Shown here: piece by piece, positions 1 through 64,000 of the stretch
Position numbering within the stretch: the first letter of the stretch is position 1
How the letters are laid out: each line of letters opens with the position of its first letter
IMG/VR virus record: IMGVR_UViG_3300050120_000152
Location: 1 to 64,000 of that record
Length of the DNA: 64,000 nt
Reading direction: 5' to 3' (one strand)
Notes under the pieces: model-generated
Seen by the model: the letters and a program-made list of their open reading frames with translations, nothing else
Database searches by the model: none
What the model was told of the DNA's origin: nothing
Position numbers and translations under genes: made by a program

Positions 1-265
<265 letters not shown>

Positions 266-294
266 TGATTTTTCATATTAAATAAACCGCACAC

Positions 295-323
295 TTGACA
301 TACAAAACTGTCCAGTATATAAT
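295..323 (+). promoter_or_regulatory. Perfect sigma70 promoter TTGACA-N17-TATAAT for the porin-like gene
   Basis: TTGACA 295-300, TATAAT 318-323, RBS AGGAG 341-345, ATG 352. Confidence 0.9.
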
Positions 324-351
324 TATCGGATAACTTAACTAGGAGATTTAT

Positions 352-1092
352 ATGAATAAGTTTATAACAGTAGTAAGTGGTCTAGCATTGGCAGCTTCTT
401 TAACAGCTTTTGCTCCAATTACCCATGCGCAGTCTTTCGATCTTGGTCAGACCTCGGTAAGCGGTAATGTAGGTGTAGCCTCTCGTGATGATTTCCGTGG
501 TCAGGAATATTCAACTGACGCCAATCTTGATTTAGGATTAAAAGTCAGCAATATTGCTTTTAATGGCTTATATGTTGCCGGTGACTTTGGTAAGAATGGA
601 AATACTTTTCCGGCAAATAGTTTTACTGTGGTTCGCAGTGATGTTGGAGTTGGCTATGTATTGCCTACTTTTGCAGGTATCGGACTTGATGTTAGTGCTA
701 ATCATGTATATAACGCCCAAGAATATTTGGTTGTTAAGAATGGACGTACTACGTATGGCAACTATTCGGAATTGCGCGTACAGGCCACATACAATATTGC
801 ATTCCTTGAAGTAGGTCAAGCATTTGGCCCATTACAGAATACTTATGCAAGAGTTGGTATTAGCGTACCAGTAGGTGATAAACTACATGTTGGTGCAGCT
901 GTTAGTGCATATCATTATAGTGATGCAGCTTCTACTACAGCAGTAAATCGTTATAACAATAGTGAAGTGTTTGCATCTTATAATGTGCTTAAGAACTTAA
1001 ATGTTTACGGCAAGTATTCATTCGGTGGTAAGAACGAATCCAATGCGGTGCTGTCTAACTATGGAATTGTCGGCATTTCGTATAATTTTTAA
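352..1092 (+). CDS. Outer-membrane beta-barrel protein, TorF/putative porin-like
   Basis: Sec signal peptide (..APITHA|Q), alternating amphipathic strands, C-terminal Bam signal GISYNF, N-terminal 'SGNVGVASRDDFRG' resembling the TorF family. Confidence 0.75.
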   Translation: MNKFITVVSGLALAASLTAFAPITHAQSFDLGQTSVSGNVGVASRDDFRGQEYSTDANLDLGLKVSNIAFNGLYVAGDFGKNGNTFPANSFTVVRSDVGVGYVLPTFAGIGLDVSANHVYNAQEYLVVKNGRTTYGNYSELRVQATYNIAFLEVGQAFGPLQNTYARVGISVPVGDKLHVGAAVSAYHYSDAASTTAVNRYNNSEVFASYNVLKNLNVYGKYSFGGKNESNAVLSNYGIVGISYNF

Positions 1093-1111
1093 GAAATAAT
1101 GTAATATGGAT

Positions 1112-1142
1112 AAAACCCCGTAATTTGACTTTCGGGGTTTTA
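1112..1142 (+). terminator. Intrinsic terminator
   Basis: AAAACCCCG-loop-CGGGGTTTT. Confidence 0.8.
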
Positions 1143-1176
1143 TCGTTTAGACTATAACATGAAAGAGGATACAAAT

Positions 1177-1512
1177 ATGAAAACATTAAAAATTATGTTA
1201 ATGTTACTCCTGTCAGTAGTTGCTTTGAATGCAAATGCGTTTCAACACTATGGATATCATGATCACGACCGTAGCCATGAATATCATGACCGTGGTATTC
1301 ATGGGCATCAAGAATTCCATGGATACCGCAATTATAGGAATAATTATATACCTTGGGTAATTGGCGGCGCACTTTTATATGGCGCTACTGTAATAAATTA
1401 TAACCAAAATATGGTTAATGAAAACGGTGTAATGTATCAACGTGTTGATACCTATTGTATTGACCCATATGGTCGTCAATATATATGCGGATATGAATGG
1501 GTTCAACGATAA
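1177..1512 (+). CDS. Secreted His/Tyr/Gly-rich small protein
   Basis: RBS GAGGA then ATG 1177; signal peptide ending ALNANA; His-rich segment; hydrophobic WVIGGALL patch. Confidence 0.7.
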   Translation: MKTLKIMLMLLLSVVALNANAFQHYGYHDHDRSHEYHDRGIHGHQEFHGYRNYRNNYIPWVIGGALLYGATVINYNQNMVNENGVMYQRVDTYCIDPYGRQYICGYEWVQR

Positions 1513-2138
1513 TGGATGACGTAATCCAAAAGTTTATAGATGCTGTTACAACTGATTGTTCTATAAACGAAGTTAGGCTTAAATTACATAAGACTAACTT
1601 TGTTAAATATGGTAATATGAAAGTGAATGGATTTTTTCAATCATATAATGGTAATGCAGTTCTTGCGGTAGCTATGAAAAAAGAAGAATCGAAATGGGTA
1701 AAAACATTGGTTCATGAATATTGTCATATGCAACAGTGGAAAGAAAATTGTCCAGCATGGTCAAATTTAAAACTTTCCAGACAATTGAATGCTGACGATG
1801 TAATGGACTGTTGGTTATCAGGTAAACGATATACTAATGCTACTCTAGATAAAGCATTTGATGTAGTCATGAAAATGGAATTAGATTGCGAAAAACGTGT
1901 TATTGAAACTATTAAAAAATATAATCTAAACATTGATGTTACAGAATATATCCAGCGCGCAAATGCGTATGTATTATTTTATAAAATGGTCAGAAAATAT
2001 AAAAAGTGGTATGTTATAAATAAAGAACCATACAATGACGAATCTATTTGGAGTAAAATGCCGAAAACATTTAATAACATTTACGATAAACCATTATGTC
2101 CTACCCACGAAAACTTACTACTGAAATGCTTTGCTTAA
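1512..2138 (+). CDS. Putative zinc metallopeptidase-like protein (HExxH)
   Basis: LVHEYCHMQQ motif followed by a downstream ELDCE; TAATG coupling to the previous gene. Confidence 0.6.
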   Translation: MDDVIQKFIDAVTTDCSINEVRLKLHKTNFVKYGNMKVNGFFQSYNGNAVLAVAMKKEESKWVKTLVHEYCHMQQWKENCPAWSNLKLSRQLNADDVMDCWLSGKRYTNATLDKAFDVVMKMELDCEKRVIETIKKYNLNIDVTEYIQRANAYVLFYKMVRKYKKWYVINKEPYNDESIWSKMPKTFNNIYDKPLCPTHENLLLKCFA

Positions 2139-2180
2139 TAGGAATATTATGAAATACAATATTATGAGGTTCATACTTCA

Positions 2181-2203
2181 CCGATTGTAAAATTTACAAT
2201 CGG
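2181..2203. promoter_or_regulatory. 11-1-11 perfect inverted repeat overlapping the SD of gene 2213
   Basis: CCGATTGTAAA-A-TTTACAATCGG; GGAG at 2202-2205. Confidence 0.6.
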
Positions 2204-2212
2204 AGAAAGTAA

Positions 2213-2953
2213 ATGTACGAAACTGAAAAATTCAAAATTACCTATAATGCCATCGACAAGCGCGATGGTCATATTATAGGCTGTTATGATGATATTGATA
2301 ATTTAATTGAGGAAGTAGAAACATATTGCGTATCCCATCGTGGATACCGATTTGGTATACTTTATCAAAGTCATAATAAGGCTGATACTGTAGCAATCAA
2401 AAGTTACAGTGATAAACCTATTGATTATAATATCCCAGACCCCAAACCAAGATATTGGTATGCTCCTTATAGTAATTATGAGACGATATATACTAATGTT
2501 GAAGGAGTTTATGTAGTCGATAATCTTGGCAATATAATCCGTGATATTTGGTCAAGGCAAAAGCGTTCAAATTATTGTGGTCGCCGTAGTTGGATGGAAC
2601 GCGAAGCACAAGAGGCCCGCGTTCGTAAAGGTCTTGTTCGCTATAAGAATAATGTGAATAAGATCAAGGACACCTACTCATATTACCTTGATTATGAAAA
2701 TTATTATGGTGAATATAGCTATCATAGTAGCGACTCAATAGGCTGTCATCGCGGTATCCATACCAATTCAACCTTGAAAAAATTAACCGGCTTTGTCAAA
2801 GAAGATGGTGAACCTGAACCAAGAGGAAAGCAACGCTGTTTACCTACGACCTATGATGATGTACAATGCAGCGTATATCACCAGCATAAATCATGGAAAC
2901 ATAACTCTAAACGTCGCAAACAGTGGAAGGATCGTACAAATGCTAACTTATGA
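2213..2953 (+). CDS. Hypothetical protein
   Basis: 246-aa ORF with GGAG RBS. Confidence 0.7.
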   Translation: MYETEKFKITYNAIDKRDGHIIGCYDDIDNLIEEVETYCVSHRGYRFGILYQSHNKADTVAIKSYSDKPIDYNIPDPKPRYWYAPYSNYETIYTNVEGVYVVDNLGNIIRDIWSRQKRSNYCGRRSWMEREAQEARVRKGLVRYKNNVNKIKDTYSYYLDYENYYGEYSYHSSDSIGCHRGIHTNSTLKKLTGFVKEDGEPEPRGKQRCLPTTYDDVQCSVYHQHKSWKHNSKRRKQWKDRTNANL

Positions 2954-3287
2954 AACTCTTGTAGAATTGGTGGGTAAATGTAAATTCAAAGATTGGAATA
3001 TTACCATTGATAAAGATAAAATCAGTGGTAATCGTCCTTATCTACAGGTTAAATTTATTGATATTGATCACATTACTGGATTGGAAGAAATGCAGCATTG
3101 TAGAAAATGGTACCTATCATACAATATGGTAGAATCTGAAGTAGTTCGTACAGCACATAAAGCGGTGCGGACAGCAATGGAACATGAAGTAGATGAAGCG
3201 TTTACCTATGATGGTACTCGTATTTTTAATCCTCATATGGATTTATTATTGTTAGCAAAAGCTGCTAAACATATCGACATAAGGTAA
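2940..3287 (+). CDS. Hypothetical protein (start MLTYETL)
   Basis: Overlaps the previous stop; the longer 2793 start overlaps the upstream gene. Confidence 0.65.
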   Translation: MLTYETLVELVGKCKFKDWNITIDKDKISGNRPYLQVKFIDIDHITGLEEMQHCRKWYLSYNMVESEVVRTAHKAVRTAMEHEVDEAFTYDGTRIFNPHMDLLLLAKAAKHIDIR

Positions 3288-3291
3288 GATC

Positions 3292-3534
3292 ATGAAACCC
3301 ATTACATTATGGACTGTGAAAAGTAAGATAACGGTAAAAGAAAATGATAAAGATGTGACCAAGGTAGTATGGTTGTTTAATCATATCGAAGATGGACACT
3401 GTAATAACGATAAACCAACCATTAAATTTGATACCCAACGTGGTTGGAATAGCAATACATGGACAAAAGAGTTTGCACATTTAGATGATAATTATAAGGT
3501 AATACACAATCATGAAAACGTACACCAAGGCTGA
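3292..3534 (+). CDS. Hypothetical protein
   Basis: Tightly packed ORF. Confidence 0.6.
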   Translation: MKPITLWTVKSKITVKENDKDVTKVVWLFNHIEDGHCNNDKPTIKFDTQRGWNSNTWTKEFAHLDDNYKVIHNHENVHQG

Positions 3535-3745
3535 TATCAAAGATATCGTAAAAGATAGTAAAAAAGTAAATTTTGTAAGATACCGTAAAGGCGAACTTAT
3601 TTACGTAACAGAATGTGGATTAGAATTCCCTGTACCAATTGAAGATGCTGGTGATGGTATATTCTTAGCACAAGATAAAGCACTTATTTTCATGCGCTAT
3701 ATAAGAAAGCATATTGAGAGCATAGTTGAAGCAACTAACTCTTGA
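3512..3745 (+). CDS. Conserved phage hypothetical protein
   Basis: ORF followed directly by a promoter region. Confidence 0.65.
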   Translation: MKTYTKADIKDIVKDSKKVNFVRYRKGELIYVTECGLEFPVPIEDAGDGIFLAQDKALIFMRYIRKHIESIVEATNS

Positions 3746-3779
3746 CAAGATATAAAAATAGTTGTAATATCTATAAATA
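3742..3779 (+). promoter_or_regulatory. Tandem sigma70 (TTGACA-N17-TAATAT) and T4-type late (TATAAATA) promoters for tRNA-Ser
   Basis: TTGACA 3742-3747, TAATAT 3765-3770, TATAAATA 3772-3779. Confidence 0.7.
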
Positions 3780-3786
3780 GAAATAC

Positions 3787-3878
3787 GGAAAGGTGCCAGA
3801 GTTGGTCTATTGGCGCTGCCTGCTAAGCAGTTGGGCCTATAATGGGCCACGAGGGTTCGAATCCCTCTCTTTCCGCCA
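3787..3878 (+). tRNA. tRNA-Ser(GCT)
   Basis: Cloverleaf with long variable arm, loop CT-GCT-AA, GTTCGAATC, G73, encoded CCA. Confidence 0.95.
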
Positions 3879-3881
3879 TTT

Positions 3882-4574
3882 TCAAACTCTAGACTTTTTC
3901 TTAAAGCATTTGTCTCGATAAAATTCTGGCATATGGGTAACAATCCAATCATGAATTTTTTGTGATTTCATATCTAATAAAGATGCCAATTTAGTTGTCC
4001 ATCCAATTTTACTAAAATCTATATCAGATTTATTTACTAATGAAATTCGGTGTTGATGCTTTGCAGTCCGTGCTTCTTTATTTTTGGCAATGATAGATTT
4101 TTTAGTATTGTGACGTTTAGCATTACCACCACAATATGTAGAAGTTTGAGCATGGCAATTTGGGCACAATAACTCAAGATTTGACAATTCATGATTGGTT
4201 GGATTACCATCTTTATGCTCTAATTCTAGAGGTATGGGAACATCGCGCCATTTGTCATTATTGCATCCATTACATTTAGCAGGATAAATATTTTCTGATA
4301 TAAGTCGTTTTCGTAAATCGCCACTAGAATATAATGGATGTAATCCACTAAAAATATCAATTAATGGAATCTTCGTATTTGTTCCATGTCGTGTAAGATT
4401 ATTGTTATAACCAATCATATGAATGCTGCTAATGTTGTAAATATTCAAATAGTAGTTGAGAGTTCTATAACTTATATGTTTCTTATAAAAAATTTTAAGT
4501 TTGTTTATACATTCTCCTTTTGATTTTGAATTTAAGGCATATTCGGTTAATATTACTTTATCTATGATCATCAT
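3882..4574 (-). mobile_element. HNH homing endonuclease gene inserted between tRNA genes, opposite strand
   Basis: CNGC..LELEHKDGNPTNHELSNLELLCPNCHAQT; minus-strand late promoter TATAAATA at 4605-4612. Confidence 0.85.
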
Positions 4575-4662
4575 ATAATTTGAACTCTTTTCTATTGTTG
4601 CAAATATTTATATGGGTTCAAATAAAAATAATTTAAATAGAACAATAATACTAAATAATTGT

Positions 4663-4740
4663 GGACATGTAGCTTAGCTGGCCTAAAGCGTTCGTTTCAT
4701 AAGCGAAAGATCATGAGTTCAAATCTCATCATGTCTACCA
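4663..4740 (+). tRNA. tRNA-Met(CAT), probably elongator (Ile2 not excluded)
   Basis: Acceptor GGACATG/CATGTCT, loop TT-CAT-AA, GTTCAAATC, CCA; no C1:A72 mismatch. Confidence 0.9.
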
Positions 4741-4787
4741 TCTATGACCACCATTTCGTATAAATATCTTCATAACTTGTTAATATT

Positions 4788-5618
4788 ATGAAGATCAATT
4801 CCATTCTAGAGTCTGTGCTTAACGAACGCGCCCAATTCGTTCCTACTGTTACAGCATATCATGCGACTCCCGGTAAAAACCTTCGTTCAATCTTGAAACA
4901 AGGATTAGTACCTAACCATCAAAAAGACGGTTATGCTTCTAATGAAACTTCCAATGCCTTTGGATATTCTTTATCAGCCCTTAAAGGCGTATACTTTACC
5001 TTGGATTACCGAGATGCCGAGAATATTGCAAAAAGTATTGATGCAACACCATTAATTATTATTTGTAAAGTGCAGAAGCGATCAGGCAGTTTAGATGAAG
5101 ATCGCTTAGCTGCTGATATAATTGGTGAAGATGCATTACCCAAGAAAATACGAGTAGCATTTGAAGGATATCGTAGACATTTCGGAAATTCAACAGACAA
5201 ATTAGAACAATTTAAAATTGATTTATCTAAGAGTTTAGTTCATGAAATTATTCAAAATACATTATCAAAATATGATAAACGTTTAGTAGATAATGTAAAG
5301 TCAGATTTATTAAAATATATAAATTTATTAATAACCACACGAACGTCCCAAATGTTTGATGGTGAAGATGATGCATTTAACAAGCAAATTAAACCATTAC
5401 AACTACAACTAACCAAAAAATTAAAAAATCTTATCCATCATGATAATGGTGATAAACATATGACATTCAAGGTTGATGGAACTGTAGGCTATTCTGGTGC
5501 TAATAAAATTGTGGGCATCTATAATTTTAACACTGGTGTAGGCTGGGGTGATCTTGGTAAGTTTGAACGCGATGCTTATCATAAAGTTAAAACTCCGGTT
5601 GAATTAATCAAAACCTGA
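4788..5618 (+). CDS. ADP-ribosyltransferase-fold (ART/Tpt1-like) domain protein, late expressed
   Basis: AYHATPGKNLRSILKQGLVP...GVYFTLD motif pattern; TATAAATA at 4759-4766; N-terminal SILE..LNE motif. Confidence 0.6.
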   Translation: MKINSILESVLNERAQFVPTVTAYHATPGKNLRSILKQGLVPNHQKDGYASNETSNAFGYSLSALKGVYFTLDYRDAENIAKSIDATPLIIICKVQKRSGSLDEDRLAADIIGEDALPKKIRVAFEGYRRHFGNSTDKLEQFKIDLSKSLVHEIIQNTLSKYDKRLVDNVKSDLLKYINLLITTRTSQMFDGEDDAFNKQIKPLQLQLTKKLKNLIHHDNGDKHMTFKVDGTVGYSGANKIVGIYNFNTGVGWGDLGKFERDAYHKVKTPVELIKT

Positions 5619-5620
5619 TA

Positions 5621-5649
5621 TTTACATCTTCCGCATTAAGTGGTATTAT
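5621..5649 (+). promoter_or_regulatory. sigma70 promoter
   Basis: TTTACA-N17-TATTAT. Confidence 0.6.
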
Positions 5650-5674
5650 CGCAATACAACGGAATATTACTATC

Positions 5675-5875
5675 ATGACTGACAAGGCTGAAACATCTTA
5701 CGATGAGCTTTACGCATCATTTCGCGAGCTTAAATGTCGTAGCAAACATACTAAAACCACAATAAAAATAAAGATGCTCTTAGATATGTTTGAGGATTCT
5801 GATGAAGCTGATGATAAACATAAATGTTTGCATGATATTAGATATTTTCTTGAAAGACTAGAGCGAGATATGTAA
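5675..5875 (+). CDS. Hypothetical protein
   Basis: 66-aa ORF downstream of a promoter, coupled to the next gene. Confidence 0.6.
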   Translation: MTDKAETSYDELYASFRELKCRSKHTKTTIKIKMLLDMFEDSDEADDKHKCLHDIRYFLERLERDM

Positions 5876-6234
5876 TGGCAGAAGAAATTAAAGTAAATGG
5901 TAAACATGGCGGTTCGAAATATGATGGTGATAAAGCTCAATATGGATTATTACCACCCGATTCACTAAAAGCAGTAGCCGAAGTTATGACAGCGGGTGCC
6001 AAGAAATATTCAGCTAATAATTGGTGTGGATTAGAAATAAGTCGTGTATTAGATGCTTTGGAACGACATATCAATGCTTTTCGTTCAGGCGAAGATTATG
6101 CTTCAGATTCAGGTCAACATCATTTAGCTCATGCTATGGCAAATTGTATGATGGGATATCACATAATGATGAATAAACCTGAGCAAGATGATAGATTATT
6201 CAAATATATAATAAGTAAACCAGATAATGATTAA
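5875..6234 (+). CDS. dATP/dGTP diphosphohydrolase domain protein (DUF5664-type)
   Basis: GSKYDGDK..LLP..V..V...GAKKY..NNW...RH...GE..D.SG.HHLAHA.AN motifs. Confidence 0.8.
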   Translation: MAEEIKVNGKHGGSKYDGDKAQYGLLPPDSLKAVAEVMTAGAKKYSANNWCGLEISRVLDALERHINAFRSGEDYASDSGQHHLAHAMANCMMGYHIMMNKPEQDDRLFKYIISKPDND

Positions 6235-6430
6235 TTATATGTTTTTTGCAACATTTATGTCACTATCATTAGAATGTTTTATTTTTGCAATAGCAACTTA
6301 TATATATTTAGTTATAGTTGAACGTGGCTATATATCTGCAGCAATGTGTATCATATTAAGCATTTATTTTACCATGTTAGGTTTAGGTGCATTAATATTG
6401 GCTGTACTATCAAGTTATAAAACATATTAA
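6227..6430 (+). CDS. Small two-TM membrane protein
   Basis: Two long hydrophobic segments. Confidence 0.6.
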   Translation: MINYMFFATFMSLSLECFIFAIATYIYLVIVERGYISAAMCIILSIYFTMLGLGALILAVLSSYKTY

Positions 6431-6448
6431 TTAATTTTAGAGAATGTC

Positions 6449-7282
6449 ATGGTAAAGTGGATAATTGACAAATCTATGCGAGACGGATACACTAGAGCAT
6501 CATTAATGGAAGTTATTAATGATTGTGGTTATGAAGTTAAGCTTATGGAATATAAATCTTCTTTGAGAAAGGAAGATTTAGTGTATCCTTATGATATAGA
6601 TGATTGTGTCATTCCATATACTACGATTAATCTTGGTAAACATCTAAAAGGTTATTTTGGCTCATACTTAGATGAAGAAGAATTAAGGTTTCATAACTAT
6701 TATAGTAAATTAAAAATTCATCCCGATAAATGGGTTAATGGAAATTTTGTAATAACAACATTTTTTGATTTTGAATCTAATTTTGATAAATTTGTGAAAC
6801 TGTTTGGAACCGATCAGTTATTCATCCGACCAAATTCTGGAAGTAAATTATTTACTGGTTTACCTATATGTGGATATGAATATTTGTTGAGTGAAGCTAA
6901 TGCATTGCGACAATTATCAGGTGTTATAGATAATAGTTTAATTATAGTATCTACAGTAAAAGAAATCAAAGAAGAATATCGCTTTGTTATTGCTGGTAAT
7001 GATGTATTAACAGGGTCACAATATCAATTAAATGGTAAACATGATGAACAAGGTTTTTATACCAGTGAGGCATTTAACCTAGCTAATGAAGTAGCTAATG
7101 CTGGAGAAAAACCCGTTGGCGTATTCACTTGTGATATAGCTAAAATGTCAGATGGTTCAGTTAAGATTGTAGAAATAAACTCGTTTAATTGCGCTGGATT
7201 ATATTATTGTGATCCATGGAAAACAATAACGGGCGTGAGCGAATATGTTGAAAAGCAGTACGAAGAATTAAATAATTATTGA
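6449..7282 (+). CDS. ATP-grasp protein, R2K clade (DUF4343-like)
   Basis: LFIRPNSGSKLFTG, EEYRFVI, TCDIA..VKIVEINSFNCAGLY. Confidence 0.75.
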   Translation: MVKWIIDKSMRDGYTRASLMEVINDCGYEVKLMEYKSSLRKEDLVYPYDIDDCVIPYTTINLGKHLKGYFGSYLDEEELRFHNYYSKLKIHPDKWVNGNFVITTFFDFESNFDKFVKLFGTDQLFIRPNSGSKLFTGLPICGYEYLLSEANALRQLSGVIDNSLIIVSTVKEIKEEYRFVIAGNDVLTGSQYQLNGKHDEQGFYTSEAFNLANEVANAGEKPVGVFTCDIAKMSDGSVKIVEINSFNCAGLYYCDPWKTITGVSEYVEKQYEELNNY

Positions 7283-7292
7283 GGTATATAAT

Positions 7293-7661
7293 ATGTGTGT
7301 TACCAGCATGATTACGCAGCACTATGGAGATAAATGGGAAAAACAGTGGCCTGATCCAATAAAACCTTGGAATCCGCAGGACTCAAGTATTAGTACACCA
7401 GAATCGTTACCAAAGTATCTTACGCAAGCCCAAATTGATAAACTTATTAATCTTGAACAACCAATTTCAAGAAAAGAATTCGATATCTTGAAGAAAGAAG
7501 TAGAAGAAATGAAGACTTTAATGATTAAAGCTATTCAATATGATAAAGAACATAATGAGCCGCATTGTGAACAAGAAGAAAAGATAGCATTGATTCGTAA
7601 AATGGCAAAGCTAGTTGGTGTAGATATGTCAGAAGTATTAAATGGATTGGAAGGTGGATAA
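7293..7661 (+). CDS. Conserved phage hypothetical protein
   Basis: RBS GAGG; MCVTSMITQHY N-terminus; C-terminal helices. Confidence 0.7.
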   Translation: MCVTSMITQHYGDKWEKQWPDPIKPWNPQDSSISTPESLPKYLTQAQIDKLINLEQPISRKEFDILKKEVEEMKTLMIKAIQYDKEHNEPHCEQEEKIALIRKMAKLVGVDMSEVLNGLEGG

Positions 7662-7923
7662 GTTTTTAACCGAAGATGAGATATTACAGGACTTGATTAA
7701 CAATCAAGATTCGCGTATTATTATTGAGAATAGTAAATCTGATTTAATAATGCTTCATCATTCGTTAGGTAGAACCATCAGAAATGATTACCGATTATGG
7801 CATGAAGATAATCCTATAAATCATAAGGGAAATTATGAATGGGATTCAGAACATCATCCCGATCAAATTTCACAAAGAATTATTGAAAAATTATATGAAT
7901 ATTGGGTAAATAAGAAAGTTTAA
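7642..7923 (+). CDS. DUF6794-like protein
   Basis: HHSLGRTIRNDYRLW...HPDQIS..II. Confidence 0.6.
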   Translation: MDWKVDKFLTEDEILQDLINNQDSRIIIENSKSDLIMLHHSLGRTIRNDYRLWHEDNPINHKGNYEWDSEHHPDQISQRIIEKLYEYWVNKKV

Positions 7924-7989
7924 ATAATTGATTAATACGGTTATTTTATGTATACTTAATATAAATATAATTCATAATCGGAGAATATT

Positions 7990-8250
7990 ATGGGATTACT
8001 ACAAGAATTAAATGAAGCTCTATTGGAATCTAATAATGATCCAAGAATGCTGGTAAAGGCTGCTGTTGATAGAGCATTAGAGTCATTGAGTGAAGATGAA
8101 TTATTTTATACGGCACATTCACAATATCGTGGTGAAGGTGGTCAGAATAATATGATAAATTTTATTGCGTCAGAATATGGGAGGGATTTTGCAGATGCTT
8201 ATTCTACGGTATTACAGGCATTACACAGACTTGAAAATATCTTACAATAA
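7990..8250 (+). CDS. Late small protein, candidate internal head protein
   Basis: TATAAATA at 7960-7967; GGAG RBS; N-terminus MGLLQELNEALLE. Confidence 0.6.
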   Translation: MGLLQELNEALLESNNDPRMLVKAAVDRALESLSEDELFYTAHSQYRGEGGQNNMINFIASEYGRDFADAYSTVLQALHRLENILQ

Positions 8251-8302
8251 AGCTTGACAATCAATTTAGTTTTCTATACACTTTGTATAAATAGTTTTAC
8301 AT

Positions 8303-8379
8303 GTGCAGGTGACAGAGTGGTCTATTGTGTTCGGTTGCAACCCGAAATTTCGTGAGTTTGAATCTCACCCTGCACTCCA
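8303..8379 (+). tRNA. tRNA-Cys(GCA)
   Basis: Acceptor GTGCAGG/CCTGCAC, U73, loop TT-GCA-AC, CCA; promoters TTGACA 8254 and TATAAATA 8286. Confidence 0.9.
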
Positions 8380-8435
8380 ATTGAATAAGTGACCCGCTAC
8401 TTGAAACTGAAAGGCGGAATTGAAATATAATATAT

Positions 8436-8516
8436 GGGGCTAGGGACTGCTATGGGGTGGTCGTCGCACTTGCAATGCGAATAGCAGCCGGGTTCAAATC
8501 CACGGTAGCTCCACCA
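8436..8516 (+). tRNA. tRNA-Ala(TGC) copy 1
   Basis: G3:U70 pair, loop CT-TGC-AA, A73, CCA; atypical D-arm, bulged T-stem. Confidence 0.85.
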
Positions 8517-8529
8517 AATTTGAAAATAT

Positions 8530-8606
8530 GGGGCTTGGGACTGCATGGCGTGGTCACTACACTTGCAATGTGGCTAATCAGTGGGGTTCGATTCCCCAAA
8601 GCTCCA
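8530..8606 (+). tRNA. tRNA-Ala(TGC) copy 2, no encoded CCA
   Basis: GGGGCTT/AAGCTCC with G3:U70, loop CT-TGC-AA, GTTCGATTC; followed by CATA. Confidence 0.8.
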
Positions 8607-8652
8607 CATAAAATTATACACTATAAATACATATACAATTAAGGTTGATAGT

Positions 8653-9273
8653 ATGTACATAGTGTATAAAACCATATGTAAAATTAATAATAAATTTTAT
8701 ATTGGAGTTCATAAAACAAAAAATATAGATGACGGATATTTGGGATCAGGTAATATTATAAAGCGTGCCATAAAAAAGTATGGTGAAGAAAATTTTGAAA
8801 GAATTATTCTTAATATATTAGAAAATGCAGCAGATGCATATGCAATAGAGGCATCCTTAGTAACCCAAGAATTGGTTGAATCAATAGAATGTTATAATTT
8901 AAAACTTGGTGGTCTAGGAGGATATGATTTAATAAATTCTCGTGATCAGACGAATAGAAATAGAAAAATCTCTAAAAATCGTAACTATCAAGATATTTTG
9001 TACATGGAACGGCAAAAACACTCAATGAAAAACTCTAAAGCGTATAGAAAGGCTAGAGAAGAAGGAACAAAGCATTTAACTTATTCATGGAAGAACAAGA
9101 AACATTCTCAAGAAACAATTTTAAAATTTAAAGAAGTTAAAAAAGAACATGGTAAAGGATTATCTAATTCTCAATATGGTACTATTTGGATCACCAATGG
9201 AACTGAGAATAAAAAATTAAATAAAAAGGAAATCATACCAATTGGTTGGTTTCGTGGTAGAGTAAAAATCTGA
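8653..9273 (+). mobile_element. GIY-YIG (Seg-like) homing endonuclease gene
   Basis: MYIVYKT..NNKFYIGVHKT..DDGYLGSG; late promoter TATAAATA 8622-8629; adjacent to tRNAs like T4 segB. Confidence 0.88.
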
Positions 9274-9283
9274 TAGAATGGTC

Positions 9284-9375
9284 TTGACATATGAAGAATT
9301 ATTGATTAAGATACAAGAGTGGGACAATAAGTATAAATAATTTAAGATTTCATCCTTCTATCAATGATATAAATA
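9284..9375 (+). promoter_or_regulatory. sigma70 promoter plus two late promoters
   Basis: TTGACA(9284)-N17-TAAGAT; TATAAATA 9332-9339 and 9368-9375. Confidence 0.6.
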
Positions 9376-9395
9376 TTTGAAAGAAGGATAATGAC

Positions 9396-9608
9396 ATGAT
9401 AGTAGAAGTAAGTTTGCTTAAACCTGCATGGGATGATATCATAGTGGTCAAGGTTGATTGTGGCAAGATGCCACCACATATCAGGTCACAAGTACAGAAA
9501 GAAACATTAGATAGAATGAAAGAAATATTCCCGAATAATAAAATTTTGATTCACGATATACAAATAGTAGTTAAAGTAGAAAAAGAATCTAAGTTTTTAA
9601 ATTTTTGA
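9396..9608 (+). CDS. Small hypothetical protein
   Basis: RBS AAGGA; 70 aa. Confidence 0.65.
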   Translation: MIVEVSLLKPAWDDIIVVKVDCGKMPPHIRSQVQKETLDRMKEIFPNNKILIHDIQIVVKVEKESKFLNF

Positions 9609-9641
9609 AAAAATTTAGGGTTTGGCAATAAATAAAAATAT

Positions 9642-9716
9642 GCGGGATTGAGTCATTGGGTGATTGTTGCCTTGCCAAGGCAAATTAAGTGGGTTCGATT
9701 CCCACATTCCGCTCCA
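9642..9716 (+). tRNA. tRNA-Gly(GCC)
   Basis: Loop TT-GCC-AA, U73, GTTCGATTC, CCA. Confidence 0.93.
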
Positions 9717-9793
9717 AAAATTGTATCTATATGGCTCCATAACACGGTTAAGAGTGTTATCTGAGACCTCCATAGTGATACAAATAGTTTTAT

Positions 9794-9872
9794 AGGTTGG
9801 TATTTTAATTGGTAAATTCCTTGGCTCCAAACCAAGAAGTGATGATGGGTTCGAATCCCTCTCAACCTGCCA
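9794..9872 (+). tRNA. tRNA-Trp(CCA) copy 1
   Basis: AGGTTGG/TCAACCT, G73, loop CT-CCA-AA, GTTCGAATC, CCA. Confidence 0.85.
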
Positions 9873-9883
9873 CAATTTAATAT

Positions 9884-9957
9884 AGGTCGGTCTTCCAAAA
9901 GCAGGAAAATAGTCTCCAAAACTATGAATGAGATTGCGAAATTCTCCCGGCCTGCCA
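9884..9957 (+). tRNA. tRNA-Trp(CCA) copy 2, atypical D- and T-loops
   Basis: AGGTCGG/CCGGCCT, G73, ATAGT-CTCCAAA-ACTAT, T-loop TGCGAAA, CCA. Confidence 0.75.
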
Positions 9958-9960
9958 ATT

Positions 9961-9989
9961 AAAACCTCACATTATTTGTGAGGTTTTTT
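9961..9989 (+). terminator. Intrinsic terminator ending the tRNA transcript
   Basis: AAAACCTCACA-TTATT-TGTGAGGTTTTTT. Confidence 0.85.
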
Positions 9990-10116
9990 CTTTGGTAGAT
10001 TAATATTTAAAATTTTACATCTTTTTCGTATTGCATTATCACTGACACTGAAATATTTTCCTTGTGTTATACTTTATTTGAAGATAATAAAACGCAAACA
10101 CATGCATTTTATCTAC

Positions 10117-10145
10117 TTGCATTAGATAAAATATGATGTTATAAT
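10117..10145 (+). promoter_or_regulatory. sigma70 promoter with extended -10
   Basis: TTGCAT-N17(..TGT)-TATAAT. Confidence 0.7.
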
Positions 10146-10171
10146 GTAAATAATTATTTTAGGAAATTATT

Positions 10172-10663
10172 ATGTCATTAGTAAATCATGCTGAAACTGA
10201 ATTAAAAGCTGCTGGACTTTTCGATAAAGATAGTGATTATGATGGAATGTTGGGTGATACTGTATTAGAATTAATAAAAGTATTTGCCAAACAAGGACAT
10301 TCTGGTTATAGTGCATCATTGTGCACAGAATTATTTTATAAGTTATCAAAATATCAACCACTTTTACCATTGACTGGAGAAGATTCTGAATGGTTTGATA
10401 TATCTGATATGAGCGGTGAACCGATGTTTCAAAACATCAGAAATTCAGCAGTATTCAAGGATAACGATAATGCATATTATCTCGATGGTAAACGATGTGT
10501 AGAACCTGATGGATGTAGCTATAGCAAGAAAACACCTATAAACTTTCCATATGATGCCAAAACTATAACTGTAAAGGTTGATTGGGATGGAAACGAAATA
10601 TCTGACGATCAAAGTGCGGCATTAGCCTTAAGTGGAAGACCATTAGAATTATTAACCGATTAA
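10172..10663 (+). CDS. Conserved phage hypothetical protein
   Basis: AGGA RBS; 'ELIKVFAKQGHSGYSA' motif common in phage proteins. Confidence 0.75.
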   Translation: MSLVNHAETELKAAGLFDKDSDYDGMLGDTVLELIKVFAKQGHSGYSASLCTELFYKLSKYQPLLPLTGEDSEWFDISDMSGEPMFQNIRNSAVFKDNDNAYYLDGKRCVEPDGCSYSKKTPINFPYDAKTITVKVDWDGNEISDDQSAALALSGRPLELLTD

Positions 10664-10669
10664 ATTATT

Positions 10670-11350
10670 ATGAGACATTGGCAAGAATTTGACAAAAATA
10701 TTAACGGTCGGGATTTTGTCACGGGCGACGTTCATGGATATTTTAATTTAGTAAAAATGAAAATGATGGAACTACATTTTGATAAAAATGTGGATAGATT
10801 ATTTTCATGTGGTGATCTTATAGATCGTGGCCCATATTCAGATCAAGCTATCGAATGGATAAAGGAACCATGGTTTTTTGCTATTAAAGGTAATCATGAA
10901 GAAATGCTTTGTCAATATCATTCGGGCAAGAAATGGCAAGGTTCTTATGCTAGTCATGGAGGACAATGGGCTATTGATTTATCTGAAGAAGAACGACAGG
11001 TTCATGTAGATGTTTTAAATAAATTACCCGATGTTTTCGAAATTGATACGATCAACGGTAAAATTGGTATTGTTCATGCTGAAGTTCCTGTACATGATTG
11101 GTTAGAATTTAAATTAAATTATTCAAAATATGAAGAAGAATCAAGATGGTCATTTGATTTATTTAATTATGCCATGCAGCATAATACGGCATATGCAGTA
11201 GATTATATTGATTATGTGATACATGGGCATTCTTCTGTAGTAAAACCTATACAAGTATACAATAAATTCTATATTGATTCAGGATTTTTGAGTGGTAAGC
11301 TATCATTTTTAGAAATAAATCATCCTGATGGTATTAAGGTACATCATTAA
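10670..11350 (+). CDS. Ser/Thr protein phosphatase (NinI/PrpA-like metallophosphoesterase)
   Basis: GDVHG, GDLIDRGP, GNHE, HAE, HGHS motifs. Confidence 0.9.
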   Translation: MRHWQEFDKNINGRDFVTGDVHGYFNLVKMKMMELHFDKNVDRLFSCGDLIDRGPYSDQAIEWIKEPWFFAIKGNHEEMLCQYHSGKKWQGSYASHGGQWAIDLSEEERQVHVDVLNKLPDVFEIDTINGKIGIVHAEVPVHDWLEFKLNYSKYEEESRWSFDLFNYAMQHNTAYAVDYIDYVIHGHSSVVKPIQVYNKFYIDSGFLSGKLSFLEINHPDGIKVHH

Positions 11351-11352
11351 TT

Positions 11353-11757
11353 ATGAATGAAATAATTGAAATTGAAGATGAATATGCTGAACTAGATTAT
11401 ATCGACTATTTAAAAATAATTGAGAATGAATTTATTACAAATAAATTATTCACGTTAGACGTTTGTGAAAGTATAACTAAAATTGTCGAAATCAACACAC
11501 TTACATCAAAACACAAAAACTTAATAAATAGGGCTTTCAGTATTATATTAACTTCCAATGATTATAAATTGATAATTAACTCAGTTACAATGTATATGCA
11601 TAAAAACACTAATCCAGATACCGTCGTGTTTATCAGTGACAGAAAATTTAGTGATTATATACAATTATTTAATGCTATTATGTTTAATATCGAAGATATT
11701 GTTGAAGCCTCTATTGAACAAATTTTTAATGGTAACGTAAATTTCATAGAACCGTAA
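11353..11757 (+). CDS. Hypothetical protein
   Basis: Operon-coupled ORF. Confidence 0.6.
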   Translation: MNEIIEIEDEYAELDYIDYLKIIENEFITNKLFTLDVCESITKIVEINTLTSKHKNLINRAFSIILTSNDYKLIINSVTMYMHKNTNPDTVVFISDRKFSDYIQLFNAIMFNIEDIVEASIEQIFNGNVNFIEP

Positions 11758-11778
11758 ACTAATTTAATAATATTAAAT

Positions 11779-11804
11779 AAACCGCCCCTTTGGGCGGTTT
11801 TTTA
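11779..11804 (+). terminator. Intrinsic terminator
   Basis: AAACCGCCC-CTTT-GGGCGGTTTTTT. Confidence 0.9.
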
Positions 11805-11948
11805 TTGCCAAAAATAAGTTTTCTTAATAATTCAGTAACTTACAAAATTAATTTCAAAATTTTACATATATTTTACTATTTTTTTTCTCTTGTAAATCAA
11901 TAACTTACATCATGAGTCCTAGTGAAATTAATTTATTTTTTTATCTTA

Positions 11949-11956
11949 TATAAATA
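11949..11956 (+). promoter_or_regulatory. T4-type late promoter for the scaffold/capsid operon
   Basis: TATAAATA about 40 nt upstream of ATG 11997. Confidence 0.8.
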
Positions 11957-11996
11957 ATATTGCAATTTTAAATAATTATTTAACGGGAGCAACTTA

Positions 11997-12917
11997 ATGG
12001 ATGAATTATTGAAAACTATTTTGGAATCTGAAGTTTTGACAGATGAATCCAAAAAAGAATTAACCGAAGCTTTCAAAGCTACGATTAGTGAAGCAATTGA
12101 ACAGGCTAAAACAGAAACTGAAGTTAAGGTTCGTGCAGAACTTACTGAACAGTTTATTGTTGAAAAAGATGCCATTGTTGAAGCATTGGATACAAAAGTA
12201 GAAGAATTTCTTGCTAAGCATTTAGAAGAACTTTCTGAAGATATTTCCAACTTCCGTGATCTTGAAGCTGAATTCGCATCACGTTTGGTAGAAGAAAAGT
12301 CAGCAATTGCTGAAACTGTCAAGCGCGATATGGCTGAATTAATTGATCAGTTAGATGCATTTAACACAAAATGCTTAGAAGAAGAGTTTGCTGAATTTGA
12401 AGAATCTATTAACGAAGTTAAGCAGATTCAATTCGGTAAGTCAATCTTTGAAGCTGTTGCAAAAACATTTGAAGCCAATTTTGCCGATTCTAACGATACG
12501 TTGAATCAATTGAAGGAAGCAGAAGCAAAATTAGCACAAACAACAAAGGCTCTTAGCGAATCCACAAAAACTTTGAATGATGTACAACGCGCTCAAAAGC
12601 TTAGTGAAGTCTTGGAACCATTGTCAGGACGCCCTCGTGAAGTTATGGAAGCTATCTTAAAGACTACTCCGGTAGAAAAATTAGATGAAGCTTTTGAAAA
12701 ATTCATTGGACGTGTTCTACATGATGTAAGTAAGTCGGAGAAGGAAAGTGATCAACCACCTGTACTAGCCGAAGGTAAAGAAACAACCATCGCCGAAGAA
12801 ACAGTAATTGCTACGGGTGATACCGAGACAATTATCGAATCTACAAGTGTTGGTAAAACTGGTTTGTCCTTGGAAGCAAAAGCTCGCATCCAAAGATTAG
12901 CTGGCGTGGATTATTAA
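11997..12917 (+). CDS. gp22: Prohead core scaffolding protein (T4 gp22-like)
   Basis: Acidic coiled coil directly upstream of the capsid gene; FGKSIFEA motif. Confidence 0.85.
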   Translation: MDELLKTILESEVLTDESKKELTEAFKATISEAIEQAKTETEVKVRAELTEQFIVEKDAIVEALDTKVEEFLAKHLEELSEDISNFRDLEAEFASRLVEEKSAIAETVKRDMAELIDQLDAFNTKCLEEEFAEFEESINEVKQIQFGKSIFEAVAKTFEANFADSNDTLNQLKEAEAKLAQTTKALSESTKTLNDVQRAQKLSEVLEPLSGRPREVMEAILKTTPVEKLDEAFEKFIGRVLHDVSKSEKESDQPPVLAEGKETTIAEETVIATGDTETIIESTSVGKTGLSLEAKARIQRLAGVDY

Positions 12918-12946
12918 TTTTAAGCTATTAACACAGGAGAATAAAA

Positions 12947-14353
12947 ATGGCTGATGACACAAAACTATTGACTGAAAATTGGACTGAAACTAAGCAAGCT
13001 TTAATGCAAGGTCTTCCAAAGTCAAAAATGGGTATCGTTGAATCCGTATTAGAAAATCAACGTAAATTTATGTTAAACGAAACTGCTTCATCTGGTGCCA
13101 TTGGTGCTGGTGATATTGCAAACTTCCGTAAAACATTGCTTCCACTTATCCGTCGTGTAATTCCGGGTACAATTGCTACTGAAATCGTTGGCGTTCAGCC
13201 AATGTCAGGCCCAGTTGCTCAGATTTTCACAATGCGTTATAAGTTTGAAGAAAATATGACACATGACGACACACGTTCACAATTCGGTGGTTACGACATC
13301 GTAGCTGGTGATGAAATGTTCGGTAATGCTAAGCCTGTTCGTGCTTTCTACTCAGGTAACACTGGCGTAGCACAGCCTGCTGGTGCTTCTGGTTTCTCTG
13401 CTGCTGGTGCTGACGGCACATCTGCTCCGGGTAACGTTACTGGTACAGCTAGTGGCGAAGGTTGGGCATCTGATCCAGACGTAACTCAGTATGATACAGG
13501 TACAACCTTGTATGGTAACCCAGTTGGTGGATCATTGTACGGTGGTAACTCTAGCTTCTTAGAAGGTTCTGGTGGCCGTAAGGTTTCCTTGGAATTGATT
13601 TCTCAAGCTATTGAAGCCAAGTCTCGTAAGTTACAGGCTTCATGGACAATCGAAGCTATGCAAGACTTAAACAGTCAGCATGGATTAGATATCGAAACTG
13701 AAATGACAAAGGGTATCTCTGCCGAAATCGTAAACGAAATCGACGCAGAAGTTATTAATGATCTTTTGGCATTAGCTGGTACAGTTCGTGTGTTCGACTT
13801 AGCTGCAACGTCAGGTACAACCTACGCACCAGCCTTCATCGGTGACCGTTTGGCTAACCTTGGCCCAGTGATTAACGCTGTATGTAATGAAATTGCTCGT
13901 AAGACTCGTCGTGGTGCAGGTAACTTCATCGTTGTTTCTCCGATGATTGTGTCCGCTCTACAATCTGCTGCTAAGGCTGTCTTCGCACCAGCAATTGAAG
14001 GTTCATTCAAGTCTCCAACCAACACCATGTTGGCCGGTACTTTGAATGGTACAATCAAAGTGTATTCCTACTTATGGGATCAGGCTCAACCGGGTCACTC
14101 TGCACCGGCTGGTACTGACAAAATCCTTGTAGGTTATAAGGGTGGTAACGGTGAAACTGATGCGGGTTATTTCTACTCCCCATACGTTCCATTGATGTCA
14201 ACAGGTACAATCATCAACCCAGTCACAATGCAACCAGTTGTGTCCTTGATGACAAGATATGGTAAGGCTATCTTAACAGATACCAAGACCTCCTTGGGTA
14301 ACTCTGCTGATTATTACGGTAAAGTTAACGTTGTAAACTTAGACTTCGTTTAA
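12947..14353 (+). CDS. gp23: Major capsid protein (T4 gp23-like)
   Basis: LIRRVIP..IVGVQPMSGP..IF.MR, KSRKLQASWTIEAMQDL..HGLD, YSPYVPL..MTRYG. Confidence 0.97.
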   Translation: MADDTKLLTENWTETKQALMQGLPKSKMGIVESVLENQRKFMLNETASSGAIGAGDIANFRKTLLPLIRRVIPGTIATEIVGVQPMSGPVAQIFTMRYKFEENMTHDDTRSQFGGYDIVAGDEMFGNAKPVRAFYSGNTGVAQPAGASGFSAAGADGTSAPGNVTGTASGEGWASDPDVTQYDTGTTLYGNPVGGSLYGGNSSFLEGSGGRKVSLELISQAIEAKSRKLQASWTIEAMQDLNSQHGLDIETEMTKGISAEIVNEIDAEVINDLLALAGTVRVFDLAATSGTTYAPAFIGDRLANLGPVINAVCNEIARKTRRGAGNFIVVSPMIVSALQSAAKAVFAPAIEGSFKSPTNTMLAGTLNGTIKVYSYLWDQAQPGHSAPAGTDKILVGYKGGNGETDAGYFYSPYVPLMSTGTIINPVTMQPVVSLMTRYGKAILTDTKTSLGNSADYYGKVNVVNLDFV

Positions 14354-14380
14354 TAGACAAAGTTTAATTGTAATAAACCA

Positions 14381-14410
14381 AAAAACCCTAGAGAAATCTA
14401 GGGTTTTTTA
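14381..14410 (+). terminator. Intrinsic terminator after the capsid gene
   Basis: AAAAACCCTAGA-GAAA-TCTAGGGTTTTTT. Confidence 0.9.
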
Positions 14411-14487
14411 TTTTATAAATAAAAAAATTCAAGTTTGAAATTACACATCTCATAAATAATAGGAAGTCATTATTTAGGAGATTTTCA

Positions 14488-16623
14488 ATGGCAAGTACCT
14501 TAGTATCGCCGGGTGTAACCAGCACAATTATTGATCAAAGTTTTTACGTCAGTAATCAGGCAGCAACAATTCCACTTATTTTTATTGCAACTGCTGATCA
14601 AAAGTTTCAGGCAGATGGTGTTACCCCAGCATTGGGTACGTTTGAAAATAACGTTCTTCGCGAAGTTACATCAGTTCAACAATCATTACAATTATATGGT
14701 ACTCCACGATTCTTAACTGATGCTTCAGGAAACCCATTACATGGCGATTCTCGTAGTGAATTCGGTCTTGATGCTTTAAATAAAGCATTAGGCGTATGTA
14801 GCTTAGCTTACGTAATTAGAGCTAACGTTAACTTAAATGATGATATTAATGCATTACGCACTTTATGGAATAATTTGACTGCCGATGCGGCTGATTATTT
14901 AAGTTCATTAGTACAAGATTATATTACTCAGTATAACTTATCTAATAATTTTATTCCTGCTGATGCCGGTTACAAACAAACTGCCGATGCTGCTGAATTA
15001 AAAATATTATTATCTGAAGCATTGACAGAAGTTTTCGCGTCGTTCTCATTTAGTTCACAAAATTTCCAAAATTCATTTTTATTAGACCATACCGTAGCAC
15101 AGTCCGGTTATCAGGATGTATTGTTCAACACCACTAATGGGTTCTTACAATTATCAGATATTACTGGTCTTGTATCTACTAAATTATATGGTGCTGATGT
15201 TGAAATTGTATCGGCATCAGGCACACATACCTATCCAGTAAGCTTATTGGGATCGCAGGCAGTTACTTTTGGTGATTTAGTTTCTTTCTTGAATACTACG
15301 TTTGGCGTTACAGGTACTGTACAATTGCTTAATGGCAGATTAAGAATTACATCATCATTGACAGGTGTTACATCAGCAGTATCTATTACTACTGATGGTT
15401 TTAGTGGTACATCTCCATTATTTGGTAGCTTAAACTTATATACTGGTTTGGATACTCCAATTGCCGGTACGGGTGTTGGCACATTGAATATTTATGATCC
15501 AACTTATACAACTATCACTGGTGCATATGATGGCTTAGATGAAATGATTAATGCTTGGGTAAGCGGTAGTATCGTTCCCGATGAATTCACATCAGCAGAA
15601 GCAGAAGGATTATTATTAACTGCCAAATCAGATTTTGAAGATACTAAAGAATTCAAAATTTATTCAATTTTGGGAGCTAATGATGCTGCAAGACGCGCAA
15701 TTATCGTCAAACAATTAAATGCTGCGATTGCTAATCCATTAACTGGCGCTACAGCTGATAATATTCAATATGATATTGTGGCTTGTCCGGGTTATTGGGA
15801 AACTACTAATGCATTGACAGTATTATCACAAGCTGTTCGGAGTGAGGTATTCGTAGCAGGTGATACCCCATATAATATTCCGGCATTAGGCCCAAATGGT
15901 ATTGTAACATGGGCTACTACTCCATCGCGAGTAACAAATCATATTGATGGTTATTGGTATGGTGCTGGGTTGACTACAAATATTGATGGATCGACCATTT
16001 TAGCAACAGCAGCTTCAACAGCATTACGAACATTGATTTATTCTGATAGTATTTCAGAAAAATGGTATGCCCCTGCTGGTGCGACCCGTGGTACTTGCCC
16101 ACAATTGTCTAATATTGGTTATGTTAGTGGTACATTGGGCGCAGCTACTACCTTTGTAACAGATTATTTGGATCAAGGTACGAGAGATGCATTATATCAA
16201 TTCCCGGTAAATATCAACCCAATAACTTATATTGCGGGTAGAGGCATTTTGGTATATGGTCAGAAATCATCTAGTCCGGTAACATCCTCATTAGATCGTA
16301 TTAATGTGGTTAGATTAACAATGTATATGCAGCGTCAATTACGTTTAGCGCTATTTGCATTCTTGTTCGAACCAGATGACAAGGTTACATGGGATAATGT
16401 TAAATTCGTGGCAGATACTTTCTGTAATCGTTTAGTTTCTCGTAGAGGATTATATGATTTCGTAACAATATGTGATTCAACTACTAATACACCAGAAACA
16501 ATTGATAATAATGAATTACATTTACAAGTGTATATTCAACCTACTAAGGATGTAGAATTTATTTATATTGATATCACTTTGGTTAATACTGGTACTGATT
16601 TAACGCATGTACAAGGAAGTTAA
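14488..16623 (+). CDS. gp18: Tail sheath protein (T4 gp18-like) with insertion
   Basis: LVSPGV..ID.S; WYAPAG..RG; INPI..G..V.GQK; RINVVRL; FLFEP.D; IQPTK..EFIYI; late promoters at 14414 and 14451. Confidence 0.93.
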   Translation: MASTLVSPGVTSTIIDQSFYVSNQAATIPLIFIATADQKFQADGVTPALGTFENNVLREVTSVQQSLQLYGTPRFLTDASGNPLHGDSRSEFGLDALNKALGVCSLAYVIRANVNLNDDINALRTLWNNLTADAADYLSSLVQDYITQYNLSNNFIPADAGYKQTADAAELKILLSEALTEVFASFSFSSQNFQNSFLLDHTVAQSGYQDVLFNTTNGFLQLSDITGLVSTKLYGADVEIVSASGTHTYPVSLLGSQAVTFGDLVSFLNTTFGVTGTVQLLNGRLRITSSLTGVTSAVSITTDGFSGTSPLFGSLNLYTGLDTPIAGTGVGTLNIYDPTYTTITGAYDGLDEMINAWVSGSIVPDEFTSAEAEGLLLTAKSDFEDTKEFKIYSILGANDAARRAIIVKQLNAAIANPLTGATADNIQYDIVACPGYWETTNALTVLSQAVRSEVFVAGDTPYNIPALGPNGIVTWATTPSRVTNHIDGYWYGAGLTTNIDGSTILATAASTALRTLIYSDSISEKWYAPAGATRGTCPQLSNIGYVSGTLGAATTFVTDYLDQGTRDALYQFPVNINPITYIAGRGILVYGQKSSSPVTSSLDRINVVRLTMYMQRQLRLALFAFLFEPDDKVTWDNVKFVADTFCNRLVSRRGLYDFVTICDSTTNTPETIDNNELHLQVYIQPTKDVEFIYIDITLVNTGTDLTHVQGS

Positions 16624-16647
16624 TATTTTTGGCAATTGATTGACTAG

Positions 16648-16682
16648 AATTAAGGGCGACGTTATAATCGCCCTTAATTTTT
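16648..16682 (+). terminator. Intrinsic terminator
   Basis: AATTAAGGGCGA-loop-TCGCCCTTAATT followed by Ts. Confidence 0.85.
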
Positions 16683-16797
16683 GAATGTTATAAAATGGTA
16701 CAAGATGATATGTAAGAAAATATTATACTGGGATTATGGTGCATTAAAGTTTGCGGCGAGTTTATCACATAAATAATGCATAATAGGTATAGATAAT

Positions 16798-17205
16798 ATG
16801 ACAACAATGTCACGAGGAATTCGTAATAATAATCCGGGTAATATTAGATTGGGTGAACCGTGGCAAGGATTAGCTGCCATCCAAACTGACGATAGTTTTT
16901 GTCAATTTGCATCACCGCAGTATGGTATCAGAGCCATAATGAAAATTATGGAAACTTATAATTCCGAAGGATTTAATACCATTACTGAAATCATTACGAA
17001 ATGGGCACCCCCTAATGAAAATGATACTAATGCTTATGTTGCAGCGGTATCAGCTACATCTGGTATTGCGCCTACCGTAGCATTAAATATAACTGATCCT
17101 ATTATTTGGATAGGCATCATTAAATCAATAATTTTACATGAAAATGGACAAAACCCATATACAGATGCTATAATCGAATCTGGTATAAAAATGGCCCTTA
17201 TTTAA
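16798..17205 (+). CDS. Lysozyme-like virion protein (P5-like, RGIRNNNPGNI family)
   Basis: RGIRNNNPGNIR...F.SP..GIRA...Y...II.KWAPPNENDT..Y; CATAAATA at 16768. Confidence 0.75.
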   Translation: MTTMSRGIRNNNPGNIRLGEPWQGLAAIQTDDSFCQFASPQYGIRAIMKIMETYNSEGFNTITEIITKWAPPNENDTNAYVAAVSATSGIAPTVALNITDPIIWIGIIKSIILHENGQNPYTDAIIESGIKMALI

Positions 17206-18239
17206 TGACAAAATTACAAACATTTCAAGATATTATATTAGCTGGTGCAATTGGTGATGCGTTCGGATATTTTGTAGAATTTGACTCTATTGAATGGATA
17301 CATGCTAAATGGGGCGATGATATAAATTTTTCTGGTATGATTCATCTCAAGCCAAACTGGAAAGTGTCCGACGACACGCAAATGACGTTATTTTGTCTAG
17401 ATGCTATTCAAGAAGATTTAGCTATTCCCACTCGCCCACTTGATGCTACATTGCATGCGATATCATCAAATTATTTTGAATGGTATAAAACACAATTCAT
17501 GTATAAAACTCCATTTATGGCATCACCAGATTCTACCTTACCTGTTGTCCATACAGATATGATCAAATTTAGTTCATTATACACGAGGGAAGCCCCCGGT
17601 ACTACATGTCTTGAATCGTTAGCCAGTGGTGAAGCAGGGCTAATAGGAAATCCAATTAATAATTCTAAAGGATGTGGCGGAATTATGCGTGTAGCTCCCA
17701 TATCTTTCCTTATGTTGCCATATAATCATATATTTAAATTGGGTGCGGATCAAGCTGCTTTGACTCACGGACACCCTCTCGGATATTTAAGTGCTGGTGT
17801 ATTTGCATTAATTTTGAAAATGAGTATTGACGGGATTAAATGGAATACTCCAGAAGTGAAAATGCTTATTCGATCATCTTATAATGGATATCTAGGTGAA
17901 GACGAATTTAATAAATATTTAAATAAAGTATTCGTTGCGCTAGATAATCCTACTATTTTAACTGGTCAGGCTCTAAATGACGCTCTAGGACAAGGTTGGG
18001 TGGGTGAAGAGGCGCTAGGTATAGCGATGTATTGTGCGTGCAAATTTAACACGTTTTCTGAAGTCATAGAGGCATCTGCTAACCACAATGGGGATTCAGA
18101 TTCTACAGCATCTCTAGCGGCACAATTGTTCGTGGCTATGGGTGGCGAATTAGACCCTAGATGTCATAAGATTGCCATTTCGTGTAAAGATGTTATTGAA
18201 TATGAATTTGAAAAAATGTCAAAAAATATTATGTATTGA
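17205..18239 (+). CDS. ADP-ribosylglycohydrolase (ARH/DraG family)
   Basis: AIGDAFG, SDDTQM, NSKGCGGIMRVAP, THGHP, NHNGDSDSTAS. Confidence 0.92.
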   Translation: MTKLQTFQDIILAGAIGDAFGYFVEFDSIEWIHAKWGDDINFSGMIHLKPNWKVSDDTQMTLFCLDAIQEDLAIPTRPLDATLHAISSNYFEWYKTQFMYKTPFMASPDSTLPVVHTDMIKFSSLYTREAPGTTCLESLASGEAGLIGNPINNSKGCGGIMRVAPISFLMLPYNHIFKLGADQAALTHGHPLGYLSAGVFALILKMSIDGIKWNTPEVKMLIRSSYNGYLGEDEFNKYLNKVFVALDNPTILTGQALNDALGQGWVGEEALGIAMYCACKFNTFSEVIEASANHNGDSDSTASLAAQLFVAMGGELDPRCHKIAISCKDVIEYEFEKMSKNIMY

Positions 18240-18274
18240 CCGCGACTAATAAATATTAACAATAGAACTTATAT

Positions 18275-18715
18275 ATGATTACTTTAGAAAGATTTGCCTA
18301 TACCGAGCAAGGAACATTTGGAAAATTGTCGTTTGATAATTTTTCTTGTTATACGATAGAGCGCTCATGGAATAATAATGCCGCGCACATTAGTTGTATA
18401 CCAGAAGGATTATATACTATACAAAAATATACATCGCCCAAATTTGGTAAGGTATATGCGGTATCAGGAAAAACAGTGTCAGTATTTCCCGACGTTAATT
18501 ATCGTAGATCATCTATATTGATTCACCCTGCTAATGTACAATCCGATTTAGAAGGTTGTATTGGGTTGGGCGATTCTCTTGGATATGTCAAAGCCCAGTG
18601 GGCTGTATTAAATAGTATTGCGACAGTTACAAATTTTTATAGAATTATCAATGCCATGGATAATATTCCATTGATAATCAAGTTTAAGACAGTGGATACT
18701 ACAGTTACATTATGA
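18275..18715 (+). CDS. DUF5675 family protein
   Basis: T.GKL..CYTIER..SCIPEG.Y..ILIHPAN...EGCIGLG. Confidence 0.8.
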   Translation: MITLERFAYTEQGTFGKLSFDNFSCYTIERSWNNNAAHISCIPEGLYTIQKYTSPKFGKVYAVSGKTVSVFPDVNYRRSSILIHPANVQSDLEGCIGLGDSLGYVKAQWAVLNSIATVTNFYRIINAMDNIPLIIKFKTVDTTVTL

Positions 18716-19038
18716 AAATTAATTTATCATTTAAAGATTATTTAGAAGCTAAAAACCGTTTAAAGCAAGCTGGCGAAAACTGTCCTCGCATTAAACAGTT
18801 ATACGAAGTACGTAAATATTGTAAAATTCCGTTGCATGATGGCATCAACGAAGAAGAGAAAGTATATGTTTCTCTTAAACCCAAAGATACTATAGAAATA
18901 TTATGGGAATACCAAGCAGTAGATCATCCCATACCATTACAATTATGCTTGACATTTGATGATGATAAAATTATGTATTTTACGTGGTCGAATGCTAAAA
19001 TAAATAAATGGGTAGAGTCATCAATCTATACTTTATAA
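18712..19038 (+). CDS. Hypothetical protein (SFKDYLE N-terminus)
   Basis: ATGA overlap with the previous gene. Confidence 0.65.
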   Translation: MKINLSFKDYLEAKNRLKQAGENCPRIKQLYEVRKYCKIPLHDGINEEEKVYVSLKPKDTIEILWEYQAVDHPIPLQLCLTFDDDKIMYFTWSNAKINKWVESSIYTL

Positions 19039-19102
19039 AAGTTCGGAAACATCTCGTAAATCAATAAATAGTAACATATATTAACGAGGATAAAGTAGGA
19101 AA

Positions 19103-19765
19103 ATGGGATCAATTATTAAATTAGCCTCCGATTATGGAGTACCATTTACGCTACTTATGCTATTTGGATATTGCTTATTTTTGTATGGTAAACATAGATT
19201 ATTGCCCAGATTAGGGAAAGTTGATCCAAATATTAAATTAGATAATACTGCTAATATTTCATATCACAGCTTGTTTGCTAATATAAATCATCGTTTGAAC
19301 AACGAAATTCCTGTTTTAGATTTGCTTCCGCATAAGCCAGTCAAACAACAGATGTTTCGTGATATTCTTTCAATATTTGCAAAAACATTATTTAAGACAT
19401 GTAAAGAAATTACAGAACTAGATATGAATCTGTGGAGTTCCGACAAATGGTGCGATGAAATAATTCGTCGTTTAAATACAAATACTATTACATTTGTTGA
19501 TTTGTGTAAAGATAATGGTGTTCCTGAAATAGTTATGACTAAATTTATTCGATGGTACTTACCTATGCAAGATATTATGTTTGATAATATAATGGCATTA
19601 GGTAATTCGAATATATTCAATAATAATATTTCTAGAACAAATACATTATTTTTTATGCTTAATCTGTTATTAGTAACTACCATTGCTGATGCAGAAAAGA
19701 CCCTCAAAGAGTTGAATGGGGATATTCACGGAAAAATGTATAAGGGACAGATAATAGAGAAATAA
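19103..19765 (+). CDS. Single N-terminal TM protein with soluble domain (holin candidate)
   Basis: TM at residues ~12-30; 220 aa; size and topology like T4 holin T, no sequence match claimed. Confidence 0.4.
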   Translation: MGSIIKLASDYGVPFTLLMLFGYCLFLYGKHRLLPRLGKVDPNIKLDNTANISYHSLFANINHRLNNEIPVLDLLPHKPVKQQMFRDILSIFAKTLFKTCKEITELDMNLWSSDKWCDEIIRRLNTNTITFVDLCKDNGVPEIVMTKFIRWYLPMQDIMFDNIMALGNSNIFNNNISRTNTLFFMLNLLLVTTIADAEKTLKELNGDIHGKMYKGQIIEK

Positions 19766-19766
19766 T

Positions 19767-22718
19767 ATGGCTCAATTTTCAAATTTTGCAGACACACCTG
19801 ACGGTATCATAAAAGAAGGTCAGGAGATAACCATTAAATTCGTCCGAAACGGCGACGGTACGGCTACTGTGTCTTGGAACATCCCACCGCCTGCAAATGG
19901 CTGTACGAGCGATACACAAGCTTACAATGGTATTGTGGTAACTATCGATACTAAAGCTGCTAACTATAGATCAACTTCACCAACGAATGCTACCATGTAT
20001 GTTGGTGATCCTACCGCAGATCGTGATTTATTTGCTGGTGATACGTTGGATACTGCTTTAATTGAAGGAGCTTTCTATAACGATAAAACTACTACATCAT
20101 TAACCATTAATAATATTGACCCAAATACATTTTATTATGTTTCAGGTTATGCTGTAGATAATGTAGGAACCTATCACCGCGAAGGTGTCCATGCCTATTC
20201 GCTTCCTACAGGCGAAGCTGAAACTCCAATAACATTATATAATGCATTTCAAGACATATCATTAATACCTAAAGATAGTTCAAAAATAACATTGAACACT
20301 TTGACTGGTTTATCTGCAACACAGACCTATGTACTACATATCAAGATTGATAATATAGACCATTATATTTCTGTTCCCGGTGTAGATGCACAATCTTATT
20401 TTGATTTGATTAATACACTAAATGAACAATTTAAATTATTGACCGGAACCTCTTACAGTAGCCCATTACCACCTAACGCAAATCAATATTATTTGGATAT
20501 ACCAAATAATAAATTATATTTCTGGGATGGTACACATAACAATCAAACGGGTGTCATATTTTTTGGTCAAGACCCTAATACAAAACCACAAGGAACTTAT
20601 TGGGTTAATCCATCAATCCCAAGTTCCATAATGATGTATGAAACAGGTGGTTGGAGTCTACAACCATTTATAAGTTTAGATCATGATCCTCGCACACCGA
20701 ATTGTGGCGAATTATGGTTCACTGGCACAAATGCGTATGAATTTGATGGTGATCATTGGTGCCAATTATGCTTATATATTCAAACCCGTAATCCATCATT
20801 AGCTCCCATATTAGATTGTAATACATTTTGGTATGACACCACAAATAGTTTACTGATGAAATGGAATTTTGATAATTCCATGTTTAATGAAGTATTGGCT
20901 ATAATTTCAGTTAAAGACCCAAACACGTTAAGCACTGGTGATTTTTGGTTAAATGAAACTGATGGTAAAATTTATCGTTATGTGAGCGGTACATGGTCAT
21001 TATTGACTACCGTTCGCTACGATGCACCTGATATTGATGGTAATCTACCATATCCCGCAGCAGGAACCTATTGGTTAAACCCATTAACACAAATTTTTTA
21101 TAAGAGAAGCAGTGATAATACATCATGGATTGAAACTAATTATACGATGTATCCAACTGATCCATTAGAAAGAAAAAGCTGTGATTTATGGTGGAATCAA
21201 TCTCAATCAGTAGATACACTGTATGTATGGGATATTATAAATCTTGCATGGAAACCAGTTATCAATTTCTTGCAACAAGCTACTGATCCTTCATTACCTC
21301 CTAATTTACCCAACTGTGCAGTGTGGTATAATCCGGCCACTGGCATTCTTCAATATATTTTAAGAAATAGTTGCGCACCAAAAACATTTATAAGTTCTAT
21401 GTTTGATCCGACACACCCCGTAGATGGTACAGTATGGTTCAATAATTTAACTGGTCTTTATTATGTTTGGGATGGAGCAGAATGGGAAGAAATCTACCCA
21501 ATTATATCAATTACTGACCCATTTGTGTTATTTGATGGATATTTTTGGTTTGATCCAATAACCAATGTATTAAGTATGTGGAATGGTACAGAATGGGCTG
21601 TTATGCCTTATTCAACAAAACCGTTGAATTCTCCTATTGATACATTGTGGTTTGATACTGCCAGCGGCGAATTATATGAATGGTCTGGAACTGCTTGGAA
21701 TATATCATTACCGATCATTACCGTTTCATTAAAATATCAAATAAGTAAAGACCCTAATACTAATGGTAGAGCTTACTTATTCTTTTTATTCAATGATGCT
21801 GGATGTGGACATATTATTGATATTATGCCTGATTCAGGCGGTTTATTTGCATCGGTAATCCAATCTGTAATTTATCATGATCCCATGATAGGTGGTAATG
21901 GCCCAGCATCAGGCCCAATGTATAAACAATTGGATGTTGGTACAGATGGTACACCTGATGAAAGACGTACATTACAAGCTACATTAAGAACATTATTAGG
22001 TAGTACAGCTACTACAGTAGAATTATCTAAAGTAAATTTTGATATTGCTATTGATAACGCATTATTGCAATTTAGAAAATATTCAAGTTATTCAGTAACA
22101 CGAAACTTGTTCTTTTTAGATGCCAAGCCTAATCAGCAAACCTATCAAATGGCTAACAAATGTGTTGGTTTTAATAAAATAACTAGCATTAGAGCCATTT
22201 ACAGAATGCAGGCAGGTTGGATTAGAACAGGTCTTGCTGGTAATGAATTATTTGGTGTAGCAGCATTACAACAATTGTATACAGTTGGTACATTTGATAT
22301 GTTAAGTTTTGGTATGATGAGCATGTATATGAAAGAACTTGAACAAATGTTCGCTTCGCGTATCATGCATCAATGGGTAGAGTCAACCAGAGAATTGAGA
22401 TTATTTCAACGAATAGTATTACCAGAAAGATTATTGCTTGATGCTAACATTGAACGTACTGAACAAGATATAATTACAAATAGAGCGTCAGCCCTATGGA
22501 TACAGTCATGGGCATTAATGGAAAGTAAAAGAATGTTGGCACAAATTCGCGGTAAATATTTGAATCTGCCGGGGCCAAATGGAAGCACTTCCTTAAATGC
22601 ACAAGATTTAAATTCTCAGGCAGATAGCGAACGCGAACGATTGATGGAAGAATTACTTGATCCGGCTATGGGTAATTTGGAAGATCAAGGATTAGCTCCC
22701 CATTTTGTAATAGGATAA
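19767..22718 (+). CDS. Extended neck protein: FN3-like domain + Trp/Tyr beta-repeats + C-terminal gp13-like domain
   Basis: C-terminal 'TVELSKVNFDIAIDNALLQF..' to 'AQIRGKY.NLPGPNGSTSLNAQDL..A..E' resembles T4-like gp13; repeated G.[LF]W[FYW][ND]...LY.W motifs. Confidence 0.7.
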   Translation: MAQFSNFADTPDGIIKEGQEITIKFVRNGDGTATVSWNIPPPANGCTSDTQAYNGIVVTIDTKAANYRSTSPTNATMYVGDPTADRDLFAGDTLDTALIEGAFYNDKTTTSLTINNIDPNTFYYVSGYAVDNVGTYHREGVHAYSLPTGEAETPITLYNAFQDISLIPKDSSKITLNTLTGLSATQTYVLHIKIDNIDHYISVPGVDAQSYFDLINTLNEQFKLLTGTSYSSPLPPNANQYYLDIPNNKLYFWDGTHNNQTGVIFFGQDPNTKPQGTYWVNPSIPSSIMMYETGGWSLQPFISLDHDPRTPNCGELWFTGTNAYEFDGDHWCQLCLYIQTRNPSLAPILDCNTFWYDTTNSLLMKWNFDNSMFNEVLAIISVKDPNTLSTGDFWLNETDGKIYRYVSGTWSLLTTVRYDAPDIDGNLPYPAAGTYWLNPLTQIFYKRSSDNTSWIETNYTMYPTDPLERKSCDLWWNQSQSVDTLYVWDIINLAWKPVINFLQQATDPSLPPNLPNCAVWYNPATGILQYILRNSCAPKTFISSMFDPTHPVDGTVWFNNLTGLYYVWDGAEWEEIYPIISITDPFVLFDGYFWFDPITNVLSMWNGTEWAVMPYSTKPLNSPIDTLWFDTASGELYEWSGTAWNISLPIITVSLKYQISKDPNTNGRAYLFFLFNDAGCGHIIDIMPDSGGLFASVIQSVIYHDPMIGGNGPASGPMYKQLDVGTDGTPDERRTLQATLRTLLGSTATTVELSKVNFDIAIDNALLQFRKYSSYSVTRNLFFLDAKPNQQTYQMANKCVGFNKITSIRAIYRMQAGWIRTGLAGNELFGVAALQQLYTVGTFDMLSFGMMSMYMKELEQMFASRIMHQWVESTRELRLFQRIVLPERLLLDANIERTEQDIITNRASALWIQSWALMESKRMLAQIRGKYLNLPGPNGSTSLNAQDLNSQADSERERLMEELLDPAMGNLEDQGLAPHFVIG

Positions 22719-22721
22719 TAA

Positions 22722-25688
22722 ATGTCAACTTGTATACCATGCCAAATGAACCCATCGCCTACTCTTACGGGTACGGCTTGTGGAATTATAAACAATACAG
22801 CAGGCGATTGTTCGCTAAATGCTGATGGTACCCCTATGACTACTCCATCAATTTCTAATAATGGGGCATGCATAGAAACTCCAAATGGTTTGGTGTGTCC
22901 ACAATCTGAGACATGTTCACCATGGCAATTAACACAAAACAGTGATACATGTCAAATTGACGATTATATTGCTGAACAACTTAATATTGCTGGCGCAGAT
23001 TTAAATGTTTACAAATTACTTGGTATCCATGAACAAGGTAAATTGTTAGACTTAGCAAGTAACGGAAATGCTATATCAGCAGGATTTTTACCAAATTTTC
23101 CAGCTTCGAATGCTTTTGATAAATTTATAACAGAATGGCGTTCATCTCAAACTGGCACGGCTGTATTATCATCATCCTATATTGGCTACGATTTTGGCCC
23201 ATTTAAATTAAATAATGGTAGAGATAGATATGGTATTGAAACAGCTGTAAAGCATGATATTGCCATGATTCGAATTAAGCAAGGATGTGACTCTAAAAAT
23301 AGAGCAACAAAAATTCGTGTTGAACGCTCTGATGATGGATTAAAATGGTATGGAGCAGCTATTATTAATATTCCAGATTGTGAGGGTTTAGTTAGTCTAC
23401 AATTTAAGAAAACTATCCCATCAAGATTTTGGAGAATACGTCCATTAGCATTCAATGGTGGGGTTAACGATTATTGGATAGTACAAGCTTTACAATTAAT
23501 AAATTATGAAGCAACCGCAGTTAATAATATTCAAGATAGAATATTATTAGAAAATCGTGACCGTGATTATTTAAGTACACCTATTGCGATGAAGTGTTAT
23601 TATACACCACTTGATGTTCAAGCCAATTCATCAAAATTTGGATGGTTTCAGAATGATGTTTATACGATTCAGGTAAGTTTTGGACAGACTGTAAGTATAT
23701 TAGGCAGACCTTTCGTAGTGGGAGATATTGTTCAATTACCATCTGATAATCAATATTCTCCAACAACAATGCAACCAGTTCTTAAATATCTTGAAATTAC
23801 AGATGTTGCATGGAATGCGGCTAGTTATACTCCAAGCTGGATACCAACTATGCAGAGATTATTAGCAGTTCCAGCATTAGCTTCTCAAGAAACCCAACAA
23901 ATTTTTGGAAAGCTTACTGAAAATATTGACAGTACTGGATTAACAGATAATAATGACGGTAGTGCTACAAAATATCAGGATATTTCTAACATCTCTAAAA
24001 CGGCCAGAGCCAAAGCAAATACAGCTGTGCCCGAACGTGGACAAGATGATTCCGATATTGCACAAATATCAGATGATGGTATTATATCAGCAGCTTCATT
24101 AGGAATTGATATTGCTAAATTAAATGTTGCTAAAACCCCATATTCAAGAGATGGGTTGCCGCCTAATGGTGAGCCATTTACAACAGGTGATGCTTTTCCA
24201 ACCGATCCAAAAAATGGAGATTATCATAGATTGACATATGATGGTATGGGCAATGATATTGCACCAAGATTATATAGATATTTCTTACGCAAAAAAACAT
24301 GGTTATTACAACAAGTTGATCAACGGTTTAAATTGCGTAAAACTAAACCAATATTACAAGAGTTTATTGACCCTGATAATTCAGGATTAGTGTACCCCGA
24401 TAAAGAAAAAGAATACTTTGCCAAATTACAAAATACGCCAACACCTTCTGTTTCTCCACAGCCAGATATTATTGTACCGTCACCAACTCCAACGGTTGTA
24501 ACAACCATGACTGTAACTCCAACACTATCTGTAACTCCAACAATTTTTATTACACCAACAATCACACATACTGTAACTCCAACCCCAAGTATTATGGTGT
24601 CATCATCTATTTCACCATCACCAACACCATCAGTTACACCAACCATTACGGTGTCTACAAGCCTTACAGTAACTCCAACACCAACAATATCGCTTACAAT
24701 GACTCCTACAGTCACACTCACACAAACTCCAATTGCTACAGGAACGCCAGTACCTACCGCAACCAGTACCCCAACAACTACTGCAACATTTACTCCAACT
24801 CCATCGATATCAATTTCTGCATCAATAGTGACTTCATTGACCCCAACACCAACATCTTCATTAACATTAACACCAACGCCAACCCCAAGTATTGCGGTGA
24901 CATCATCCCTAGTCCCATCACCAAACTTACAATTGACTGTACAAAGCGTATCGTCAATATCACAAATTGGTATTACTAATGGTATCGCAACAATTTATTG
25001 GGGTGATGGCACTAATGATATAGTTTCGGCTCCTTCAACCACAATATCTCAGGGCCATACTTATGCAAGTAATGGAAATTATACTATACAAATTTCTGGA
25101 AATGTATCCACAATAGATTTATCTGCTATTTCTAACGCTTCAGATTTAACTTCATGGGGAACTTATAATGTAACAGGTGTCCAGTTACCATCAGGAATCA
25201 TCTCGGTGCCATCATCCATTCCAACAACATTAACAGATATGTCTTATATGTTTGTTAATGCTTCAGCATTTAATCAAGACCTTTCATTATGGGATACTAG
25301 TAATGTAACTACTATGTTTGATATGTTTGATAGTGCGTATGCTTTTAATGGAAATATTGGTTCATGGAATACCAGCAAAGTAACTAATATGTCTTATATG
25401 TTTAATTATGCTACATCATTCAACCAAGATATTGGTTCATGGAATACCAGTAATGTGATCAATATGCAGCAAATGTTTGCTAATGCTAAGGCTTTTAATG
25501 GCAATATTGGTTCATGGAATACTAGTGCTGTAATTAATATGAATACTATGTTTTATGGTGCGCGAGTATTCAATCAAGATTTATCTCATTGGTGTGTTAC
25601 TGACCTTACAACTGTACCGCCTAATTTTAATTCGGGGACATCGGCATGGATTCTTCCGCAACCAGTTTGGGGAACATGTCCACCTTAA
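22722..25688 (+). CDS. Extended neck/head-completion protein: gp14-like + discoidin (F5/8C) insert + Pro/Thr linker + PKD-like + DUF285/BspA repeats
   Basis: '[15 protein letters not shown]' gp14-like start; SNAFD..W..GYDFG..SDDG.KW..RFWRI; TPTP tract 24436-24920; [15 protein letters not shown] repeats. Confidence 0.65.
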
Positions 25689-25706
25689 GTATAATTTTAA
25701 TAAAAC

Positions 25707-25734
25707 TTGACTTTAGCTGAACATCTGGTAAACT
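25707..25734 (+). promoter_or_regulatory. sigma70 promoter for the helicase gene
   Basis: TTGACT-N16-TAAACT. Confidence 0.6.
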
Positions 25735-25756
25735 ATATTCACTAGATGGAACATAC

Positions 25757-27214
25757 ATGAATTTAGCGAAACAGAAGTTAATTTTAGAATATTTACTTGC
25801 ATCAAAAGATTTATATGCGAGATGTTCAGGCATTATAAAAAGTCAATATTTTGATATGGAACTACGCGGTGCAGTACAATATGCTCAAGATTATTATCAG
25901 AAATACGCAGCATTACCAAAGCTTGATCGAATAAAAGCAGAATTCGATCTTGATCTGGAATCAAAGATTATAGGTTTAGATGATATCTCAGCCATCTCTG
26001 ATGATTGTGAGAAATTTGCCAAGAAATCATCTATAAAAAACGCCATCAATGAAGCTATGAAAGATTGGAATGATGATAATTTTGATGCCATATCACAAAA
26101 AATAATGGATGCATCACTCATATCACTTGATCGTGATGTGGGTATTGATCTATATGTCAATACCGAAGAAAATTTGCGTAAAGCCGCAGAAGCCATTGAA
26201 TTAATTTCTACGGGTATTAAAGTCCTAGACGAAAAATTAGGCGGTGGTTGCGCCCGACAAGAGCTTACCTTATTCTCCGCAAACTCTGGTGTTGGTAAAT
26301 CAGTACTCATGTCCAATTTGGGCGATAATTATGCTGCGGCAGGGTATCATGTATGTTATATTTCATTAGAATTATCACAGCATAAAATTCTTTCCCGGTT
26401 GGCATCCATTGCAACTGCGCAAGATACTAAAACGTGGAAAGAAAATATCATTAAGATATCATCACGTATTGCTGAAATTGCAGAGAATGGTGGTTCTTAT
26501 GTCATTAAGCGTATGCCAATGGGGTCTACTGCAAATGATATGCGAGCATACTTAAAACAGTATGAATTAGTCTATAATAGACAACCCGACGTAATCATTG
26601 TCGATTACCAAGATGTTATGGAACCTATTGGTGGTATTGGTAATCTATCTATATCTGAACAAGACAAAGCAAAATCTCAACAATTATATGAAATTGGTGT
26701 TGATTATAATGCAATCATGTTTACCGCTTCACAGCAGAATCGTGATGGTATTAAAAATGCATCACCCGATCAAGCGGTTATTGCCGGTGGCTTTTCCAAG
26801 ATCAACGTGGTGGATAATTATATTTCAATTTATATGACACCCCAAATGCGTATCGAAGGTGTTATGCTATTATATTTCTTAAAGACCAGATCATCATCTG
26901 GTGTTGGCGAAAACGTTCCAGTTAAATTTGATAAAAATACCTTACAAATTACTGATATAGGTGACGAACAAAAGGTTCGTGCAATTATATCTCGATTGAT
27001 TTCCCGAGATGAGCATAAACATCATAATAAGAAAAAAGAAGACCATTCTATTGAATCTGTAGGTTATTCAGTTATTAATCAGGATATTGAAGGGTTGCCT
27101 TCCGATACTGAACATTTCATGGCTAACTCACCCACAGAAAATATAGATGATATAGAAGAATCACCAGATGGCTTACTCGGCCTAATGAGTTTCATACAAA
27201 CTAATAGGAATTAA
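25757..27214 (+). CDS. gp41: Replicative DnaB-like helicase (T4 gp41-like)
   Basis: SANSGVGKS Walker A, YISLEL, IIVDY Walker B, TASQQNR, KTRSS. Confidence 0.92.
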   Translation: MNLAKQKLILEYLLASKDLYARCSGIIKSQYFDMELRGAVQYAQDYYQKYAALPKLDRIKAEFDLDLESKIIGLDDISAISDDCEKFAKKSSIKNAINEAMKDWNDDNFDAISQKIMDASLISLDRDVGIDLYVNTEENLRKAAEAIELISTGIKVLDEKLGGGCARQELTLFSANSGVGKSVLMSNLGDNYAAAGYHVCYISLELSQHKILSRLASIATAQDTKTWKENIIKISSRIAEIAENGGSYVIKRMPMGSTANDMRAYLKQYELVYNRQPDVIIVDYQDVMEPIGGIGNLSISEQDKAKSQQLYEIGVDYNAIMFTASQQNRDGIKNASPDQAVIAGGFSKINVVDNYISIYMTPQMRIEGVMLLYFLKTRSSSGVGENVPVKFDKNTLQITDIGDEQKVRAIISRLISRDEHKHHNKKKEDHSIESVGYSVINQDIEGLPSDTEHFMANSPTENIDDIEESPDGLLGLMSFIQTNRN

Positions 27215-27215
27215 T

Positions 27216-27485
27216 ATGAATATTTCACCCATAGTAGATAAAACAGTTTTTATAAAAACATTAAACAACAAAGATATTGAAGTTGCTACTCTACCAAAGC
27301 AAACTCGGTATGAAGTAGATACTCTTGATAGATTGAACCAACAACGAATGGATGCGGTATGTCATCTAGAAATATTAGAATTAGCTATTCGTGCCCAAAA
27401 AATGAAAATTGGAGAGTTAATCAAGGGACTAACGGTAGAAGCTACTCCCGAACCTTTATTAGAACATGGACACACTCATGAATAA
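27216..27485 (+). CDS. Hypothetical coiled-coil protein
   Basis: Coupled ORF. Confidence 0.6.
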   Translation: MNISPIVDKTVFIKTLNNKDIEVATLPKQTRYEVDTLDRLNQQRMDAVCHLEILELAIRAQKMKIGELIKGLTVEATPEPLLEHGHTHE

Positions 27486-27681
27486 AATTATAGAGAAACA
27501 GGACATATTGAGTGAACAACAATGGGCTGAGTTATCGTTAAGCATATCAGAGTATAATGAATATTTTATGCAACAATTAAATAAAATATTTGAATTTGAT
27601 ATATGGTTTGAGCATTCTAAGTCAAAAGATTTTCCAAAAGAATGGTATTCGATGATACGTGAGTCAAAAGCTCATAAATAA
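27466..27681 (+). CDS. Hypothetical protein
   Basis: Coupled ORF; true start may be 27478. Confidence 0.5.
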   Translation: MDTLMNKIIEKQDILSEQQWAELSLSISEYNEYFMQQLNKIFEFDIWFEHSKSKDFPKEWYSMIRESKAHK

Positions 27682-27700
27682 TGAGATATAGGCCATTATA

Positions 27701-28201
27701 ATGTCTGATGAACCAAACGAAATTGCACTAGAAAAACAAAGTGCTTTAGAAAAATTTTTCGATCTTCCTGCGGCACCTTCAGCTAAACCATCTACTGAAG
27801 TTGCTAAACGTGAAATGAAACCAATACCTGCGGCTATAGCATCATATGATGAGCGAGATAATACTATCGAAGAGTTGTACACAAATATTCATGATACTGC
27901 TCTTGATACTCACGAACGTATTATGGATGATATTGATGATATTGACCCAAAATATGGTGCAAGAAATTATGAGGTTGCAGCAAATTATTTAACCATAGCC
28001 TTGAATGCTGCTGATAGACGTGCTAAACTCAAAGAGCATAAAGATAAATTGGTAAAACAAACTACCAAAGTGTCAACTACTAATATTATGGCTAAAACCA
28101 TTTCCATCAATACAACCGATTTAATAAAGCAATTATCTGCGGAAATTATTGAAGGTGAAATAGTAAGTGATACGAAACCACAGGAAAAAATTAATGAATA
28201 A
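27701..28201 (+). CDS. terS: Terminase small subunit (T4 gp16-like)
   Basis: 'ARNYEVAANYLTIAL.A' helix typical of the gp16 family; CATAAATA at 27673. Confidence 0.6.
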   Translation: MSDEPNEIALEKQSALEKFFDLPAAPSAKPSTEVAKREMKPIPAAIASYDERDNTIEELYTNIHDTALDTHERIMDDIDDIDPKYGARNYEVAANYLTIALNAADRRAKLKEHKDKLVKQTTKVSTTNIMAKTISINTTDLIKQLSAEIIEGEIVSDTKPQEKINE

Positions 28202-29894
28202 ACAAATATTAGCAAATAATACCGAAGACTTTATACTTAAGTATAAAGCAGCATTAAAAGCTAAATTGTCGAAAGAACAATTTTCGAAATATATGGGCTT
28301 GGACATTCGTACTGTAGATCGCAAAAAACAAAAAATCAAGCAATTTGTTGGTATGGATTTACCCGCGCTACCATTAAAAGATGTAGAACTACCAAAGGCA
28401 GTATTAGCCAATTTTGAAAGCCTCATTGCCGTAACGGCTGAATCTGTATTAAAGAGCGAGAAAGTCAATAGTTCAGATGACAAAACTACAATAAACATAC
28501 AGAAAAATAAAAGATATATCATTACTGCCGCACAGAATGCGACACCAGTTCATGTCGGTTTCATGAAATCTCTTAATACCTTTGCTGAACATAATGATGC
28601 GCAATTGTTGGTTATACCATATCGTTATAAGAATCCTACTTCAGTATGGAACACTAATGATAAAGCACAAGATTGGTGGCATGAAGCAGTCAAACCTTAC
28701 TTATTAGATAACGAATTGAAGGTAGGCAAACATATAAAAATTATGGGAAATATTAAAATGCAGCCAACCGCTGTTAGCCCATTATCAGGTTTTGATACGG
28801 TATCCGATTTAGATTCGGCAATATTCGGTCATCCTAATGTAGAGTGGAAAACTATTCCATCTATACCGGGAAAAACACCAAAAGTGCTATTAACCACGGG
28901 AGCAGTCACCGTTCCAAACTACACTGATACTAAAGCAGGGCATAAGGGGGCATTCCACCATATAATATCTGCCATCGTATTAGAAATAGATGAAGATGAA
29001 ATTTTTCACGTTCGTCATGTAACCGCCGATGCCAAAGGATCATTTTATGATCTAGATAAATTATATACTAATTTTGGTAGTGTGGTAACGACTACTACGC
29101 ACGGTGCATTAGCACTTATTGCGGGCGACATACATGCGGAAGTAATAGATGAGCCTACCCGAGATGCATTATTTTTAAATTTGGACTCTGTAGCTTCAGT
29201 ATTAAAACCCAAAGCATTTGTATTACATGATCTTATAGATTCTACAGCAAGAAATCACCATATTAGCCGTGATGGTATCGGTCGTTTTATACGACATTAT
29301 TTTGATAAAAATGATAATGTTGAAGACGGTTTACAAATTGCTGCCGATTTCATTGATAGTATTTCAAGACCAGATGCAACAAATGTCATCATACGGTCAA
29401 ACCACGATGAACATCTTGATAGATGGTTATCAGAAGCTGATCCAAAGACTGATCCAGAAAATGCAAAGTTTTATCATTATTTAAAATATAATCAGTATGA
29501 TGCTATCCAGAATGGAGAAGATTTCTCAGTATTAGAATTTTGGTGTAACAATCCAGATGATAATGCAGGTTTGGTTAATTTGGATAATACAGTATTTTTG
29601 AAGCGCAACGAATCCTATGAAATATCGGGGGTAGAAATATCATTACATGGCGATCAAGGCCCGAATGGTTCAAGAGGAAGCCTTCGTAACCTTTCGAGAA
29701 TGGGTCAGAAGCTTGTAATAGGTCATAGTCATACGCCGGGTATCATAAATGGATCGTATCAGGTGGGTACCACTTCGAAGCTTCAATTGGACTATAATAA
29801 AGGCCCAAGTTCGTGGCTTAATACAGCAGCAATCATTTATCCAAATGGAACAGTCACATTGATAAATGTTATAGATGGAAAATGGAAGTTATAA
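28194..29894 (+). CDS. T5 A1-like protein (HTH + metallophosphoesterase-type nuclease)
   Basis: RYIITAAQNATPV, GDIH, HDL.D, SNHDEHL, HGDQGPNGSRGS, GHSHTPGI, YNKGPSSW. Confidence 0.7.
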   Translation: MNKQILANNTEDFILKYKAALKAKLSKEQFSKYMGLDIRTVDRKKQKIKQFVGMDLPALPLKDVELPKAVLANFESLIAVTAESVLKSEKVNSSDDKTTINIQKNKRYIITAAQNATPVHVGFMKSLNTFAEHNDAQLLVIPYRYKNPTSVWNTNDKAQDWWHEAVKPYLLDNELKVGKHIKIMGNIKMQPTAVSPLSGFDTVSDLDSAIFGHPNVEWKTIPSIPGKTPKVLLTTGAVTVPNYTDTKAGHKGAFHHIISAIVLEIDEDEIFHVRHVTADAKGSFYDLDKLYTNFGSVVTTTTHGALALIAGDIHAEVIDEPTRDALFLNLDSVASVLKPKAFVLHDLIDSTARNHHISRDGIGRFIRHYFDKNDNVEDGLQIAADFIDSISRPDATNVIIRSNHDEHLDRWLSEADPKTDPENAKFYHYLKYNQYDAIQNGEDFSVLEFWCNNPDDNAGLVNLDNTVFLKRNESYEISGVEISLHGDQGPNGSRGSLRNLSRMGQKLVIGHSHTPGIINGSYQVGTTSKLQLDYNKGPSSWLNTAAIIYPNGTVTLINVIDGKWKL

Positions 29895-29920
29895 AAAAAG
29901 CCCCTTTCGGGGCTTTTTTA
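29893..29920. terminator. Bidirectional intrinsic terminator between convergent genes
   Basis: AAAAAAGCCCC-TTTC-GGGGCTTTTTT. Confidence 0.9.
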
Positions 29921-30010
29921 TTTTGACCAATCGTTAAACACGAAGGCACATATGATTATGATTACCAGAATGAGTAATCCTATTCCAAGAATACCAAGCA
30001 CAAGTCCCAT
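29918..30010 (-). CDS. 30-aa single-pass membrane peptide MGLVLGILGIGLLILVIIIICAFVFNDWSK (absent from the ORF track)
   Basis: TAATG coupling to the upstream ORF; stop lies in the terminator tail. Confidence 0.6.
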   Translation of the reverse strand: MGLVLGILGIGLLILVIIIICAFVFNDWSK

Positions 30011-30288
30011 TACTTAGATAAATCTGATTTTAGAGATTCTTCGACAACCTCATCAGCATCAAACTTCTTAGCTTCGCATTTGCCACATTCCCATTTGCCG
30101 GAATCCAAAATTGCTTGGCTAGTAGTGGAAGGTTCATCGCATGCATCACAATGACCTTTTACTAACTTATTTGTACCTTCCAAAATACTTTTGCTTTTTA
30201 ATTCAAAATATTGTGCATAAAATGATCTGGCAGCTACCATATCTTCATTGATGCATGCCTGCACAGTTTGTTTAAGTAAATCTTTCAT
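30010..30288 (-). CDS. Late small protein with CxxC..CxxC (candidate prohead core protein)
   Basis: Minus-strand TATAAATA at 30317-30324; 'KSKSILEG' motif. Confidence 0.6.
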   Translation of the reverse strand: MKDLLKQTVQACINEDMVAARSFYAQYFELKSKSILEGTNKLVKGHCDACDEPSTTSQAILDSGKWECGKCEAKKFDADEVVEESLKSDLSK

Positions 30289-30409
30289 TGTTAAAAATCT
30301 CTGTTATGTTAATCATTATTTATACCGGATACTGATTGTATGTTCGTTTTTTGTCGTGACATGTTTAAAAATGCATTATAAATATTTTTGATCAATATCA
30401 GAGATAATA

Positions 30410-31165
30410 ATGTCACACAACATAAAGTATACTCCAGAACGTATTAAAGAAATATCAAAATGCATGGATGATCCAATATATTTTATCAATACTTATGTAT
30501 ACATCCCTCACCCTAAACATGGTAAAATAAAATTTAAGTTATATGATTTTCAATATGAGTATATAAAACATATTGAAAATCATAAATTTACTATTGGATG
30601 GTGGTCGCGACAAACTGGGAAAACTTTAACCACACTACCATATATTTTATGGAATGTCATTTTTAATAGCAATAAAAATGCTTTCATTATGGCAGCTAGT
30701 TTACCGCAATCCAAGGAAATGATATTCATTTTACAATTTATGTTAAATAATCTTCCTGATTGGTTGAAGCCGAATATTGACAAAAGTAATTGGAACAAAA
30801 CTTCATTAGCTTTTGAAAATGGCAGTTTTATTCATGCTTTGACAAATTTTATTCAAATTAGAGGCAGAACAGTAGACTTAATATATTTTGATGAGTTTGC
30901 TTATTATGTAAATAAAGGTAATTTTGAGGATGTGTTTCCGGCACTTGCAATAAATTCTAAAGTGATTATAGCATCAACTGGAAAAAAAGATTCGCAGTTT
31001 AATAAATTATATTTTTATGTTTTGGATAATCGTTCAAGCCCATTTTCACTATTTTCAGTATCTTGGAATCAAGTTCCCGGTAGAGATTCTACATTTAAGA
31101 CATCTATGATAAATTTAATAGGTGAACATCAATGGAATGATGAATACGAAGTTGGTATAAGATAA
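30410..31165 (+). CDS. Terminase large subunit ATPase-only paralog
   Basis: SRQTGKT Walker A, IYFDEFAY Walker B; colinear with the first ~260 aa of the next gene; TATAAATA 30377-30384. Confidence 0.85.
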   Translation: MSHNIKYTPERIKEISKCMDDPIYFINTYVYIPHPKHGKIKFKLYDFQYEYIKHIENHKFTIGWWSRQTGKTLTTLPYILWNVIFNSNKNAFIMAASLPQSKEMIFILQFMLNNLPDWLKPNIDKSNWNKTSLAFENGSFIHALTNFIQIRGRTVDLIYFDEFAYYVNKGNFEDVFPALAINSKVIIASTGKKDSQFNKLYFYVLDNRSSPFSLFSVSWNQVPGRDSTFKTSMINLIGEHQWNDEYEVGIR

Positions 31166-31166
31166 A

Positions 31167-32033
31167 ATGGCAAGAAATCCTAGAGTCAAAAAACCATTTA
31201 TTCAAATGGAATATACCAAAGAAATGGTTGATGAAATACGTAAATGTATAGTCGATCCAGTATATTTTATCAATACTTATGTATATATTCTTCATCCTAA
31301 GCATGGTAGAATACGATTTAAGTTATATGATTTTCAAGAAGACATTGTTCGCACTTACCAAGCGAATCGTTGGTCTATCTCAAAAATTGCGCGTCAGTCG
31401 GGTAAAACTGAAACGACTTGTGCCTATTTGGCATGGTATGCCCTGTTCCATCCAGAGAAGACTATTCTTGTTGCTGCCAACAAATTGAGTAATGCCAAGG
31501 AAATCATCAGCCGTATTCAAGGCATCTATGAAGAATTGCCAGATTGGATAAAGCCGGGGATTGATGAAAGTGAATGGAACAAAACATCATTAGCTTTTGA
31601 AAATAAATCGAAGATCATGGCGCAAGCAACTTCCCAGAATACGGGACGTGGTTTTGCGATTTCATTATTATATTTGGACGAACTTGCGTTCGTTCCTCCA
31701 CATATTCAACAATTAATGTGGGCATCTATTCAGCCAGTATTGGCCACAGGTGGATCATGTATTATTAGCTCAACCCCAAATGGTTCTATTGACTTATATT
31801 CTCAATTATTCAGAGAAGCAGAAGCAGGATTAAGCGCATTCGCAGCCATTGACGTTAAGTGGTGGCAAGTACCGGGTAGAGATGAAGCATTCAAATTAGA
31901 ACAAATTGGTTTGATTGGTCAACGAAGATGGGATCAAGAATTTGAGTGCTGCGTATATGATTCTGCTATAAATATAATGGTAAATGGTATAATTAAAAGT
32001 ATTACCATTGGGGAATTATATGATTTATTTTGA
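31167..32033 (+). CDS. terL: Terminase large subunit N-fragment (ATPase) + 28-aa split-intein IntN
   Basis: ARQSGKT, LYLDELAF, SSTPNG, WDQEFE|CCVYDSAIN..ITIGELYDLF*. Confidence 0.92.
   Translation: MARNPRVKKPFIQMEYTKEMVDEIRKCIVDPVYFINTYVYILHPKHGRIRFKLYDFQEDIVRTYQANRWSISKIARQSGKTETTCAYLAWYALFHPEKTILVAANKLSNAKEIISRIQGIYEELPDWIKPGIDESEWNKTSLAFENKSKIMAQATSQNTGRGFAISLLYLDELAFVPPHIQQLMWASIQPVLATGGSCIISSTPNGSIDLYSQLFREAEAGLSAFAAIDVKWWQVPGRDEAFKLEQIGLIGQRRWDQEFECCVYDSAINIMVNGIIKSITIGELYDLF
31947..32030 (+). mobile_element. Split intein N-part (IntN, 28 aa)
   Basis: Block A C-x-x-x-D-S-x-I; resembles the short IntN of the AceL-TerL atypical split intein. Confidence 0.85.
31967..31974 (+). promoter_or_regulatory. 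Late promoter inside IntN for the downstream endonuclease-IntC-TerL-C ORF
   Basis: TATAAATA; SD GGGGA 32010-32014; ATG 32020. Confidence 0.65.
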
Positions 32034-34122
32034 AAAAAATAATGTTAAATATGTAATATCCAAAATTGATAATAAAAAATATTGTAAGACAAATGGCACA
32101 TTTACTAGACATTTGAAAACTAATAATTTAACAGAATTAGAATATTTTATAAAATATATAGATAGCCCTCAATATTGTCAATGTGGGGATATATGCAGTT
32201 TTAATAAAAGTGATTGGACGTTTAAAGAAATTTGTGGAATTAAATGTGCAGGATGGCTTAATTCAAAAAAATATCAAATTTCTTCTCCCGAATATAAACA
32301 ACGGTGGAAACGCCGTGCAATAGAAACGTACACAGAATTGCCTAGTGAACAACGTTCTCAAATAATACAAAAAAATAAAATTAAAGCGCCTATGGCGCGA
32401 AAAAAACGTATTGATACGTTAATAAACAAATACGGCAAAGAATGGTATAATAATCAAAAAGCATCAACCACTAAAAAAGCATTTACTAAACAACGATGGA
32501 AGCAAATCATTGATGATCAAAATTTATCAAAATTGAAAATATATGGCACATCTAAAATGTCTGAACCTGCTAGAGATAGGATAGTTCATCATGCTAGACA
32601 CATATTAAATCATCCTGATGTTAAAAGTGGAATGTCTAGATATTCCAAAATGGCAACAAATTTTTTTGCATCACTTAATATACCAGAAGCTTTATTTGGT
32701 GATAATGAATTTGTCATTCAACATATTAATGGATATGCTAGATATGATTTCAAGTATAAAAATAAAATAATAGAATTCAATGGCAATTACTGGCATGCTA
32801 ATCCAAATAAGTATGCGCATGATACAATCATATCATACCCAAGAAATAAAAAAATAAAAGCTTCTAATATATGGCACAAAGATGCTAAAAAAATTGAAAT
32901 AGCAAAAATGGCGGGCTATGAAGTATTGGTAATATGGGAGGATCAATTAAAGGGCGATATTAACAAACTAATAAAAAATATTAGACAGTGGTTAGTTGAC
33001 AGCCATGAATATAAAGAAAATAAAAATGCTGTTAAAATATTAACCCCACAGGGTTATTCTAAATTTAGTGGTATAAACAAACTTATTAAATTAGGTAGCA
33101 TAAAAATATTCTGTGATAATGGAACAGATATTGAATGTAGTTATAGCCATAAAATAAAAACTCAAGATGGGTATAAAATTGCTACAGACATTATATTATT
33201 AGATAGTATAACGACAGTAGATGGTGAACGTAAAGTTATCAATATTGAATGTTATCCTAATAAATTAGTAGATTTATATGATTTAATTGATGTAGAACTT
33301 GGTAATGAATATTATACTAATGGTATTTTAAGTCATAATTGCAAATTCTTAACATCTGAACATACCTTAATAGACCTTGATATGTTGGATCATGCTGAAA
33401 AAATGTTAGCTGGGCCAGCTATATCAGTGAAATCATTATATGATCAAATATTTTGGAAAGTACCAAACAAAATGGCTACATATATTGTAGGTGTCGATCC
33501 ATCTCAAGGTGTTGGAAACGATTTTAGTGTAATTCAGGTTTATGATTTTCCTAGTATGGAACAGGTAGCCGAATATCGCACCAATCAAGAATCTCCTGCC
33601 ATGTTATACTCGTATCTTAAATCATTATTAAAATTTTTAGAAAAGAATGTCAAATATGTTTATTATTCTGTAGAAAATAATGCATTGGGTCAAGCTATTA
33701 TTGCCTTATATGAAGCTGATACTAATCCGTTGGAAAAAGCTATTTTCATGTCAGAAGAAGGTAAAGATACATTGGGGTATAATTCTAATATAAAGAGTAA
33801 AAACAAATCATTAATTGCTTTCAAGGAAATGTTTGAACGTGGTCAATTAAAAGTAAACTCGCCCATTTTAATTAAAGAATTAAAAACTTTGGTAAGAAAA
33901 GAGAATACATTCAAGGCTCAGATAGGTTCTACAGATGACTGCGTATTCGCTTCATTGATCGTTATACGAATGGTAGAAGATATGGCCGATTCTGATATGG
34001 TAGCATATAATAAATTATATTCATTTGAAAATGTTAAGGTAGATAATTGGAAAATAGAATCTAATGACGATTTTAATGAAAACTGGGATAATGATGGATA
34101 CATGCCTTTCAGCATTGGATAA
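32020..34122 (+). CDS. terL: Fusion: Vsr-like homing endonuclease (~32020-33000) + IntC (~33007-33339) + TerL C-fragment (RNase H-like nuclease, 33340-34122)
   Basis: YDFKYKNKIIEFNGNYWHANP..KD..K..GYEVLVIWE; KILTPQGYSKFSGI..SHK..LYDLIDVE..YYTNGILSHN|C; VGVDPSQGVGNDFS, VENN, DDCVFA. Confidence 0.88.
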   Translation: MIYFEKNNVKYVISKIDNKKYCKTNGTFTRHLKTNNLTELEYFIKYIDSPQYCQCGDICSFNKSDWTFKEICGIKCAGWLNSKKYQISSPEYKQRWKRRAIETYTELPSEQRSQIIQKNKIKAPMARKKRIDTLINKYGKEWYNNQKASTTKKAFTKQRWKQIIDDQNLSKLKIYGTSKMSEPARDRIVHHARHILNHPDVKSGMSRYSKMATNFFASLNIPEALFGDNEFVIQHINGYARYDFKYKNKIIEFNGNYWHANPNKYAHDTIISYPRNKKIKASNIWHKDAKKIEIAKMAGYEVLVIWEDQLKGDINKLIKNIRQWLVDSHEYKENKNAVKILTPQGYSKFSGINKLIKLGSIKIFCDNGTDIECSYSHKIKTQDGYKIATDIILLDSITTVDGERKVINIECYPNKLVDLYDLIDVELGNEYYTNGILSHNCKFLTSEHTLIDLDMLDHAEKMLAGPAISVKSLYDQIFWKVPNKMATYIVGVDPSQGVGNDFSVIQVYDFPSMEQVAEYRTNQESPAMLYSYLKSLLKFLEKNVKYVYYSVENNALGQAIIALYEADTNPLEKAIFMSEEGKDTLGYNSNIKSKNKSLIAFKEMFERGQLKVNSPILIKELKTLVRKENTFKAQIGSTDDCVFASLIVIRMVEDMADSDMVAYNKLYSFENVKVDNWKIESNDDFNENWDNDGYMPFSIG

Positions 34123-34675
34123 TGATAAATATATTATCGGAGCTTGCACCTTGAAAGAATATCAGTTATTATTAGAACTCAGCTATTTTGACCTTGAAGG
34201 TAGAACAAATTCTATCATGGGTCACGAAAGAACAGAAAATTCCAATAAAGTAAAATTGGATAATATGACCTTCATTCCAATGGCTAGTAGTGGTAATCTT
34301 AAAATAGGCTCTAATACTACCTCTAATAACGGGCATGATTATTGGAGTACATTATTATTTGATAATATCACCTATCTTTCCGATGAAGATCAAAAAGACC
34401 CGCAAGCATATACATTCACAGGTTCAGATAATACTGAATATCAAATCAAGCGTGTTCCGCGTAATGCTAATGTCAAAGTGAATTGCTCATGTTTAGACTT
34501 TCACTATAGATTTGCTGTATGGGATAATAAATTTAAAGCATTAGACGGTAATCCGCCAGCACCTTACATCAAACGTTCAAACCGCCCATCAGTAAACCCT
34601 ATGCAAACTCCCGGTTTATGTAAACATCTGATAAAATTAATGAATGACCTAAAAGCTCAAAATTTCTTCATTTAA
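34064..34675 (+). CDS. SWIM-type zinc-finger protein (true start uncertain, probably downstream)
   Basis: VNCSCLDF...PGLCKHL. Confidence 0.65.
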   Translation: MTILMKTGIMMDTCLSALDNDKYIIGACTLKEYQLLLELSYFDLEGRTNSIMGHERTENSNKVKLDNMTFIPMASSGNLKIGSNTTSNNGHDYWSTLLFDNITYLSDEDQKDPQAYTFTGSDNTEYQIKRVPRNANVKVNCSCLDFHYRFAVWDNKFKALDGNPPAPYIKRSNRPSVNPMQTPGLCKHLIKLMNDLKAQNFFI

Positions 34676-34677
34676 CA

Positions 34678-34706
34678 TTGACAAACCCTAAAATCCCGTT
34701 TATACT
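34678..34706 (+). promoter_or_regulatory. sigma70 promoter for the SSB gene
   Basis: TTGACA-N17-TATACT. Confidence 0.85.
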
Positions 34707-34831
34707 TCATTCAGATTGAGTAGTTCGATTTTACGACACGAACTCAAGAATCGAATAAATAGATATGTTAGAGAACTATTCTAACACCTAGAAGCGTAAC
34801 ATCAGAAGAATTATAATTAGGAGATTTCAAG

Positions 34832-35815
34832 ATGAAGCCAGCATTAGAAGCGTTAAAGCAGAAGTTTAAAGAACAAGATGAAAAGAAAACTGAACAAGGC
34901 GGCAAAAGTAAATCGTTCGGAGATATGTATCCATTCTGGAACATAGATTACGGCCAAGAAGCCGAAATACGCACGCTACCTTATGCAGGTATGCCGGATG
35001 ACGCAATGCATCCATTTATTGATAAGTTAGAACACGTTCTATCTATCAATGGCGAAGATAAGAAAATACCATGTTTGAAAATGTATGGCGAAGAATGTCC
35101 AATTTGTGCATTGTCTGCCAAATATTACAAAGCTGAAGGAAAAACTTCTACTAAGGGTAAATATTATTGGAGAGATAAGAAGAGTCTTGCCAGCGTTTAC
35201 GTGGCACAAGACCCATTACCGCCTAATGAAGAAACCAAAGAAAACGATCAAGGTAAAATGAAACTTGCTCAACTCGGTAATCAACTTTCTGGAAAATATG
35301 AAAGCAGATTCAAAACTTTATTGGCAAAAGATGATATAGACGATTTGCCGTGGTCATTGGACAATGGATTGAATTTCATTATCATAAAAGAGAAGAAGGG
35401 TGAGTATGACAAGTATGATACGTCAAGCGACTTTGCACGTAAGTCTAGCTCATTACCAAAGTCATTTTTGGAAACCTTTGAGCCCGTTGATTTGAGAAAA
35501 TATTTACCTGTTAATCCGGGCTTAGACAAGGTTCAACGTATGTTGGATGCACATGTTACTGGTAGTGAATACGTTGATGATTCTGAATCATCAACAAAGA
35601 CAGAACCGGAAACCAAAATTGATTCAGGTGTTTCAGAAAAGACAAAACATACTACGAGTGAAGTTAGAAAAGAAACTTCAAAGCCTGAAGATGATGTAGT
35701 TGTAGTTGAAGATGAAAAAACTGTTAATAAGGCAGTGAAATCAGAAGATTCGGATCAATCGACTGAAGAAAATGATTTCTTAGCTAAATTAAGACGCCGA
35801 GCAGGCAAAGAGTAA
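34832..35815 (+). CDS. gp32: Single-stranded DNA-binding protein (T4 gp32-like)
   Basis: CLKMYGEECPIC, G.NF.I.K..K..Y.KYD.S.F, acidic tail; upstream of uvsX. Confidence 0.8.
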   Translation: MKPALEALKQKFKEQDEKKTEQGGKSKSFGDMYPFWNIDYGQEAEIRTLPYAGMPDDAMHPFIDKLEHVLSINGEDKKIPCLKMYGEECPICALSAKYYKAEGKTSTKGKYYWRDKKSLASVYVAQDPLPPNEETKENDQGKMKLAQLGNQLSGKYESRFKTLLAKDDIDDLPWSLDNGLNFIIIKEKKGEYDKYDTSSDFARKSSSLPKSFLETFEPVDLRKYLPVNPGLDKVQRMLDAHVTGSEYVDDSESSTKTEPETKIDSGVSEKTKHTTSEVRKETSKPEDDVVVVEDEKTVNKAVKSEDSDQSTEENDFLAKLRRRAGKE

Positions 35816-35824
35816 GTAACTTAG

Positions 35825-35848
35825 AAAAGAGGGATCGCTCCCTCTTTT
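35825..35848 (+). terminator. Intrinsic terminator
   Basis: AAAAGAGGGA-TCGC-TCCCTCTTTT. Confidence 0.8.
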
Positions 35849-35878
35849 CGGTTTTCATTTAAATAAAGGATAATAATA

Positions 35879-37003
35879 ATGAGTTCGTTTGCAAAATTTA
35901 AAGAACGATTGGACAAAGCTAGTATAAAAGCGGGTATCCCAACCAAAAACGGGCCACCAGAATTTTTTATTGATACCGGCAATTATGTATTAAATAAAAT
36001 TATTTCTGGTAGCTATTTAAAGGGTTGGGCACAAGGTAGATTGGGTGCAATTGGTGGCCCATCAGGTTCAGGTAAATCATTTTTAATTGCAAATGCAATT
36101 AAAGCTGCACAAGAACAAGGTTGTGCAATTTTCTTATTAGACTCTGAAAACGCATTAGATACAGCATATTTGGAAGCAGTTGGTGTAGATACGGAAGCAG
36201 ATAATTTCATGTACCGAAGTGTGGTAACTATTGAGCAAGCTGTAGCCGAATTATCAAGATTCACTAAAGAATATCGTGCAGATGGAATGACTGATAGAGT
36301 GTTCATCGCATTAGATTCATTAGATATGTTAATGACCAATTCGCAGGTTGAAACCTATGCAAAGGGTGAAACTAAAGGTGATCAAGGCCAAGAAGTCAAG
36401 CAGTTGAAGAGTATGCTTAAGACTTGGGTGCAGGATATTAAAACATTACCATTCATCATAGTATGCGCAAAGCAAGTTTATCAAGAACAAGATCGTATTG
36501 CCAAATTGGTAGAACCATATGTGTTCACAGATGGTATTCGCTTCGCATTCTCACAAATTTTCATGATTACTAAATTAATGCTTAAGACCGAAGATGTAGA
36601 TGGTATTAAAAAGAAAGAAAAGCAAGCAGAAAAATATGCTGGTATCACAATGAAGGCCCGTGGGTTCAAAACGCGTCTTACAAAGCCATTTCAACAAGCA
36701 AAGATACAGGTACCGTGGGATTCGGGTATGGATCGTTTCTCTGGATTATTAGAAGTGGCGGAAGCGGTTGGAATAGTTGTTAAGAATGGATCATGGTACT
36801 ATCTCGGGGAAGAAAAATTTCAAAAAGGTACATTTGCAAATTATAGAGAAGAGGTTCTGAAATTATTAATAGAGCGTGAAGGTGATCTTGCTAAGGATGA
36901 CTTTATTGAAGTAGAAATCGAAGAAGAAGAGGCACCACCTGAAGGCTTGAGCATTGATGATCGCATTGCAGAAAAACTTAAGAAATTAGCAACAAAAGTA
37001 TAA
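35879..37003 (+). CDS. uvsX: RecA-like recombinase
   Basis: DTGNYVLNKIISG, GPSGSGKS, LDSENA, DSL, K.R.TKPF. Confidence 0.93.
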   Translation: MSSFAKFKERLDKASIKAGIPTKNGPPEFFIDTGNYVLNKIISGSYLKGWAQGRLGAIGGPSGSGKSFLIANAIKAAQEQGCAIFLLDSENALDTAYLEAVGVDTEADNFMYRSVVTIEQAVAELSRFTKEYRADGMTDRVFIALDSLDMLMTNSQVETYAKGETKGDQGQEVKQLKSMLKTWVQDIKTLPFIIVCAKQVYQEQDRIAKLVEPYVFTDGIRFAFSQIFMITKLMLKTEDVDGIKKKEKQAEKYAGITMKARGFKTRLTKPFQQAKIQVPWDSGMDRFSGLLEVAEAVGIVVKNGSWYYLGEEKFQKGTFANYREEVLKLLIEREGDLAKDDFIEVEIEEEEAPPEGLSIDDRIAEKLKKLATKV

Positions 37004-37006
37004 TTT

Positions 37007-37579
37007 ATGATTCGTGAACTTCTTACACAAAGATTACACGATTATGAAGAAACGACCAAAATGATCATAGGGCTTTATGGGCAAAAACTCATTAAAGCCC
37101 TTCGGTTTTACACTAAAACTGATAGAAATATTAATATTAATTCAGTAGATTTTTGTCCACTTAACCATAATTTCGTACTTAGTACCTTCTCCACCGATCT
37201 TATTATTGGAGATAAAATCAAATTACCCGACAACACTGTAGTAGAAATAGACGATACTAATTTAAATCGCTATACTAGTGATCAAATGAAACTGATTCTG
37301 TCTATAAATGCATTAGAAAATTTAGATGCTTTTCAGTTACATGAGCTATTAAAACGAATTGACAAATTTATCAAACAATATGGGGCAAATTCCTATCAAA
37401 ATGGTTTGGAATCTGGTATCATAGACTTTGATGACTTATTAACTAACCCATCATATATTAAAATATTAGATTCAGTAACTGACCCACTAAATTCTATTAT
37501 AGAAAACATGGATGATTTACAAAAATTCCAATTTTATATATTTTCTAAAGCATCAATAATAAACAAGGTATTGCACTAA
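37007..37579 (+). CDS. Hypothetical protein
   Basis: Operon-coupled 190-aa ORF. Confidence 0.7.
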   Translation: MIRELLTQRLHDYEETTKMIIGLYGQKLIKALRFYTKTDRNININSVDFCPLNHNFVLSTFSTDLIIGDKIKLPDNTVVEIDDTNLNRYTSDQMKLILSINALENLDAFQLHELLKRIDKFIKQYGANSYQNGLESGIIDFDDLLTNPSYIKILDSVTDPLNSIIENMDDLQKFQFYIFSKASIINKVLH

Positions 37580-38052
37580 TGCATTTAATAAGAGATTTAC
37601 GCGATGATGATATTGATGCTATGTATGATGGCATCTTAAGAGAATTTGAATTAAAAATAAAAAATTGGCGCACAGATGTTAAATTAGGCGGCAAAAATAT
37701 CAAGGTTGCCAACGTTCAGCAAGCATCTTTTTTGGCATATTATGATGAAATTCGAGTTGATTTGAAATCATTGTTAAATTATTATGAAATGAGAGTTAAG
37801 CAAGTTCGCGCCGAATCATTACAAGCTATTTACAAAAATTCAAAATATGATTATAGTTCGACAGAAAAAGATAAAATCATTGATACCGATCCAAAGTACA
37901 TAAAATACAAGCGCATATATTTGGAAGTTGATGAAATGTATAATATGCTTTCATCCATTTCAGAACAATTTAAAAACCGTGCATATACTATCAATAATCA
38001 AGTTAAAATTTTGGTTGCAAGCTTAGAAGATATTACATTAACCGATGACTAA
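37579..38052 (+). CDS. uvsY: Recombination mediator
   Basis: Helical protein between uvsX and uvsW; 'KDKIIDTDPKY', 'FKNRAYTINN'. Confidence 0.75.
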   Translation: MHLIRDLRDDDIDAMYDGILREFELKIKNWRTDVKLGGKNIKVANVQQASFLAYYDEIRVDLKSLLNYYEMRVKQVRAESLQAIYKNSKYDYSSTEKDKIIDTDPKYIKYKRIYLEVDEMYNMLSSISEQFKNRAYTINNQVKILVASLEDITLTDD

Positions 38053-39532
38053 TAAAACTGCTATAATAAAAATTCTTGACGAAGTAAATTGCGTTATTAT
38101 CGGATTAGATGATGCAGATAACATTTTCCTGAAAAAAAAATATTCACCATTAGCTGAAGGCTATTTTTTTAGTAAAAAATATAAGCTTGGTATATGGGAT
38201 GGCACAATATCATTTTATTCAAAAGGTGGTAAAACTTTTAATAATCTTATTCCTGAAATATATAAGTTTCTGAAAGACCGTCAATATAAAATTGAATTAA
38301 TAGATAATAGACTGTCTCACAAATTAACTGTACCATACATTGATAAGGATTATTTTAAAGATACTAATATTACTCTCGGTGATCATCAAGTTGATGCTGT
38401 AAATAAAATATTAGATAATAATGGTGGTATAATTTTAGCGGCCACCGGGTCAGGTAAAACTTTCATATGCTCAGCATTGGCTAAAAGTTATAATGATACT
38501 TATGGATATAAGGTTATTATCATAGTACCATCATCAGATTTGGTATTACAGGGTGTAGAAGACCTACAAAATCTTAATATAGATGTAGGTCAGTACGATG
38601 GCGATAAAATAGATTTAGATCATCCTATTATTATAAGTACATGGCAGAAAATCCAAAATAATCCACATATGGTTGGTGCATATAATATTATAATAGTAGA
38701 TGAAGCACACGGTACTCGTGGTGCAGTATTAAAAGATATTCTTAATAATTACGGTGCCCATGCATTGGTACGAATTGGAGTTACTGGAACTTTGCCAGAG
38801 TCTGAAGTAGACAAACTATCAGTTAAAATTACATTAGGTGATCCAGTCTATATTATTACAGCAAAACAATTGATAGATTCGGGATGGTTAGCCGAACTTG
38901 ATATTGATATATTAGAGTTAACCGAAGATAAGAAACCCGAATTTGCACAATGGAAAATAGAGTTTCCTGATGAAGCTGAGGGTGTCACCTATGCTAAATT
39001 CTTAGAAACACTATTTCCAGATTATGATTCAGAAAAAAAATATTTAAATAGTAATGAGTCTAGGTTATCATATATTTCTAATATAGTAGAAATAAACCGA
39101 TCAAAAAATAAAGGGAATAGTCTTATTTTAGTAAACTCTATTGCGGCAGGAAAAAAATTACAAACTATGTTGCCAGAATCACATTTTGTCCATGGTATGG
39201 ATAAAAAAGCATTCAGACGTGCGGTGTATCAATTATTTAAAGATAATGATGATGTAGTAGTTATAGCAACATCACAATTAGCATCAACCGGATTAAATAT
39301 TCCTAGAATATTTTATTTATATTTAATTGATATTGGTAAGAGCTATATTAGAGTTATTCAATCAATTGGTAGAGGATTACGTAAAGCTCATGATAAAAAT
39401 CATGTATTTGTGTTTGACATATCAAGTAATTTAAAGTATAGTAAGCAACATCAAGCTAAACGTATTGTGCATTACAAAAAAGCAGAATATCCTCACAAAA
39501 AAATAAAGATTGATTATAAGAAAACACATTAA
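38045..39532 (+). CDS. uvsW: SF2 DNA helicase
   Basis: WDG.I, ATGSGKT, DEAH, GVTGT, STGLNIP, QSIGRGLR. Confidence 0.92.
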   Translation: MTNKTAIIKILDEVNCVIIGLDDADNIFLKKKYSPLAEGYFFSKKYKLGIWDGTISFYSKGGKTFNNLIPEIYKFLKDRQYKIELIDNRLSHKLTVPYIDKDYFKDTNITLGDHQVDAVNKILDNNGGIILAATGSGKTFICSALAKSYNDTYGYKVIIIVPSSDLVLQGVEDLQNLNIDVGQYDGDKIDLDHPIIISTWQKIQNNPHMVGAYNIIIVDEAHGTRGAVLKDILNNYGAHALVRIGVTGTLPESEVDKLSVKITLGDPVYIITAKQLIDSGWLAELDIDILELTEDKKPEFAQWKIEFPDEAEGVTYAKFLETLFPDYDSEKKYLNSNESRLSYISNIVEINRSKNKGNSLILVNSIAAGKKLQTMLPESHFVHGMDKKAFRRAVYQLFKDNDDVVVIATSQLASTGLNIPRIFYLYLIDIGKSYIRVIQSIGRGLRKAHDKNHVFVFDISSNLKYSKQHQAKRIVHYKKAEYPHKKIKIDYKKTH

Positions 39533-39540
39533 GGATACCT

Positions 39541-40029
39541 ATGGTAATTTCGGACGAAAATTCATTTCCCATTCTAATTGACAATATTTCAACTCCGCTG
39601 AAAATGGATTATTTTTGGGTATTGGATTTGGAACGCAGGGATTTTTCTTTAACAAAAATTGAAGTATTAGAAGAACATCAAACACCATTATTAGTATTAA
39701 AAATATTAGATTATGCTATTGAAGTTCCGGCAAATTGGAATATATTAGTATACTCTAAAGACACATCTCAATTAGATATTATAGAAATATCTGAAGTATC
39801 GCGGGGCAATTTCACTGCTTTTGTATTTGATCACAAAAAAGATGTTAATATTCCGGGTTATATCAGAGTGGTTGATTATCAGCAAAAAGGTATTATTCAG
39901 ACACCAGCGCTAAACAAATATCAAATGCTATGTCATCATTTGGGGGCAAAGTATTGGGTATGCATTTCACCGATTGATAACTATAATAAGTATCTAAAGG
40001 ATGCCACCATTGGTGACATTTTACCATAA
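39541..40029 (+). CDS. Conserved jumbo-phage hypothetical protein
   Basis: 162-aa ORF with AGGA RBS. Confidence 0.7.
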   Translation: MVISDENSFPILIDNISTPLKMDYFWVLDLERRDFSLTKIEVLEEHQTPLLVLKILDYAIEVPANWNILVYSKDTSQLDIIEISEVSRGNFTAFVFDHKKDVNIPGYIRVVDYQQKGIIQTPALNKYQMLCHHLGAKYWVCISPIDNYNKYLKDATIGDILP

Positions 40030-40042
40030 CCAGAGAATTGTA

Positions 40043-40438
40043 ATGATAACTAAAACAAAAAAGAATAGTACCAAAAATGTCACACCTATGAGTGTGCAAG
40101 AATTTAAAATGTGGATTAAAGGATTATCAGATTTCCAAGATGATAGCTGGTCACCTAACAAACCTCAATGGGAACATATAAGATTATTAATTGACAGTCT
40201 TAGTGATACTGTAGTAGTGACAAATAGGCCGCAGTCCCAGCAACCTATTAGACAACCTGTAGCACCCATGGGGGAGACTGCTGTGTTAGCTGACAATTTA
40301 AGTCAGCCTATGACACAACCAGTCCAACAGCGATTTCTCGGAGGGCAATCCGATAAATCAAAATCCACCGGAGAGCATGACGAATTCGGCCACCCAGTCC
40401 TCAAATCAGCCTACAATACAGGATCAGATTTCGCTTAA
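40043..40438 (+). CDS. Hypothetical protein
   Basis: Start inferred at MITKTKK. Confidence 0.6.
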   Translation: MITKTKKNSTKNVTPMSVQEFKMWIKGLSDFQDDSWSPNKPQWEHIRLLIDSLSDTVVVTNRPQSQQPIRQPVAPMGETAVLADNLSQPMTQPVQQRFLGGQSDKSKSTGEHDEFGHPVLKSAYNTGSDFA

Positions 40439-40445
40439 TAAAATT

Positions 40446-41000
40446 ATGAAAAGCATCTTAAAAGATAGAGTATTATGGTATGATGGTGAAATTACCTTCA
40501 CCAGCGATCAATTATTAGATTTTATTGTTGGTGGTGGAGTTATAGAAGATAAAATTCATATAGCCGCATTAGATGAAGAAGTAATTAAATTTAAAAAATT
40601 ACACCCTTCAGTAAAATTGAATGTTAAGCGTGAGTTAGATCATGTAGACCAGACATGGAATATTCCCGATTCATATAAAGACATAAATATCAATAAGTAT
40701 GTACAAGCTAGATTCGTAGATTTGATCAATAAGAGAGAAGAAACGGGTAAAGATTTTTCTGAAAATGAGGTAATGGAACGCCTTAATCGTATAGAAACTG
40801 AATTAGAACTTTATAAAGAATATGATATGGATATTATCATAAAAGCAATAATATATATTATTGATGTATTTAAAAATAATGGGGTAGTTTGGGGTACGGG
40901 TCGAGGTAGTTCATGTAGTTCTTACATATTGTACTTAATAGGATTACATAGTGTTGACAGCGTAAAATATGAATTAGATTTAAACGAATTTTTTAAATAG
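40446..41000 (+). CDS. DNA polymerase III alpha-like fragment A (GRGS motif)
   Basis: RIETEL..Y...GVVWGTGRGSSCSSYILYLIGLHSVDSVKY.L..EF aligns with DnaE 'GPGRGSGAGSLVAY..IT..DP..LLFERF'. Confidence 0.8.
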   Translation: MKSILKDRVLWYDGEITFTSDQLLDFIVGGGVIEDKIHIAALDEEVIKFKKLHPSVKLNVKRELDHVDQTWNIPDSYKDININKYVQARFVDLINKREETGKDFSENEVMERLNRIETELELYKEYDMDIIIKAIIYIIDVFKNNGVVWGTGRGSSCSSYILYLIGLHSVDSVKYELDLNEFFK

Positions 41001-41008
41001 GTAAAAAT

Positions 41009-41359
41009 ATGACAAAACGTAAAAGTATGCGCGGCAAAGATGTTGACGTTGGATTGATTCGCATGAAACAACAGTTAATGGATGGTAAGAAAACAGAGCC
41101 AAACATTAAACGGGAGGATTATGTGAGTGATCGTAGACGTAGATCATCATCTAAGAGAATTGATGAAATGTTTGCCAATGAACAAATCGTAAGACAAAAA
41201 TTAGTTGATCAAAAAAAGGTTGAAGGTCAGTCGCATGAAATTGTTACTGAAGTTATTGGTGTAACCGAAGCCGCTATTCTCGCAGAAATGGTTCCTGACG
41301 AAACATCTGAAAATGCTGCCAGCCCCAAAGGGCGTACCATCCATAAAAAACAGGGATAA
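41009..41359 (+). CDS. Hypothetical basic protein
   Basis: Coupled ORF. Confidence 0.65.
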   Translation: MTKRKSMRGKDVDVGLIRMKQQLMDGKKTEPNIKREDYVSDRRRRSSSKRIDEMFANEQIVRQKLVDQKKVEGQSHEIVTEVIGVTEAAILAEMVPDETSENAASPKGRTIHKKQG

Positions 41360-41361
41360 TT

Positions 41362-41697
41362 ATGATTGAAGTTTTTGACGAAATAACGAACTACAAGCCA
41401 TTACGTAAAGGTATAATTTTTCATTTCTTACAAGACGTAGAAAGTGGTACATTTAGTAATAAGACTGAATGGAATTTTCAAGTAAGAAACCGTAATGAAG
41501 ATATAAAAACACCACGTTGGGCTATTGTTGAACGTGTAGGTTCGGATGTACCGGCTCATGTCACAGAAGGTTCTTTTATTCTTATAGAGCAATTGATGTG
41601 GACAGAGGCATTCAAAGTTAATGAAGTGAAAAAGTGGTCAACCAATTTTGATAAGGTGTTGGCTACATCCACCTTGGAACCGACAGGATTATTTTAA
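41362..41697 (+). CDS. groES: Co-chaperonin GroES-like
   Basis: KPLRKGII...PRWAIVERVGSDV..V.EG..IL. Confidence 0.6.
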   Translation: MIEVFDEITNYKPLRKGIIFHFLQDVESGTFSNKTEWNFQVRNRNEDIKTPRWAIVERVGSDVPAHVTEGSFILIEQLMWTEAFKVNEVKKWSTNFDKVLATSTLEPTGLF

Positions 41698-41700
41698 TAA

Positions 41701-41731
41701 AATGATGCACATAATGTGCATCATTTATTTT
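41701..41731 (+). terminator. Hairpin/terminator
   Basis: AATGATGCAC-ATAAT-GTGCATCATT followed by T-rich tail. Confidence 0.65.
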
Positions 41732-41815
41732 TGCTAATTCAAATAATACACAAAATATATTGACCAAGCTGCCTTTTAATGCCATAATAGACTATCTAAG
41801 ATAGGATAGTTATAC

Positions 41816-42748
41816 ATGGCAAAGCAACCTTGGGATATGAAATATTTACCATCTACCGTTGATGAGTATATTTTTCAAAATGCAGCACAGAAAGAAACAA
41901 TTATTAAAATTTTAGAAGATAAGACATTCCAGCCTCTTATCCTTTCTGGTCATCGTGGTACCGGAAAAACTAGTTTAGCATACTTAATAAAAAGTGAATA
42001 TGGCATTGAAGACAGTGATTGGTTAAAAATCAATGGTGCTGATGAAAATGATATTGGAACCGTTCGTGTAAAGGTTAAAAGTTTCGTTAGCTCTATGGCA
42101 ATGTCATTTGATTTTAAAATAGTATTCATAGATGAAGCAGACCGCCTATCAGCCAGTGCACAAGATGCTCTTAAAGGTATCATGGAAGAATATAAAGAAA
42201 ATGCTCGCTTTATCTTTACCACCAATAAGCCTCATAAGATCATCCCAGAATTAAAATCACGGTGCTTTGAAATTGAATTTCCCAGTTTGGATCGTGAGGA
42301 AATGACTTTTAAATTTGCTACTATACTACAAAAAGAGAAAATCAACGTAACCGATTTAGAAATTTTAGATGAATATGTTAATAATTGTTATCCTGATTTT
42401 AGAAAATTATTAATTACAGCAGAACAATCTGTGCGTAAAGGCACATTACCACCAATGTCAAATGTTGTATCAGATACAACAGAATTCATGGTTACTGCTA
42501 TCGAATTCATTGAAAGTGATAATTGGGAAGCTGCTAGAACGTATTTGGCTGCTAATGTGCCAGATGATCGTTGGGATGAATGCTATAGATTTTTATATGA
42601 TTACTTACATGAACTCGGTAAATTTAAAGATACCAAGAAATGGAAATCCGGTATTGTTATTATTGCCGATCATTTATATCGTCATGGATTCGTTGCCGAT
42701 GCCGAAATGAATTTTGCAGCTTGTTTAATTAGATTATCAGAAGTTTAA
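41816..42748 (+). CDS. gp44: Sliding-clamp loader AAA+ subunit (T4 gp44/RFC-like)
   Basis: W..KY.P, GHRGTGKT, IDEAD, FIFTTN, SRC, YPDFRK. Confidence 0.92.
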   Translation: MAKQPWDMKYLPSTVDEYIFQNAAQKETIIKILEDKTFQPLILSGHRGTGKTSLAYLIKSEYGIEDSDWLKINGADENDIGTVRVKVKSFVSSMAMSFDFKIVFIDEADRLSASAQDALKGIMEEYKENARFIFTTNKPHKIIPELKSRCFEIEFPSLDREEMTFKFATILQKEKINVTDLEILDEYVNNCYPDFRKLLITAEQSVRKGTLPPMSNVVSDTTEFMVTAIEFIESDNWEAARTYLAANVPDDRWDECYRFLYDYLHELGKFKDTKKWKSGIVIIADHLYRHGFVADAEMNFAACLIRLSEV

Positions 42749-42757
42749 GGAATAGAT

Positions 42758-43075
42758 ATGCATTTTACCGAAGAAAAAATTGCCAGCGATATTCATAAAA
42801 TATCAACTAACCGCGATAAAAATGAACGATTATCATGGAAAAGAAAAAAAGATAAAATAGAAACTCTGGTGAAAGAGTTAGAACCTATTGAAGATGAAAT
42901 ATTAAAACTTATTGAAGATAAAAAAGCTCCGATTCTTAATCAAATTATTGCATTACGTGGTGAAATGATTAAAGAATGTGTACATCCCAAAGATATGTTA
43001 GTGCATTATGGTAATTACGTAATGTGTAAATTTTGCGAAGCTAAACTTACCGTATCGAGTAATAGAACGCTATGA
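42758..43075 (+). CDS. Hypothetical protein with CxH..CxxC
   Basis: AGGA RBS; coiled coil plus Zn-binding motif. Confidence 0.65.
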   Translation: MHFTEEKIASDIHKISTNRDKNERLSWKRKKDKIETLVKELEPIEDEILKLIEDKKAPILNQIIALRGEMIKECVHPKDMLVHYGNYVMCKFCEAKLTVSSNRTL

Positions 43076-43527
43076 CTGAGAGAAAATTTGATATATTTGA
43101 ACTTATAGATAAAATTGGTAAGGCTGATATTAAGTATTTTGATAATTTACAAGATCACGAAATTAAACAAATATATCCATTAGTTCTTATGAAATGGTTG
43201 GGTGGTACGAAAAATGCTACTCAATTGAAATTGATTAATGAAATTGCCAATAGTACCGTATTTCCATTATATAAGCATCCAAAGTTAATGTATAAAATAC
43301 TCATGGCAACTACGGTATCCAAAGGTAGAGTATCATGGATAAAGAAAAAATCTAAAGAAAAAGATACTGAAATATTAAAAATAATAAAAGAATATTATGA
43401 ATGCTCTACCGAACGTGCAGTATCTTATTTGAAATTATTGTCTAATGAAGATATCATTGACTGTGCTGAATTGTTAGGTACTGAAAAAGAAACAATGACT
43501 AAATTGAAGAAAGAACTTAATGGATAA
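43072..43527 (+). CDS. gp62: Clamp loader small subunit (T4 gp62-like)
   Basis: 'FDIFELID..YFD..YPLVLMKWL..WIKK..IIKEYYECS.E.A..YL.LL'; position after gp44. Confidence 0.7.
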   Translation: MTERKFDIFELIDKIGKADIKYFDNLQDHEIKQIYPLVLMKWLGGTKNATQLKLINEIANSTVFPLYKHPKLMYKILMATTVSKGRVSWIKKKSKEKDTEILKIIKEYYECSTERAVSYLKLLSNEDIIDCAELLGTEKETMTKLKKELNG

Positions 43528-44197
43528 AAAATTAACATGTGATTTTTGTGACAAGCAATTTGTCAGAGAAGTTAATTTTCTCAAACATAAGTGTGAGAAA
43601 ATGAAACGATATGAATTGTTCAAAAAGCCAATAGGCCATTTGGCATATCTTACATTTAATCAATGGCGAAAAATTTGTGGATATCCATCAGTAACGGTTG
43701 ATACATTTACATCATCGAAATATTTTAATTCATTTGTAAAGTTTGCCGAATTCTCACACACGATGGCTATTCCAGATAAAATAGGTTATATCGAATTAAT
43801 GGTAAAAAAGACATTAATGCCATTTGATTGGTGTGATAATGATGTTTATGATTATTACATTACTAATTTTGATAAAGAATACAGCATTGATGAAAAAGTT
43901 GATTTATCCATAGAAACGATTGTAGATATTTCCGAGAAACAAGGTTGTGAGGTTTCCGAAGTATTCAAGCATGTTACTCCCATACAAGTTATAAAATACA
44001 TTACATCTCGAAAATTATCTCCATGGTTGTTATTACCGAGCAAAAAATTTATGGATTTTATGACATTTGATACAACACCCGAAGAACGTTTGTTATTTGG
44101 GTCATTTATTAATGTTGCAGAATGGAAAAAGTATTTTATAGCTAATCCAGACAAAGTTACAGAAATAAAAAATATCAATCGACAATTAGGAATCTGA
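43520..44197 (+). CDS. Zinc-finger (CxxC..HxC) hypothetical protein
   Basis: CDFCDKQF.RE..FLKHKC. Confidence 0.7.
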   Translation: MDKKLTCDFCDKQFVREVNFLKHKCEKMKRYELFKKPIGHLAYLTFNQWRKICGYPSVTVDTFTSSKYFNSFVKFAEFSHTMAIPDKIGYIELMVKKTLMPFDWCDNDVYDYYITNFDKEYSIDEKVDLSIETIVDISEKQGCEVSEVFKHVTPIQVIKYITSRKLSPWLLLPSKKFMDFMTFDTTPEERLLFGSFINVAEWKKYFIANPDKVTEIKNINRQLGI

Positions 44198-44198
44198 G

Positions 44199-44206
44199 TA
44201 TAAATA
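44199..44206 (+). promoter_or_regulatory. Late promoter for the virion-protein cluster
   Basis: TATAAATA 30 nt upstream of ATG 44236; another at 47743-47750. Confidence 0.75.
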
Positions 44207-44235
44207 CTGGATAAACCAGATATCTTGAGGCTTGG

Positions 44236-46077
44236 ATGGCAAACAATTGTGCAGATGGCGTATATAATATTGATTATACGGACAACACTCTAAATCCTAT
44301 TGTAGTGAATAAACAAACATTGATTCAAAATGTGTTGGATATTACATTATTGGGTCAAGGCAGAAAAGAATATGGTGAAATATTTGATGAAAATATTTTA
44401 CATTTATTAGAAAATTTTTCATGTCCTGAAGACCCTATAAATCTCGGAAACCCCAATCTCACAAAAACTACATCTAATCTATTAGAGCATCCCACTAAAG
44501 GGCAGCTTTGGTATAACTCTACCACACTTAGATTATATGTATATAACGGTAGCAGCTGGTTTGCATTATCTACTTCCTCGGATATTGGAGGTAACAGCGG
44601 AATTATTGCTGACGGAATGCAATTACCTCGGCCAATATCACCAATAACTGGATATGAATTTCAATATTCTGAATGTAGTTGGATCGTTAGCCCATTCAAC
44701 TTTCCATCAGAAGTTGATTACATGGTATGTTATTCTGATACAACCTCATTAACTACATCACAATATCGATTATCATCATCTTCTAGTATAATCAGTGGAT
44801 ATGCATTTTATCAGATTATAGGTATAAAATATAATAATAATACTGGGAGTGATGTGCCTATTGTGCCACCACTGCCATCATCTACACCAAGAATGTCTTC
44901 TACACCAGCACCATCAGTATCACCTACCCCAACACCGATTGTTGGATCATCGGTAACGCCTACACCATCAATAACACCATCGTCTACTGTACCAGTTACA
45001 CCCACGACAACACCTACACCTACACTTAGCCCTACATCCACTCCAGCACCTTCTGCAACGCCTGCAACAAGCGTCCCTATCCTAAGAGGCACCCTATTCA
45101 TATCTCCTTCATTAGGATATCCGCAAGGCACTAATACAGCATTACCGTCCCCATGTTCAACGAACGCTACTACAGATGTTAATTGTCAATATACCATGTC
45201 TTTAATTGTTCAAGGATTATCAGGTGGAAGTCCTCCCTATTCAGTTGATTATTCGCATGTTAATTTCTCAGCATCTATTATCAATACATCAACATCAACA
45301 ACTGTACCATTCGCTTATTATTATGCTTATACAGGGGCATCTGGCGTAACTACATCGCCATTGAGAACAGGCGTAACATCAGCTAGTACATTGACAATGT
45401 CTGCACAATTTAATGAAGTCGGTGCACAAAATCAGGTTGGATGCGGTAATGGTAGCTGGTCGCAAGGAATAGTTGGTGGTAGTTATGTAACGATAACAGA
45501 TTCGGTTGGAAGAACTTTAAATTTGTACACTCCATCAGGTCTGAACGGTAACGTTTACGGAACATCTTATACTACACCACAATCAGCCTATATTGATAAT
45601 TATTTATCGGCCCCAGCATGTGGCGGTGGTGGCGGTGGTGGTGGCGGCTGCGTATCTATTAATTCGGTATTTCCTAACGGAAATATAGCAGAAACTGTAG
45701 AGTTAGATCATATGTTGGCTACATGCGATCCATATGATTTCTTTAATTGTGGCGATAACGCGGTCACATATGCCGCAACTAGATTACAACCTTGCGTGAG
45801 ACTTGTAACAGAATCTGGCGCATCATTAATATGCTCTACAACTGCTCCTATTCCAACATTAGAAAATGGATATATGTTAGCACCTACTTTGGCTAATCAA
45901 AGTGTTCCGGTAATGCGTACAAATATAACCAAGTGGGAAAATGTTGTATCCATTGAAGATGTTGGCGAATGTTTAGTGCGTCATATTACGGTAGGCGATA
46001 GATGCTTTTGGGCTGGTGAGACAACTGATGCCTTTATATTACATCATAACTTAAAAAAACCACCAAGCGACTTATAA
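44236..46077 (+). CDS. Virion (baseplate/fibre-type) protein: shared N-domain + Pro/Thr linker + beta domain + Gly9 + C-terminal Hint domain (45649-46050)
   Basis: YG....EN.LH.LENF..P..GQLWYN N-domain; GGG|CVSINS...FILHHN|LKKPPSDL. Confidence 0.8.
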   Translation: MANNCADGVYNIDYTDNTLNPIVVNKQTLIQNVLDITLLGQGRKEYGEIFDENILHLLENFSCPEDPINLGNPNLTKTTSNLLEHPTKGQLWYNSTTLRLYVYNGSSWFALSTSSDIGGNSGIIADGMQLPRPISPITGYEFQYSECSWIVSPFNFPSEVDYMVCYSDTTSLTTSQYRLSSSSSIISGYAFYQIIGIKYNNNTGSDVPIVPPLPSSTPRMSSTPAPSVSPTPTPIVGSSVTPTPSITPSSTVPVTPTTTPTPTLSPTSTPAPSATPATSVPILRGTLFISPSLGYPQGTNTALPSPCSTNATTDVNCQYTMSLIVQGLSGGSPPYSVDYSHVNFSASIINTSTSTTVPFAYYYAYTGASGVTTSPLRTGVTSASTLTMSAQFNEVGAQNQVGCGNGSWSQGIVGGSYVTITDSVGRTLNLYTPSGLNGNVYGTSYTTPQSAYIDNYLSAPACGGGGGGGGGCVSINSVFPNGNIAETVELDHMLATCDPYDFFNCGDNAVTYAATRLQPCVRLVTESGASLICSTTAPIPTLENGYMLAPTLANQSVPVMRTNITKWENVVSIEDVGECLVRHITVGDRCFWAGETTDAFILHHNLKKPPSDL

Positions 46078-46112
46078 TATTATAACTAATCCAAACTGGA
46101 ATCGAATACAAA

Positions 46113-47474
46113 ATGACTGACTATAGTGTAAAATATACTGACAAAACAAAACCGCCAATAACTATTCCAGAAGGAGTAGTTGATTCTTCATTGGATATCG
46201 TATTGTTTGGTAGAGTAGATTTGGAATACGGCCAACAATTAAACCAAGATATGCTTAATATTTTGGAACGATTTGCCTGCCCTCAAAATGCAGCATCTAC
46301 ACTAAGCAACACCTATCCAGACTATACCATTAATGGGAATGCTTTAACCCAGCCTACTCAAGGTCAATTATGGTTCAATTCTACCACACAAAAGTTGTTT
46401 GTATGGAATGGCACAAAATGGGAAACCATCAGAAACAAAGGAGATGTGGCGGGCAATTGGGGGCAATTATTAGATGGCAGTCAAATTCCCAGACCCGTAA
46501 ATCCTGTCAATGGATATGTTTATCCTTATAGCCAATGTATTTGGGCGGTTTCCCCAGCAGCATTACCCCAAGCGTTTACTTACATGGAATGCACTACTGA
46601 TACAAATGCAGTGGTAAGTATGAAATATAGAGCTTATGGCGATAGTGTACTTTCTTCAGGTATTGCAAACTATTTGATTATTGCTATTGCTGGCAATATT
46701 AATATGGGAACGATTTCAGTAACACCAGAAATACCATCAGTTTCAGGTACACCAACCCCAACCCCACCAACCTCTGTAACGCCATTAGTATCAATAACTC
46801 CTTCCCCTACACCAACCAGCACACCGGGAACATCTGCAGTACCATCACCAACCCCAGCAGCTTCTACGAGTAGTACCCCAGCAGCATCATTAACTGCTAC
46901 CCCAACCCCAACACTTACCCCAGCATCAACATTAACTCCAACTCCATCACCATTCGTGGATGCCTGTTCAAGATGTATCGCTGATGGGTTCCATTGTTGC
47001 GTTGCTGTAAACTCATTTTTGCCAGACGGAAGCATTGCTGGACATGTTCAAGTGGGAACTTCAATGTCTCTTGCTGACCCGGTGACCTTAGAACCATCTA
47101 CTGGAATAGTATCATATTCTGAACCAAGTTTACAAGAAAGTGTTAGGGTAGTTACCCAATCGGGAGCATCACTAAATTGTTCACTTACAGCACCATTACC
47201 GACTACAGAAGGATTATTATTAGCTCCTGATGTATTAGGTAAATTTGTAGCTATTATGATGAACGATATTGCATCTTGGGATGAAGTAATTTCAGTAGAA
47301 CCTATAGGCAAGATATGGGTACAACATATAACAGTTGGTGACAATTGTTTTTGGGCTGGCGACAGCTCTAATGCATTTATATTACATCATAATATCAAAT
47401 GCTGCTATTGCGATGGTCAAACTGACTGTTCTTGGGTTCCACCTAACTGTTGTGATGGAACGGATTGCTCGTAA
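46113..47474 (+). CDS. Paralogous virion protein with Hint domain (46998-47393) and Cys-rich 26-aa tail
   Basis: Same N-domain and PT linker; FHC|CVAVNS...FILHHN|IKCCYC...CCDGTDCS. Confidence 0.8.
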   Translation: MTDYSVKYTDKTKPPITIPEGVVDSSLDIVLFGRVDLEYGQQLNQDMLNILERFACPQNAASTLSNTYPDYTINGNALTQPTQGQLWFNSTTQKLFVWNGTKWETIRNKGDVAGNWGQLLDGSQIPRPVNPVNGYVYPYSQCIWAVSPAALPQAFTYMECTTDTNAVVSMKYRAYGDSVLSSGIANYLIIAIAGNINMGTISVTPEIPSVSGTPTPTPPTSVTPLVSITPSPTPTSTPGTSAVPSPTPAASTSSTPAASLTATPTPTLTPASTLTPTPSPFVDACSRCIADGFHCCVAVNSFLPDGSIAGHVQVGTSMSLADPVTLEPSTGIVSYSEPSLQESVRVVTQSGASLNCSLTAPLPTTEGLLLAPDVLGKFVAIMMNDIASWDEVISVEPIGKIWVQHITVGDNCFWAGDSSNAFILHHNIKCCYCDGQTDCSWVPPNCCDGTDCS

Positions 47475-47479
47475 TAATT

Positions 47480-47671
47480 ATGAAATCTATAAATAAAAAA
47501 AATCCCAAACCTAAAAAGCTTACTTCATTGAATAAGCCAATTCAACGTAAAATACGTGATGTTATATTATGTGAAAGTTGTGAAATACAATGCGCTGGTC
47601 ATGGCGGCGGTACATATACCTATGATGGTAGATGTTTATGTAATGATGGTAGTTTATTGGAATGTATATGA
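47480..47671 (+). CDS. Small basic Cys-rich protein
   Basis: MKSINKK...CESCEIQC...CLC...ECI. Confidence 0.5.
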   Translation: MKSINKKNPKPKKLTSLNKPIQRKIRDVILCESCEIQCAGHGGGTYTYDGRCLCNDGSLLECI

Positions 47672-47686
47672 TATCGGAGAATAGTT

Positions 47687-47860
47687 ATGTTTCTTATTGT
47701 AAAACAAGATGATAGTGTAATCATAGGAAGTGCCATAAAACCTATAAATATTGGTGAGGCATCCAAAAATGGATACATCATCTGTGAAATACCTGATAAA
47801 GAATTTGACCCTAAAATGATAGGATCAAAAATAGAAGATTTTGACTACTGGAATGATTAA
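47687..47860 (+). CDS. 57-aa protein MFLIVKQDDS...DFDYWND (absent from the ORF track)
   Basis: GGAG RBS; TAATG coupling to gene 47860. Confidence 0.7.
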   Translation: MFLIVKQDDSVIIGSAIKPINIGEASKNGYIICEIPDKEFDPKMIGSKIEDFDYWND

Positions 47861-49146
47861 TGTCATATACAATAAATTTTACTGATAAACGTAAAACGCC
47901 AATCATTATTGATGATACGGATATTGACACATCTACTGATATTGCATTATTCGGTAGAAACCGCTTGACTTATGGCGAACAATTACAAGAAAATTTATTA
48001 CATATCTTAGAAAATTTTTCATGTCCAGAAGACCCTCTTTTTCCGGGTAATCCAGATTTATCCAAAGCATCGAATAATGCATTTCAACATATAACTATAG
48101 GGCAAGGTTGGTATAATTCGACCAATTCAACATTATATTATTATGATGGCACATACTGGATGCCATTAGCTGCTGAACAAAGTATCGCAGCAAATTGGGG
48201 AATCATTGCTGATGGACAGTATTTACCGAATCCAGTAAGTGCGATTACCGGACAAATATTTTCTTATGTTCATTGCGTTTATATTGTAAGCCCTCAAACA
48301 TTTCCACAAACTATTGATTATATGATATGTAAAGCAGATGCCAATGGTTTAGTTACTATGAAATATAGAATATCTGGTACTGATAGTATAATTGGTGGAG
48401 TAGCAAATTATTTGATTGTAGGTATTGCTGGCAATATTAATCAACCTGCTCCTACTGTTGCAGTAACACTTACTCCTACCCCTACACCTACGTCATCGTC
48501 GGGAACATCACATACACCAACACCAACTATTACCCCATCTACCACGCCAGTATCAACAACAACCCCAACACCAACACCAACAACATCAGTCGGTACATCG
48601 ATTACTCCTGTACCATCGGTAACACCAACACGTATTCCAATATCATCGGTAACGCCAACACCAACAACATCAGCAGCACCATTATCGCCATTAGCATTCC
48701 AAGGTCAATCTATTCATGCATTTACCGATGTACCGCCAAGATGTCCCGGTGTGGCAGGGGCGGCAACTATCCAATGTATATTCAATGCAGATGGAACATA
48801 TTCTATAAACACAACTTCCAATCAATTTGGACAAGACAGAACACCAAATCAATCTGGTATATGGTTACCTGCTGGATGGTCATCATCGGATACATCAATA
48901 AAATTTACCGATGTAGTTAATTTTATATCGGAAGCTAACCCAGCGTCAGTAACTAATTCTGCACCAGCATATCAACCATTAGCCGCAACACAATTATATA
49001 CATTATCTACTTCCGGTGGTTGTACCGCAGGTACAGGTATGGGATCAAATATTACACTGACAATTTCGCTTAAACGGATATCTACTGGCGTATTTTTTAA
49101 TACTACATGTACCTTAGATTGTGAATCATCTGATGCAGGTTTGTAA
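47860..49146 (+). CDS. Third paralogous virion protein (same N-domain + PT linker, different non-Hint C-domain)
   Basis: YTINFTD..LFGRNR..YGE.L.ENLLH.LENF; TPTP tract. Confidence 0.8.
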   Translation: MSYTINFTDKRKTPIIIDDTDIDTSTDIALFGRNRLTYGEQLQENLLHILENFSCPEDPLFPGNPDLSKASNNAFQHITIGQGWYNSTNSTLYYYDGTYWMPLAAEQSIAANWGIIADGQYLPNPVSAITGQIFSYVHCVYIVSPQTFPQTIDYMICKADANGLVTMKYRISGTDSIIGGVANYLIVGIAGNINQPAPTVAVTLTPTPTPTSSSGTSHTPTPTITPSTTPVSTTTPTPTPTTSVGTSITPVPSVTPTRIPISSVTPTPTTSAAPLSPLAFQGQSIHAFTDVPPRCPGVAGAATIQCIFNADGTYSINTTSNQFGQDRTPNQSGIWLPAGWSSSDTSIKFTDVVNFISEANPASVTNSAPAYQPLAATQLYTLSTSGGCTAGTGMGSNITLTISLKRISTGVFFNTTCTLDCESSDAGL

Positions 49147-49154
49147 TTTTATCT

Positions 49155-49808
49155 ATGATCAAAAAGATCAAAAATTTAAAATTATCTATCACTCCTGAAC
49201 AAGTAAAAAACGAATGGAATGAGGTAAAATCGGTACGAAACCGTTTATTACAAAATAGTGATTGGATATTTACCCCTGATAATAATTTAGAAGAATCTAT
49301 TGTATTGTTGTGGACGGCTTGGCGAAAAAATATTAGACGCGTTGATGAATTTACTGAAATTGATAAAGCATTACAGTTTTTACAAGATTTGCAGGATAAT
49401 TCGCCGCCGATAAAATATAAAAATAATAATTATCATTCATTAGAATCTTATAAACAAGGATTAGTAAAATTGGTTAGCAGTATTATGAAAGATACTCTTG
49501 ATTCTATCCACGTATCCATAGATTGTCGAGAAATAGTAATGGAGAAATTTGAAGAAGCTGAAAAATTTCTCGCTGGTAATATAGAAAATACCATGTTGAT
49601 AGACCTTGAGGCCGCACATTTAAGCAAATCACAACTTGAGGTTGCAGAACAATTTATTAAAGAACGGCACAATTATTTTCTAAAAATAGTAACGATTGAA
49701 ACAGTTAAAAACAAATTTTTAACTCGTATAGAAAATGTTGAAACTATTCAGCAATGTGATACTATACGCGACGACTTACAAGTTTTAGGAACCAAAATAT
49801 GGATATAG
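49155..49808 (+). CDS. Tail fibre assembly chaperone-like protein
   Basis: W..V...RN.LL..SDW....D......W..WR..IR motif; follows the fibre-like genes. Confidence 0.65.
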   Translation: MIKKIKNLKLSITPEQVKNEWNEVKSVRNRLLQNSDWIFTPDNNLEESIVLLWTAWRKNIRRVDEFTEIDKALQFLQDLQDNSPPIKYKNNNYHSLESYKQGLVKLVSSIMKDTLDSIHVSIDCREIVMEKFEEAEKFLAGNIENTMLIDLEAAHLSKSQLEVAEQFIKERHNYFLKIVTIETVKNKFLTRIENVETIQQCDTIRDDLQVLGTKIWI

Positions 49809-50371
49809 ATATTGATGTACCTTCAAAATTCGATGCAATGAAAACCTTTACGGGAAAAGTGGTGCGTGCATCTCGTATAGAAAATGAGACAATACTTAAG
49901 CATAATGTAGGTGTATATTTTCAAAATATACCCACTGATCTAATAACAGGATTAGCTGCTATACCTTATGACAAATCCGAAGAATATGGATATTTCAAGA
50001 TGGATATCATTGCCAATTCAGCAATAGATGATTTTGAATCGAAAGCATGGATGGATGAATATATTGAAATAGAACCTAATTGGAACCTATTGCTTGAACG
50101 TGAGAATGTGGAAAAATTGTTTCACCTATCCAAACAATTTGACGTTGTATATGCGGTAAAACCCAAATCTATATTAGAAATTGCAGACATTCTAGCTCTG
50201 ATTCGTAAAAATAAAATAAAACTATTAGATAAATATTTACAGAATAAAAAAGCTATCCGCAAGGAACTTTATACTCATCGTGAAGGTGCTGATATGAGAA
50301 AACCGCATGCATTAGCATATGCTCTTATTATTGTGCTACAACTACATTTAATAGAAATGGGAAAATTATAA
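49799..50371 (+). CDS. DNA polymerase III alpha-like fragment B (catalytic palm)
   Basis: MDIDID (DnaE PDxDxD), KHNVGVYF (HAAGVVI), YGYFKMDII (GLVKFDFL). Confidence 0.8.
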   Translation: MDIDIDVPSKFDAMKTFTGKVVRASRIENETILKHNVGVYFQNIPTDLITGLAAIPYDKSEEYGYFKMDIIANSAIDDFESKAWMDEYIEIEPNWNLLLERENVEKLFHLSKQFDVVYAVKPKSILEIADILALIRKNKIKLLDKYLQNKKAIRKELYTHREGADMRKPHALAYALIIVLQLHLIEMGKL

Positions 50372-50730
50372 TGACTATGTTACAATCCATATTAGAAGCT
50401 ATGTTACCAAATTTAACAGATAACCAGAAAGGATTGTTGATTTCTATTCATGCTTCAGCAACACCACAACAAGCCTTTGATACGGCCAATGGCACAATGA
50501 TGTCAATATCAGCTAAAGATCAAATGGTAAATATGGGATTAATAAGACAATTGGGAAATCAATTACAGTTGACTGATGCGGGAAACGAATCATTATTATC
50601 TAATAATTTAATAGATAACCTAGGTACGATTACACCGGAAGGCGATATTCAATTGAAACATTTTGAAAATAATAAATCGGAACAAGTCAATACAGAATCA
50701 TTTGACTTGTTCAAATCGTTCTATCAATAA
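50371..50730 (+). CDS. Hypothetical protein (MLQSILE N-terminus)
   Basis: TAATG coupling. Confidence 0.65.
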   Translation: MTMLQSILEAMLPNLTDNQKGLLISIHASATPQQAFDTANGTMMSISAKDQMVNMGLIRQLGNQLQLTDAGNESLLSNNLIDNLGTITPEGDIQLKHFENNKSEQVNTESFDLFKSFYQ

Positions 50731-51145
50731 GCTCTATTCCTTTAGGAATAGATTTCTTCTTTCTGCGCTTGATCTTAGTTGGGCCTTTCATATTATATTT
50801 GTAAATTGGGCCAATGACTCTAACAATAAAATCAGTTGAAAAGCTTCTTACGATTTTTGACATATCATGTGCAACATTTTGTTTAAAGAATTCTATAGAA
50901 ATGGGATAGTTATTTCTATGATTTTCATACCAATGATTTGCTATTTTTATAATGTGTTCTTCATCAATATTCATATTAGGGCAATAATCCAAAACATAAG
51001 CAATGACTCGATCACTTGTGATATTATCAACGATAGTTAAAAAATTCTGGTCATTATATTTAATAAGGGTTATAAACTCATAACCTTTATAATCTTTTGG
51101 ATGTTCTTCAACGATAAGTGGCTGAAAATTTAGATGTTTTTTCAT
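50711..51145 (-). CDS. Conserved hypothetical protein
   Basis: 144-aa ORF with basic C-terminus. Confidence 0.65.
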   Translation of the reverse strand: MKKHLNFQPLIVEEHPKDYKGYEFITLIKYNDQNFLTIVDNITSDRVIAYVLDYCPNMNIDEEHIIKIANHWYENHRNNYPISIEFFKQNVAHDMSKIVRSFSTDFIVRVIGPIYKYNMKGPTKIKRRKKKSIPKGIELIDRTI

Positions 51146-51207
51146 AGGATGCTTTTTTAGGTATTTATATTGTATAAAGTCATCACGAAATTATCCCATA
51201 ATTAAAA

Positions 51208-52521
51208 TCATGCCGGACAGGTTCCCCATACAGGCCGCGATAATACCCACGATGTTGCAGATAAATCAAAGTTACTGGGCACTGACGGGATCAATGTGAC
51301 GCACCAATGAGATAAATCTTGATTAAATGCATAAGCACTATAAAACATATAAGACATATCTGTTACCTTACTAGTATTCCATGAACCAATATCTTGATTA
51401 AATGCCGAAGCACTTTGAAACATTTGACTCATAGCTGTTACATTACTAGTATTCCATGATCCAATATTGCCATTAAAAGAAGAAGCATTAACAAACATAG
51501 CAGACATATCAGTTACATTACTGGTATCCCATGAACCAATATTGCCATTAAATGCTGTAGCATTATTAAACATACTACTCATAGTAGTTACATGACTGGT
51601 ATTCCATGATGATAAATCTTGGTTGAATACTAGAGTATTCTGGAACATAAAACTCATATCAGTTACATTACTGGTATTCCATGAGGATATGTCTCGATTA
51701 AACAATAATGTGCCACCTAACATTATACTCATATTAGTTACATTACTGGTATCCCATGAGGATATATCTTGATTGAATGTTTTAGCATCAGCAAACATAA
51801 AACTCAAATTAGTTAATGTTGTTGGGATAAAATTGGGCACAAAAGTAATATCTTGTGGAAGATTTATATTTGTTATGTTATAAGTCCCCCATGTTGTAAC
51901 AACCGTTGATGATCCACCCAGATCACCAACGGCTAAATAAAAAAATACTCCTGCAGTAATAGTGCCATTATTAATATAATCACCATAAACCTTAATAGTA
52001 TAATCACCAACGGTATCATATTGATGTGTTATTCCATTAACACAAGCATCATCACTTCCATCTGATGCACCATTTGGGATTGGAGTGATAGTTCCGTCAC
52101 CCCAATCAATAGAAGCATTATTGGATGCTCCACATGCATAGAATTCATAACCAAAAGCATTAGTTACATTCAGGGTGAATGGAGTTAGTCCACCTATTGA
52201 TGGTGTTGGAGTTGGCGTAGGAGGAATTGCTCCAACATCAAACAACATCAAAAATACTTCTCCCATTGTAGGATTAGTAAAAGTTATTGTTATTGTATTA
52301 ATATCATTGACCACAATAGAGGCTGGATATATTTTCTGACCGTCAGACACAACTGTTATTACAAATTTGTTAGTGTTTTGTCCATGATTAAGTACCCACA
52401 CATATGACGGAGTTGATTGCACGCAATGAAATTGAGCCATACCATCTTGAATAACTCTATCAGTATAAAATTCCTGACCAGTGACTAGATCAATATAAAT
52501 GGCATTGTAAGATTGTGACAT
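51208..52521 (-). CDS. Virion adhesin-like protein: N-domain + PT linker + PKD-like + DUF285/BspA repeats
   Basis: Start MSQSYN 24 nt after minus-strand TATAAATA (52545-52552); FN.[DN]I.SW[DN]TS.VT.MS.MF repeats; C-terminus WCVT..P..F...W...PVWGTCP shared with 22722. Confidence 0.8.
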   Translation of the reverse strand: MSQSYNAIYIDLVTGQEFYTDRVIQDGMAQFHCVQSTPSYVWVLNHGQNTNKFVITVVSDGQKIYPASIVVNDINTITITFTNPTMGEVFLMLFDVGAIPPTPTPTPSIGGLTPFTLNVTNAFGYEFYACGASNNASIDWGDGTITPIPNGASDGSDDACVNGITHQYDTVGDYTIKVYGDYINNGTITAGVFFYLAVGDLGGSSTVVTTWGTYNITNINLPQDITFVPNFIPTTLTNLSFMFADAKTFNQDISSWDTSNVTNMSIMLGGTLLFNRDISSWNTSNVTDMSFMFQNTLVFNQDLSSWNTSHVTTMSSMFNNATAFNGNIGSWDTSNVTDMSAMFVNASSFNGNIGSWNTSNVTAMSQMFQSASAFNQDIGSWNTSKVTDMSYMFYSAYAFNQDLSHWCVTLIPSVPSNFDLSATSWVLSRPVWGTCPA

Positions 52522-52603
52522 TAGGCAAATCCGATATTCCCTATTATTTATAGTCAGTGATCCAAGGAAGATAAATACAATAAAGTTAACGAGTTTACTA
52601 AGC

Positions 52604-53377
52604 ATGTCTATCAGAATTGTCAATAAGACTAATGGCCGTACCATTATTATCAAGAATCAAAATGATATGAATCATTTAGATTCATCTGTGTCATCCATTG
52701 ATGACGATGATAATGCATTCAGATTGATGCCAAGAAATACTGACACTGACGATGCAGACAAGAATGATCCCTATTCCGAACCATCTTCATACCATACAAT
52801 GGGTCAATCGACCGATCTTATTAATAATATGCGTTACAAGAAAAGTGGGTTTTCAAACGCTATGTTTGATGTTAACTCCTTTGATGATGATAAATCCAAG
52901 CATTATATTAAGACTACTGAATATCCCTTGGCTGATGAGATAAAAAGTTGGTTCAATCCAATGACTGTTGATGCGCCTATCACTCGATTAAAGACTACTG
53001 ACATTCCAGATGATCAAATATCAGATACCCAACAAACTTCAGATTTATTCGGACAGAGTGATGGAGATGATAATAATGAATTATCAGATGATACTAAACA
53101 ATCTGACACAGAGAATACCGATTTTCAAGGATTGATTCGTACCATTCGTGGTGCATGTTTAGTTTTCAAACGTAAATCACAAAATGGTACTTTTGATGAA
53201 TTATGGATTTATAATGTTGGTGATAATCTAAAGCAAGAAACCATTGTCAGAAAAGCTATCTTAGCAGGTACTGATATTGATCCCAACACACAAATGTCAG
53301 ATGATGGTACACAGAAAGCAAAAACTCACACTATTGGAAATATACAATTCTTAAATATTTCTGGCCTTGTTCAATAA
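52604..53377 (+). CDS. Acidic hypothetical protein (probably late/virion)
   Basis: 257-aa ORF; GATAAATA upstream. Confidence 0.65.
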   Translation: MSIRIVNKTNGRTIIIKNQNDMNHLDSSVSSIDDDDNAFRLMPRNTDTDDADKNDPYSEPSSYHTMGQSTDLINNMRYKKSGFSNAMFDVNSFDDDKSKHYIKTTEYPLADEIKSWFNPMTVDAPITRLKTTDIPDDQISDTQQTSDLFGQSDGDDNNELSDDTKQSDTENTDFQGLIRTIRGACLVFKRKSQNGTFDELWIYNVGDNLKQETIVRKAILAGTDIDPNTQMSDDGTQKAKTHTIGNIQFLNISGLVQ

Positions 53378-53381
53378 ACTA

Positions 53382-53410
53382 TTGACTGAACGTATAATGA
53401 ATGATATAAT
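53382..53410 (+). promoter_or_regulatory. sigma70 promoter
   Basis: TTGACT-N17-TATAAT. Confidence 0.8.
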
Positions 53411-53431
53411 TTAATCAAAGAGAATTATACT

Positions 53432-53680
53432 ATGCCCCGCAAAGAAACTTCCGTAAAAGATGTTCTTATCAGTGATTTTAAAGAATTGTCTACACAAGCT
53501 GTCGATCTTAAAACTAAAATTAATGAATCCAAAACTTCATTAAAGAAAGAGTATTTTAATAAAAAATTGAAAAAAATTAATAAAAAAGTTTATTCAGTGA
53601 TGATCGAACTGGCGGTGTTGGAAGCTAAATCAAAACCAAAAATTACTACAATTGAGGAAGCTACTAATGACCAAGTTTAA
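53432..53680 (+). CDS. Hypothetical coiled-coil protein
   Basis: First gene after the promoter. Confidence 0.65.
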   Translation: MPRKETSVKDVLISDFKELSTQAVDLKTKINESKTSLKKEYFNKKLKKINKKVYSVMIELAVLEAKSKPKITTIEEATNDQV

Positions 53681-54239
53681 TAAAGTATTAGCCATTCATT
53701 GTCATACGACGGGTATGGATTATGGCTCAGATGTTACGCTAAATAATCAAGCATTGACAGTAGCATTGGGCGTTGTAGATATGGAATCTATGAAAATGAC
53801 TGATACTAAGGCGGTAAAAATAAAATTCGATGGTTCTAAGTATGTATGGAATTCAAAATTAGAATCTATTCATGGTATATCTAAACAAGAAGCGGTTGAA
53901 GATGGCGAAACGTTATCCGATGCAGCATCCATCTTAGGAGAATTCTTGTATGAGCATTTTGGTATTAAGGATGCCATTCCATTATTAGGATATAATCCTA
54001 CATCGTTCCACTTACCATTTTTAAATAAAATTCTGTTATCCGAAGATTTGGCATTCAAATTTGACAATAGAAGTATAGATTTGTTCTCTCTCATGGCTAT
54101 TTTACAAAAATATACGGTCAAGGAAATGTTTGAAGTATTTGAAGTGGATCAATCTATCCCATTATCATCATTGACCATTATCAAAACTTATTTGAAAATT
54201 TTTAATACAATAAAGCATATCATTAAAGAGGTTATCTAA
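53667..54239 (+). CDS. DEDD (DnaQ/epsilon-like) exonuclease fold with catalytic Asp/Glu replaced by His
   Basis: AIHCHTTG (cf. DxETTG), IHGIS, GYN..FHLPFL (cf. HN..FD..F), IDL. Confidence 0.7.
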   Translation: MTKFNKVLAIHCHTTGMDYGSDVTLNNQALTVALGVVDMESMKMTDTKAVKIKFDGSKYVWNSKLESIHGISKQEAVEDGETLSDAASILGEFLYEHFGIKDAIPLLGYNPTSFHLPFLNKILLSEDLAFKFDNRSIDLFSLMAILQKYTVKEMFEVFEVDQSIPLSSLTIIKTYLKIFNTIKHIIKEVI

Positions 54240-54544
54240 TGGATCAAGATTTACGCAAAGAATTAGATGAGTTCAAAGATAATATGATTCATCATATTAA
54301 CAAATTAAGTAATATAACAAAATCTATGAGTATTAGATTGAATGATATTCTCAAAGAAAATGAAAAAATTAAAAAGCAAAATATCTTTTTAAATAATGAA
54401 ACTAAAAAATTGATAGTAGAAAATAAGAAATTAACTGGAATTTACAACCGATTACAATCAACTAATATAAATACTGAACACAAGCTTCACTCAATTACAG
54501 AAAATTTGAGTCAGATTAACCAGAAGCTTCACACGAAGACATAA
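54239..54544 (+). CDS. Coiled-coil hypothetical protein
   Basis: TAATG coupling. Confidence 0.6.
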   Translation: MDQDLRKELDEFKDNMIHHINKLSNITKSMSIRLNDILKENEKIKKQNIFLNNETKKLIVENKKLTGIYNRLQSTNINTEHKLHSITENLSQINQKLHTKT

Positions 54545-54546
54545 TC

Positions 54547-54924
54547 ATGACCGTAATACAAACCTATCTAATCTATGCGTTAGCTGCACTTTTGGCTATC
54601 TCAATAGGTATTAACATAATTTATCATTTTGATAGAGCATCTTTAATTGCTGCTAATACATCATTGACCACGACGGCTAAACGCCTAACCGAACAGGTAA
54701 AATTGGATACTAAAACTATTCTAAGTCAAAATGATGCAATCAATAAAGCGGCATCAAAATCCAAAGATAATGACAGACGAATAAGTGATTTGGGTACAAA
54801 ATTAGCTGCACAGACAGTTACTAATCAGGCATTGATCGATAAATTAAATAATCAACCAGCCCCAAAAACATGTGATGACGCCGTGATTTATTTGAAAAAT
54901 AATTTGGGTATATTCCAATGGTAA
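54547..54924 (+). CDS. Inner-membrane spanin (Rz-like)
   Basis: N-terminal TM + coiled coil, overlapping a lipoprotein gene. Confidence 0.7.
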   Translation: MTVIQTYLIYALAALLAISIGINIIYHFDRASLIAANTSLTTTAKRLTEQVKLDTKTILSQNDAINKAASKSKDNDRRISDLGTKLAAQTVTNQALIDKLNNQPAPKTCDDAVIYLKNNLGIFQW

Positions 54925-55361
54925 AATATATTTTAGCAGCTCTAATATTCGCCTCGTTGATCGGTTGTGTATCACAGCCCGTAAAAACAGTTTATCAAGA
55001 GAAAGATATTCCGATCTATATTGTTCCTGCGCCGCCTATAGTCAAGCAACCCGTGTTGGCTATTACCTCATTGACCCCAGCACAACAGAACAACATTGGA
55101 GAGCTTACTAAGGCTTATAATATTTCATTGAAGCAGACCATGCAGTATGCGTGCCAGTTAAAGAATATTGTGGATGAATATACAATATTGGCCGCAAGCA
55201 GCCCATCATTGATATCTCCGGTACCATTACCAGTAGCTATGTCATTTTCTCTATCAACCCCAAGCATTTCACAAATATTATCAGTAATTAAACCTAATAC
55301 TCCGTTAACCGCCACCGTTCCAACGATAACACCTAATGTAGCGAAAGATTGTAATAAATGA
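54918..55361 (+). CDS. Outer-membrane lipoprotein spanin (Rz1-like)
   Basis: Lipobox SLIG|C, Pro-rich. Confidence 0.7.
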   Translation: MVKYILAALIFASLIGCVSQPVKTVYQEKDIPIYIVPAPPIVKQPVLAITSLTPAQQNNIGELTKAYNISLKQTMQYACQLKNIVDEYTILAASSPSLISPVPLPVAMSFSLSTPSISQILSVIKPNTPLTATVPTITPNVAKDCNK

Positions 55362-55699
55362 AAAAATTGACTCAAATTCTCTCCGAACAAAAAGAACAAA
55401 AAGAAAAAGAAAAGAAGTTGAGATTTGTTGAAACCAATCCTCAAGAAGCATTTCCCAATGATACAATTTCTTATTTACAAAAAGAAATTAATAAATTAGC
55501 CAAAGATTTAAGTGTAGATTGGAAGAGTCCAATTGAATTAGTCAATGCCGCTTTTTATAATCTTGAAGTTCCTATTCCTAAAGCATTCTTGGCAAAACGC
55601 TGGCAACAATATAACACATTATTTGGTGTAGCCATCAAAAGTTTGTTTGATGCTCGCGGATTTGGTGCAGATTGGTCAAATTCTTCCGCTCACAAATAA
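55358..55699 (+). CDS. Hypothetical protein (KKLTQILSE N-terminus)
   Basis: ATGA overlap. Confidence 0.65.
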   Translation: MKKLTQILSEQKEQKEKEKKLRFVETNPQEAFPNDTISYLQKEINKLAKDLSVDWKSPIELVNAAFYNLEVPIPKAFLAKRWQQYNTLFGVAIKSLFDARGFGADWSNSSAHK

Positions 55700-55722
55700 A
55701 TATAATAAATGGATACAGAATC

Positions 55723-56580
55723 ATGGATTTAAATAGATTAAGAGTATTAGCAGGATTAGACCCAATTGCTGAAAGTATTGAGCTTAATGAAGCGGAAAAC
55801 ATTAAAAAGGGTGCTTTCCATAAATGGTTAGGCAAGCCTGAAGATGAAGCTATTACAGATGCTGATGTTGATCGCGGCTTAAAGTCTGATGATGAACATG
55901 TCAGAAAAATGGCACAATTCGCCAAGAATATGAGAGAATCAGTAAACGAAGTCGAAGAACCTAAAGTACATGAATTATCATTTAAGTGTCCAGAATGCTC
56001 ACATGCATGGTCAATACATGCAAAAGTTGAACGCGACGACGAATGCCCTAAATGTGGTAAAGTATCACTACCTAAAAAGAATGTAAATGAAGTGTCAGCC
56101 GCAAAGCTTGCACATAGAACTCATGGAGATAATCCTGCTTCTGAAGCGGCACACGATTCGGATATCCCAAAAGTAACATTTATGGAAAAGCCACCAGCCA
56201 ATGCATTAATTTTAACTCAGGTTGAATTTGATGATGACACATTGAATTTCAATAAAACTAAAATGGGTGTCGATGTTGAGGAAGAAACCAAGGTCAAAGT
56301 TCCTTCAGATGTTATGAAACATATTAATAAGAGAATTCAAGAGCTTAAAGCTTCTATTGAAACTTATGATGAAAAGGGTTACGATGATAAGAGTGTCAAG
56401 AGTAGAGCTATTGAATGCTTAGAAAAAATTAAAAAACATTTGGAAGCGGGTACTCAAGAACAATATAAGCAGGCTCAAGTATACTATGGTACATTAATGA
56501 GTCCTATATTCGATATGTTCCCTACACAATTAATTAATTTTCTACACTCAACCAGCGCTCACACAAAATCTAAAATTTAA
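55723..56580 (+). CDS. Candidate internal head protein with Zn ribbon
   Basis: MDLNRLRVLAGL..IAESIELNE; CPEC...CPKC. Confidence 0.6.
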   Translation: MDLNRLRVLAGLDPIAESIELNEAENIKKGAFHKWLGKPEDEAITDADVDRGLKSDDEHVRKMAQFAKNMRESVNEVEEPKVHELSFKCPECSHAWSIHAKVERDDECPKCGKVSLPKKNVNEVSAAKLAHRTHGDNPASEAAHDSDIPKVTFMEKPPANALILTQVEFDDDTLNFNKTKMGVDVEEETKVKVPSDVMKHINKRIQELKASIETYDEKGYDDKSVKSRAIECLEKIKKHLEAGTQEQYKQAQVYYGTLMSPIFDMFPTQLINFLHSTSAHTKSKI

Positions 56581-57278
56581 TGAGTGTTCAATTAGCCACC
56601 ATGAAGCAATTACTTGCTTCAATGCAAACTTGTGCCGATGACAAGAAAGTCCTTACGCAAGCGTTAGGACTTTCCAGTTTAGTATATTTTTCAAATGATT
56701 TTATAGCAGCCCAATTAACTGCAATAGGCATGACCTACAAAATTTTTGAACAGGCTGACATGAAGTGCGTTGTAGCCGAAACTTCTGATACTATTTTTAT
56801 ATCATTTCGGGGTACTGTTCCGTCACAATGGGCAAATTGGAAAAGAATAGTTAATATTATTCCAAGATCATTTATGTATAATCTTAAAGTACATGGCGGG
56901 TTTGAGTTATATTATCAAGAATATGCCGCATTTGTTAAATCTTATATTGATACCATCACAACTCATAAATGTGTTATATTTACCGGCCATTCATTGGGTG
57001 CTGCAATAGCATCATTATTTAATATTAGTTATACTAAAAATTCCACTTCTATTACATTTGCTTCACCAGAATATTTATTCAATCATCCGTTTGAATCAAC
57101 GAGTTCAACATCTTATAGAATAATGCAAGATTTTGTAACTTACATCCCATTTAACTTACCTTTATTAAAATGGTATAAATCATCAACCACTATAAAAGTT
57201 AAATCCTTTTATAGATCGGTTAACCCATTATCCTATCACAGCCTCAATAATTATATCAAGTCGATTTTAATCACTTGA
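56580..57278 (+). CDS. Class-3 lipase (alpha/beta hydrolase)
   Basis: ISFRGT, KVHGGF, TGHSLGAA (GxSxG), ITFASP, DFVTYIP, HSLNNY. Confidence 0.85.
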   Translation: MSVQLATMKQLLASMQTCADDKKVLTQALGLSSLVYFSNDFIAAQLTAIGMTYKIFEQADMKCVVAETSDTIFISFRGTVPSQWANWKRIVNIIPRSFMYNLKVHGGFELYYQEYAAFVKSYIDTITTHKCVIFTGHSLGAAIASLFNISYTKNSTSITFASPEYLFNHPFESTSSTSYRIMQDFVTYIPFNLPLLKWYKSSTTIKVKSFYRSVNPLSYHSLNNYIKSILIT

Positions 57279-57303
57279 TAATCATTCTCATTTGATATAT
57301 ACT
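57275..57303 (+). promoter_or_regulatory. sigma70 promoter overlapped by a Fur box (57276-57290)
   Basis: TTGATA-N17-TATACT; TGATAAT-C-ATTCTCA has one mismatch to the 7-1-7 Fur consensus. Confidence 0.75.
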
Positions 57304-57321
57304 TAATAAAATAGGTATTTT

Positions 57322-57522
57322 ATGATAATATGTTTATGTAATGGTGTTACCGATAGAGATATTTTATGTGCTATTGATAGAGGTTTGGATACAGTTGATG
57401 CCTTATCAGATGAACTCAACGTGACGACCATCTGTGGATCATGTCAACATGAAATCGAAAGTTTAATACAGAAATTTGTTAAACCATCTAATCATTATTT
57501 AAAATTTGTTAAGATTGATTAA
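57322..57522 (+). CDS. bfd: Bacterioferritin-associated [2Fe-2S] ferredoxin
   Basis: MIICLCNGVTD..I...I..G......L.......CGSC. Confidence 0.9.
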   Translation: MIICLCNGVTDRDILCAIDRGLDTVDALSDELNVTTICGSCQHEIESLIQKFVKPSNHYLKFVKID

Positions 57523-57568
57523 CGATAAGCTATCTGATATCATGTCGTTAATATGGAACGATATATTT

Positions 57569-58267
57569 ATGAATTTTAAATTAATGGCAGAGCATAACCA
57601 ACGTATGCTTAAGACGTATACTCGCGATAAAGGTTATGTCAATCTTCGCGTAGCACAATTAGATTCAAATGGGAAAATATTGAATGTGTTTAAGAATCGG
57701 TATTCTGCATCACGTTATGTTATTGAAACTAAAATGTCTAATTATTTGAGTCCGAAAGGATTAGGGTTTACTCGCGCAGCCATTGCCGGAACTCTTACGA
57801 ATTGTATGATGAATACTGCATATGCCTATGGATATTATTGGAAGATTCTCTCGCCATACGATTCAAGTTTGGTCGTGACTAAAAAATATAAAAACGATTC
57901 AACTTATAAAAACAATAAAATATCCGATACTAAACGCTGGATCGTGATAGATAAAACTAAAGAAATAGAATTTAACTCATTAAAATCTATTTCTAAAACA
58001 TACAATATTGGTATTCGTACAGTCACACGTATGGCTAAAACTAACGAAACAATAAATGCTCTATCACTTATCAAGAAAAATATATTTCCTACAGAGAAGA
58101 CTTTTGATAGTTTTAGCCATATGCAACGATTCTTTAGAATTAGTAGAGAGACTGCCAAAAAAATTATTGATAATAAATTAATAATCCGTACATATATCCC
58201 AATTATACCTTCCGATAAATTAATAAAAAATTATGAAAAAACTAACTGCTTAAGGAAATTAGCATGA
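57569..58267 (+). CDS. NUMOD1-like DNA-binding repeat protein (homing-endonuclease remnant or regulator; start uncertain)
   Basis: VAQLDSNGKILNVF.N..SASR..AYGYYWK; further F.S...I repeats; no nuclease motif seen. Confidence 0.55.
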   Translation: MNFKLMAEHNQRMLKTYTRDKGYVNLRVAQLDSNGKILNVFKNRYSASRYVIETKMSNYLSPKGLGFTRAAIAGTLTNCMMNTAYAYGYYWKILSPYDSSLVVTKKYKNDSTYKNNKISDTKRWIVIDKTKEIEFNSLKSISKTYNIGIRTVTRMAKTNETINALSLIKKNIFPTEKTFDSFSHMQRFFRISRETAKKIIDNKLIIRTYIPIIPSDKLIKNYEKTNCLRKLA

Positions 58268-58794
58268 CACCAAATCTGTCCCAACACGGCATTACCGTAA
58301 AAAATGGTTTTGGATTTTTTTGGGGTGGTGTGCTATCTAATTGGTACAAATGTAACTTCATTGCTGAATCTGTTAAATATACATCTACCGAGCAGCATAT
58401 GATGTATAATAAAGCAGTATTGTTTAATGATCTACACATTGCTGGAAAGATATTAAAAACATCCAATACCAAAGAAATTAAAGCATTAGGTCGTAAAGTT
58501 AGAAATTTTGATCAGAAAGTTTGGGATCAGATGCATACCTTTATTGTCCTAGAAGGTAATTACGAGAAATTCATTCAAAATGAAAACCTTGCAGATATTT
58601 TGGTTGCTACCGAAGGGCTTGAATTAGTTGAGGCATCTCCATATGATAAAATTTGGGGTGTAGGTCTAGCAGTCGATCATCCAGATATCATTCATAAAGA
58701 TAAATGGCGTGGTACTAACCTATTAGGTAAAGTTTTAACTGATGTTAGAGCAGAAATAATTACTACAAGATCATTTAATGGATTGACAAGATGA
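58264..58794 (+). CDS. NADAR (YbiA/DUF1768) family protein
   Basis: FFWGG.LSNWY, TEQ.MM..KA.LF.D, KALGRKV.NFD, EASPYDKIWG.G, G.NLLG. Confidence 0.93.
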   Translation: MTPNLSQHGITVKNGFGFFWGGVLSNWYKCNFIAESVKYTSTEQHMMYNKAVLFNDLHIAGKILKTSNTKEIKALGRKVRNFDQKVWDQMHTFIVLEGNYEKFIQNENLADILVATEGLELVEASPYDKIWGVGLAVDHPDIIHKDKWRGTNLLGKVLTDVRAEIITTRSFNGLTR

Positions 58795-59000
58795 AAACCT
58801 TTGATGAAGCATGGGATGAATTAGGTTATGATTTTGGCAATGATGCATTAGAAAATGTAAAACTTGGCTGGGAATTATGTATTAAGTCTTTACCTAAAGT
58901 GCATACAATTAATTTAGAAGGGCTAAGTCGAAAAGAACAATATAAAATTATAGAATCTGTAAGAAACGGTACATACATAATGCCCAACTTGGGTGAATAA
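58791..59000 (+). CDS. Hypothetical protein
   Basis: ATGA overlap. Confidence 0.55.
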   Translation: MKTFDEAWDELGYDFGNDALENVKLGWELCIKSLPKVHTINLEGLSRKEQYKIIESVRNGTYIMPNLGE

Positions 59001-59002
59001 TC

Positions 59003-59521
59003 ATGATAATTACATTAGATTCAATAAAATTAGATAATAATTTTATACCATCTGAAACATATGATGGCAGAGTTCTATTGTTTCTTGATTTTGATGGTGT
59101 TCTTCATGCTTATGAACAAGGATATAAGCGAGATAAAGACAAAATTTTTATTCGTAACCATTTCATCGAAGATATTCTTCGAAAAATGCCTAATGTAGAA
59201 GTGGTAATATCCTCCAACTGGTCAAAGACATGTTCGTTAAATATCCTGAAAAATAAATTTTCAGAAGACGTGAGGCATCGCTTTATTGGTCATTTACGTA
59301 AACATACCACAAGTCGCTCCGATGATGTGCGAACCTATATGGAAACTCATGGTGAAGTAGATGTGCCATGGGTTGCTGTAGATGATCTAGCATATTTCCA
59401 TGATACCGATCCAGTAATTCGTACATCGTATAAGACAGGACTGATGGAAGACTCTTGTAAAGCCCTTGAAAATGCGTTATCATCACCTATTGAATATAAA
59501 AAATATAAAGAAACTATATGA
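59003..59521 (+). CDS. HAD-family phosphatase (RNA-repair 'Swiss army knife' type)
   Basis: LFLDFDGVL, VVISSNW, WVAVDD. Confidence 0.8.
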   Translation: MIITLDSIKLDNNFIPSETYDGRVLLFLDFDGVLHAYEQGYKRDKDKIFIRNHFIEDILRKMPNVEVVISSNWSKTCSLNILKNKFSEDVRHRFIGHLRKHTTSRSDDVRTYMETHGEVDVPWVAVDDLAYFHDTDPVIRTSYKTGLMEDSCKALENALSSPIEYKKYKETI

Positions 59522-59790
59522 AAACTCAAGGTAGATGTACAATAGGTGACATATTAAACACCATTGAAGGACTCAAAAAATGTGGATACACTGAGGAACA
59601 AATCAACGAACTTCCTGTTTATATCCAACGTATTGAAGATAGTTATTTTGAATCTGGTGGTTGGCGTACTAATGTCCGTCAATGGGGAGTTTATCAAGAA
59701 GATACTTCCGAATACATTGCAGCCTTTACCTCATTAATCAATAAAGATGAAAATGGTAATTTAGAATTTTGTATTGATGCACATTATTGA
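59518..59790 (+). CDS. Hypothetical protein
   Basis: ATGA overlap. Confidence 0.55.
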   Translation: MKTQGRCTIGDILNTIEGLKKCGYTEEQINELPVYIQRIEDSYFESGGWRTNVRQWGVYQEDTSEYIAAFTSLINKDENGNLEFCIDAHY

Positions 59791-59814
59791 TTTAAAAATA
59801 GCAGGAATATATTA

Positions 59815-60084
59815 ATGTTAAGAGACTGCCCAGAACCAACTGAATATGTATCGAAAACCTATCCAATTTTTGACTGGAAATTTTGTCAGAACTGTCACAA
59901 ACAATTTCGTCGTGAATGGGGCTGGAAATATGTAAAGCGCACATTACCAAAAATTGTAATATACAATTATATTTGTAATAAATGTGGAGAAGATGATAAA
60001 CTATATGTTGGTAAAATGGCATATAGATTTATGACCCGAAAACCTCCCAGACCAAGCCCGCCATCAGCACCACCTAAATATTAA
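59815..60084 (+). CDS. Small Zn-ribbon protein
   Basis: CQNC...CNKC. Confidence 0.55.
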   Translation: MLRDCPEPTEYVSKTYPIFDWKFCQNCHKQFRREWGWKYVKRTLPKIVIYNYICNKCGEDDKLYVGKMAYRFMTRKPPRPSPPSAPPKY

Positions 60085-60095
60085 ATGTTCAAGTA

Positions 60096-60124
60096 TTGAC
60101 TTTGAACATAAATAGTCATACAAT
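60096..60124 (+). promoter_or_regulatory. sigma70 promoter with nested late-type CATAAATA
   Basis: TTGACT-N17-TACAAT; CATAAATA 60107-60114. Confidence 0.65.
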
Positions 60125-60184
60125 GTACAAACTATATACGAATTACATGGGAGTCATGGATTAGTACCTAACCGGAGCTAACAC

Positions 60185-60760
60185 ATGATTAACCAAATAA
60201 TAAAAATTTCTAGTATAGATTATAAAGAATGTCGTTCAAAAATTCATCAGCATAAAACTAGATTAGTTCCATTAAATTTAATGGGTAAACTCAAGAGAAG
60301 TAAAGATGGATATTCAAATAAATGTAAAAAATGTGCGATAATTGAGCAACGTACATCAGACTCTAGAGGAAATAGACAACGATATAAAGAGAAAAGACGC
60401 TACAGAGAAGGCATGGATAAAACCCTCTGGCGTGGTTGTAAAGATAATGCAAAAATAAGAGGTATCGAATTTAATCTTGATCCTGAAGATATAGTTGTAC
60501 CGGATATATGTCCAATATTCAATATACCACTTATTAAAGATGTAAATTATTTAAAATATAATGGTCGTAAAAATCCAATGGGGGTGGATGAATATCCATC
60601 TATTGATAGATTAGACTCCACAAAAGGTTATATTAAAAATAATATAAATATAATTAGCTGGAAGGCAAATAACTTAAAAAGTAATGCTACTCTAGATGAT
60701 TTAGAAAAACTCTTGAAATGGGTCAAGAGTAAATATGAAACACAACACTTAGAAAGGTAA
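60185..60760 (+). mobile_element. HNH-type (endonuclease VII-like) homing endonuclease gene
   Basis: CPIF..PSIDRLDSTKGYIKNN..IISWKANNLKSN. Confidence 0.8.
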
Positions 60761-60765
60761 GTATT

Positions 60766-61887
60766 ATGAATAACAAAACAGAACGATTTCCCTATATTTG
60801 GAGCTTGTTTATCCTAAGAGGTCAAGGTTTTCACCTTGGTCACCTTCATAACATAAATGAAGCATTAAAAATTTCCAAATTTCTTATTATCTTACTCGGA
60901 AGCCATAACAAAGCAATTGACTTTGATGATCCGTGGACGGTTGAACAACGCCGTGAAATGATCGAAGCTTCTTTAACAGAAGACCAAAAAACCCGTATTT
61001 ATTTTCAATACATTGAAGACCGACTTTATTCTAATAGTACATGGATTGCCATGGCTCAAGAAAAAGTTGATTCTATTTTACTTCAATATAGCCGATATCG
61101 TTTAAATGCTATTGATAAAAACAAGCAGGTCAAAATGTGCATTATCGGCCATTCCAAGGATGAATCAAGTTGGTATCTTAAAGCATTTCCACATTTGGAT
61201 TTGGTTGAATTACCAAAATTCAATATTTTTGAATCAGATGGCCCCATAAATGCTACAGACATTCGTCATTACATTTACGAAAATAAATTTGGACATGCTA
61301 AAGCATTAATGCCCTCTGGAACCTATAATTGGATTATTAAAAACTGGATCAACACACCAGATGCCAAATATGTTAAAGATTGGTATGATTTTGAAATGAA
61401 ATACGAAGAACCATATTTAACTCAACCATATGCCGTAAATTTTTATACAGCAGATGCTGTAGTTATTCACAGTGGTCATGTTTTATTAGGACGCCGTAAA
61501 AATTTTCCGGGCAAAGATTATTGGGCAATTATTGGTGGGCATGTTAATGCTAATGAAACAGCACAAGAAGCTTCTGTTCGTGAATTATATGAAGAAACTA
61601 AAATTAGAATTTCTCCATTAGAATTGCAAAAGTGTCTTAAATTTGAAAAACTTTTTGACCATCCAAAGCGTTCAAAACGATGCTGTATGAGAACAAAAAA
61701 AGGTAGAACCATTTCTATGACCTATTGCTATGTTCTAGATAATGAGCTACAATTGCCTTATATTGAAGCTGATGATGATATCGCTGAAGTCAAATGGGTT
61801 CCATTCTCAGATATTAAAAATATGCGAAATGTTCTATTTGAAGATCATGCAGATATTTTGGATTATTGTATCAACCATATTAATTAA
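60766..61887 (+). CDS. nadM: Bifunctional NMN adenylyltransferase / ADP-ribose pyrophosphatase (NadM-Nudix)
   Basis: R.Q.FHLGH, GSHN, INATDIR, Nudix box GGHVNANETAQEASVRELYEET, FEDH. Confidence 0.92.
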   Translation: MNNKTERFPYIWSLFILRGQGFHLGHLHNINEALKISKFLIILLGSHNKAIDFDDPWTVEQRREMIEASLTEDQKTRIYFQYIEDRLYSNSTWIAMAQEKVDSILLQYSRYRLNAIDKNKQVKMCIIGHSKDESSWYLKAFPHLDLVELPKFNIFESDGPINATDIRHYIYENKFGHAKALMPSGTYNWIIKNWINTPDAKYVKDWYDFEMKYEEPYLTQPYAVNFYTADAVVIHSGHVLLGRRKNFPGKDYWAIIGGHVNANETAQEASVRELYEETKIRISPLELQKCLKFEKLFDHPKRSKRCCMRTKKGRTISMTYCYVLDNELQLPYIEADDDIAEVKWVPFSDIKNMRNVLFEDHADILDYCINHIN

Positions 61888-61901
61888 TATAAATTGGGAA
61901 A

Positions 61902-62096
61902 TTGAAGATGACAATGTGGAATTTAAAAAATTTAATAGATTATGTAAATCATGGTGGAGTATCATCCAGTAATGATGGCAAAACTTGGGTACCATGTAGA
62001 CCAGAAAGTGGTACATTTCTCTTCGAAAAGACAAAGGCTGCTTGGGAAGTGTTCCGAGGTCGTGCTGATGCTGTTCGATGGCCGCAAGGGCAATAA
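61902..62096 (+). CDS. Hypothetical protein
   Basis: 64-aa ORF 'WVPCRP..KAAWEVFRGRADAVRWP'. Confidence 0.55.
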   Translation: MKMTMWNLKNLIDYVNHGGVSSSNDGKTWVPCRPESGTFLFEKTKAAWEVFRGRADAVRWPQGQ

Positions 62097-62168
62097 TAAA
62101 GCAGTAAACAACATTGATGTAAGACGGGTTACATAAAACAAATTAATTGTCTAATAGGAGACATAACA

Positions 62169-63593
62169 ATGAACAGTACATTTAAAACAGAATATTTGAA
62201 CAACCTTACCGAGAATATGATTCTCGACGCAGATTCTTACAAGGCAAGCCATTTCGCTTTTCTTGAAGATGGTACTACAGACATTCGTCTATATATCGAG
62301 GCCCGCACTGGTGCAAAGCATCAAGCTGTGGTAATGGCTGGTATCCAAGCCTTCAACAAAAAGTACATGATGAAGCCAATCACTCAATTTATGATTGATC
62401 AGGCTGATTGGTTTCTTACCACTCATGGTGAGCCGTTTAATCGTGCTGGATGGGAATACGTGCTGAATTATCATGCTGGATATATGCCGGTCGTTATTAA
62501 AAGCGCCGAAGAAGGCACCACTATCCCTATTGGTTGCCCGTACATCACCGTAGAGAACACTGACAAGCATCCTTTGGCTGCATGGTGCAGTTCGTACATT
62601 GAAACGAAGATCATGCGTACATGGGCACCCATTGCTGTTGCAACACAGTCGAATCTTGTTCGCAAGCTTATCTTGGAATATCTTGAAAAGACTGGTACAC
62701 CAGAATTGATTGATTATAAGATGGTTGATTTTGGTAGCCGTGGTGTTAGCTCTAAGGAAACTGCCGAAATTCTTGGTGCTGCTCATCTTACTAGTTTTCG
62801 TTCTACAGATAATTTGATGGGCATTGCCCATGCAATGACATATTACAATGCTACTGAAATGTTGGGTGAATCTATCCCTGCCAGCGAGCATTCGGTGACC
62901 TGTGCACGCGGCAAGGAAGGTGAACTTCAGTTCTATCTTGACATTGTTGATCGTTTCCTTGGTGAAGGTAAGATGGTATCGGTTGTTGGTGATACTTATG
63001 ACCTTGATGTTATGCTTGATATGCTAGGAACTATGGTTAAGCCATATTTGCTTGCAAAGGGTGGCACATGGGTAGTTCGTCCAGATAGTGGTGATCCTGT
63101 TCTTCAGGTCATGCAAACTATTCGCAAGTTGGAATTATATTTTGGTACAACTACCAATGATAAGGGCTATAAGGTTCTTCATCCTTCTGTTAGAATCATT
63201 CAAGGAGATGGTGTAGATGCTGCGTCGATCCATCGTATCTTGGTGGCTCTTGAGACGGCACATTATAGTGCGGACAATATCACATTTGGTTCGGGTGGTT
63301 GGTTGCTACAGTCGTTGAATCGTGACACCAATCGTACTGCCATGAAAGCATCGTATGTTGAAGTGGGTGATCGTAAGCTTGAAATCCGTAAGGAAGTCAA
63401 AACTGACCCAAGCAAGGCTTCGAAAGCTGGACGTGTTACTACTGTACTTCGCAACGGTAAGAAAATCTGTGTCAAGGAAGATGATATGATTGAAGGCGAT
63501 ATTGATCTTCTTAATGAAACCTATCGTGATGGTGAAGTCTTGAATTTGATTGACTTTGCGACAGTACGAGAGAACGTAAAAGCTGGGAAGTGA
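62169..63593 (+). CDS. nadV: Nicotinamide phosphoribosyltransferase (NAMPT)
   Basis: DSYKASH, DFGSRG, AAHL.SF.STD, IPASEHS, SVVGDTYD, VVRPDSGDP, IIQGDG, FGSGG, KASK.G. Confidence 0.95.
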   Translation: MNSTFKTEYLNNLTENMILDADSYKASHFAFLEDGTTDIRLYIEARTGAKHQAVVMAGIQAFNKKYMMKPITQFMIDQADWFLTTHGEPFNRAGWEYVLNYHAGYMPVVIKSAEEGTTIPIGCPYITVENTDKHPLAAWCSSYIETKIMRTWAPIAVATQSNLVRKLILEYLEKTGTPELIDYKMVDFGSRGVSSKETAEILGAAHLTSFRSTDNLMGIAHAMTYYNATEMLGESIPASEHSVTCARGKEGELQFYLDIVDRFLGEGKMVSVVGDTYDLDVMLDMLGTMVKPYLLAKGGTWVVRPDSGDPVLQVMQTIRKLELYFGTTTNDKGYKVLHPSVRIIQGDGVDAASIHRILVALETAHYSADNITFGSGGWLLQSLNRDTNRTAMKASYVEVGDRKLEIRKEVKTDPSKASKAGRVTTVLRNGKKICVKEDDMIEGDIDLLNETYRDGEVLNLIDFATVRENVKAGK

Positions 63594-63594
63594 T

Positions 63595-64000
63595 ATGATT
63601 AATGAAATCTTATTAAGGTCATATACCGAAGAAGGTTATGACAAAATACAAGAAATCATGAGTGTCATTATGTCTCACACTGACATGGAAGTTAGTGTGG
63701 TAGATCATTCAAGGGTTTCATATTTAGACTTTGATATTTTAGATGATGAGGTTATTATCAGTATTGACAAGTTCATTTCAGAACAGTTGAACGTGCCATA
63801 TTTCCAAATTTCAAGAGTCTTTAATCTTAATGGTAAACCACTATATCGTCATGTTAGTGGGGATATTGTAAGCACTGGCGCTAATGTTCGTATCATCGAC
63901 ACCGATAAAGTATTTGGCGATAGTATTAAATTAGCATGTGAGATATTTAACACACCTAACTACTCCACGTTATTGACTCTTAACAAAAATCAAGACCTTA
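63595..64000 (+). CDS. Partial ORF, phosphoribosyltransferase-like (degenerate PRPP loop)
   Basis: Open to the window end; 'NVRIIDTDKVFGDSIKLACEIF' resembles PRTase V.hhDD...GGTh. Confidence 0.45.
   Translation, partial: MINEILLRSYTEEGYDKIQEIMSVIMSHTDMEVSVVDHSRVSYLDFDILDDEVIISIDKFISEQLNVPYFQISRVFNLNGKPLYRHVSGDIVSTGANVRIIDTDKVFGDSIKLACEIFNTPNYSTLLTLNKNQDL

What the first reader, a model, noticed from the sequence alone, without database searches (positions are those of the whole stretch)
30410..31165. Tandem ATPase-only terminase paralog that stops at the intein insertion site
Seen: the 251-aa ORF is colinear with TerL-N (DP.YFINTYVYI.HPKHG.I.FKLYDFQ; WNKTSLAFEN; W.QVPGRD..FK), keeps Walker A/B, and ends WNDEYE-VGIR*. 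That is the position where TerL-N has WDQEFE|intein, but without the intein Cys. It has its own late promoter. Inference: it cannot be spliced to the nuclease half, so it could be a nuclease-free motor subunit (mixed ring), a regulator or decoy, or a non-covalent partner of unspliced TerL-C. The shared end point suggests the duplication is tied to the fracture event.
Basis: partly seen in the sequence, partly recalled or inferred. Interest (0 to 1): 0.7.

Follow-up and report, generated by a model that had tools for sequence, protein, structure and literature searches.

The report
ATPase-only terminase paralog upstream of terL
The 251-residue gene is real, but it belongs to a fast-evolving family of nuclease-free copies of the phage DNA-packaging ATPase that sit just upstream of the terminase gene in many related giant phages, most of which have no intein, so it was not made by the intein that splits this phage's terminase.

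Summary
Observation confirmed. Window 30410-31165 encodes a 251-aa protein 42% identical to, and colinear with, the ATPase half of the adjacent split terL. Walker A, Walker B and the C-motif are intact. It folds confidently as a T4 gp17-type ATPase domain, and an independent 157x assembly has the same sequence.

The link to the intein is not supported. The same kind of gene (246-267 aa, ending 3-15 residues after the E-Y/F-E-C motif, abutting or overlapping the terL start) lies upstream of intact, intein-free terL in at least five relatives that keep the window's gene order or gene set (L160, L169, L172, L174, Xanthomonas phage Xoo-sp13). The same layout is seen on two short contigs (L179, L180). 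The shared end point is the ATPase/nuclease domain boundary.

The family is patchy: the closest relative, which is a complete genome, lacks it. It is hypervariable: 42% identity between two phages whose TerL is 90% identical. About half its members have lost catalytic residues but keep the fold. ATPase-only copies arose more than once.

It is co-transcribed with terL from a T4-type late promoter. A separate small-terminase candidate exists, so it is not TerS.

Most likely it is an accessory TerL-like subunit or regulator. A TerL mimic or decoy remains possible.

The parts
30377..30384 (+). TATAAATA, a T4-type late-promoter-like motif 26 nt upstream of the paralog's ATG. It probably drives the paralog and terL-N as one transcript.
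   Evidence: 7 of 17 + strand copies in the window lie 21-30 nt before the ATG of an ORF of at least 60 aa. L172 has TATAAATA before its paralog. L169 and L174 have cATAAATA there. L074 (TATAAATA) and L073 (cATAAATA), which lack the paralog, have it before terL. The overall count is not enriched (23 against 17.4 +/- 4.1).
30410..31165 (+). ATPase-only TerL paralog, 251 aa. It is a complete gp17-type ATPase domain (Q-motif LYDFQ, Walker A SRQTGKT, Walker B LIYFDE, C-motif AST) with no nuclease domain and no intein fragment. It ends ..WNDEYE-VGIR*.
31167..31946 (+). terL N-extein (ATPase domain of the true large terminase, 260 aa, ends ..WDQEFE). It starts 1 nt after the paralog's stop codon.
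   Evidence: It is 77% identical to the ATPase part of the uninterrupted 524-aa TerL of L073.
31947..32033 (+). N-terminal fragment of an atypically split intein (28 aa, CCVYDSAINIMVNGIIKSITIGELYDLF) plus stop codon. The first residue may be off by one.
   Evidence: L131 has a homologous short N-intein fragment. L154 ends its terL-N ORF with a similar short tail, read by eye. The insertion point is set by comparison with intein-free L073.
32020..33339 (+). Vsr-like homing-endonuclease domain fused in frame to the C-terminal intein fragment, which ends ..GILSHN. The ORF overlaps the terL-N/IntN ORF by 14 nt in another frame.
   Evidence: 37% identity to the free-standing endonuclease of L131, with the IIEFNG.YWHA motif. 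(the C-intein fragment matches the consensus atypical split intein CatC, 6dsl_B, E 5e-13)..
33340..34122 (+). terL C-extein (nuclease domain, starts CKFLTSEHTL..) plus stop codon.
   Evidence: (Terminase_6C, E 5e-10). It is 68% identical to the C-terminal part of L073 TerL.
27701..28201 (+). Candidate small terminase subunit (166 aa). Genes of like size at the same position occur in relatives with and without the paralog. It is listed because it shows the paralog is not the TerS.
   Evidence: phrog_445 'terminase small subunit', E 3.3e-6, 127 of 143 profile positions. Same-position genes by gene order: L073 3379-3891, L172 3177-3677.

Best explanation
**What it is (high confidence, about 0.85)**
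- It is a member of a recurrent family of partial tandem duplicates of terL.
- These duplicates keep only the ATPase domain and sit directly upstream of terL in T4-like jumbo phages of the XacN1/Xoo-sp13/RAS14 group.
- The family is independent of the split intein and homing endonuclease now inside this phage's terL, and most of it is probably older than that insertion.
- The truncation point is the ATPase/nuclease domain boundary. The intein family also inserts there, at the conserved E-Y/F-E|C motif.

**How it is expressed (inferred from sequence)**
- It is the first gene of the late terL transcript.
- Its stop abuts or overlaps the terL start, so it is made together with TerL.

**What it does (inferred, about 0.4)**
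- It is an accessory, non-nuclease, TerL-shaped subunit that joins or regulates the terminase.
- Examples would be occupying positions in, or docking on, the TerL assembly, or donating the conserved P-loop Arg-Gln.
- The family selectively keeps the fold, the adenine-binding Q-motif and R-Q-x-G, while hydrolysis residues are dispensable.
- In this phage all hydrolysis residues are intact, so this copy may still bind and hydrolyse ATP.

The confidence value given for this explanation (0.5) is for the whole statement, identity and mechanism together.
For: **Shown**
- Homology, intact motifs and a confident gp17-ATPase fold.
- The same gene with the same end point abuts or overlaps intact terL in L160, L169, L172, L174 and L179. 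In L180 and Xoo-sp13 it lies 11-19 nt upstream. It lies next to broken terL in the window, L154, L159 and L131.
- An exhaustive search of 1.84 billion representative proteins finds about 30 such 245-270-aa proteins. Nothing there is more than 41% identical to this one; the nearest sequence is its own TerL-N at 42-43%.
- Stop/start spacing ranges from 1 nt apart to an 11-nt overlap. In L172 and L174 the terL ribosome-binding site lies inside the paralog's tail codons.
- The late-promoter motif precedes the paralog where it is present, and terL where it is absent.
- At 39 TerL-conserved columns, 31 paralogs keep structural, Q-motif and R-Q-x-G residues at 87% or more. The Walker A Lys falls to 48%, the catalytic Glu to 45% and the C-motif Thr to 61%.
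- Protein-level constraint persists. Between L172 and L174 the paralog has dN 0.53 against background dS 0.8-1.8, so omega is roughly 0.2-0.4. The frame is open in all members except L131 copy2.
- The AU test rejects a single origin of all ATPase-only copies (p 0.008). L131 copy2 plus P0047 is sister to its own TerL-N (96/93). Repeated origin argues that such a product is useful.
Against: - There is no direct evidence that it binds TerL, the portal or DNA. The one complex prediction gave no answer.
- The gene is dispensable for packaging. The complete 350-kb genome of the closest relative (L073) and RAS14 each have only one TerL-type ATPase.
- A core motor partner of a 90%-conserved TerL would not be expected to be only 42% identical between the same two phages. 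That speed fits an arms-race or low-constraint gene better.
- The tree cannot place this copy. Neither 'duplicate of its own terL' (p 0.33) nor 'ortholog of the L160 paralog' (p 0.23) is rejected. Its age relative to the intein is therefore inferred from gene order, not shown.
- No RNA or protein data exist for this metagenomic phage.
Confidence: 0.5

Rival explanations
1. TerL mimic in a conflict. The ATPase-only copy is shaped like TerL's ATPase domain and is made with TerL. It would titrate or mislead something that binds TerL. That could be a host immune sensor that recognises the large terminase (Avs1-3 type STAND proteins), or the packaging machinery of a co-infecting rival phage. It would evolve fast for that reason.
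For: - Distribution is patchy among close relatives.
- It diverges extremely fast next to conserved neighbours: 42% against 80-94% identity between L172 and L174.
- The fold is kept while catalysis is often lost.
- Such copies arose more than once.
- It lies in a variable slot between the ~565-aa gene and terL that holds different small genes in different relatives.
- The TerL ATPase domain is a documented target. Avs1-3 sense the large terminase (PMC13581612). KpAvs2 is predicted to bind the TerL ATPase domain, and TerL co-purifies with it (PMC11564622).
Against: - No such decoy has been described in the papers I searched.
- A protein that binds an Avs sensor could activate it rather than block it.
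- Overall omega is below 1, and no paralog-specific conserved surface was found.
- The host and its defences are unknown.
Confidence: 0.22
2. Mostly a translated leader. The duplicate is kept open because translating it delivers ribosomes to the overlapping terL start (translational coupling) and avoids polarity. The protein itself has little or no function and drifts.
For: - Stop and start abut or overlap in most members. In L172 and L174 the terL ribosome-binding site lies inside the paralog's last codons.
- Between L172 and L174, nucleotide similarity survives only in the first ~90 nt and the last ~40 nt of the paralog.
- GC is 28.7% (third positions 21.5%) against 38.3% for terL-N, as expected for weakly constrained DNA in an AT-rich phage.
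- Catalytic residues are lost in about half the members.
Against: - More than 20 fold-determining and nucleotide-pocket residues stay at 87-100% across 31 paralogs that are otherwise saturated.
- The AF2 model is very confident, and omega is roughly 0.2-0.4 rather than 1.
- Relatives manage terL expression with no such leader (L073, L074).
- This does not explain why a 250-codon leader, rather than a short one, arose more than once.
Confidence: 0.15
3. The paralog was created by, or is functionally tied to, the intein/endonuclease fracture of terL. It would be a remnant of homing-associated repair, a nuclease-free motor subunit compensating for inefficient trans-splicing, or a partner of unspliced TerL-C.
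For: - Four loci combine an ATPase-only copy with a broken terL (window, L154, L159, L131). In the window, L154 and L131 the break includes an intein fragment at this same site.
- The window copy, L154 copyB and L131 copy2 have Val where the +1 Cys would be.
- L073 and L074, the closest TerL relatives in the tree (L172 and L174 are about equally similar by identity), lack both the intein and the paralog.
- Three of the four copies beside broken terL keep all catalytic residues.
Against: - At least seven loci have the paralog with an uninterrupted terL.
- Several loci have an intein at this site and no paralog within the available flanks: L075, L117, L119, L123, L127, L132, L156.
- Catalytically intact paralogs also occur beside intact terL (P0124, P0006), so the small-sample association disappears.
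- Most members extend past the intein site into C-extein-like residues.
Confidence: 0.06

Closest known systems
Large terminase TerL of T4-like phages (gp17), ATPase domain N360 (PDB 2o0h; Pfam Terminase_6N, PF03237)
   Same: It has the same fold (TM 0.87) and the same motifs: Q-motif, Walker A with the Arg-Gln, Walker B Asp-Glu and C-motif. It has the same length as the isolated gp17 ATPase domain.
   Different: - It has no nuclease domain (no Terminase_6C).
- It is a separate gene next to a true terL.
- It evolves several times faster than TerL.
- Half of its family has lost the catalytic Lys or Glu, which 100 of 104 TerLs keep.
Fractured terL genes with atypically split inteins and a Vsr-like homing endonuclease (Dassa et al. 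2009, PMC2677866; consensus 'Cat' split intein, PDB 6dsl)
   Same: The neighbouring terL of this window is such a gene. It has a 28-aa N-intein fragment, a Vsr-like endonuclease and a C-intein fragment that matches CatC at E 5e-13. The break is at the E-F-E|C site.
   Different: - The paralog itself has no intein fragment and no endonuclease.
- It occurs mostly beside unbroken terL.
- In the window the endonuclease is fused in frame to the C-intein fragment and TerL-C, instead of standing free as in L131 and the published loci.
Small terminase subunit TerS (T4 gp16 position; Xoo-sp13 QDJ96428.1 is annotated this way)
   Same: The gene lies immediately upstream of terL and is coupled to it, as g16 is to g17 in T4. 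One isolate's family member carries the label 'terminase small subunit'.
   Different: - It is homologous to the TerL ATPase domain, not to any TerS.
- A separate TerS candidate exists in the window at 27701-28201.
- The Xoo-sp13 label is probably a misannotation.
Catalytically inactive paralogous subunits of ATPase assemblies (F1 alpha beside beta, clamp-loader delta/delta'); comparison from general knowledge
   Same: It is a paralog of the catalytic subunit that keeps the fold and parts of the nucleotide pocket while losing hydrolysis residues. It is encoded next to the active subunit.
   Different: - Those subunits are essential, universally present and slowly evolving.
- This family is patchy and hypervariable.
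- No hetero-oligomer has been shown.

Membership tests
TerL ATPase domain (Terminase_6N / T4 gp17 N-domain) | Significant sequence match to the family profile | tested here: met
   PF03237 E 3.3e-10, 40.4 bits (cut-off 22). phrog_5989 'terminase large subunit' E 6.9e-43. T4 gp17 E 6.5e-27.
TerL ATPase domain (Terminase_6N / T4 gp17 N-domain) | gp17-type ATPase fold | tested here: met
   AF2 pLDDT 94.9, pTM 0.92. Foldseek best hit 2o0h, E 2.8e-22, TM 0.87.
TerL ATPase domain (Terminase_6N / T4 gp17 N-domain) | Catalytic motifs: Walker A G-K-[ST] with preceding R-Q, Walker B D-E, C-motif S/T-T, adenine-binding Q | tested here: met
   SRQTGKT, LIYFDE, AST and LYDFQ are present. Activity itself was not tested.
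Functional large terminase (TerL holoenzyme) | C-terminal RNase H-like nuclease domain (Terminase_6C) in the same polypeptide or joined by splicing | tested here: not met
   The ORF stops 4 residues after the domain boundary. There is no Terminase_6C hit, no intein fragment and no Cys at the junction.
N-half of an intein-fractured terL | N-extein followed by an N-intein fragment starting with Cys | tested here: not met
   The tail is VGIR*. The true terL-N next door has the 28-aa CCVYDS..LYDLF fragment.
   It is 251 aa and ends 4 residues after E-Y-E. For comparison: P0072 ..EYEGEFIEQL, P0029 and P0023 ..ECEWVEEDVS, P0140 ..ECEFVVEADGG, Xoo-sp13 ..DFELVSSK.
TerS-like .. ~565-aa gene .. terL .. 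gp32 .. RecA-like neighbourhood | tested here: met
   Gap of 1 nt in the window. The range across members is from an 11-nt overlap to 19 nt apart. The gene order is shared with L160, L169, L172 and L174.
   The careful tree puts it with P0140/P0160 (89/90) in an unresolved set of long branches. AU tests reject neither that nor an origin from its own terL. Variable sites are saturated.
Small terminase subunit (TerS) | Homology to a TerS family | tested here: not met
   There are no TerS hits; all hits are to TerL families. A different gene (27701-28201) matches phrog_445 TerS. PF11053 is absent from the genome.

The most novel reading that the evidence does not exclude
Jumbo T4-like phages have repeatedly evolved a hypervariable, nuclease-free mimic of the TerL ATPase domain that is co-translated with TerL. 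It would act either as a decoy or shield against host sensors that recognise the large terminase, or as a non-catalytic or alternative subunit in a mixed packaging-motor ring. In this phage, where TerL must be assembled by protein trans-splicing and the paralog keeps every catalytic residue, it would be an active second ATPase of the motor.
Probability: 0.2. Interest if true: 0.75.

Novelty: new variant of a known kind. Interest (0 to 1): 0.5.

Why it matters
**Practical consequences**
- Terminase genes are the standard marker for classifying phages and for calling phage contigs. An unrecognised, widespread family of ATPase-only terL look-alikes causes misannotation. One isolate's copy is labelled 'small terminase'; others are labelled 'large terminase' or 'terminase family protein'.
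- These look-alikes can also distort terL phylogenies through their long branches.

**Biological interest**
- The gene is dispensable, yet it arose more than once.
- It keeps the TerL fold while shedding catalysis.
- It diverges about 5-15 times faster in amino-acid sequence than its neighbours.
- That makes it a good candidate for either a new kind of packaging-motor regulator or a player in phage-host or phage-phage conflict centred on the terminase.

**Lesson for this finding**
- The apparent link to the intein is a domain-boundary coincidence.

Tried and rejected
- **Assembly artefact or duplicated read-through.** Rejected. An independent contig at depth 157 is identical, and a second sample holds identical fragments.
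- **A closer homologue elsewhere, to date the copy or compute dN/dS.** None exists. The best non-self hits are 39-41% identical in 1.84 billion representative proteins and in IMG/VR. Public runs carry no variants of it.
- **Phylogeny to decide between an in-lineage duplicate and an old paralog family.** Unresolved.
- **Homing-repair relic of the recipient's own gene.** Rejected. The split terL, not the paralog, matches the genome backbone: 77% and 68% identity to L073 TerL against 60-68% for flanking genes, while the paralog is 41%.
- **Paralog tail VGIR derived from a duplicated terL 5' leader.** No similarity to the L073 or L074 leaders was seen.
- **Catalytically intact paralogs only beside broken terL.** A first sample suggested it (3 of 4 against 0 of 5). 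It was rejected after P0124 and P0006, both intact in motifs, were found beside intact terL.
- **RAS14's 161-aa and XacN1's 242-aa genes upstream of terL as degenerate family members.** There is no support. hmmsearch gave E 0.43 for the RAS14 gene and no hit for XacN1 ORF256; hhalign on the RAS14 gene gave probability 0.1%.
- **The paralog as the phage's TerS.** Rejected.
- **Search for more loci with this endonuclease type.** The single-sequence scan found nothing and the alignment scan found only 3 loci.
- **Complex prediction of a relative's paralog with its intact TerL (L174).** No verdict, so it is not evidence either way.
- **T4 gp16-type TerS by Pfam PF11053 in the genome.** No match.

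Full report
**What is there**

The window is the first 64 kb of a 340,344-bp IMG/VR phage genome with direct terminal repeats. It comes from a peat metagenome. The region reads as follows:
- 30410-31165: a 251-aa ORF.
- 31167-32033, one base later: a 288-aa ORF. It is the terL ATPase half (260 aa, ending WDQEFE) followed by a 28-aa N-intein fragment.
- 32020-34122, overlapping in another frame: an ORF that fuses a Vsr-like homing endonuclease, a C-intein fragment (ending SHN) and the terL nuclease half (starting CKFL).

The C-intein fragment matches the consensus atypically split intein CatC (6dsl_B, E 5e-13). The neighbouring terL is therefore a 'fractured gene' of the kind described by Dassa et al. 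2009 (PMC2677866).

**Checking the observation**

- The 251-aa protein is 42% identical (E 4e-72) to, and colinear with, the terL ATPase half.
- It hits Pfam Terminase_6N and T4 gp17 (E 6.5e-27).
- It gives an AF2 model with pLDDT 94.9. The best structural match is the isolated gp17 ATPase domain 2o0h (TM 0.87).
- The Q-motif, Walker A (SRQTGKT), Walker B (LIYFDE) and C-motif (AST) are present.
- An independently assembled contig at depth 157 is identical across 29600-34400. A second sample holds identical pieces. The arrangement, including the frame break inside the intein, is real.
- The ORF ends four residues after the intein insertion point defined by the intein-free relative L073 (WDQEYE-CQFLTT). 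It has Val in place of the +1 Cys.

**The decisive comparison**

Scanning IMG/VR with the terL ATPase half found the nearest relatives. L073 is a complete 350-kb genome with 77% identity in the ATPase half. It has the same gene order around terL but a single uninterrupted 524-aa terL, no intein and no paralog anywhere in the genome. L074 and Stenotrophomonas phage RAS14 are alike in this. That looked like support for a link between paralog and intein.

An exhaustive HMMER search of 1.84 billion representative proteins changed the picture. It showed about 30 proteins of 245-270 aa that cover the whole ATPase domain and stop 3-15 residues after the same E-Y/F-E-C motif. I looked up their contigs:
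- L160 (P0072), L169 (P0140), L172 (P0029, on a 368-kb contig) and L174 (P0023) share the window's neighbourhood. The order is DnaB helicase, small genes, a ~565-aa gene, a variable slot, terL, a ~170-aa gene, gp32, a RecA-like gene and a UvsW-like helicase.
- Each has the ATPase-only gene directly upstream of, and overlapping by 4-11 nt, an uninterrupted 516-524-aa terL.
- L179 and L180 show the same pair.
- The cultured Xanthomonas phage Xoo-sp13 has one too (28% identity, E 3e-23, same end point). It is annotated 'terminase small subunit'.

Most members also continue past the intein site into C-x-F-[ILV] residues that correspond to the start of the nuclease half. An N-half of a fractured gene would lack these. 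The shared end point is the ATPase/nuclease domain boundary, where this intein family also inserts.

Paralogs also occur beside broken terL: the window, L154 with two tandem copies, L159, and L131 where the copy lies downstream. Several terL genes with an intein at this site have no paralog within the available flanks. There is no dependence either way.

**Origin**

- Each copy is about as similar to its own TerL (33-43%; 28% in Xoo-sp13) as to other paralogs (25-42%).
- The trees place L131 copy2 plus its intact ortholog P0047 as sister to L131's own TerL (96/93). L154 copyB falls near its own TerL (80/95).
- The window copy falls, with P0140/P0160 (89/90), into an unresolved set of long branches.
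- AU tests reject neither an origin from the window's own terL (p 0.33) nor a clade with the L160 paralog (p 0.23).
- They do reject a single origin for all ATPase-only proteins (p 0.008), with the caveat that the group was defined after seeing the tree.
- So partial tandem duplication of the terL 5' part has happened more than once. The age of the window's copy is inferred from gene order, not shown.

**How it evolves**

L172 and L174 are close relatives: TerL 89-90%, neighbours 80-94% amino-acid identity, background dS 0.8-1.8. Their paralogs are only 42-43% identical (dN 0.53 against 0.03-0.12). Nucleotide similarity survives only at the two ends of the gene. That gives an overall omega of roughly 0.2-0.4. 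The gene is fast, but not neutral.

Across 39 columns conserved in 104 TerLs, 31 paralogs behave as follows:
- Structural residues, the adenine-binding Gln and R-Q-x-G of the P-loop are kept at 87-100%.
- The Walker A Lys drops from 99% to 48%.
- The Walker B Asp drops to 77%.
- The catalytic Glu drops from 100% to 45%.
- The C-motif Thr drops to 61%.
- No paralog-specific conserved residues appeared.

The window's copy is among the minority that keeps every catalytic residue. Its GC content is 28.7% against 38.3% for terL-N.

**Expression context**

- TATAAATA, the T4 late-promoter consensus (general knowledge), lies 26 nt before the paralog's ATG.
- In the window, 7 of 17 + strand copies lie 21-30 nt before an ORF start, although the total count is not enriched.
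- The motif, exact or with one mismatch, precedes the paralog in L169, L172 and L174, and precedes terL in L073 and L074.
- No promoter-like motif or spacer separates the paralog from terL.
- In L172 and L174 the terL ribosome-binding site and ATG lie inside the paralog's last codons.
- The paralog is therefore the first cistron of the late terL transcript. This is inferred from sequence.

**Function**

- It is not the small terminase. It is homologous only to TerL families. A separate gene at 27701-28201 matches a TerS family (phrog_445, E 3e-6). Genes of like size lie at the same position in relatives with and without the paralog.
- It is dispensable for packaging as such (L073, RAS14).
- My best guess, at about 0.4, is an accessory TerL-shaped subunit or regulator acting with the terminase. 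In this phage it may be a working ATPase.
- A TerL mimic in host-phage or phage-phage conflict (about 0.2) fits the speed and patchiness, and the known sensing of TerL by Avs proteins (PMC13581612, PMC11564622). I found no precedent.
- A mostly translational-coupling role (about 0.15) fits the overlaps, but not the conserved fold residues.
- The one complex prediction gave no verdict.

**Verdict**

The intein-linked interpretation is not. What remains is a previously unremarked, misannotated, recurrent and hypervariable family of nuclease-free terL paralogs. That is of moderate interest.

Noticed in passing
window 31947-34122: The split intein's Vsr-like homing endonuclease is fused in frame to the C-intein fragment and the TerL nuclease half (one ORF from ATG 32020). 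In L131 and in published fractured genes the endonuclease is a free-standing ORF. The ORF overlaps the terL-N/IntN ORF by 14 nt in another frame.
   Followed up: partly
window 31967-31974: A TATAAATA late-promoter-like motif lies inside the N-intein coding sequence, 46 nt upstream of the ATG of the endonuclease/IntC/TerL-C ORF. It may be a promoter brought in with the mobile element.
   Followed up: no
L172:6001-6768 against L174:407-1183: Two phages with 83-94% identical neighbouring proteins have paralogs that are only 42-43% identical. Only the first ~90 nt and the last ~40 nt are alignable as DNA. Synonymous-site identity in shared codons is also lower (0.48 against 0.57-0.73).
   Followed up: partly
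L154:4528-10822: A Logan contig has two tandem degenerate ATPase-only copies upstream of terL. The first (324 aa) appears by eye to have a ribbon-helix-helix-like N-terminus (weak phrog_876 repressor hit, E 1e-4) and G-G-T instead of G-K-T. Its terL also has a LAGLIDADG intein in the C-motif, plus the split intein with a DUF7487 endonuclease.
   Followed up: partly
L131:3937-4814: The ATPase-only copy lies downstream of the fractured terL and is broken by a frameshift just after Walker A. An intact ortholog (P0047, 65% identical) exists on another contig.
   Followed up: partly
L175:4247-4942 (Xanthomonas phage Xoo-sp13, QDJ96428.1): The gene annotated 'terminase small subunit' is a degenerate TerL ATPase-domain paralog (Walker A R-E-S-G-T-S, Walker B L-D). 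The label is probably wrong.
   Followed up: yes
L156:1744-10029 (327-kb contig): terL appears to be interrupted at three places (near Walker A, near residue 170 and at the E-F-E|C site with an endonuclease). No ATPase-only paralog is nearby.
   Followed up: no
window 34064-34675 and its counterparts at the same position (L073 7598-8113, L172 8351-8863): The gene just downstream of terL has a C-x-C ... C-x-H pattern (CSCLDFHYRF..CKHLIKLM) that resembles a SWIM zinc finger. It has no useful family hit.
   Followed up: no
window 28167-29894: A 575-aa gene lies between the TerS candidate and terL, with counterparts in all relatives. By eye it has metallophosphoesterase-like motifs (GDIHAE, NHDEH, GHSHTPG). 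Pfam gives no hit.
   Followed up: no
P0008, P0009, P0011, P0012, P0013 (285-311 aa): A separate clade of ATPase-only TerL-like proteins has the Walker A Lys replaced (SRQTG[LMI][ST]) and Walker B reading Q-D, N-D, D-D or L-D. One is labelled as from a Pacearchaeota MAG, and its longest contig is 425 kb. Their contexts were not examined.
   Followed up: no

Follow-up and report, generated by a model that had tools for sequence, protein, structure and literature searches.

Among the closest described counterparts of the locus reported here are the fractured genes of Dassa et al. (2009, PMC2677866), in which the two host-gene halves are adjacent on the same strand in a phage context and a Vsr-like endonuclease lies between the halves of a split intein. 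These include the Lake Gatun terminase locus, which has a 122-residue IntC. The endonuclease brings with it an upstream stop, its own start and the late-promoter element TATAAATA; it is a free-standing gene with a 3' end that overlaps the separate start of IntC by 6-69 bp. Loss of the endonuclease flanks was proposed in the same paper as a route to in-frame endonuclease domains.

The intein halves themselves resemble AceL-TerL, GOS-TerL and Cat (PDB 6DSL), atypical split inteins of T4-type TerL hosts that combine a short IntN limited to block A with an IntC of more than 100 aa in which blocks B, F and G are found, and that carry the class-1 residues Cys1 and Cys+1. The Cat consensus intein is attributed to AceL-TerL-like inteins (Thiel 2014; Stevens 2018). 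In canonical bifunctional inteins the nested endonuclease occupies one conserved site between blocks B and F (PMC6801210), and actinophages have non-canonical inteins whose endonuclease is in another frame or antisense (Gosselin, Arsenault & Gogarten, bioRxiv 10.1101/2025.01.02.630785). Among EDxHD/Vsr-like nucleases, the intron-encoded I-Bth0305I (PDB 3R3P; Taylor et al. 2011, PMC3239194) has a C-terminal Vsr-like fold with a D/E/N/H/D residue set and an N-terminal, presumed DNA-binding region.

The window analysed here comprises 64,000 nucleotides (positions 1 to 64,000 of IMGVR_UViG_3300050120_000152), or 64 kb of the 340-kb genome of what would be a T4-like jumbo phage. Its terminase locus, all features of which are on the plus strand, shares with the fractured genes of Dassa et al. 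the adjacent host halves, the Vsr-like endonuclease between the intein halves, the phage context, the upstream stop, the separate endonuclease start and TATAAATA. It differs in that the endonuclease has no stop and the IntC no start. A reading of this DNA from its letters alone (the sequence-only reading) had noted that described fractured genes usually keep the endonuclease free-standing, which is what Dassa et al. reported; the arrangement here represents one half of the step IIIa that they hypothesised.

Two open reading frames and the halves of TerL

ORF1 (31167..32033) encodes the TerL ATPase domain and a 28-aa IntN, and ends in WDQEFE/CCVYDSAINIMVNGIIKSITIGELYDLF-TGA, where the slash marks the intein boundary. 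The TerL N-extein (31167..31946; 260 aa, terminus RRWDQEFE) matched Pfam Terminase_6N (4.6e-13) and is 69-70% identical to residues 3-260 of the contiguous TerL of the closest relative, L008. The 28 IntN codons (CCVYDS..ITIGELYDLF) and the TGA stop (32031-33) occupy 31947..32033. In our alignment the IntN is colinear with residues 1-30 of the contiguous mini-inteins P0006, P0004 and P0002 at the same TerL site; its best PDB matches, to residues 2-28 of the Pab PolC/PolII inteins at E ~1, are not significant because the query is short. The TerL C-extein, a nuclease domain of 260 aa (33340..34122, stop included), begins with CKFLTSEHTLID, matched Pfam Terminase_6C (5e-10) and is 63% identical to residues 261-524 of L008 TerL.

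The L008 protein, like those of most of the 80 related loci, is intein-less. The intein boundary falls precisely at E260/C261 of this 524-aa TerL, and its junction QEYE/CEMLTSEHTLID is equivalent to the predicted splice product, in agreement with the sequence-only prediction that splicing would restore QEFE-CKFLTS. ORF1 and ORF2 do not form one uninterrupted frame, being separated by the TGA and a +1 frame change. A TerL-N pattern scan returned this locus as the sole match from the contig, although, with 64 kb of the 340-kb genome read, a second terL could conceivably lie elsewhere. The TerL-N ending in WDQEFE and the 28-aa IntN named in the sequence-only reading are present, and its view of a large terminase fractured by an atypical split intein is supported; the IntN is short, and the break falls where the ATPase and nuclease domains meet.

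ORF2 (32020-34122) opens with ATG in the +1 frame and encodes an endonuclease of ~330 aa, an IntC of ~110 aa and the TerL nuclease domain. Its ATG (32020-22) follows a Shine-Dalgarno sequence, GGGGA (32010-14), at a spacing of 5 nt, and this 32010..32022 segment lies inside the IntN codons I-G-E-L-Y-D. The counterpart in another metagenomic phage, L009 (IMGVR_UViG_3300010413_000004), is AGGTGA with an ATG in the homologous 'TTA TAT GAA' codons. The T4-type late-promoter motif TATAAATA is at 31967..31974, in IntN codons 7-10 (A-I-N-I) and 45 nt 5' of the ORF2 ATG. All four loci of this ORF1/ORF2 type (4/4) have the motif within the IntN, 39-60 nt 5' of the endonuclease start; the identical 8-mer is at the same IntN codons in Vibrio phage Va1 (L001 2695-2702) and in L006 (1706-1713); in L009 (5786-5793) it lies four codons earlier. 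Mini-inteins lacking an endonuclease have LVTV, IITV or LITI at this position, where TATAAATA is not encodable. A single copy is not rare in this AT-rich DNA, with 23 copies observed against 17.4 expected, but for seven of the 17 plus-strand copies a large plus-strand ORF begins 15-80 nt downstream (P = 1.7e-5), a genome-wide enrichment of the motif ahead of ORF starts. The separate ATG, its Shine-Dalgarno sequence and the hidden late-promoter motif had all been proposed earlier and are present, the motif recurring in the three homologous loci checked; TATAAATA would act as a promoter here and translation would initiate at 32020. Unlike the loci of Dassa et al., this one has no detectable RBS hairpin (z = -0.9), and none of the sequestering hairpins evaluated upstream of the endonuclease was significant (z = -0.9, -1.1 and +0.8).

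Directly upstream of terL we also observed a second ORF for a TerL ATPase domain, overlooked in the sequence-only reading. This paralog, TerL-N' (30410..31165; 251 aa), consists of the ATPase domain only (Pfam Terminase_6N, 3e-10) and ends in QWNDEYE-VGIR, which extends four codons beyond the point of intein insertion and leaves 1 nt ahead of the terL start codon. Its Walker A (RQTGKT) and Walker B (FDEF) motifs are intact, and the STPNG motif has diverged to STGKK. TerL-N' is 42% identical to TerL-N and had no closer relative among 5.8e9 proteins. It forms a long branch that is not sister to TerL-N. It is absent from L008, and truncated ATPase-only TerL paralogs occur in at least four other phage contigs. 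A further late-promoter-like TATAAATA (30377..30384), 25 nt 5' of TerL-N' and one of the seven copies near an ORF start, is likely the promoter for both TerL-N' and the TerL-N-IntN gene.

An endonuclease in frame with IntC

The N-terminal region of the endonuclease (32020..32634, aa 1-205), in which helices and a Cys-rich motif are present, shares homology with the N-terminus of L009's free-standing endonuclease. Its AF2 confidence is low, and a Pfam search of this region gave no match and no recognisable NUMOD or HTH; it is presumed to bind DNA, like the corresponding region of I-Bth0305I. The Vsr-like/EDxHD catalytic domain (32635..33009, aa 206-330) was modelled at a pLDDT of ~90+. Foldseek matched it to Vsr (1cw0_A; prob 0.99, TM 0.56) and I-Bth0305I (3r3p_B; prob 0.99, TM 0.62), but the E-values (0.04-0.06) are weak, most of the 440-aa query having been modelled with low confidence. 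The predicted catalytic residues are D243, E252, N254, H259 and D288, three of them within the EFNGNYWH motif (aa 252-259, nt 32773-96). A phmmer alignment to 3R3P, of marginal similarity (E 0.27) and with an insertion of ~20 aa here between H259 and D288, placed them on D196, E206, N208, H213 and D222. They are invariant or at least 90% conserved among 20 homologs, and the endonuclease matches phrog_3339 'homing endonuclease' (7e-7). The predicted fold and residues bear out the earlier description of a Vsr-like endonuclease with EFNGNYWH. All catalytic residues are intact, and the protein is predicted to be an active, target-specific nuclease.

The linker and IntC (33010..33339, ~110 aa) contain blocks B (CSYSH), F (DLYDLIDVE) and G (ILSHN). 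The IntC, at ORF2 residues ~331-440 and ending YYTNGILSHN/C, matched PDB 6DSL_B, 'Consensus engineered intein CatC' (E = 1.7e-12; query 328-441 against chain 7-113). An alignment that includes mini-inteins and further IntCs shows that IntN and IntC leave no part of a mini-intein uncovered, with the endonuclease placed at approximately residue 30. The catalytic residues are complete, comprising Cys1, S-x-x-H (S-Y-S-H), the Asp of block F, the HN at the terminus and Cys+1. The split point, with an IntN of 28 aa and block B within an IntC of ~105-110 aa, and the CatC match uphold the proposed likeness to AceL-TerL; the difference from AceL-TerL, GOS-TerL and Cat is that the IntC here, whose splicing is predicted, is preceded in the same polypeptide by an endonuclease of ~330 aa.

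No in-frame ATG, GTG or TTG was found in the linker or IntC, as expected from the sequence-only description of an IntC in frame behind the endonuclease with no internal Met. The nearest in-frame starts on the 5' side, M297 and a TTG at aa 303, are both in the nuclease fold and have no Shine-Dalgarno sequence. The GC3 of the linker and IntC is 0.09 (z = -3.7 relative to the ORFs of the genome). AF2 confidence was low for the IntC within the fusion, reflecting either a shallow alignment or disorder of the IntC without its IntN.

If the IntN stays bound, the excised IntN and endonuclease-IntC would be the same parts as a nuclease-carrying Hint domain. In contrast to a canonical bifunctional intein, however, this locus has its endonuclease between blocks A and B and a break in the backbone where IntN meets the endonuclease, and its nuclease belongs to the Vsr-like type instead of LAGLIDADG or HNH. 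The actinophage loci of Gosselin et al. likewise bring an intein together with an endonuclease that was originally free-standing, in frames that 1-2 indels could interconvert, but those inteins are contiguous, their endonuclease ORFs are at the usual site, the Vsr-like ones are antisense, and none is fused to a split IntC. The fused endonuclease also differs in its setting from I-Bth0305I, which is encoded by an intron.

Recurrence of the fusion

The fusion is rare but recurring, and it is not unique: the same arrangement is already in GenBank and in two further metagenomic lineages. Endonuclease-IntC fusion ORFs with their own starts were found in Va1 (MK387337), P0037/L006 and P0055/L091. 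Va1 is an isolated, plaque-forming phage in which the fusion is annotated merely as two terminase CDS; its endonuclease-IntC is only 32% identical to ours and belongs to a different TerL lineage. P0037/L006 is a metagenomic relative of Va1 whose fusion ORF has a TTG start and an AAGGA Shine-Dalgarno sequence. P0055/L091 is an unrelated contig with the insertion at another TerL site, before Walker B; its fusion ORF is in the other frame and, unlike ours, is coupled through an ATGA overlap, with AAGGAG as the Shine-Dalgarno sequence. In both Va1 and P0055, as here, the endonuclease-IntC-TerL ORF follows a TerL-N-IntN ORF.

Separate genes are found elsewhere. L009 has in common with this locus a homologous IntN, the embedded promoter motif, Shine-Dalgarno sequence and ATG, and the endonuclease N-terminus, but there a free-standing gene encodes the 503-aa, Hef-like endonuclease, which has an extra C-terminal domain, and the IntC gene starts at an ATG of its own. 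PA5oct UvsX, in which one in-frame stop alone separates endonuclease and IntC, likewise combines a free-standing endonuclease with an IntC initiator. Because L009 has the same IntN, the same Shine-Dalgarno/ATG arrangement and a homologous endonuclease N-terminus, the break between IntN and endonuclease is ancestral rather than an assembly error. The fused state was found in one of 79 IMG/VR IntC loci, 57 of which have at most 45 in-frame codons 5' of the IntC, and in two of the best 150 matches among 1.84e9 representatives. Given this rarity, it could be short-lived and mildly deleterious.

Proposed expression and splicing of the fractured terminase

We consider it probable that this is a fractured terL that needs trans-splicing and in which the boundary between endonuclease and IntC has been lost. 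A Vsr-like (EDxHD) homing-endonuclease gene would have inserted after approximately residue 28 of a class-1 mini-intein at the ATPase/nuclease boundary of terL. The 5' flank of the endonuclease would still break the frame, through the stop of TerL-N-IntN, the separate Shine-Dalgarno sequence and ATG in the +1 frame, and the promoter in the IntN codons; its 3' flank would have been lost, leaving the endonuclease frame open through IntC and the TerL nuclease domain. Late in infection two proteins would be made, TerL(1-260)-IntN28 and endonuclease(~330)-IntC(~110)-TerL(261-520). The intein halves would associate in the manner of AceL-TerL/Cat and trans-splice to a 520-aa TerL (QEFE-CKFLTSEH; predicted junction peptide QEFECKFLTSEH), releasing the IntN and an endonuclease-IntC by-product. 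Either this by-product or its precursor may cut the endonuclease-less terL of co-infecting relatives, leading to homing.

An unlikely alternative is that IntC-TerL-C is separated from the endonuclease before splicing, by non-canonical or M297 internal initiation or by proteolysis of the linker, and that the locus functions as an ordinary fractured gene. Most relatives do express IntC-TerL-C from its own start (57/79 loci, within 45 codons), and in-frame codons that could serve are available at aa 297 and 303. These codons, however, lack a Shine-Dalgarno sequence and lie inside the folded nuclease core, and three independent fusion lineages all have no start at the linker.

The sequence-only reading had also offered a programmed +1 frameshift at TTT-TGA (32028..32033), which we consider quite unlikely. 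The frames would fit: tRNA-Phe would re-pair perfectly on TTT after the slip, with a stop as the A-site codon (TTT-TGA-A), and the product, a cis-splicing precursor of 988 aa with the trans-frame peptide ELYDLFEKNNVK, would hold a complete intein with a nested endonuclease at an unusual position. The site also resembles that of RF2, at which frameshifting occurs on CUU-UGA. GGGGA is, however, 13 nt from the TTT instead of ~3 nt as at the RF2 site, the overlap contains a good Shine-Dalgarno/ATG pair, conserved in L009, from which ORF2 could initiate independently, and TTT is a common last codon in AT-rich DNA. The homologous loci do not have TTT-TGA: at the same TerL site, L009 has GGG-TAA, Va1 TCA-TAA and L006 CAA-TAA, all as two ORFs, and L091, whose insertion is at another TerL site, uses the -1 frame through an ATGA overlap. 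This lack of conservation makes both frameshifting and a sequencing indel unlikely, and we judge the TTT-TGA incidental.

Equally doubtful is a decaying locus, with splicing impaired or the endonuclease dead and packaging dependent on fragments that assemble non-covalently or on another terminase gene, or with the contig representing a defective genome. The rarity of the fused state and the adjoining second ATPase-domain gene are consistent with decay, and split genes that work without splicing exist, Aeh1 NrdA being one example (PMC3045599). Against this, all intein and nuclease catalytic residues are intact, the exteins are 63-70% identical to L008, the 700-codon frame of ORF2 has been kept open in DNA of 29% GC, and the same architecture persists in the plaque-forming Va1. 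TerL-N' cannot substitute for TerL because it has neither a nuclease domain nor any intein part.

A homopolymer sequencing or assembly error at 32028-33, concealing a contiguous intein with an in-frame endonuclease, is very improbable: the junction does fall in a T4 run followed by A7, in a single metagenome assembly and a one-member, one-contig cluster, but L009, assembled independently from a different metagenome, shows this two-ORF junction too, its ATG lying in homologous codons, and no single indel would remove its overlap of 29 nt from the ATG (38 nt from GTG 5845, the first possible start), the isolated Va1 and contig L006 also have two ORFs, and the embedded Shine-Dalgarno sequence, ATG and promoter would be purposeless in a contiguous gene.

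Two broader interpretations can be entertained, both of them rather speculative. First, the truncated ATPase-only TerL paralogs of at least five phage contigs, which end at the site of the intein, could be scars left by aberrant homing where the two terL domains meet, and may have been kept as pseudo-ATPases that regulate the packaging motor. Second, and separately, the endonuclease-IntC fusion of the fractured terL may be a selected arrangement rather than a passing accident. If so, the homing endonuclease would be an obligatory 1:1 by-product of terminase maturation and might stay latent on unspliced IntC-TerL-C, to be freed only upon IntN docking and splicing. The phage would then possess a homing endonuclease gated by splicing and timed to late infection, with its promoter and start encoded within the codons of the intein itself.

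A terL gene fractured by a split intein

The terL gene carried by the 340-kb viral contig IMGVR_UViG_3300050120_000152 is probably a fractured gene whose two products are joined by trans-splicing. The TerL is of the T4 type and is nearest those of XacN1, Xoo-sp13 and CM1, jumbo phages of Xanthomonas and Stenotrophomonas (N-domain identity 53%, C-domain identity 40-46%). ORF1 (31167..32033, plus strand) encodes the Terminase_6N ATPase domain (Pfam 4.6e-13) followed by IntN, its C-terminus reading ..RRWDQEFE|CCVYDSAINIMVNGIIKSITIGELYDLF-TGA, with the T4-type late-promoter 8-mer TATAAATA lying inside the IntN codons at 31967-74 on the same strand. ORF2, in the +1 frame relative to ORF1, runs on the plus strand from an ATG at 32020 to 34122, with GGGGA upstream at 32010-14. 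Residues 1-~330 form the endonuclease part (EFNGNYWH at residues 252-259), residues ~331-440 form IntC, ending YYTNGILSHN|C, and the remainder, to 34122, is Terminase_6C (Pfam 5e-10). Every sequence element named in the sequence-only reading, namely the two ORFs, IntN, the SD and ATG, TATAAATA, the endonuclease motif and the IntC end, is thus present at the locus. No in-frame start codon was found in the linker and IntC of ORF2; the nearest in-frame starts, M297 and a TTG at residue 303, both lie within the nuclease fold and lack an SD.

The closest relative (IMGVR_UViG_3300023048_000002, locus L008) has a contiguous, intein-less TerL of 524 aa, which reads ..RRWRQEYE|CEMLTSEHTLID.. across the same boundary. 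The window N-extein is 69-70% identical to its residues 3-260 and the C-extein 63% identical to its residues 261-524, the latter match beginning exactly at C261. Because junction and exteins both match, the predicted spliced product (..RRWDQEFE-CKFLTSEHTLID.., 520 aa) resembles an orthologous TerL, in agreement with the restored junction that had been proposed from the sequence. The intein is absent from most of 80 related IMG/VR loci, and a megablast search with window positions 29000-36000 against the phage collection returned no match. An ORF overlapping the terL end (34064-34675, plus strand), with a SWIM-type zinc-finger-like motif (CSCLDFHYRF..CKH) and only a weak PHROG match, is conserved and has a syntenic counterpart in L008 (6597-7109).

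The proposed likeness to atypical split inteins was borne out by IntC, which matches 'Consensus engineered intein CatC' (PDB 6DSL_B) over nearly its full length at E = 1.7e-12; the Pfam search of IntC gave Intein_splicing at 0.67, below threshold. IntN alone, being a short query, gave only non-significant matches, to residues 2-28 of PolC/PolII inteins. Contiguous mini-inteins occupy the same TerL site in three proteins of the protein collection (P0006, P0004, P0002). Aligned to these, the window IntN corresponds to residues 1-30, and IntC begins ~3 residues further on and extends to the terminal HN, leaving an intein that is complete, with no residues missing, and an endonuclease insertion point at about intein residue 30, between blocks A and B. 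The catalytic set is likewise complete (Cys1, S-x-x-H as CSYSH, block F Asp, His-Asn and Cys+1).

The two-ORF junction and its expression signals

The same arrangement was found in L009 (IMGVR_UViG_3300010413_000004), a locus from a different metagenome whose TerL-N is 52% identical to that of the window. Its IntN (CCSINTIV..ITIGDLYELLQQSDG*) is homologous to the window IntN, as are the N-termini of the two endonucleases. The L009 endonuclease ORF also overlaps in the +1 frame; its ATG lies in 'TTA TAT GAA', homologous to 'TTA TAT GAT' in the window, and its SD (AGGTGA) sits in the homologous 'I-G-D' codons. The overlap measures 29 nt from the ATG, or 38 nt if counted from GTG 5845, the earliest start possible, and the frames cannot be joined by one indel. 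The break between IntN and endonuclease is therefore older than the separation of these phages and no artefact of assembly.

As an alternative to two separately initiated proteins, the sequence-only reading had proposed that TTT-TGA (32028-32033) serves as a +1 shifty stop. The last sense codon and stop are GGG-TAA in L009, TCA-TAA in the Vibrio phage Va1 and CAA-TAA in its metagenomic relative L006, none of which is slippery, and the SD-like element in the window lies at a distance unsuited to RF2-type stimulation. In L091, which carries an intein at another TerL site, an ATGA overlap couples the first ORF to one in the other frame, which has an AAGGAG SD. Since the pre-stop codons of the relatives differ and L091 uses the other frame, TTT-TGA in the window is best read as a lineage-specific coincidence, at which a low level of +1 read-through may still occur, giving the trans-frame peptide ..ELYDLFEKNNVK... 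A sequencing indel, the other possibility raised, is answered by the same two-ORF junction in L009.

The 8-mer TATAAATA is not over-represented in the window overall (23 copies vs 17.4 +/- 4.1 expected). Of its 17 plus-strand copies, seven precede a large ORF on that strand by 15-80 nt; position alone predicts 5.5% (P = 1.7e-5), and control 8-mers of the same composition give 12%. This placement fits T4-type late promoters. One copy (30377-84, plus strand) stands 25 nt ahead of TerL-N', a truncated ATPase-only paralog. The copy hidden in the IntN codons recurs within the IntNs of relatives: Va1 and L006 share the window's placement at codons 7-10 (x-I-N-I), the L009 copy is shifted four codons toward the N-terminus, and in all four the endonuclease start follows at 39-60 nt. 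The motif is not encodable at that position in the mini-inteins, in L091 (ATGA coupling) or in Vibrio phage 1.244.A (endonuclease fused to IntN), IntNs that have no need of the late promoter. Dassa et al. (2009; PMC2677866) reported TATAAATA in the leaders of 10 of 16 endonucleases, in most cases within an RBS-sequestering hairpin; no significant hairpin of this Aeh1 mobE/Dassa type was found in the window, Va1 or L006. Searches of the locus for plus-strand intrinsic terminators found none, and sigma-70 promoters were not enriched.

From this anatomy and these homologies we infer promoter use, initiation, splicing, nuclease activity and a cleavage target. Late transcripts from 30377 and 31967 would give rise to two proteins, and the 28-aa IntN would dock onto IntC. 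Trans-splicing would then yield the 520-aa TerL, freeing IntN and a ~51-kDa endonuclease-IntC protein, and the endonuclease would drive homing into endonuclease-less alleles.

The endonuclease and its fusion to IntC

The endonuclease matches phrog_3339 'homing endonuclease' at 7e-7; Pfam returned DUF559 at 0.0055, below threshold. A profile of 20 homologs found no match in the PDB at E<=1, and fold comparison was used instead. An AlphaFold2 model built from 25 sequences was confident for residues ~210-330 only (pLDDT ~90), and with this domain Foldseek identified Vsr (1cw0_A, prob 0.99, TM 0.56) and the I-Bth0305I catalytic domain (3r3p_B, prob 0.99, TM 0.62). In a phmmer alignment to 3R3P (E 0.27), D243, E252, N254, H259 and D288 fall on D196, E206, N208, H213 and D222, of which all except E206 are named by Taylor et al. 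(2011; PMC3239194). The five window residues are invariant or at least 90% conserved across the 20 homologs. On the modeled fold, the protein is assigned to the Vsr-like/EDxHD homing-endonuclease family, and its active site is apparently intact.

The fusion of endonuclease to IntC recurs but is rare, and the uniqueness implied by the sequence-only reading did not hold. In the isolated Vibrio phage Va1 (MK387337), a TerL-N-IntN ORF (..RQNFE|CVSGSTIINIF..LLNS*) is overlapped by a 761-aa ORF in the order endonuclease, short linker, IntC (..YYGNGVLNHN|C) and TerL-C, with no Met ahead of IntC; GenBank names the pair 'putative DNA packaging protein' and 'putative terminase'. The metagenomic Va1 relative P0037 (contigs L005 and L006) has the same build, with a TTG start after an AAGGA SD. 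A query combining the catalytic domain and IntC gave 4289 matches among 1.84e9 representative proteins, and among the best 150 of these only the window protein and P0055 (L091) had both domains in one stretch. P0055 is an endonuclease-IntC fusion at the other site of TerL intein insertion, which immediately precedes Walker B. Of 79 IMG/VR loci whose IntCs are related, the window alone carries an endonuclease in frame ahead of IntC; 57 have at most 45 in-frame codons there (own start or contig-end cut), and in 21 the upstream frame is longer, in most cases that of a contiguous intein.

Other arrangements were also observed. The L009 endonuclease is free-standing (503 aa, Hef-like), its 3' end overlapping a separate IntC start. 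Pseudomonas phage PA5oct (NC_071039; L002 1527-4533) has a fractured UvsX, in which an 81-aa UvsX-N bearing a ~17-aa IntN is followed by a free-standing 477-aa Vsr-like endonuclease and then, in the same frame past one stop and one codon, by IntC-UvsX-C; the one in-frame stop plus a Met keep endonuclease and IntC apart. The record labels these pieces hypothetical proteins and 'UvsX-like recombinase'. Vibrio phage 1.244.A (MG592609; L003 628-3778) mirrors the window's fusion: its endonuclease, of GIY-YIG type and located at the same TerL intein site, is joined in frame to IntN rather than IntC, as a 653-aa 'coil containing protein', and IntC-TerL-C is a separate overlapping gene. In L006 (137-1787) TerL is in three genes, the Walker B site (..VIDE|CVSEKETV..) being occupied by a further atypical split intein; a 34-aa ORF stands alone between its IntN and IntC genes, and the endonuclease looks to have been lost already. 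In L141 (2-1720), the TerL intein at the pre-Walker-B site is contiguous and has a ~250-aa in-frame low-complexity insert (S/R/K/N/Q-rich) after ~residue 30; the insert may represent an endonuclease gene whose true frame or strand is a different one. In this intein family, insertions evidently favor the site after ~residue 30 as a hot spot, and the edges of the inserted gene are labile.

Truncated terL paralogs and the origin of the fusion

TerL-N' (30410..31165, plus strand; 251 aa, Pfam 3e-10) lies directly upstream of terL; a search of 5.8e9 proteins found nothing closer to it than the adjacent TerL-N, to which it is 42% identical. Its C-terminus, ..EYE-VGIR*, falls four codons beyond the point of intein insertion, leaving 1 nt between the ORF and the terL ATG; both Walker motifs (A and B) are intact and STPNG has diverged. 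TerL-N' is absent from L008 and L009, and alignment of the region upstream of it with the L008 intergenic region was uninformative. Lacking a nuclease domain and any part of an intein, TerL-N' leaves the fractured-gene reading unchanged. The idea that TerL-N' and TerL-C were the native pair was dropped: by base composition, only IntN and IntC are clear outliers among the genome's ORFs, TerL-N' and the endonuclease falling within ~1.3-1.4 SD, and L008 shows the native exteins to be TerL-N and TerL-C.

Similar paralogs directly precede full terL genes on at least four further contigs, with the Walker A Lys and Walker B Glu lost in L010 (4192-4980) and L011 (4290-4970) and the motifs intact in L087 (1007-1804, P0047) and L089 (1294-2088, P0046). 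Those of L010, L087 and L089 end 4-11 codons past the same ATPase/nuclease boundary and are 43-47% identical to their own neighbors; the L011 copy is shorter. The tree places the L087 paralog sister to its own TerL-N (support 100/98), showing at least two independent origins. A literature search found no tandem truncated TerL paralogs, weak evidence given its incomplete coverage. Aberrant recombination at the homing site may have left these genes as scars, or they may have been kept as pseudo-ATPases. Just upstream of a TerS-like gene, TerL-N' and terL in L011 is a free-standing Vsr-like endonuclease of 187 aa (3253-3816; ..YEFYGDNWHGN..MWENDY), so homing endonucleases cluster in this terL neighborhood.

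The sequence-only reading of the locus was largely right, apart from its frameshift alternative and its implied uniqueness. It had stated that described fractured genes usually keep the endonuclease free-standing, as those of Dassa et al. (2009; PMC2677866) do. The window state is such a gene minus the endonuclease stop and the IntC start, and corresponds to one half of hypothetical step IIIa of that paper. The L009 endonuclease has an extra ~200-aa C-terminal domain that is absent from the window; this difference is compatible with one deletion having taken both that domain and the IntC start. Nested endonucleases of inteins are said to sit at one conserved site (PMC6801210), and Vsr-like endonucleases have been reported with inteins in split form or antisense only (bioRxiv 10.1101/2025.01.02.630785). 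Our literature search, whose incomplete coverage makes absence weak evidence, found no description of endonuclease-IntC fusions. The fusion is new to the literature searched, yet was already sitting unremarked in public sequences.

The window fusion represents a natural intermediate between a free-standing, intein-fracturing endonuclease and an in-frame endonuclease domain, a route proposed without an observed case (Dassa et al., 2009; PMC2677866). Its position within the Hint fold is non-canonical, and its nuclease is Vsr-like, a type previously unreported as an in-frame intein domain. Intein-less, mini-intein, split with free endonuclease, endonuclease-IntC and GIY-YIG endonuclease-IntN states are all on hand at one TerL site, and with comparators for every state the order of events becomes testable. 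For protein engineering, the locus supplies new members of the split-intein family and suggests that split inteins with a short IntN tolerate large folded N-terminal cargo on IntC. For phage biology, it presents late promoter, SD and ATG signals written within intein codons, and the recurrent truncated TerL-N' genes suggest that the junction of the TerL ATPase and nuclease domains is a hot spot of recombination.

What the first reader, a model, noticed from the sequence alone, without database searches (positions are those of the whole stretch)
40446..50371. Minimal DnaE (Pol III alpha) palm split into two unlinked genes without inteins
Seen: 40446-41000 ends at the GRGS..DS..L..EF motif. 49799-50371, about 8.8 kb away, begins at MDIDID and also has the HxxGV and FKMD motifs. 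In E. coli DnaE these segments are nearly adjacent (..FERFLNPERVSMPDFDVD..) and D401/D403/D555 are catalytic, so fragment B keeps the catalytic triad. No PHP, OB or clamp-binding domain is visible. Inference: a heterodimeric mini-polymerase or nucleotidyltransferase with a non-replicative role (priming, repair, nucleotide signalling) alongside a T4-type replisome. I recall similar fragments annotated in Rak2-like phages, so novelty is in function rather than existence.
Basis: partly seen in the sequence, partly recalled or inferred. Interest (0 to 1): 0.6.

Follow-up and report, generated by a model that had tools for sequence, protein, structure and literature searches.

The report
Split mini Pol III alpha polymerase
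This jumbo phage carries a stripped-down bacterial-type DNA polymerase catalytic core cut into two separately encoded proteins that are predicted to reassemble into one active site; the arrangement was described in 2021, but its function has never been tested.

Summary
Gene A (40446-41000) is the N-terminal half of the DnaE/Pol III alpha palm. It carries the nucleotide-binding GRGS loop and a family-specific N-terminal domain. Gene B (49799-50371) is the second half of the palm. It carries all three catalytic aspartates (D2, D4, D69 = E. coli D401, D403, D555) and a reduced finger. The break falls in the E. coli 393-399 loop and sits at the same place in every homologue examined. There is no intein, no thumb and no index, ring or little finger. 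No PHP domain is found anywhere in the complete 340-kb genome, which also encodes a family-B polymerase.

A and B co-occur in all complete related phage genomes checked. A complex prediction passes its controls (0.92 against 0.63). Rare natural fusions exist in both orders, A-B and B-A.

This exact system was published by Iyer et al. 2021 (Viruses 13:63) as the split minimal Pol III alpha of group 2.2 jumbo phages. The window therefore holds a new member of a known kind. Function remains untested; an accessory templated polymerase in the T4-type replisome is the most likely role. In this lineage the two genes are not truly unlinked: they bracket the clamp-loader operon.

The parts
40446..41000 (+). 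Gene A: N-terminal subunit of the split minimal Pol III alpha (184 aa from Met24 of the 207-aa ORF 40377-41000)
   Evidence: PF07733 E 4e-10 and phrog_11127 E 4e-46. Homologues start at this Met and all end at NEFF[KR]. The upstream ORF stops at 40438.
40446..40640 (+). A, residues 24-88: small family-specific N-terminal domain, predicted to clasp subunit B
   Evidence: AF2 pLDDT about 88-92, with no DnaE counterpart. The only structural look-alike at TM>0.5 that carries a Pfam family is its own family; one further unannotated viral cluster reaches 0.51. Invariant L33, D36 and G37. Residues 24-39 and 57-60 lie in the predicted interface, for example A33-B54 and A35-B55.
40641..40997 (+). A, residues 89-207: first half of the Pol-beta-type palm (E. 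coli DnaE 271-393)
   Evidence: VIA Z 13.1 to 4jom 271-393. Profile hit to E. coli DnaE 286-392.
40890..40916 (+). WGTGRGSSC loop (A 172-180): the G[GS] nucleotide-binding motif, equivalent to E. coli G361-S364
   Evidence: Invariant in 40 homologues. Numbering. Contacts B residues 5-7 in the complex model.
41009..41697 (+). Two small conserved ORFs after A: 116 aa of unknown function and 111 aa gp31/GroES-like (phrog_931, weak)
   Evidence: The same A-hyp-'head morphogenesis' order occurs in XacN1, RaK2 and Atu_ph07. The 116-aa ORF is 32% identical to XacN1 ORF244.
41700..41726 (+). Terminator-like hairpin (12-bp stem plus T run) closing the A unit
   Evidence: Consensus scan only.
41816..42748 (+). 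gp44-type clamp loader large subunit
   Evidence: phrog_168 E 2e-66. 33% identical to RsoM2USA_213.
43072..43527 (+). gp62-like small clamp loader subunit
   Evidence: phrog_225 E 1e-8. 31% identical to RsoM2USA_212.
43520..44197 (+). Conserved 225-aa protein with a Cys/His motif near its N-terminus (phrog_11058); the gene immediately before B in RsoM2USA
   Evidence: phrog_11058 E 2e-49. 32% identical to RsoM2USA_211.
44236..49808 (+). Lineage-specific cassette between the clamp-loader block and B: three fibre-like paralogues (phrog_15511) and a tail-fibre-assembly-like ORF. It is not part of the polymerase.
   Evidence: Absent from the equivalent RsoM2USA interval. A TATAAATA late-promoter-like word at 44199-44206 precedes it.
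49799..50371 (+). Gene B: C-terminal subunit of the split minimal Pol III alpha (190 aa)
   Evidence: phrog_11778 E 7e-59. AF2 pLDDT 95. VIA Z 10.8 to 2hnh 401-782. AGGAA lies 8 nt upstream of the ATG, and the ORF overlaps the preceding ORF by 10 nt.
49802..49816 (+). D2-I-D4-I-D6: first catalytic strand (E. coli D401, D403, D405)
   Evidence: Invariant in 40 homologues. Numbering.
49997..50005 (+). K67-M-D69: third catalytic Asp and the adjacent Lys (E. coli K553, D555)
   Evidence: Invariant. hhalign register. Numbering.
50021..50368 (+). B, about residues 75-190: helical finger remnant (E. coli about 561-660 plus 757-782) carrying LFHLS, IR.NK and [RK][KR].HA.AYAL motifs
   Evidence: hhalign. 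Weak Pfam finger hit, E 0.006. VIA range.
50371..50730 (+). 119-aa ORF translationally coupled to B (ATGA overlap); conserved with XacN1 ORF227; a possible accessory protein
   Evidence: 43% identity, E 6e-19. A bidirectional hairpin follows at 50733-50752.
53652..54239 (+). Stand-alone DnaQ-like 3'-5' exonuclease (annotated 'Pol III epsilon' in XacN1); a candidate proofreader, link unproven
   Evidence: 31% identical to XacN1 ORF223, E 6e-27. phrog_192 E 5e-6.

Best explanation
A and B are the two subunits of the split minimal Pol III alpha (C-family) catalytic core of group 2.2 jumbo phages.

How it is built:
- A supplies the first half of the Pol-beta-type palm, including the GRGS loop that holds the incoming nucleotide's triphosphate. 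It also has a family-specific N-terminal domain that is predicted to clasp B.
- B supplies the strand with D2 and D4, the strand with K67 and D69, and a helical finger remnant.
- Neither protein has a complete active site, so they must form an obligate heterodimer to make one two-metal nucleotidyltransferase centre.

Shown here: homology, fold, conservation of the catalytic residues, a fixed break point, co-occurrence, natural fusions in both orders, and a predicted interface.

Inferred: the heterodimer is a template-dependent DNA polymerase working beside the phage's family-B replicase. It has no thumb, clamp-binding or proofreading domain of its own, so it would depend on replisome partners. 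The most plausible task is short-patch synthesis such as primer extension, lagging-strand synthesis or repair.
For: Homology and fold:
- A: PF07733 and phrog_11127; Z 13.1 to E. coli alpha 271-393.
- B: phrog_11778; Z 10.8 to alpha 401-782, with the 14 best chains all C-family polymerases and then a drop to Z 5.

Active site:
- Invariant in 40 diverse homologues of each protein: A W172-C180, H191, D194, S195; B D2, D4, D6, H35, K67, D69, R136, K139, H170, Y174.
- These map to E. coli G361-S364, D401/D403/D405, H511 and K553/D555.

Fixed split:
- Every A ends at NEFF[KR] and every B begins MDIDID.
- Of the 150 best representatives from the profile search of 1.84 billion proteins, the full-length ones are 180-231 aa except three.

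Fusions:
- The three exceptions join both halves. P0320 (375 aa) is A-B, with A at E 4e-16 and B at E 3e-29, and two further 376-aa clusters are 78-81% identical to it.
- P0365 (336 aa) is A-B.
- P0385 (398 aa) is circularly permuted, B then A (hhalign 94%).

Co-occurrence:
- tblastn finds A in 105 and B in 96 phage records. The genus tallies are nearly identical apart from Clostridium and Streptomyces phages, which appear in A's tally only.
- At least 27 IMG/VR contigs carry both.
- All 4 records at 100% completeness that seemed to lack one half have it. The two misses are fragments (79% and 90% complete) where the found gene sits at the contig end.

Complex prediction:
- ipSAE 0.92 in three runs against a best control of 0.63. 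The mark was reached by 58 of 80 solved complexes and 2 of 110 mismatched pairs.
- Run agreement at least 97%, partner pLDDT at least 92, and 176-180 contacts.
- The GS loop (A172-175) touches B5-7.
- Family-specific conserved residues (A33-35 and A W94 with B F41/Q42 and I55; A W34 is nearly invariant) sit in an interface that has no DnaE counterpart.

Context:
- A sits by the clamp-loader genes in the window, XacN1, RaK2 and Atu_ph07.
- B lies 0.5-3 kb from primase and gp41-type helicase in 121Q and Atu_ph07.
- The fused relatives overlap an AEP-type Replicase gene (L173) or an AAA_25 helicase-like gene (L172).
- A family-B polymerase is present in the genome.

Literature: Iyer et al. 2021, PMC7824862, sections 3.4.1 and 3.5.
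Against: - No biochemical, genetic or expression data exist for any member. Nothing was found in the literature searches.
- B's sequence similarity to DnaE is weak: no PDB hit by profile HMM, and hhalign E about 0.03 with low probability. The assignment rests on structure prediction, motif order and the PHROG profiles.
- The complex model could partly echo the intramolecular packing of solved DnaE structures.
- The enzyme lacks the thumb and most of the fingers, which in DnaE hold the primer-template. Templated synthesis is therefore not assured, and a non-templated nucleotidyltransferase activity is not excluded.
- In this phage A and B appear to lie in different transcription units. B follows a cassette that carries late-promoter-like words, though this comes from consensus scans only.
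Confidence: 0.72

Rival explanations
1. The heterodimer is an active Pol-beta-fold nucleotidyltransferase but not a templated DNA polymerase. It might be a terminal transferase, a de novo primer or oligonucleotide synthase, or a maker of a nucleotide signal or decoy used against host defence.
For: The architecture is reduced to a palm plus one helical subdomain. There is no thumb and no index, ring or little finger. This resembles minimal non-templated Pol-beta-fold transferases (general knowledge of the superfamily). The genome already has a complete family-B replicase.
Against: Every conserved neighbour is a replisome gene. The DnaE-specific finger motifs (LFHLS, IR.NK, KSHA.AYAL-like) are retained and invariant. 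No defence or counter-defence genes are consistently adjacent.
Confidence: 0.15
2. The two ORFs are decaying remnants of a once full-length phage dnaE, or a gene broken by an insertion, and have no joint function.
For: The pieces are short, the domains are missing, and other genes lie between them.
Against: There are 393 representative clusters at 50% identity. The catalytic residues are invariant and the termini are identical across very divergent phages. Both models have high pLDDT. Both halves are retained in every complete genome checked. Independent re-fusions exist.
Confidence: 0.02
3. The halves are joined after translation (split-intein trans-splicing) or at the RNA level into a single chain.
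For: Cyanobacterial DnaE is joined by a split intein (searches list that literature). HINT domains do exist in the interval, in the fibre-like proteins.
Against: A stops directly after the palm helix (EFFK-stop). B starts with Met followed by the catalytic Asp, with no Cys, Ser or Thr at +1. The models account for A 89-207 and B 1-190 as DnaE structure, leaving no room for intein halves. The HINT modules are C-terminal parts of unrelated fibre-like proteins. About 10 genes and 8.8 kb lie between A and B.
Confidence: 0.01
4. It is a specialised damage-tolerance (translesion) polymerase comparable to DnaE2/ImuC, not part of normal fork progression.
For: A sits just downstream of the UvsX (RecA-like) and UvsW recombination-repair genes in the window and in XacN1. 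It lacks a proofreading PHP domain.
Against: In RaK2 and Atu_ph07, A is not next to UvsX or UvsW. No ImuA/ImuB-like partners were seen. Universal retention in the clade fits a core function.
Confidence: 0.1

Closest known systems
Split minimal DNA polymerase III alpha of group 2.2 jumbo phages (Iyer, Anantharaman, Krishnan, Burroughs & Aravind 2021, Viruses 13:63; PHROG families 11127 and 11778)
   Same: Everything that defines it is the same. There are two standalone proteins, an N-terminal NTP-binding half and a C-terminal Mg-binding, template-binding half. They are encoded apart, there are no other Pol III domains, and they accompany a family-B polymerase, RFC-like clamp loader, UvsW and UvsX.
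   Different: Nothing essential differs. This copy is only 47-56% identical to the nearest isolates (XacN1, Xoo-sp13). Its A-B interval is enlarged by a fibre-like gene cassette.
Bacterial replicative DnaE / PolC (C-family polymerases; E. coli 2hnh, Taq 3e0d, M. tuberculosis 7pu7)
   Same: The Pol-beta-type palm is shared, with the GS loop and three acidic residues, K553-equivalent Lys and H511-equivalent His, and part of the fingers.
   Different: This is not one chain. It has no PHP, and no thumb (E. coli 433-510 is replaced by about 30 residues). The fingers between about 661 and 756 and beyond 782 are missing. There are no clamp-binding, OB or tau-binding regions. A has an extra N-terminal domain.
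Cyanobacterial split DnaE joined by the DnaE split intein
   Same: A C-family polymerase encoded by two separate genes.
   Different: The cyanobacterial protein is full length. Its break is elsewhere in the protein, and each half carries an intein half that splices the two into one chain. Here there are no intein sequences, and the halves must stay non-covalent.
T4-related phages with the family-B polymerase gp43 encoded as two genes (43A/43B), recalled from the work of Petrov and Karam and not checked here
   Same: A phage DNA polymerase whose catalytic core is reconstituted from two separately translated polypeptides without splicing.
   Different: The polymerase family and fold differ. The gp43 pieces are adjacent and together full length. 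Here the enzyme is drastically reduced and its halves can be up to about 224 kb apart (Phosso).

Membership tests
Split minimal Pol III alpha of group 2.2 jumbo phages (Iyer et al. 2021) | N-terminal NTP-binding half and C-terminal Mg-binding half as separate proteins | tested here: met
   A carries the GRGS loop and ends at the palm helix. B starts at the DxD strand.
Split minimal Pol III alpha of group 2.2 jumbo phages (Iyer et al. 2021) | Halves encoded by non-adjacent genes | tested here: met
   There are 8.8 kb and 10 genes between them in the window. The distance is 4-31 kb in most relatives and up to 182-224 kb.
Split minimal Pol III alpha of group 2.2 jumbo phages (Iyer et al. 2021) | No other Pol III domains in the genome; a family-B polymerase and T4-type accessory proteins are present | tested here: met
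   No PHP, and single palm and finger hits. PolB ORF of 918 aa. gp44/gp62-like clamp loader, UvsW and RecA/UvsX.
Split minimal Pol III alpha of group 2.2 jumbo phages (Iyer et al. 2021) | Sequence membership in the phage families that hold these proteins | tested here: met
   phrog_11127 E 4e-46 over 168 of 171 profile positions. phrog_11778 E 7e-59 over 186 of 197.
Canonical C-family replicase (DnaE/PolC) | Pol-beta-type palm with GS motif and three catalytic carboxylates | tested here: met
   but the motifs are spread over two chains.
Canonical C-family replicase (DnaE/PolC) | N-terminal PHP domain | tested here: not met
   No PF02811 match in the whole genome at E<=1; the control rang in 14 of 14 genomes.
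Canonical C-family replicase (DnaE/PolC) | Thumb domain and complete fingers | tested here: not met
   B spans E. coli 401-782 with only 190 residues. H35 = H511 lies 29 residues after D6 = D405. E. coli about 661-756 is replaced by about 10 residues.
Canonical C-family replicase (DnaE/PolC) | Clamp-binding motif, HhH/OB C-terminal region | tested here: not met
   B ends at the equivalent of E. coli residue 782. No further DnaE-like ORF exists in the genome. Specific OB and HhH profiles were not run.
Split-intein DnaE | Intein N- and C-halves at the break with a +1 nucleophile | tested here: not met
   A ends EFFK-stop and B begins M-D-I-D. The lengths are fully explained by DnaE-like structure.
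Active DNA polymerase (function) | Template-directed dNTP incorporation | not testable with these tools
   Needs biochemistry. Only residue conservation and context are available.

The most novel reading that the evidence does not exclude
Group 2.2 jumbo phages run a two-polymerase replisome. In it the thumbless, split mini C-family enzyme is a dedicated primer-extension or hand-off polymerase. It would be held at the fork by the primase-helicase and clamp loader and would pass short DNA stretches to the family-B replicase. The analogy is with DnaE and PolC in Bacillus or Pol alpha and Pol delta in eukaryotes. The single-chain and permuted relatives next to AEP replicase and helicase genes would then be the smallest known C-family replicases of small mobile replicons.
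Probability: 0.2. Interest if true: 0.7.

Novelty: new member of a known kind. Interest (0 to 1): 0.33.

Why it matters
If active, this would be the smallest known C-family polymerase core: about 370 residues in two chains, with no thumb. That would define the minimum needed for this polymerase fold and offer a tractable model for how it evolved. It would also show that a large clade of jumbo phages, including Rak2-like and 121Q-like phages considered for therapy, uses two unrelated polymerase families at once. For this scan, the main point is that the finding is real but already published. Only its function is open.

Tried and rejected
- A profile HMM of B against PDB sequences found no DnaE. 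hhalign of B against single E. coli DnaE segments gave the expected motif register but low probability and nothing for the N-terminal strand. Fold comparison was needed.
- Foldseek alone gave only E about 6e-3, though all top hits were Pol III.
- Complex prediction was busy five times before it ran.
There is therefore no read-level or expression evidence. Read laying was not used and no other route was tried.
- The sliding-clamp profile PF02916 rang nowhere, including the controls, so it says nothing.
- The small divergent ORF after B (50711-51145, minus strand, phrog_11637) could not be shown by BLASTP to be homologous to the equally placed ORF beside the fused gene in L174.
- TATAAATA words are not enriched in the window overall: 23 against 17.4 expected. 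The promoter and terminator calls are consensus matches only, so the transcription-unit statements are weak.
- The N-terminal domain of A has no informative look-alike outside its own family.
- Literature searches for follow-up experiments on the mini Pol III found none.
- Pseudogene, intein and RNA-joining explanations were rejected for the reasons given under rival explanations.

Full report
**What is there**

The window is the first 64 kb of a complete 340,344-bp IMG/VR virus record with direct terminal repeats. It has about 33% GC.

The upstream ORF stops at 40438.

ORF 49799-50371 (+), 190 aa, is gene B. It has an AGGAA 8 nt before its ATG and overlaps the preceding ORF by 10 nt.

**Homology**

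- A matches Pfam DNA_pol3_alpha above its cut-off (E 4e-10) and PHROG 11127 (E 4e-46).
- B matches PHROG 11778 (E 7e-59) and, weakly, the Pol III finger family (E 0.006).
- A profile of 40 A homologues finds E. coli Pol III alpha residues 286-392 in the PDB. A profile of B finds nothing there.
- B was therefore tested by structure. Its AF2 model (pLDDT 95) aligns to E. coli alpha residues 401-782 (Z 10.8, rmsd 3.3, 180 residues). The 14 best chains are all C-family polymerases before a drop to Z 5.
- The A model (pLDDT 85) aligns over residues 89-207 to alpha 271-393 (Z 13.1).
- The last residue of A therefore corresponds to E. coli 392/393 and the first of B to 400/401. The break lies in the loop NPERVSM (393-399).

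**Active site**

Using the E. coli sequence from the MG1655 record, the residues map as follows:

| Phage residue | E. coli DnaE residue |
|---|---|
| A G175-S178 | G361-S364 (the G[GS] loop of Pol-beta-fold transferases) |
| B D2 / D4 / D6 | D401 / D403 / D405 |
| B H35 | H511 |
| B K67 / D69 | K553 / D555 |

- Further colinear motifs are LFHLS with VFQLE (608-612), IRKNK with FRPGP (638-642), and KPHALAYAL with KSHSAAYAL (758-766).
- All of these residues are invariant or nearly so in 40 diverse homologues of each protein.
- The nucleotide-binding loop is on A and the acidic triad is on B. Neither protein alone has a complete catalytic centre.

**What is missing**

- Only 29 residues separate D6 from H35 in B, against 105 in E. 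coli. The thumb (about 433-510) is therefore absent.
- E. coli about 661-756 is replaced by about 10 residues, and nothing follows residue 782.
- As I recall the subdomain boundaries in Lamers et al. 2006 (from memory, not checked), what remains of the fingers is essentially the 'middle finger'.
- No PHP domain exists anywhere in the genome, and there is no second palm or finger match.
- A family-B polymerase ORF of 918 aa is present at about 259-261 kb.
- A residues 24-88 form a small, confidently predicted domain with no DnaE counterpart and no informative look-alike outside its own family.

**Is the split real and do the halves work together?**

1. Every A homologue ends at NEFF[KR] and every B begins MDIDID.
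2. A profile search of 1.84 billion representative proteins with B gave 393 hits at E<=1e-3. Among the best 150, the full-length ones are 180-231 aa and start at profile position 1-2, with three exceptions.
3. The three exceptions are natural fusions:
   - P0320 (375 aa) is A, a 10-residue linker, then B. Two further 376-aa clusters from other samples are 78-81% identical to it.
   - P0365 (336 aa) is a shorter A-B fusion.
   - P0385 (398 aa) has B first and the A palm half after it (hhalign 94%).
   - All three keep the GS loop, the DxD/E strand and the K.D strand. Fusions in both orders are classic evidence that the two parts form one unit.
4. Co-occurrence:
   - tblastn finds A in 105 and B in 96 phage records. 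The genus tallies match apart from Clostridium and Streptomyces phages, which appear in A's tally only and were not examined further.
   - At least 27 IMG/VR contigs carry both.
   - Eight large records seemed to lack one half. All four that are 100% complete have it, and so do two of the incomplete ones (65% and 58% complete). The two misses are fragments (79% and 90% complete) in which the found gene lies at the contig end.
5. The complex prediction passes:
   - ipSAE was 0.92 in three runs, against 0.63 for the best of three controls. The mark was reached by 58 of 80 solved complexes and 2 of 110 mismatched pairs.
   - The runs agree in at least 97% of contacts, and the partner's pLDDT is at least 92.
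   - The GS loop (A172-175) packs on B5-7.
   - The family-specific residues A33-35 and A W94 touch B I55 and B F41/Q42. That part of the interface has no equivalent in solved DnaE structures, so it is not simply remembered from them.
   - This supports binding but does not prove it.

**No intein**

- A stops right after the palm helix.
- B starts with Met followed by the catalytic Asp, with no nucleophile at +1.
- The structural alignments leave no unexplained sequence at the junction.
- HINT-like modules do occur in the interval, but they are the C-terminal ends of two fibre-like proteins and are unrelated to A or B.

**Genomic setting**

- Upstream of A lie RecA/UvsX-like (35879-37003) and UvsW (38045-39532) genes.
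- After A come a 116-aa ORF, a gp31-like ORF, a terminator-like hairpin, the gp44-type clamp loader (41816-42748), a gp62-like subunit (43072-43527) and a 225-aa protein with a Cys/His motif.
- The order A, hypothetical protein, gp31-like, clamp loader is kept in XacN1, RaK2 and Atu_ph07.
- In Ralstonia phage RsoM2USA the same block (homologues at 31-33% identity) runs straight into B, with only about 4.2 kb between A and B.
- In the window an extra 5.6 kb is inserted: three fibre-like paralogues and a tail-fibre-assembly-like ORF (44236-49808). A TATAAATA word precedes it at 44199-44206.
- On most contigs A lies upstream of B on the same strand, 4-31 kb away. The exceptions are 78 kb apart on opposite strands in one contig, 182 kb in Atu_ph07 and 224 kb in Phosso.
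- 'Unlinked' is therefore true for the family but not for this lineage, where the halves bracket the clamp-loader operon.
- In 121Q and Atu_ph07, B lies 0.5-3 kb from the primase and gp41-type helicase genes.
- The fused P0365 overlaps an AEP-type Replicase gene, and the permuted P0385 overlaps an AAA_25 helicase-like gene.
- B is translationally coupled to a 119-aa ORF that is conserved in XacN1.
- A DnaQ-like exonuclease lies 3.3 kb downstream, as in XacN1.

**Prior knowledge**

Iyer et al. [quoted passage not shown] They suggest it may cooperate with the family-B enzyme in synthesis of one strand or in repair.

Genome papers on relatives only list the genes. I found no experimental work.

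**Mechanism and verdict**

- Shown: a conserved two-chain Pol-beta-type nucleotidyltransferase core with an intact composite active site and a predicted tight heterodimer.
- Inferred: it is a template-dependent accessory DNA polymerase in the T4-type replisome. It would rely on partner proteins for DNA grip, processivity and proofreading.
- A non-templated transferase role is the main rival, because the thumb and most fingers are gone.
- Decay, intein splicing and RNA joining are rejected.

The finding is real and correctly read, but it is already in the literature. The window adds a new, fairly divergent member (47-56% identical to XacN1 and Xoo-sp13). This analysis also adds:

- the residue-level map;
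- the thumb and finger deletions;
- the clasp domain on A;
- the passed complex test;
- the fused and permuted relatives;
- the clamp-loader bracketing.

Noticed in passing
window 44236-46077 and 46113-47474 (C-terminal about 150 aa of each): Two of three fibre-like paralogues (phrog_15511) end in a module that begins with Cys and ends ...ILHHN. For the second paralogue, the Atlas structure search matched PT-HINT or intein-bearing clusters in all 10 rows (TM 0.72-0.80). Pfam found nothing. The third paralogue (47860-49146) lacks the module. This suggests C-terminal HINT autoprocessing domains on tail-fibre-like proteins.
   Followed up: partly
window 30410-34122: The large terminase appears in three consecutive ORFs. 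Two adjacent ORFs each match Terminase_6N (30410-31165 and 31167-32033), and a 704-aa ORF matches Terminase_6C (32008-34122). This may be a duplication or split of the ATPase domain.
   Followed up: no
L172 (Logan SRR25229949 contig) 871-2067; L173 (JGI 3300080032 contig) 3171-4181; L171 and L174: Single-chain mini Pol III alpha proteins exist outside the split rule. There is an A-B fusion (375-376 aa, three clusters) and a short A-B fusion overlapping a PF03090 Replicase gene. There is also a circularly permuted B-A form overlapping an AAA_25 helicase-like gene. These may be minimal C-family polymerases of small replicons.
   Followed up: partly
window 53652-54239: A stand-alone DnaQ-like exonuclease, homologous to XacN1 'Pol III epsilon' ORF223 (31% identity, E 6e-27). 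It lies 3.3 kb downstream of B. Whether it serves the mini polymerase is unknown.
   Followed up: partly
window 58264-58794, 60766-61887, 62169-63593: A NAD-related gene set: a NADAR domain protein (E 3e-48), a cytidylyltransferase/Nudix fusion (NadR/NMNAT-like, phrog_395) and nicotinamide phosphoribosyltransferase (phrog_448, E 3e-132). This looks like a phage NAD+ salvage or regeneration module.
   Followed up: no
window 50711-51145 (- strand): A small divergently transcribed ORF (phrog_11637) directly after the B unit, with a TATAAATA word upstream at 51162-51169. An ORF of similar size and orientation follows B in XacN1, Atu_ph07 and 121Q, and follows the fused gene in L174. Pairwise BLASTP to the L174 ORF was not significant.
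   Followed up: partly
window 56580-57278: A class 3 lipase domain protein (Lipase_3, E 4.5e-11) in a phage genome.
   Followed up: no
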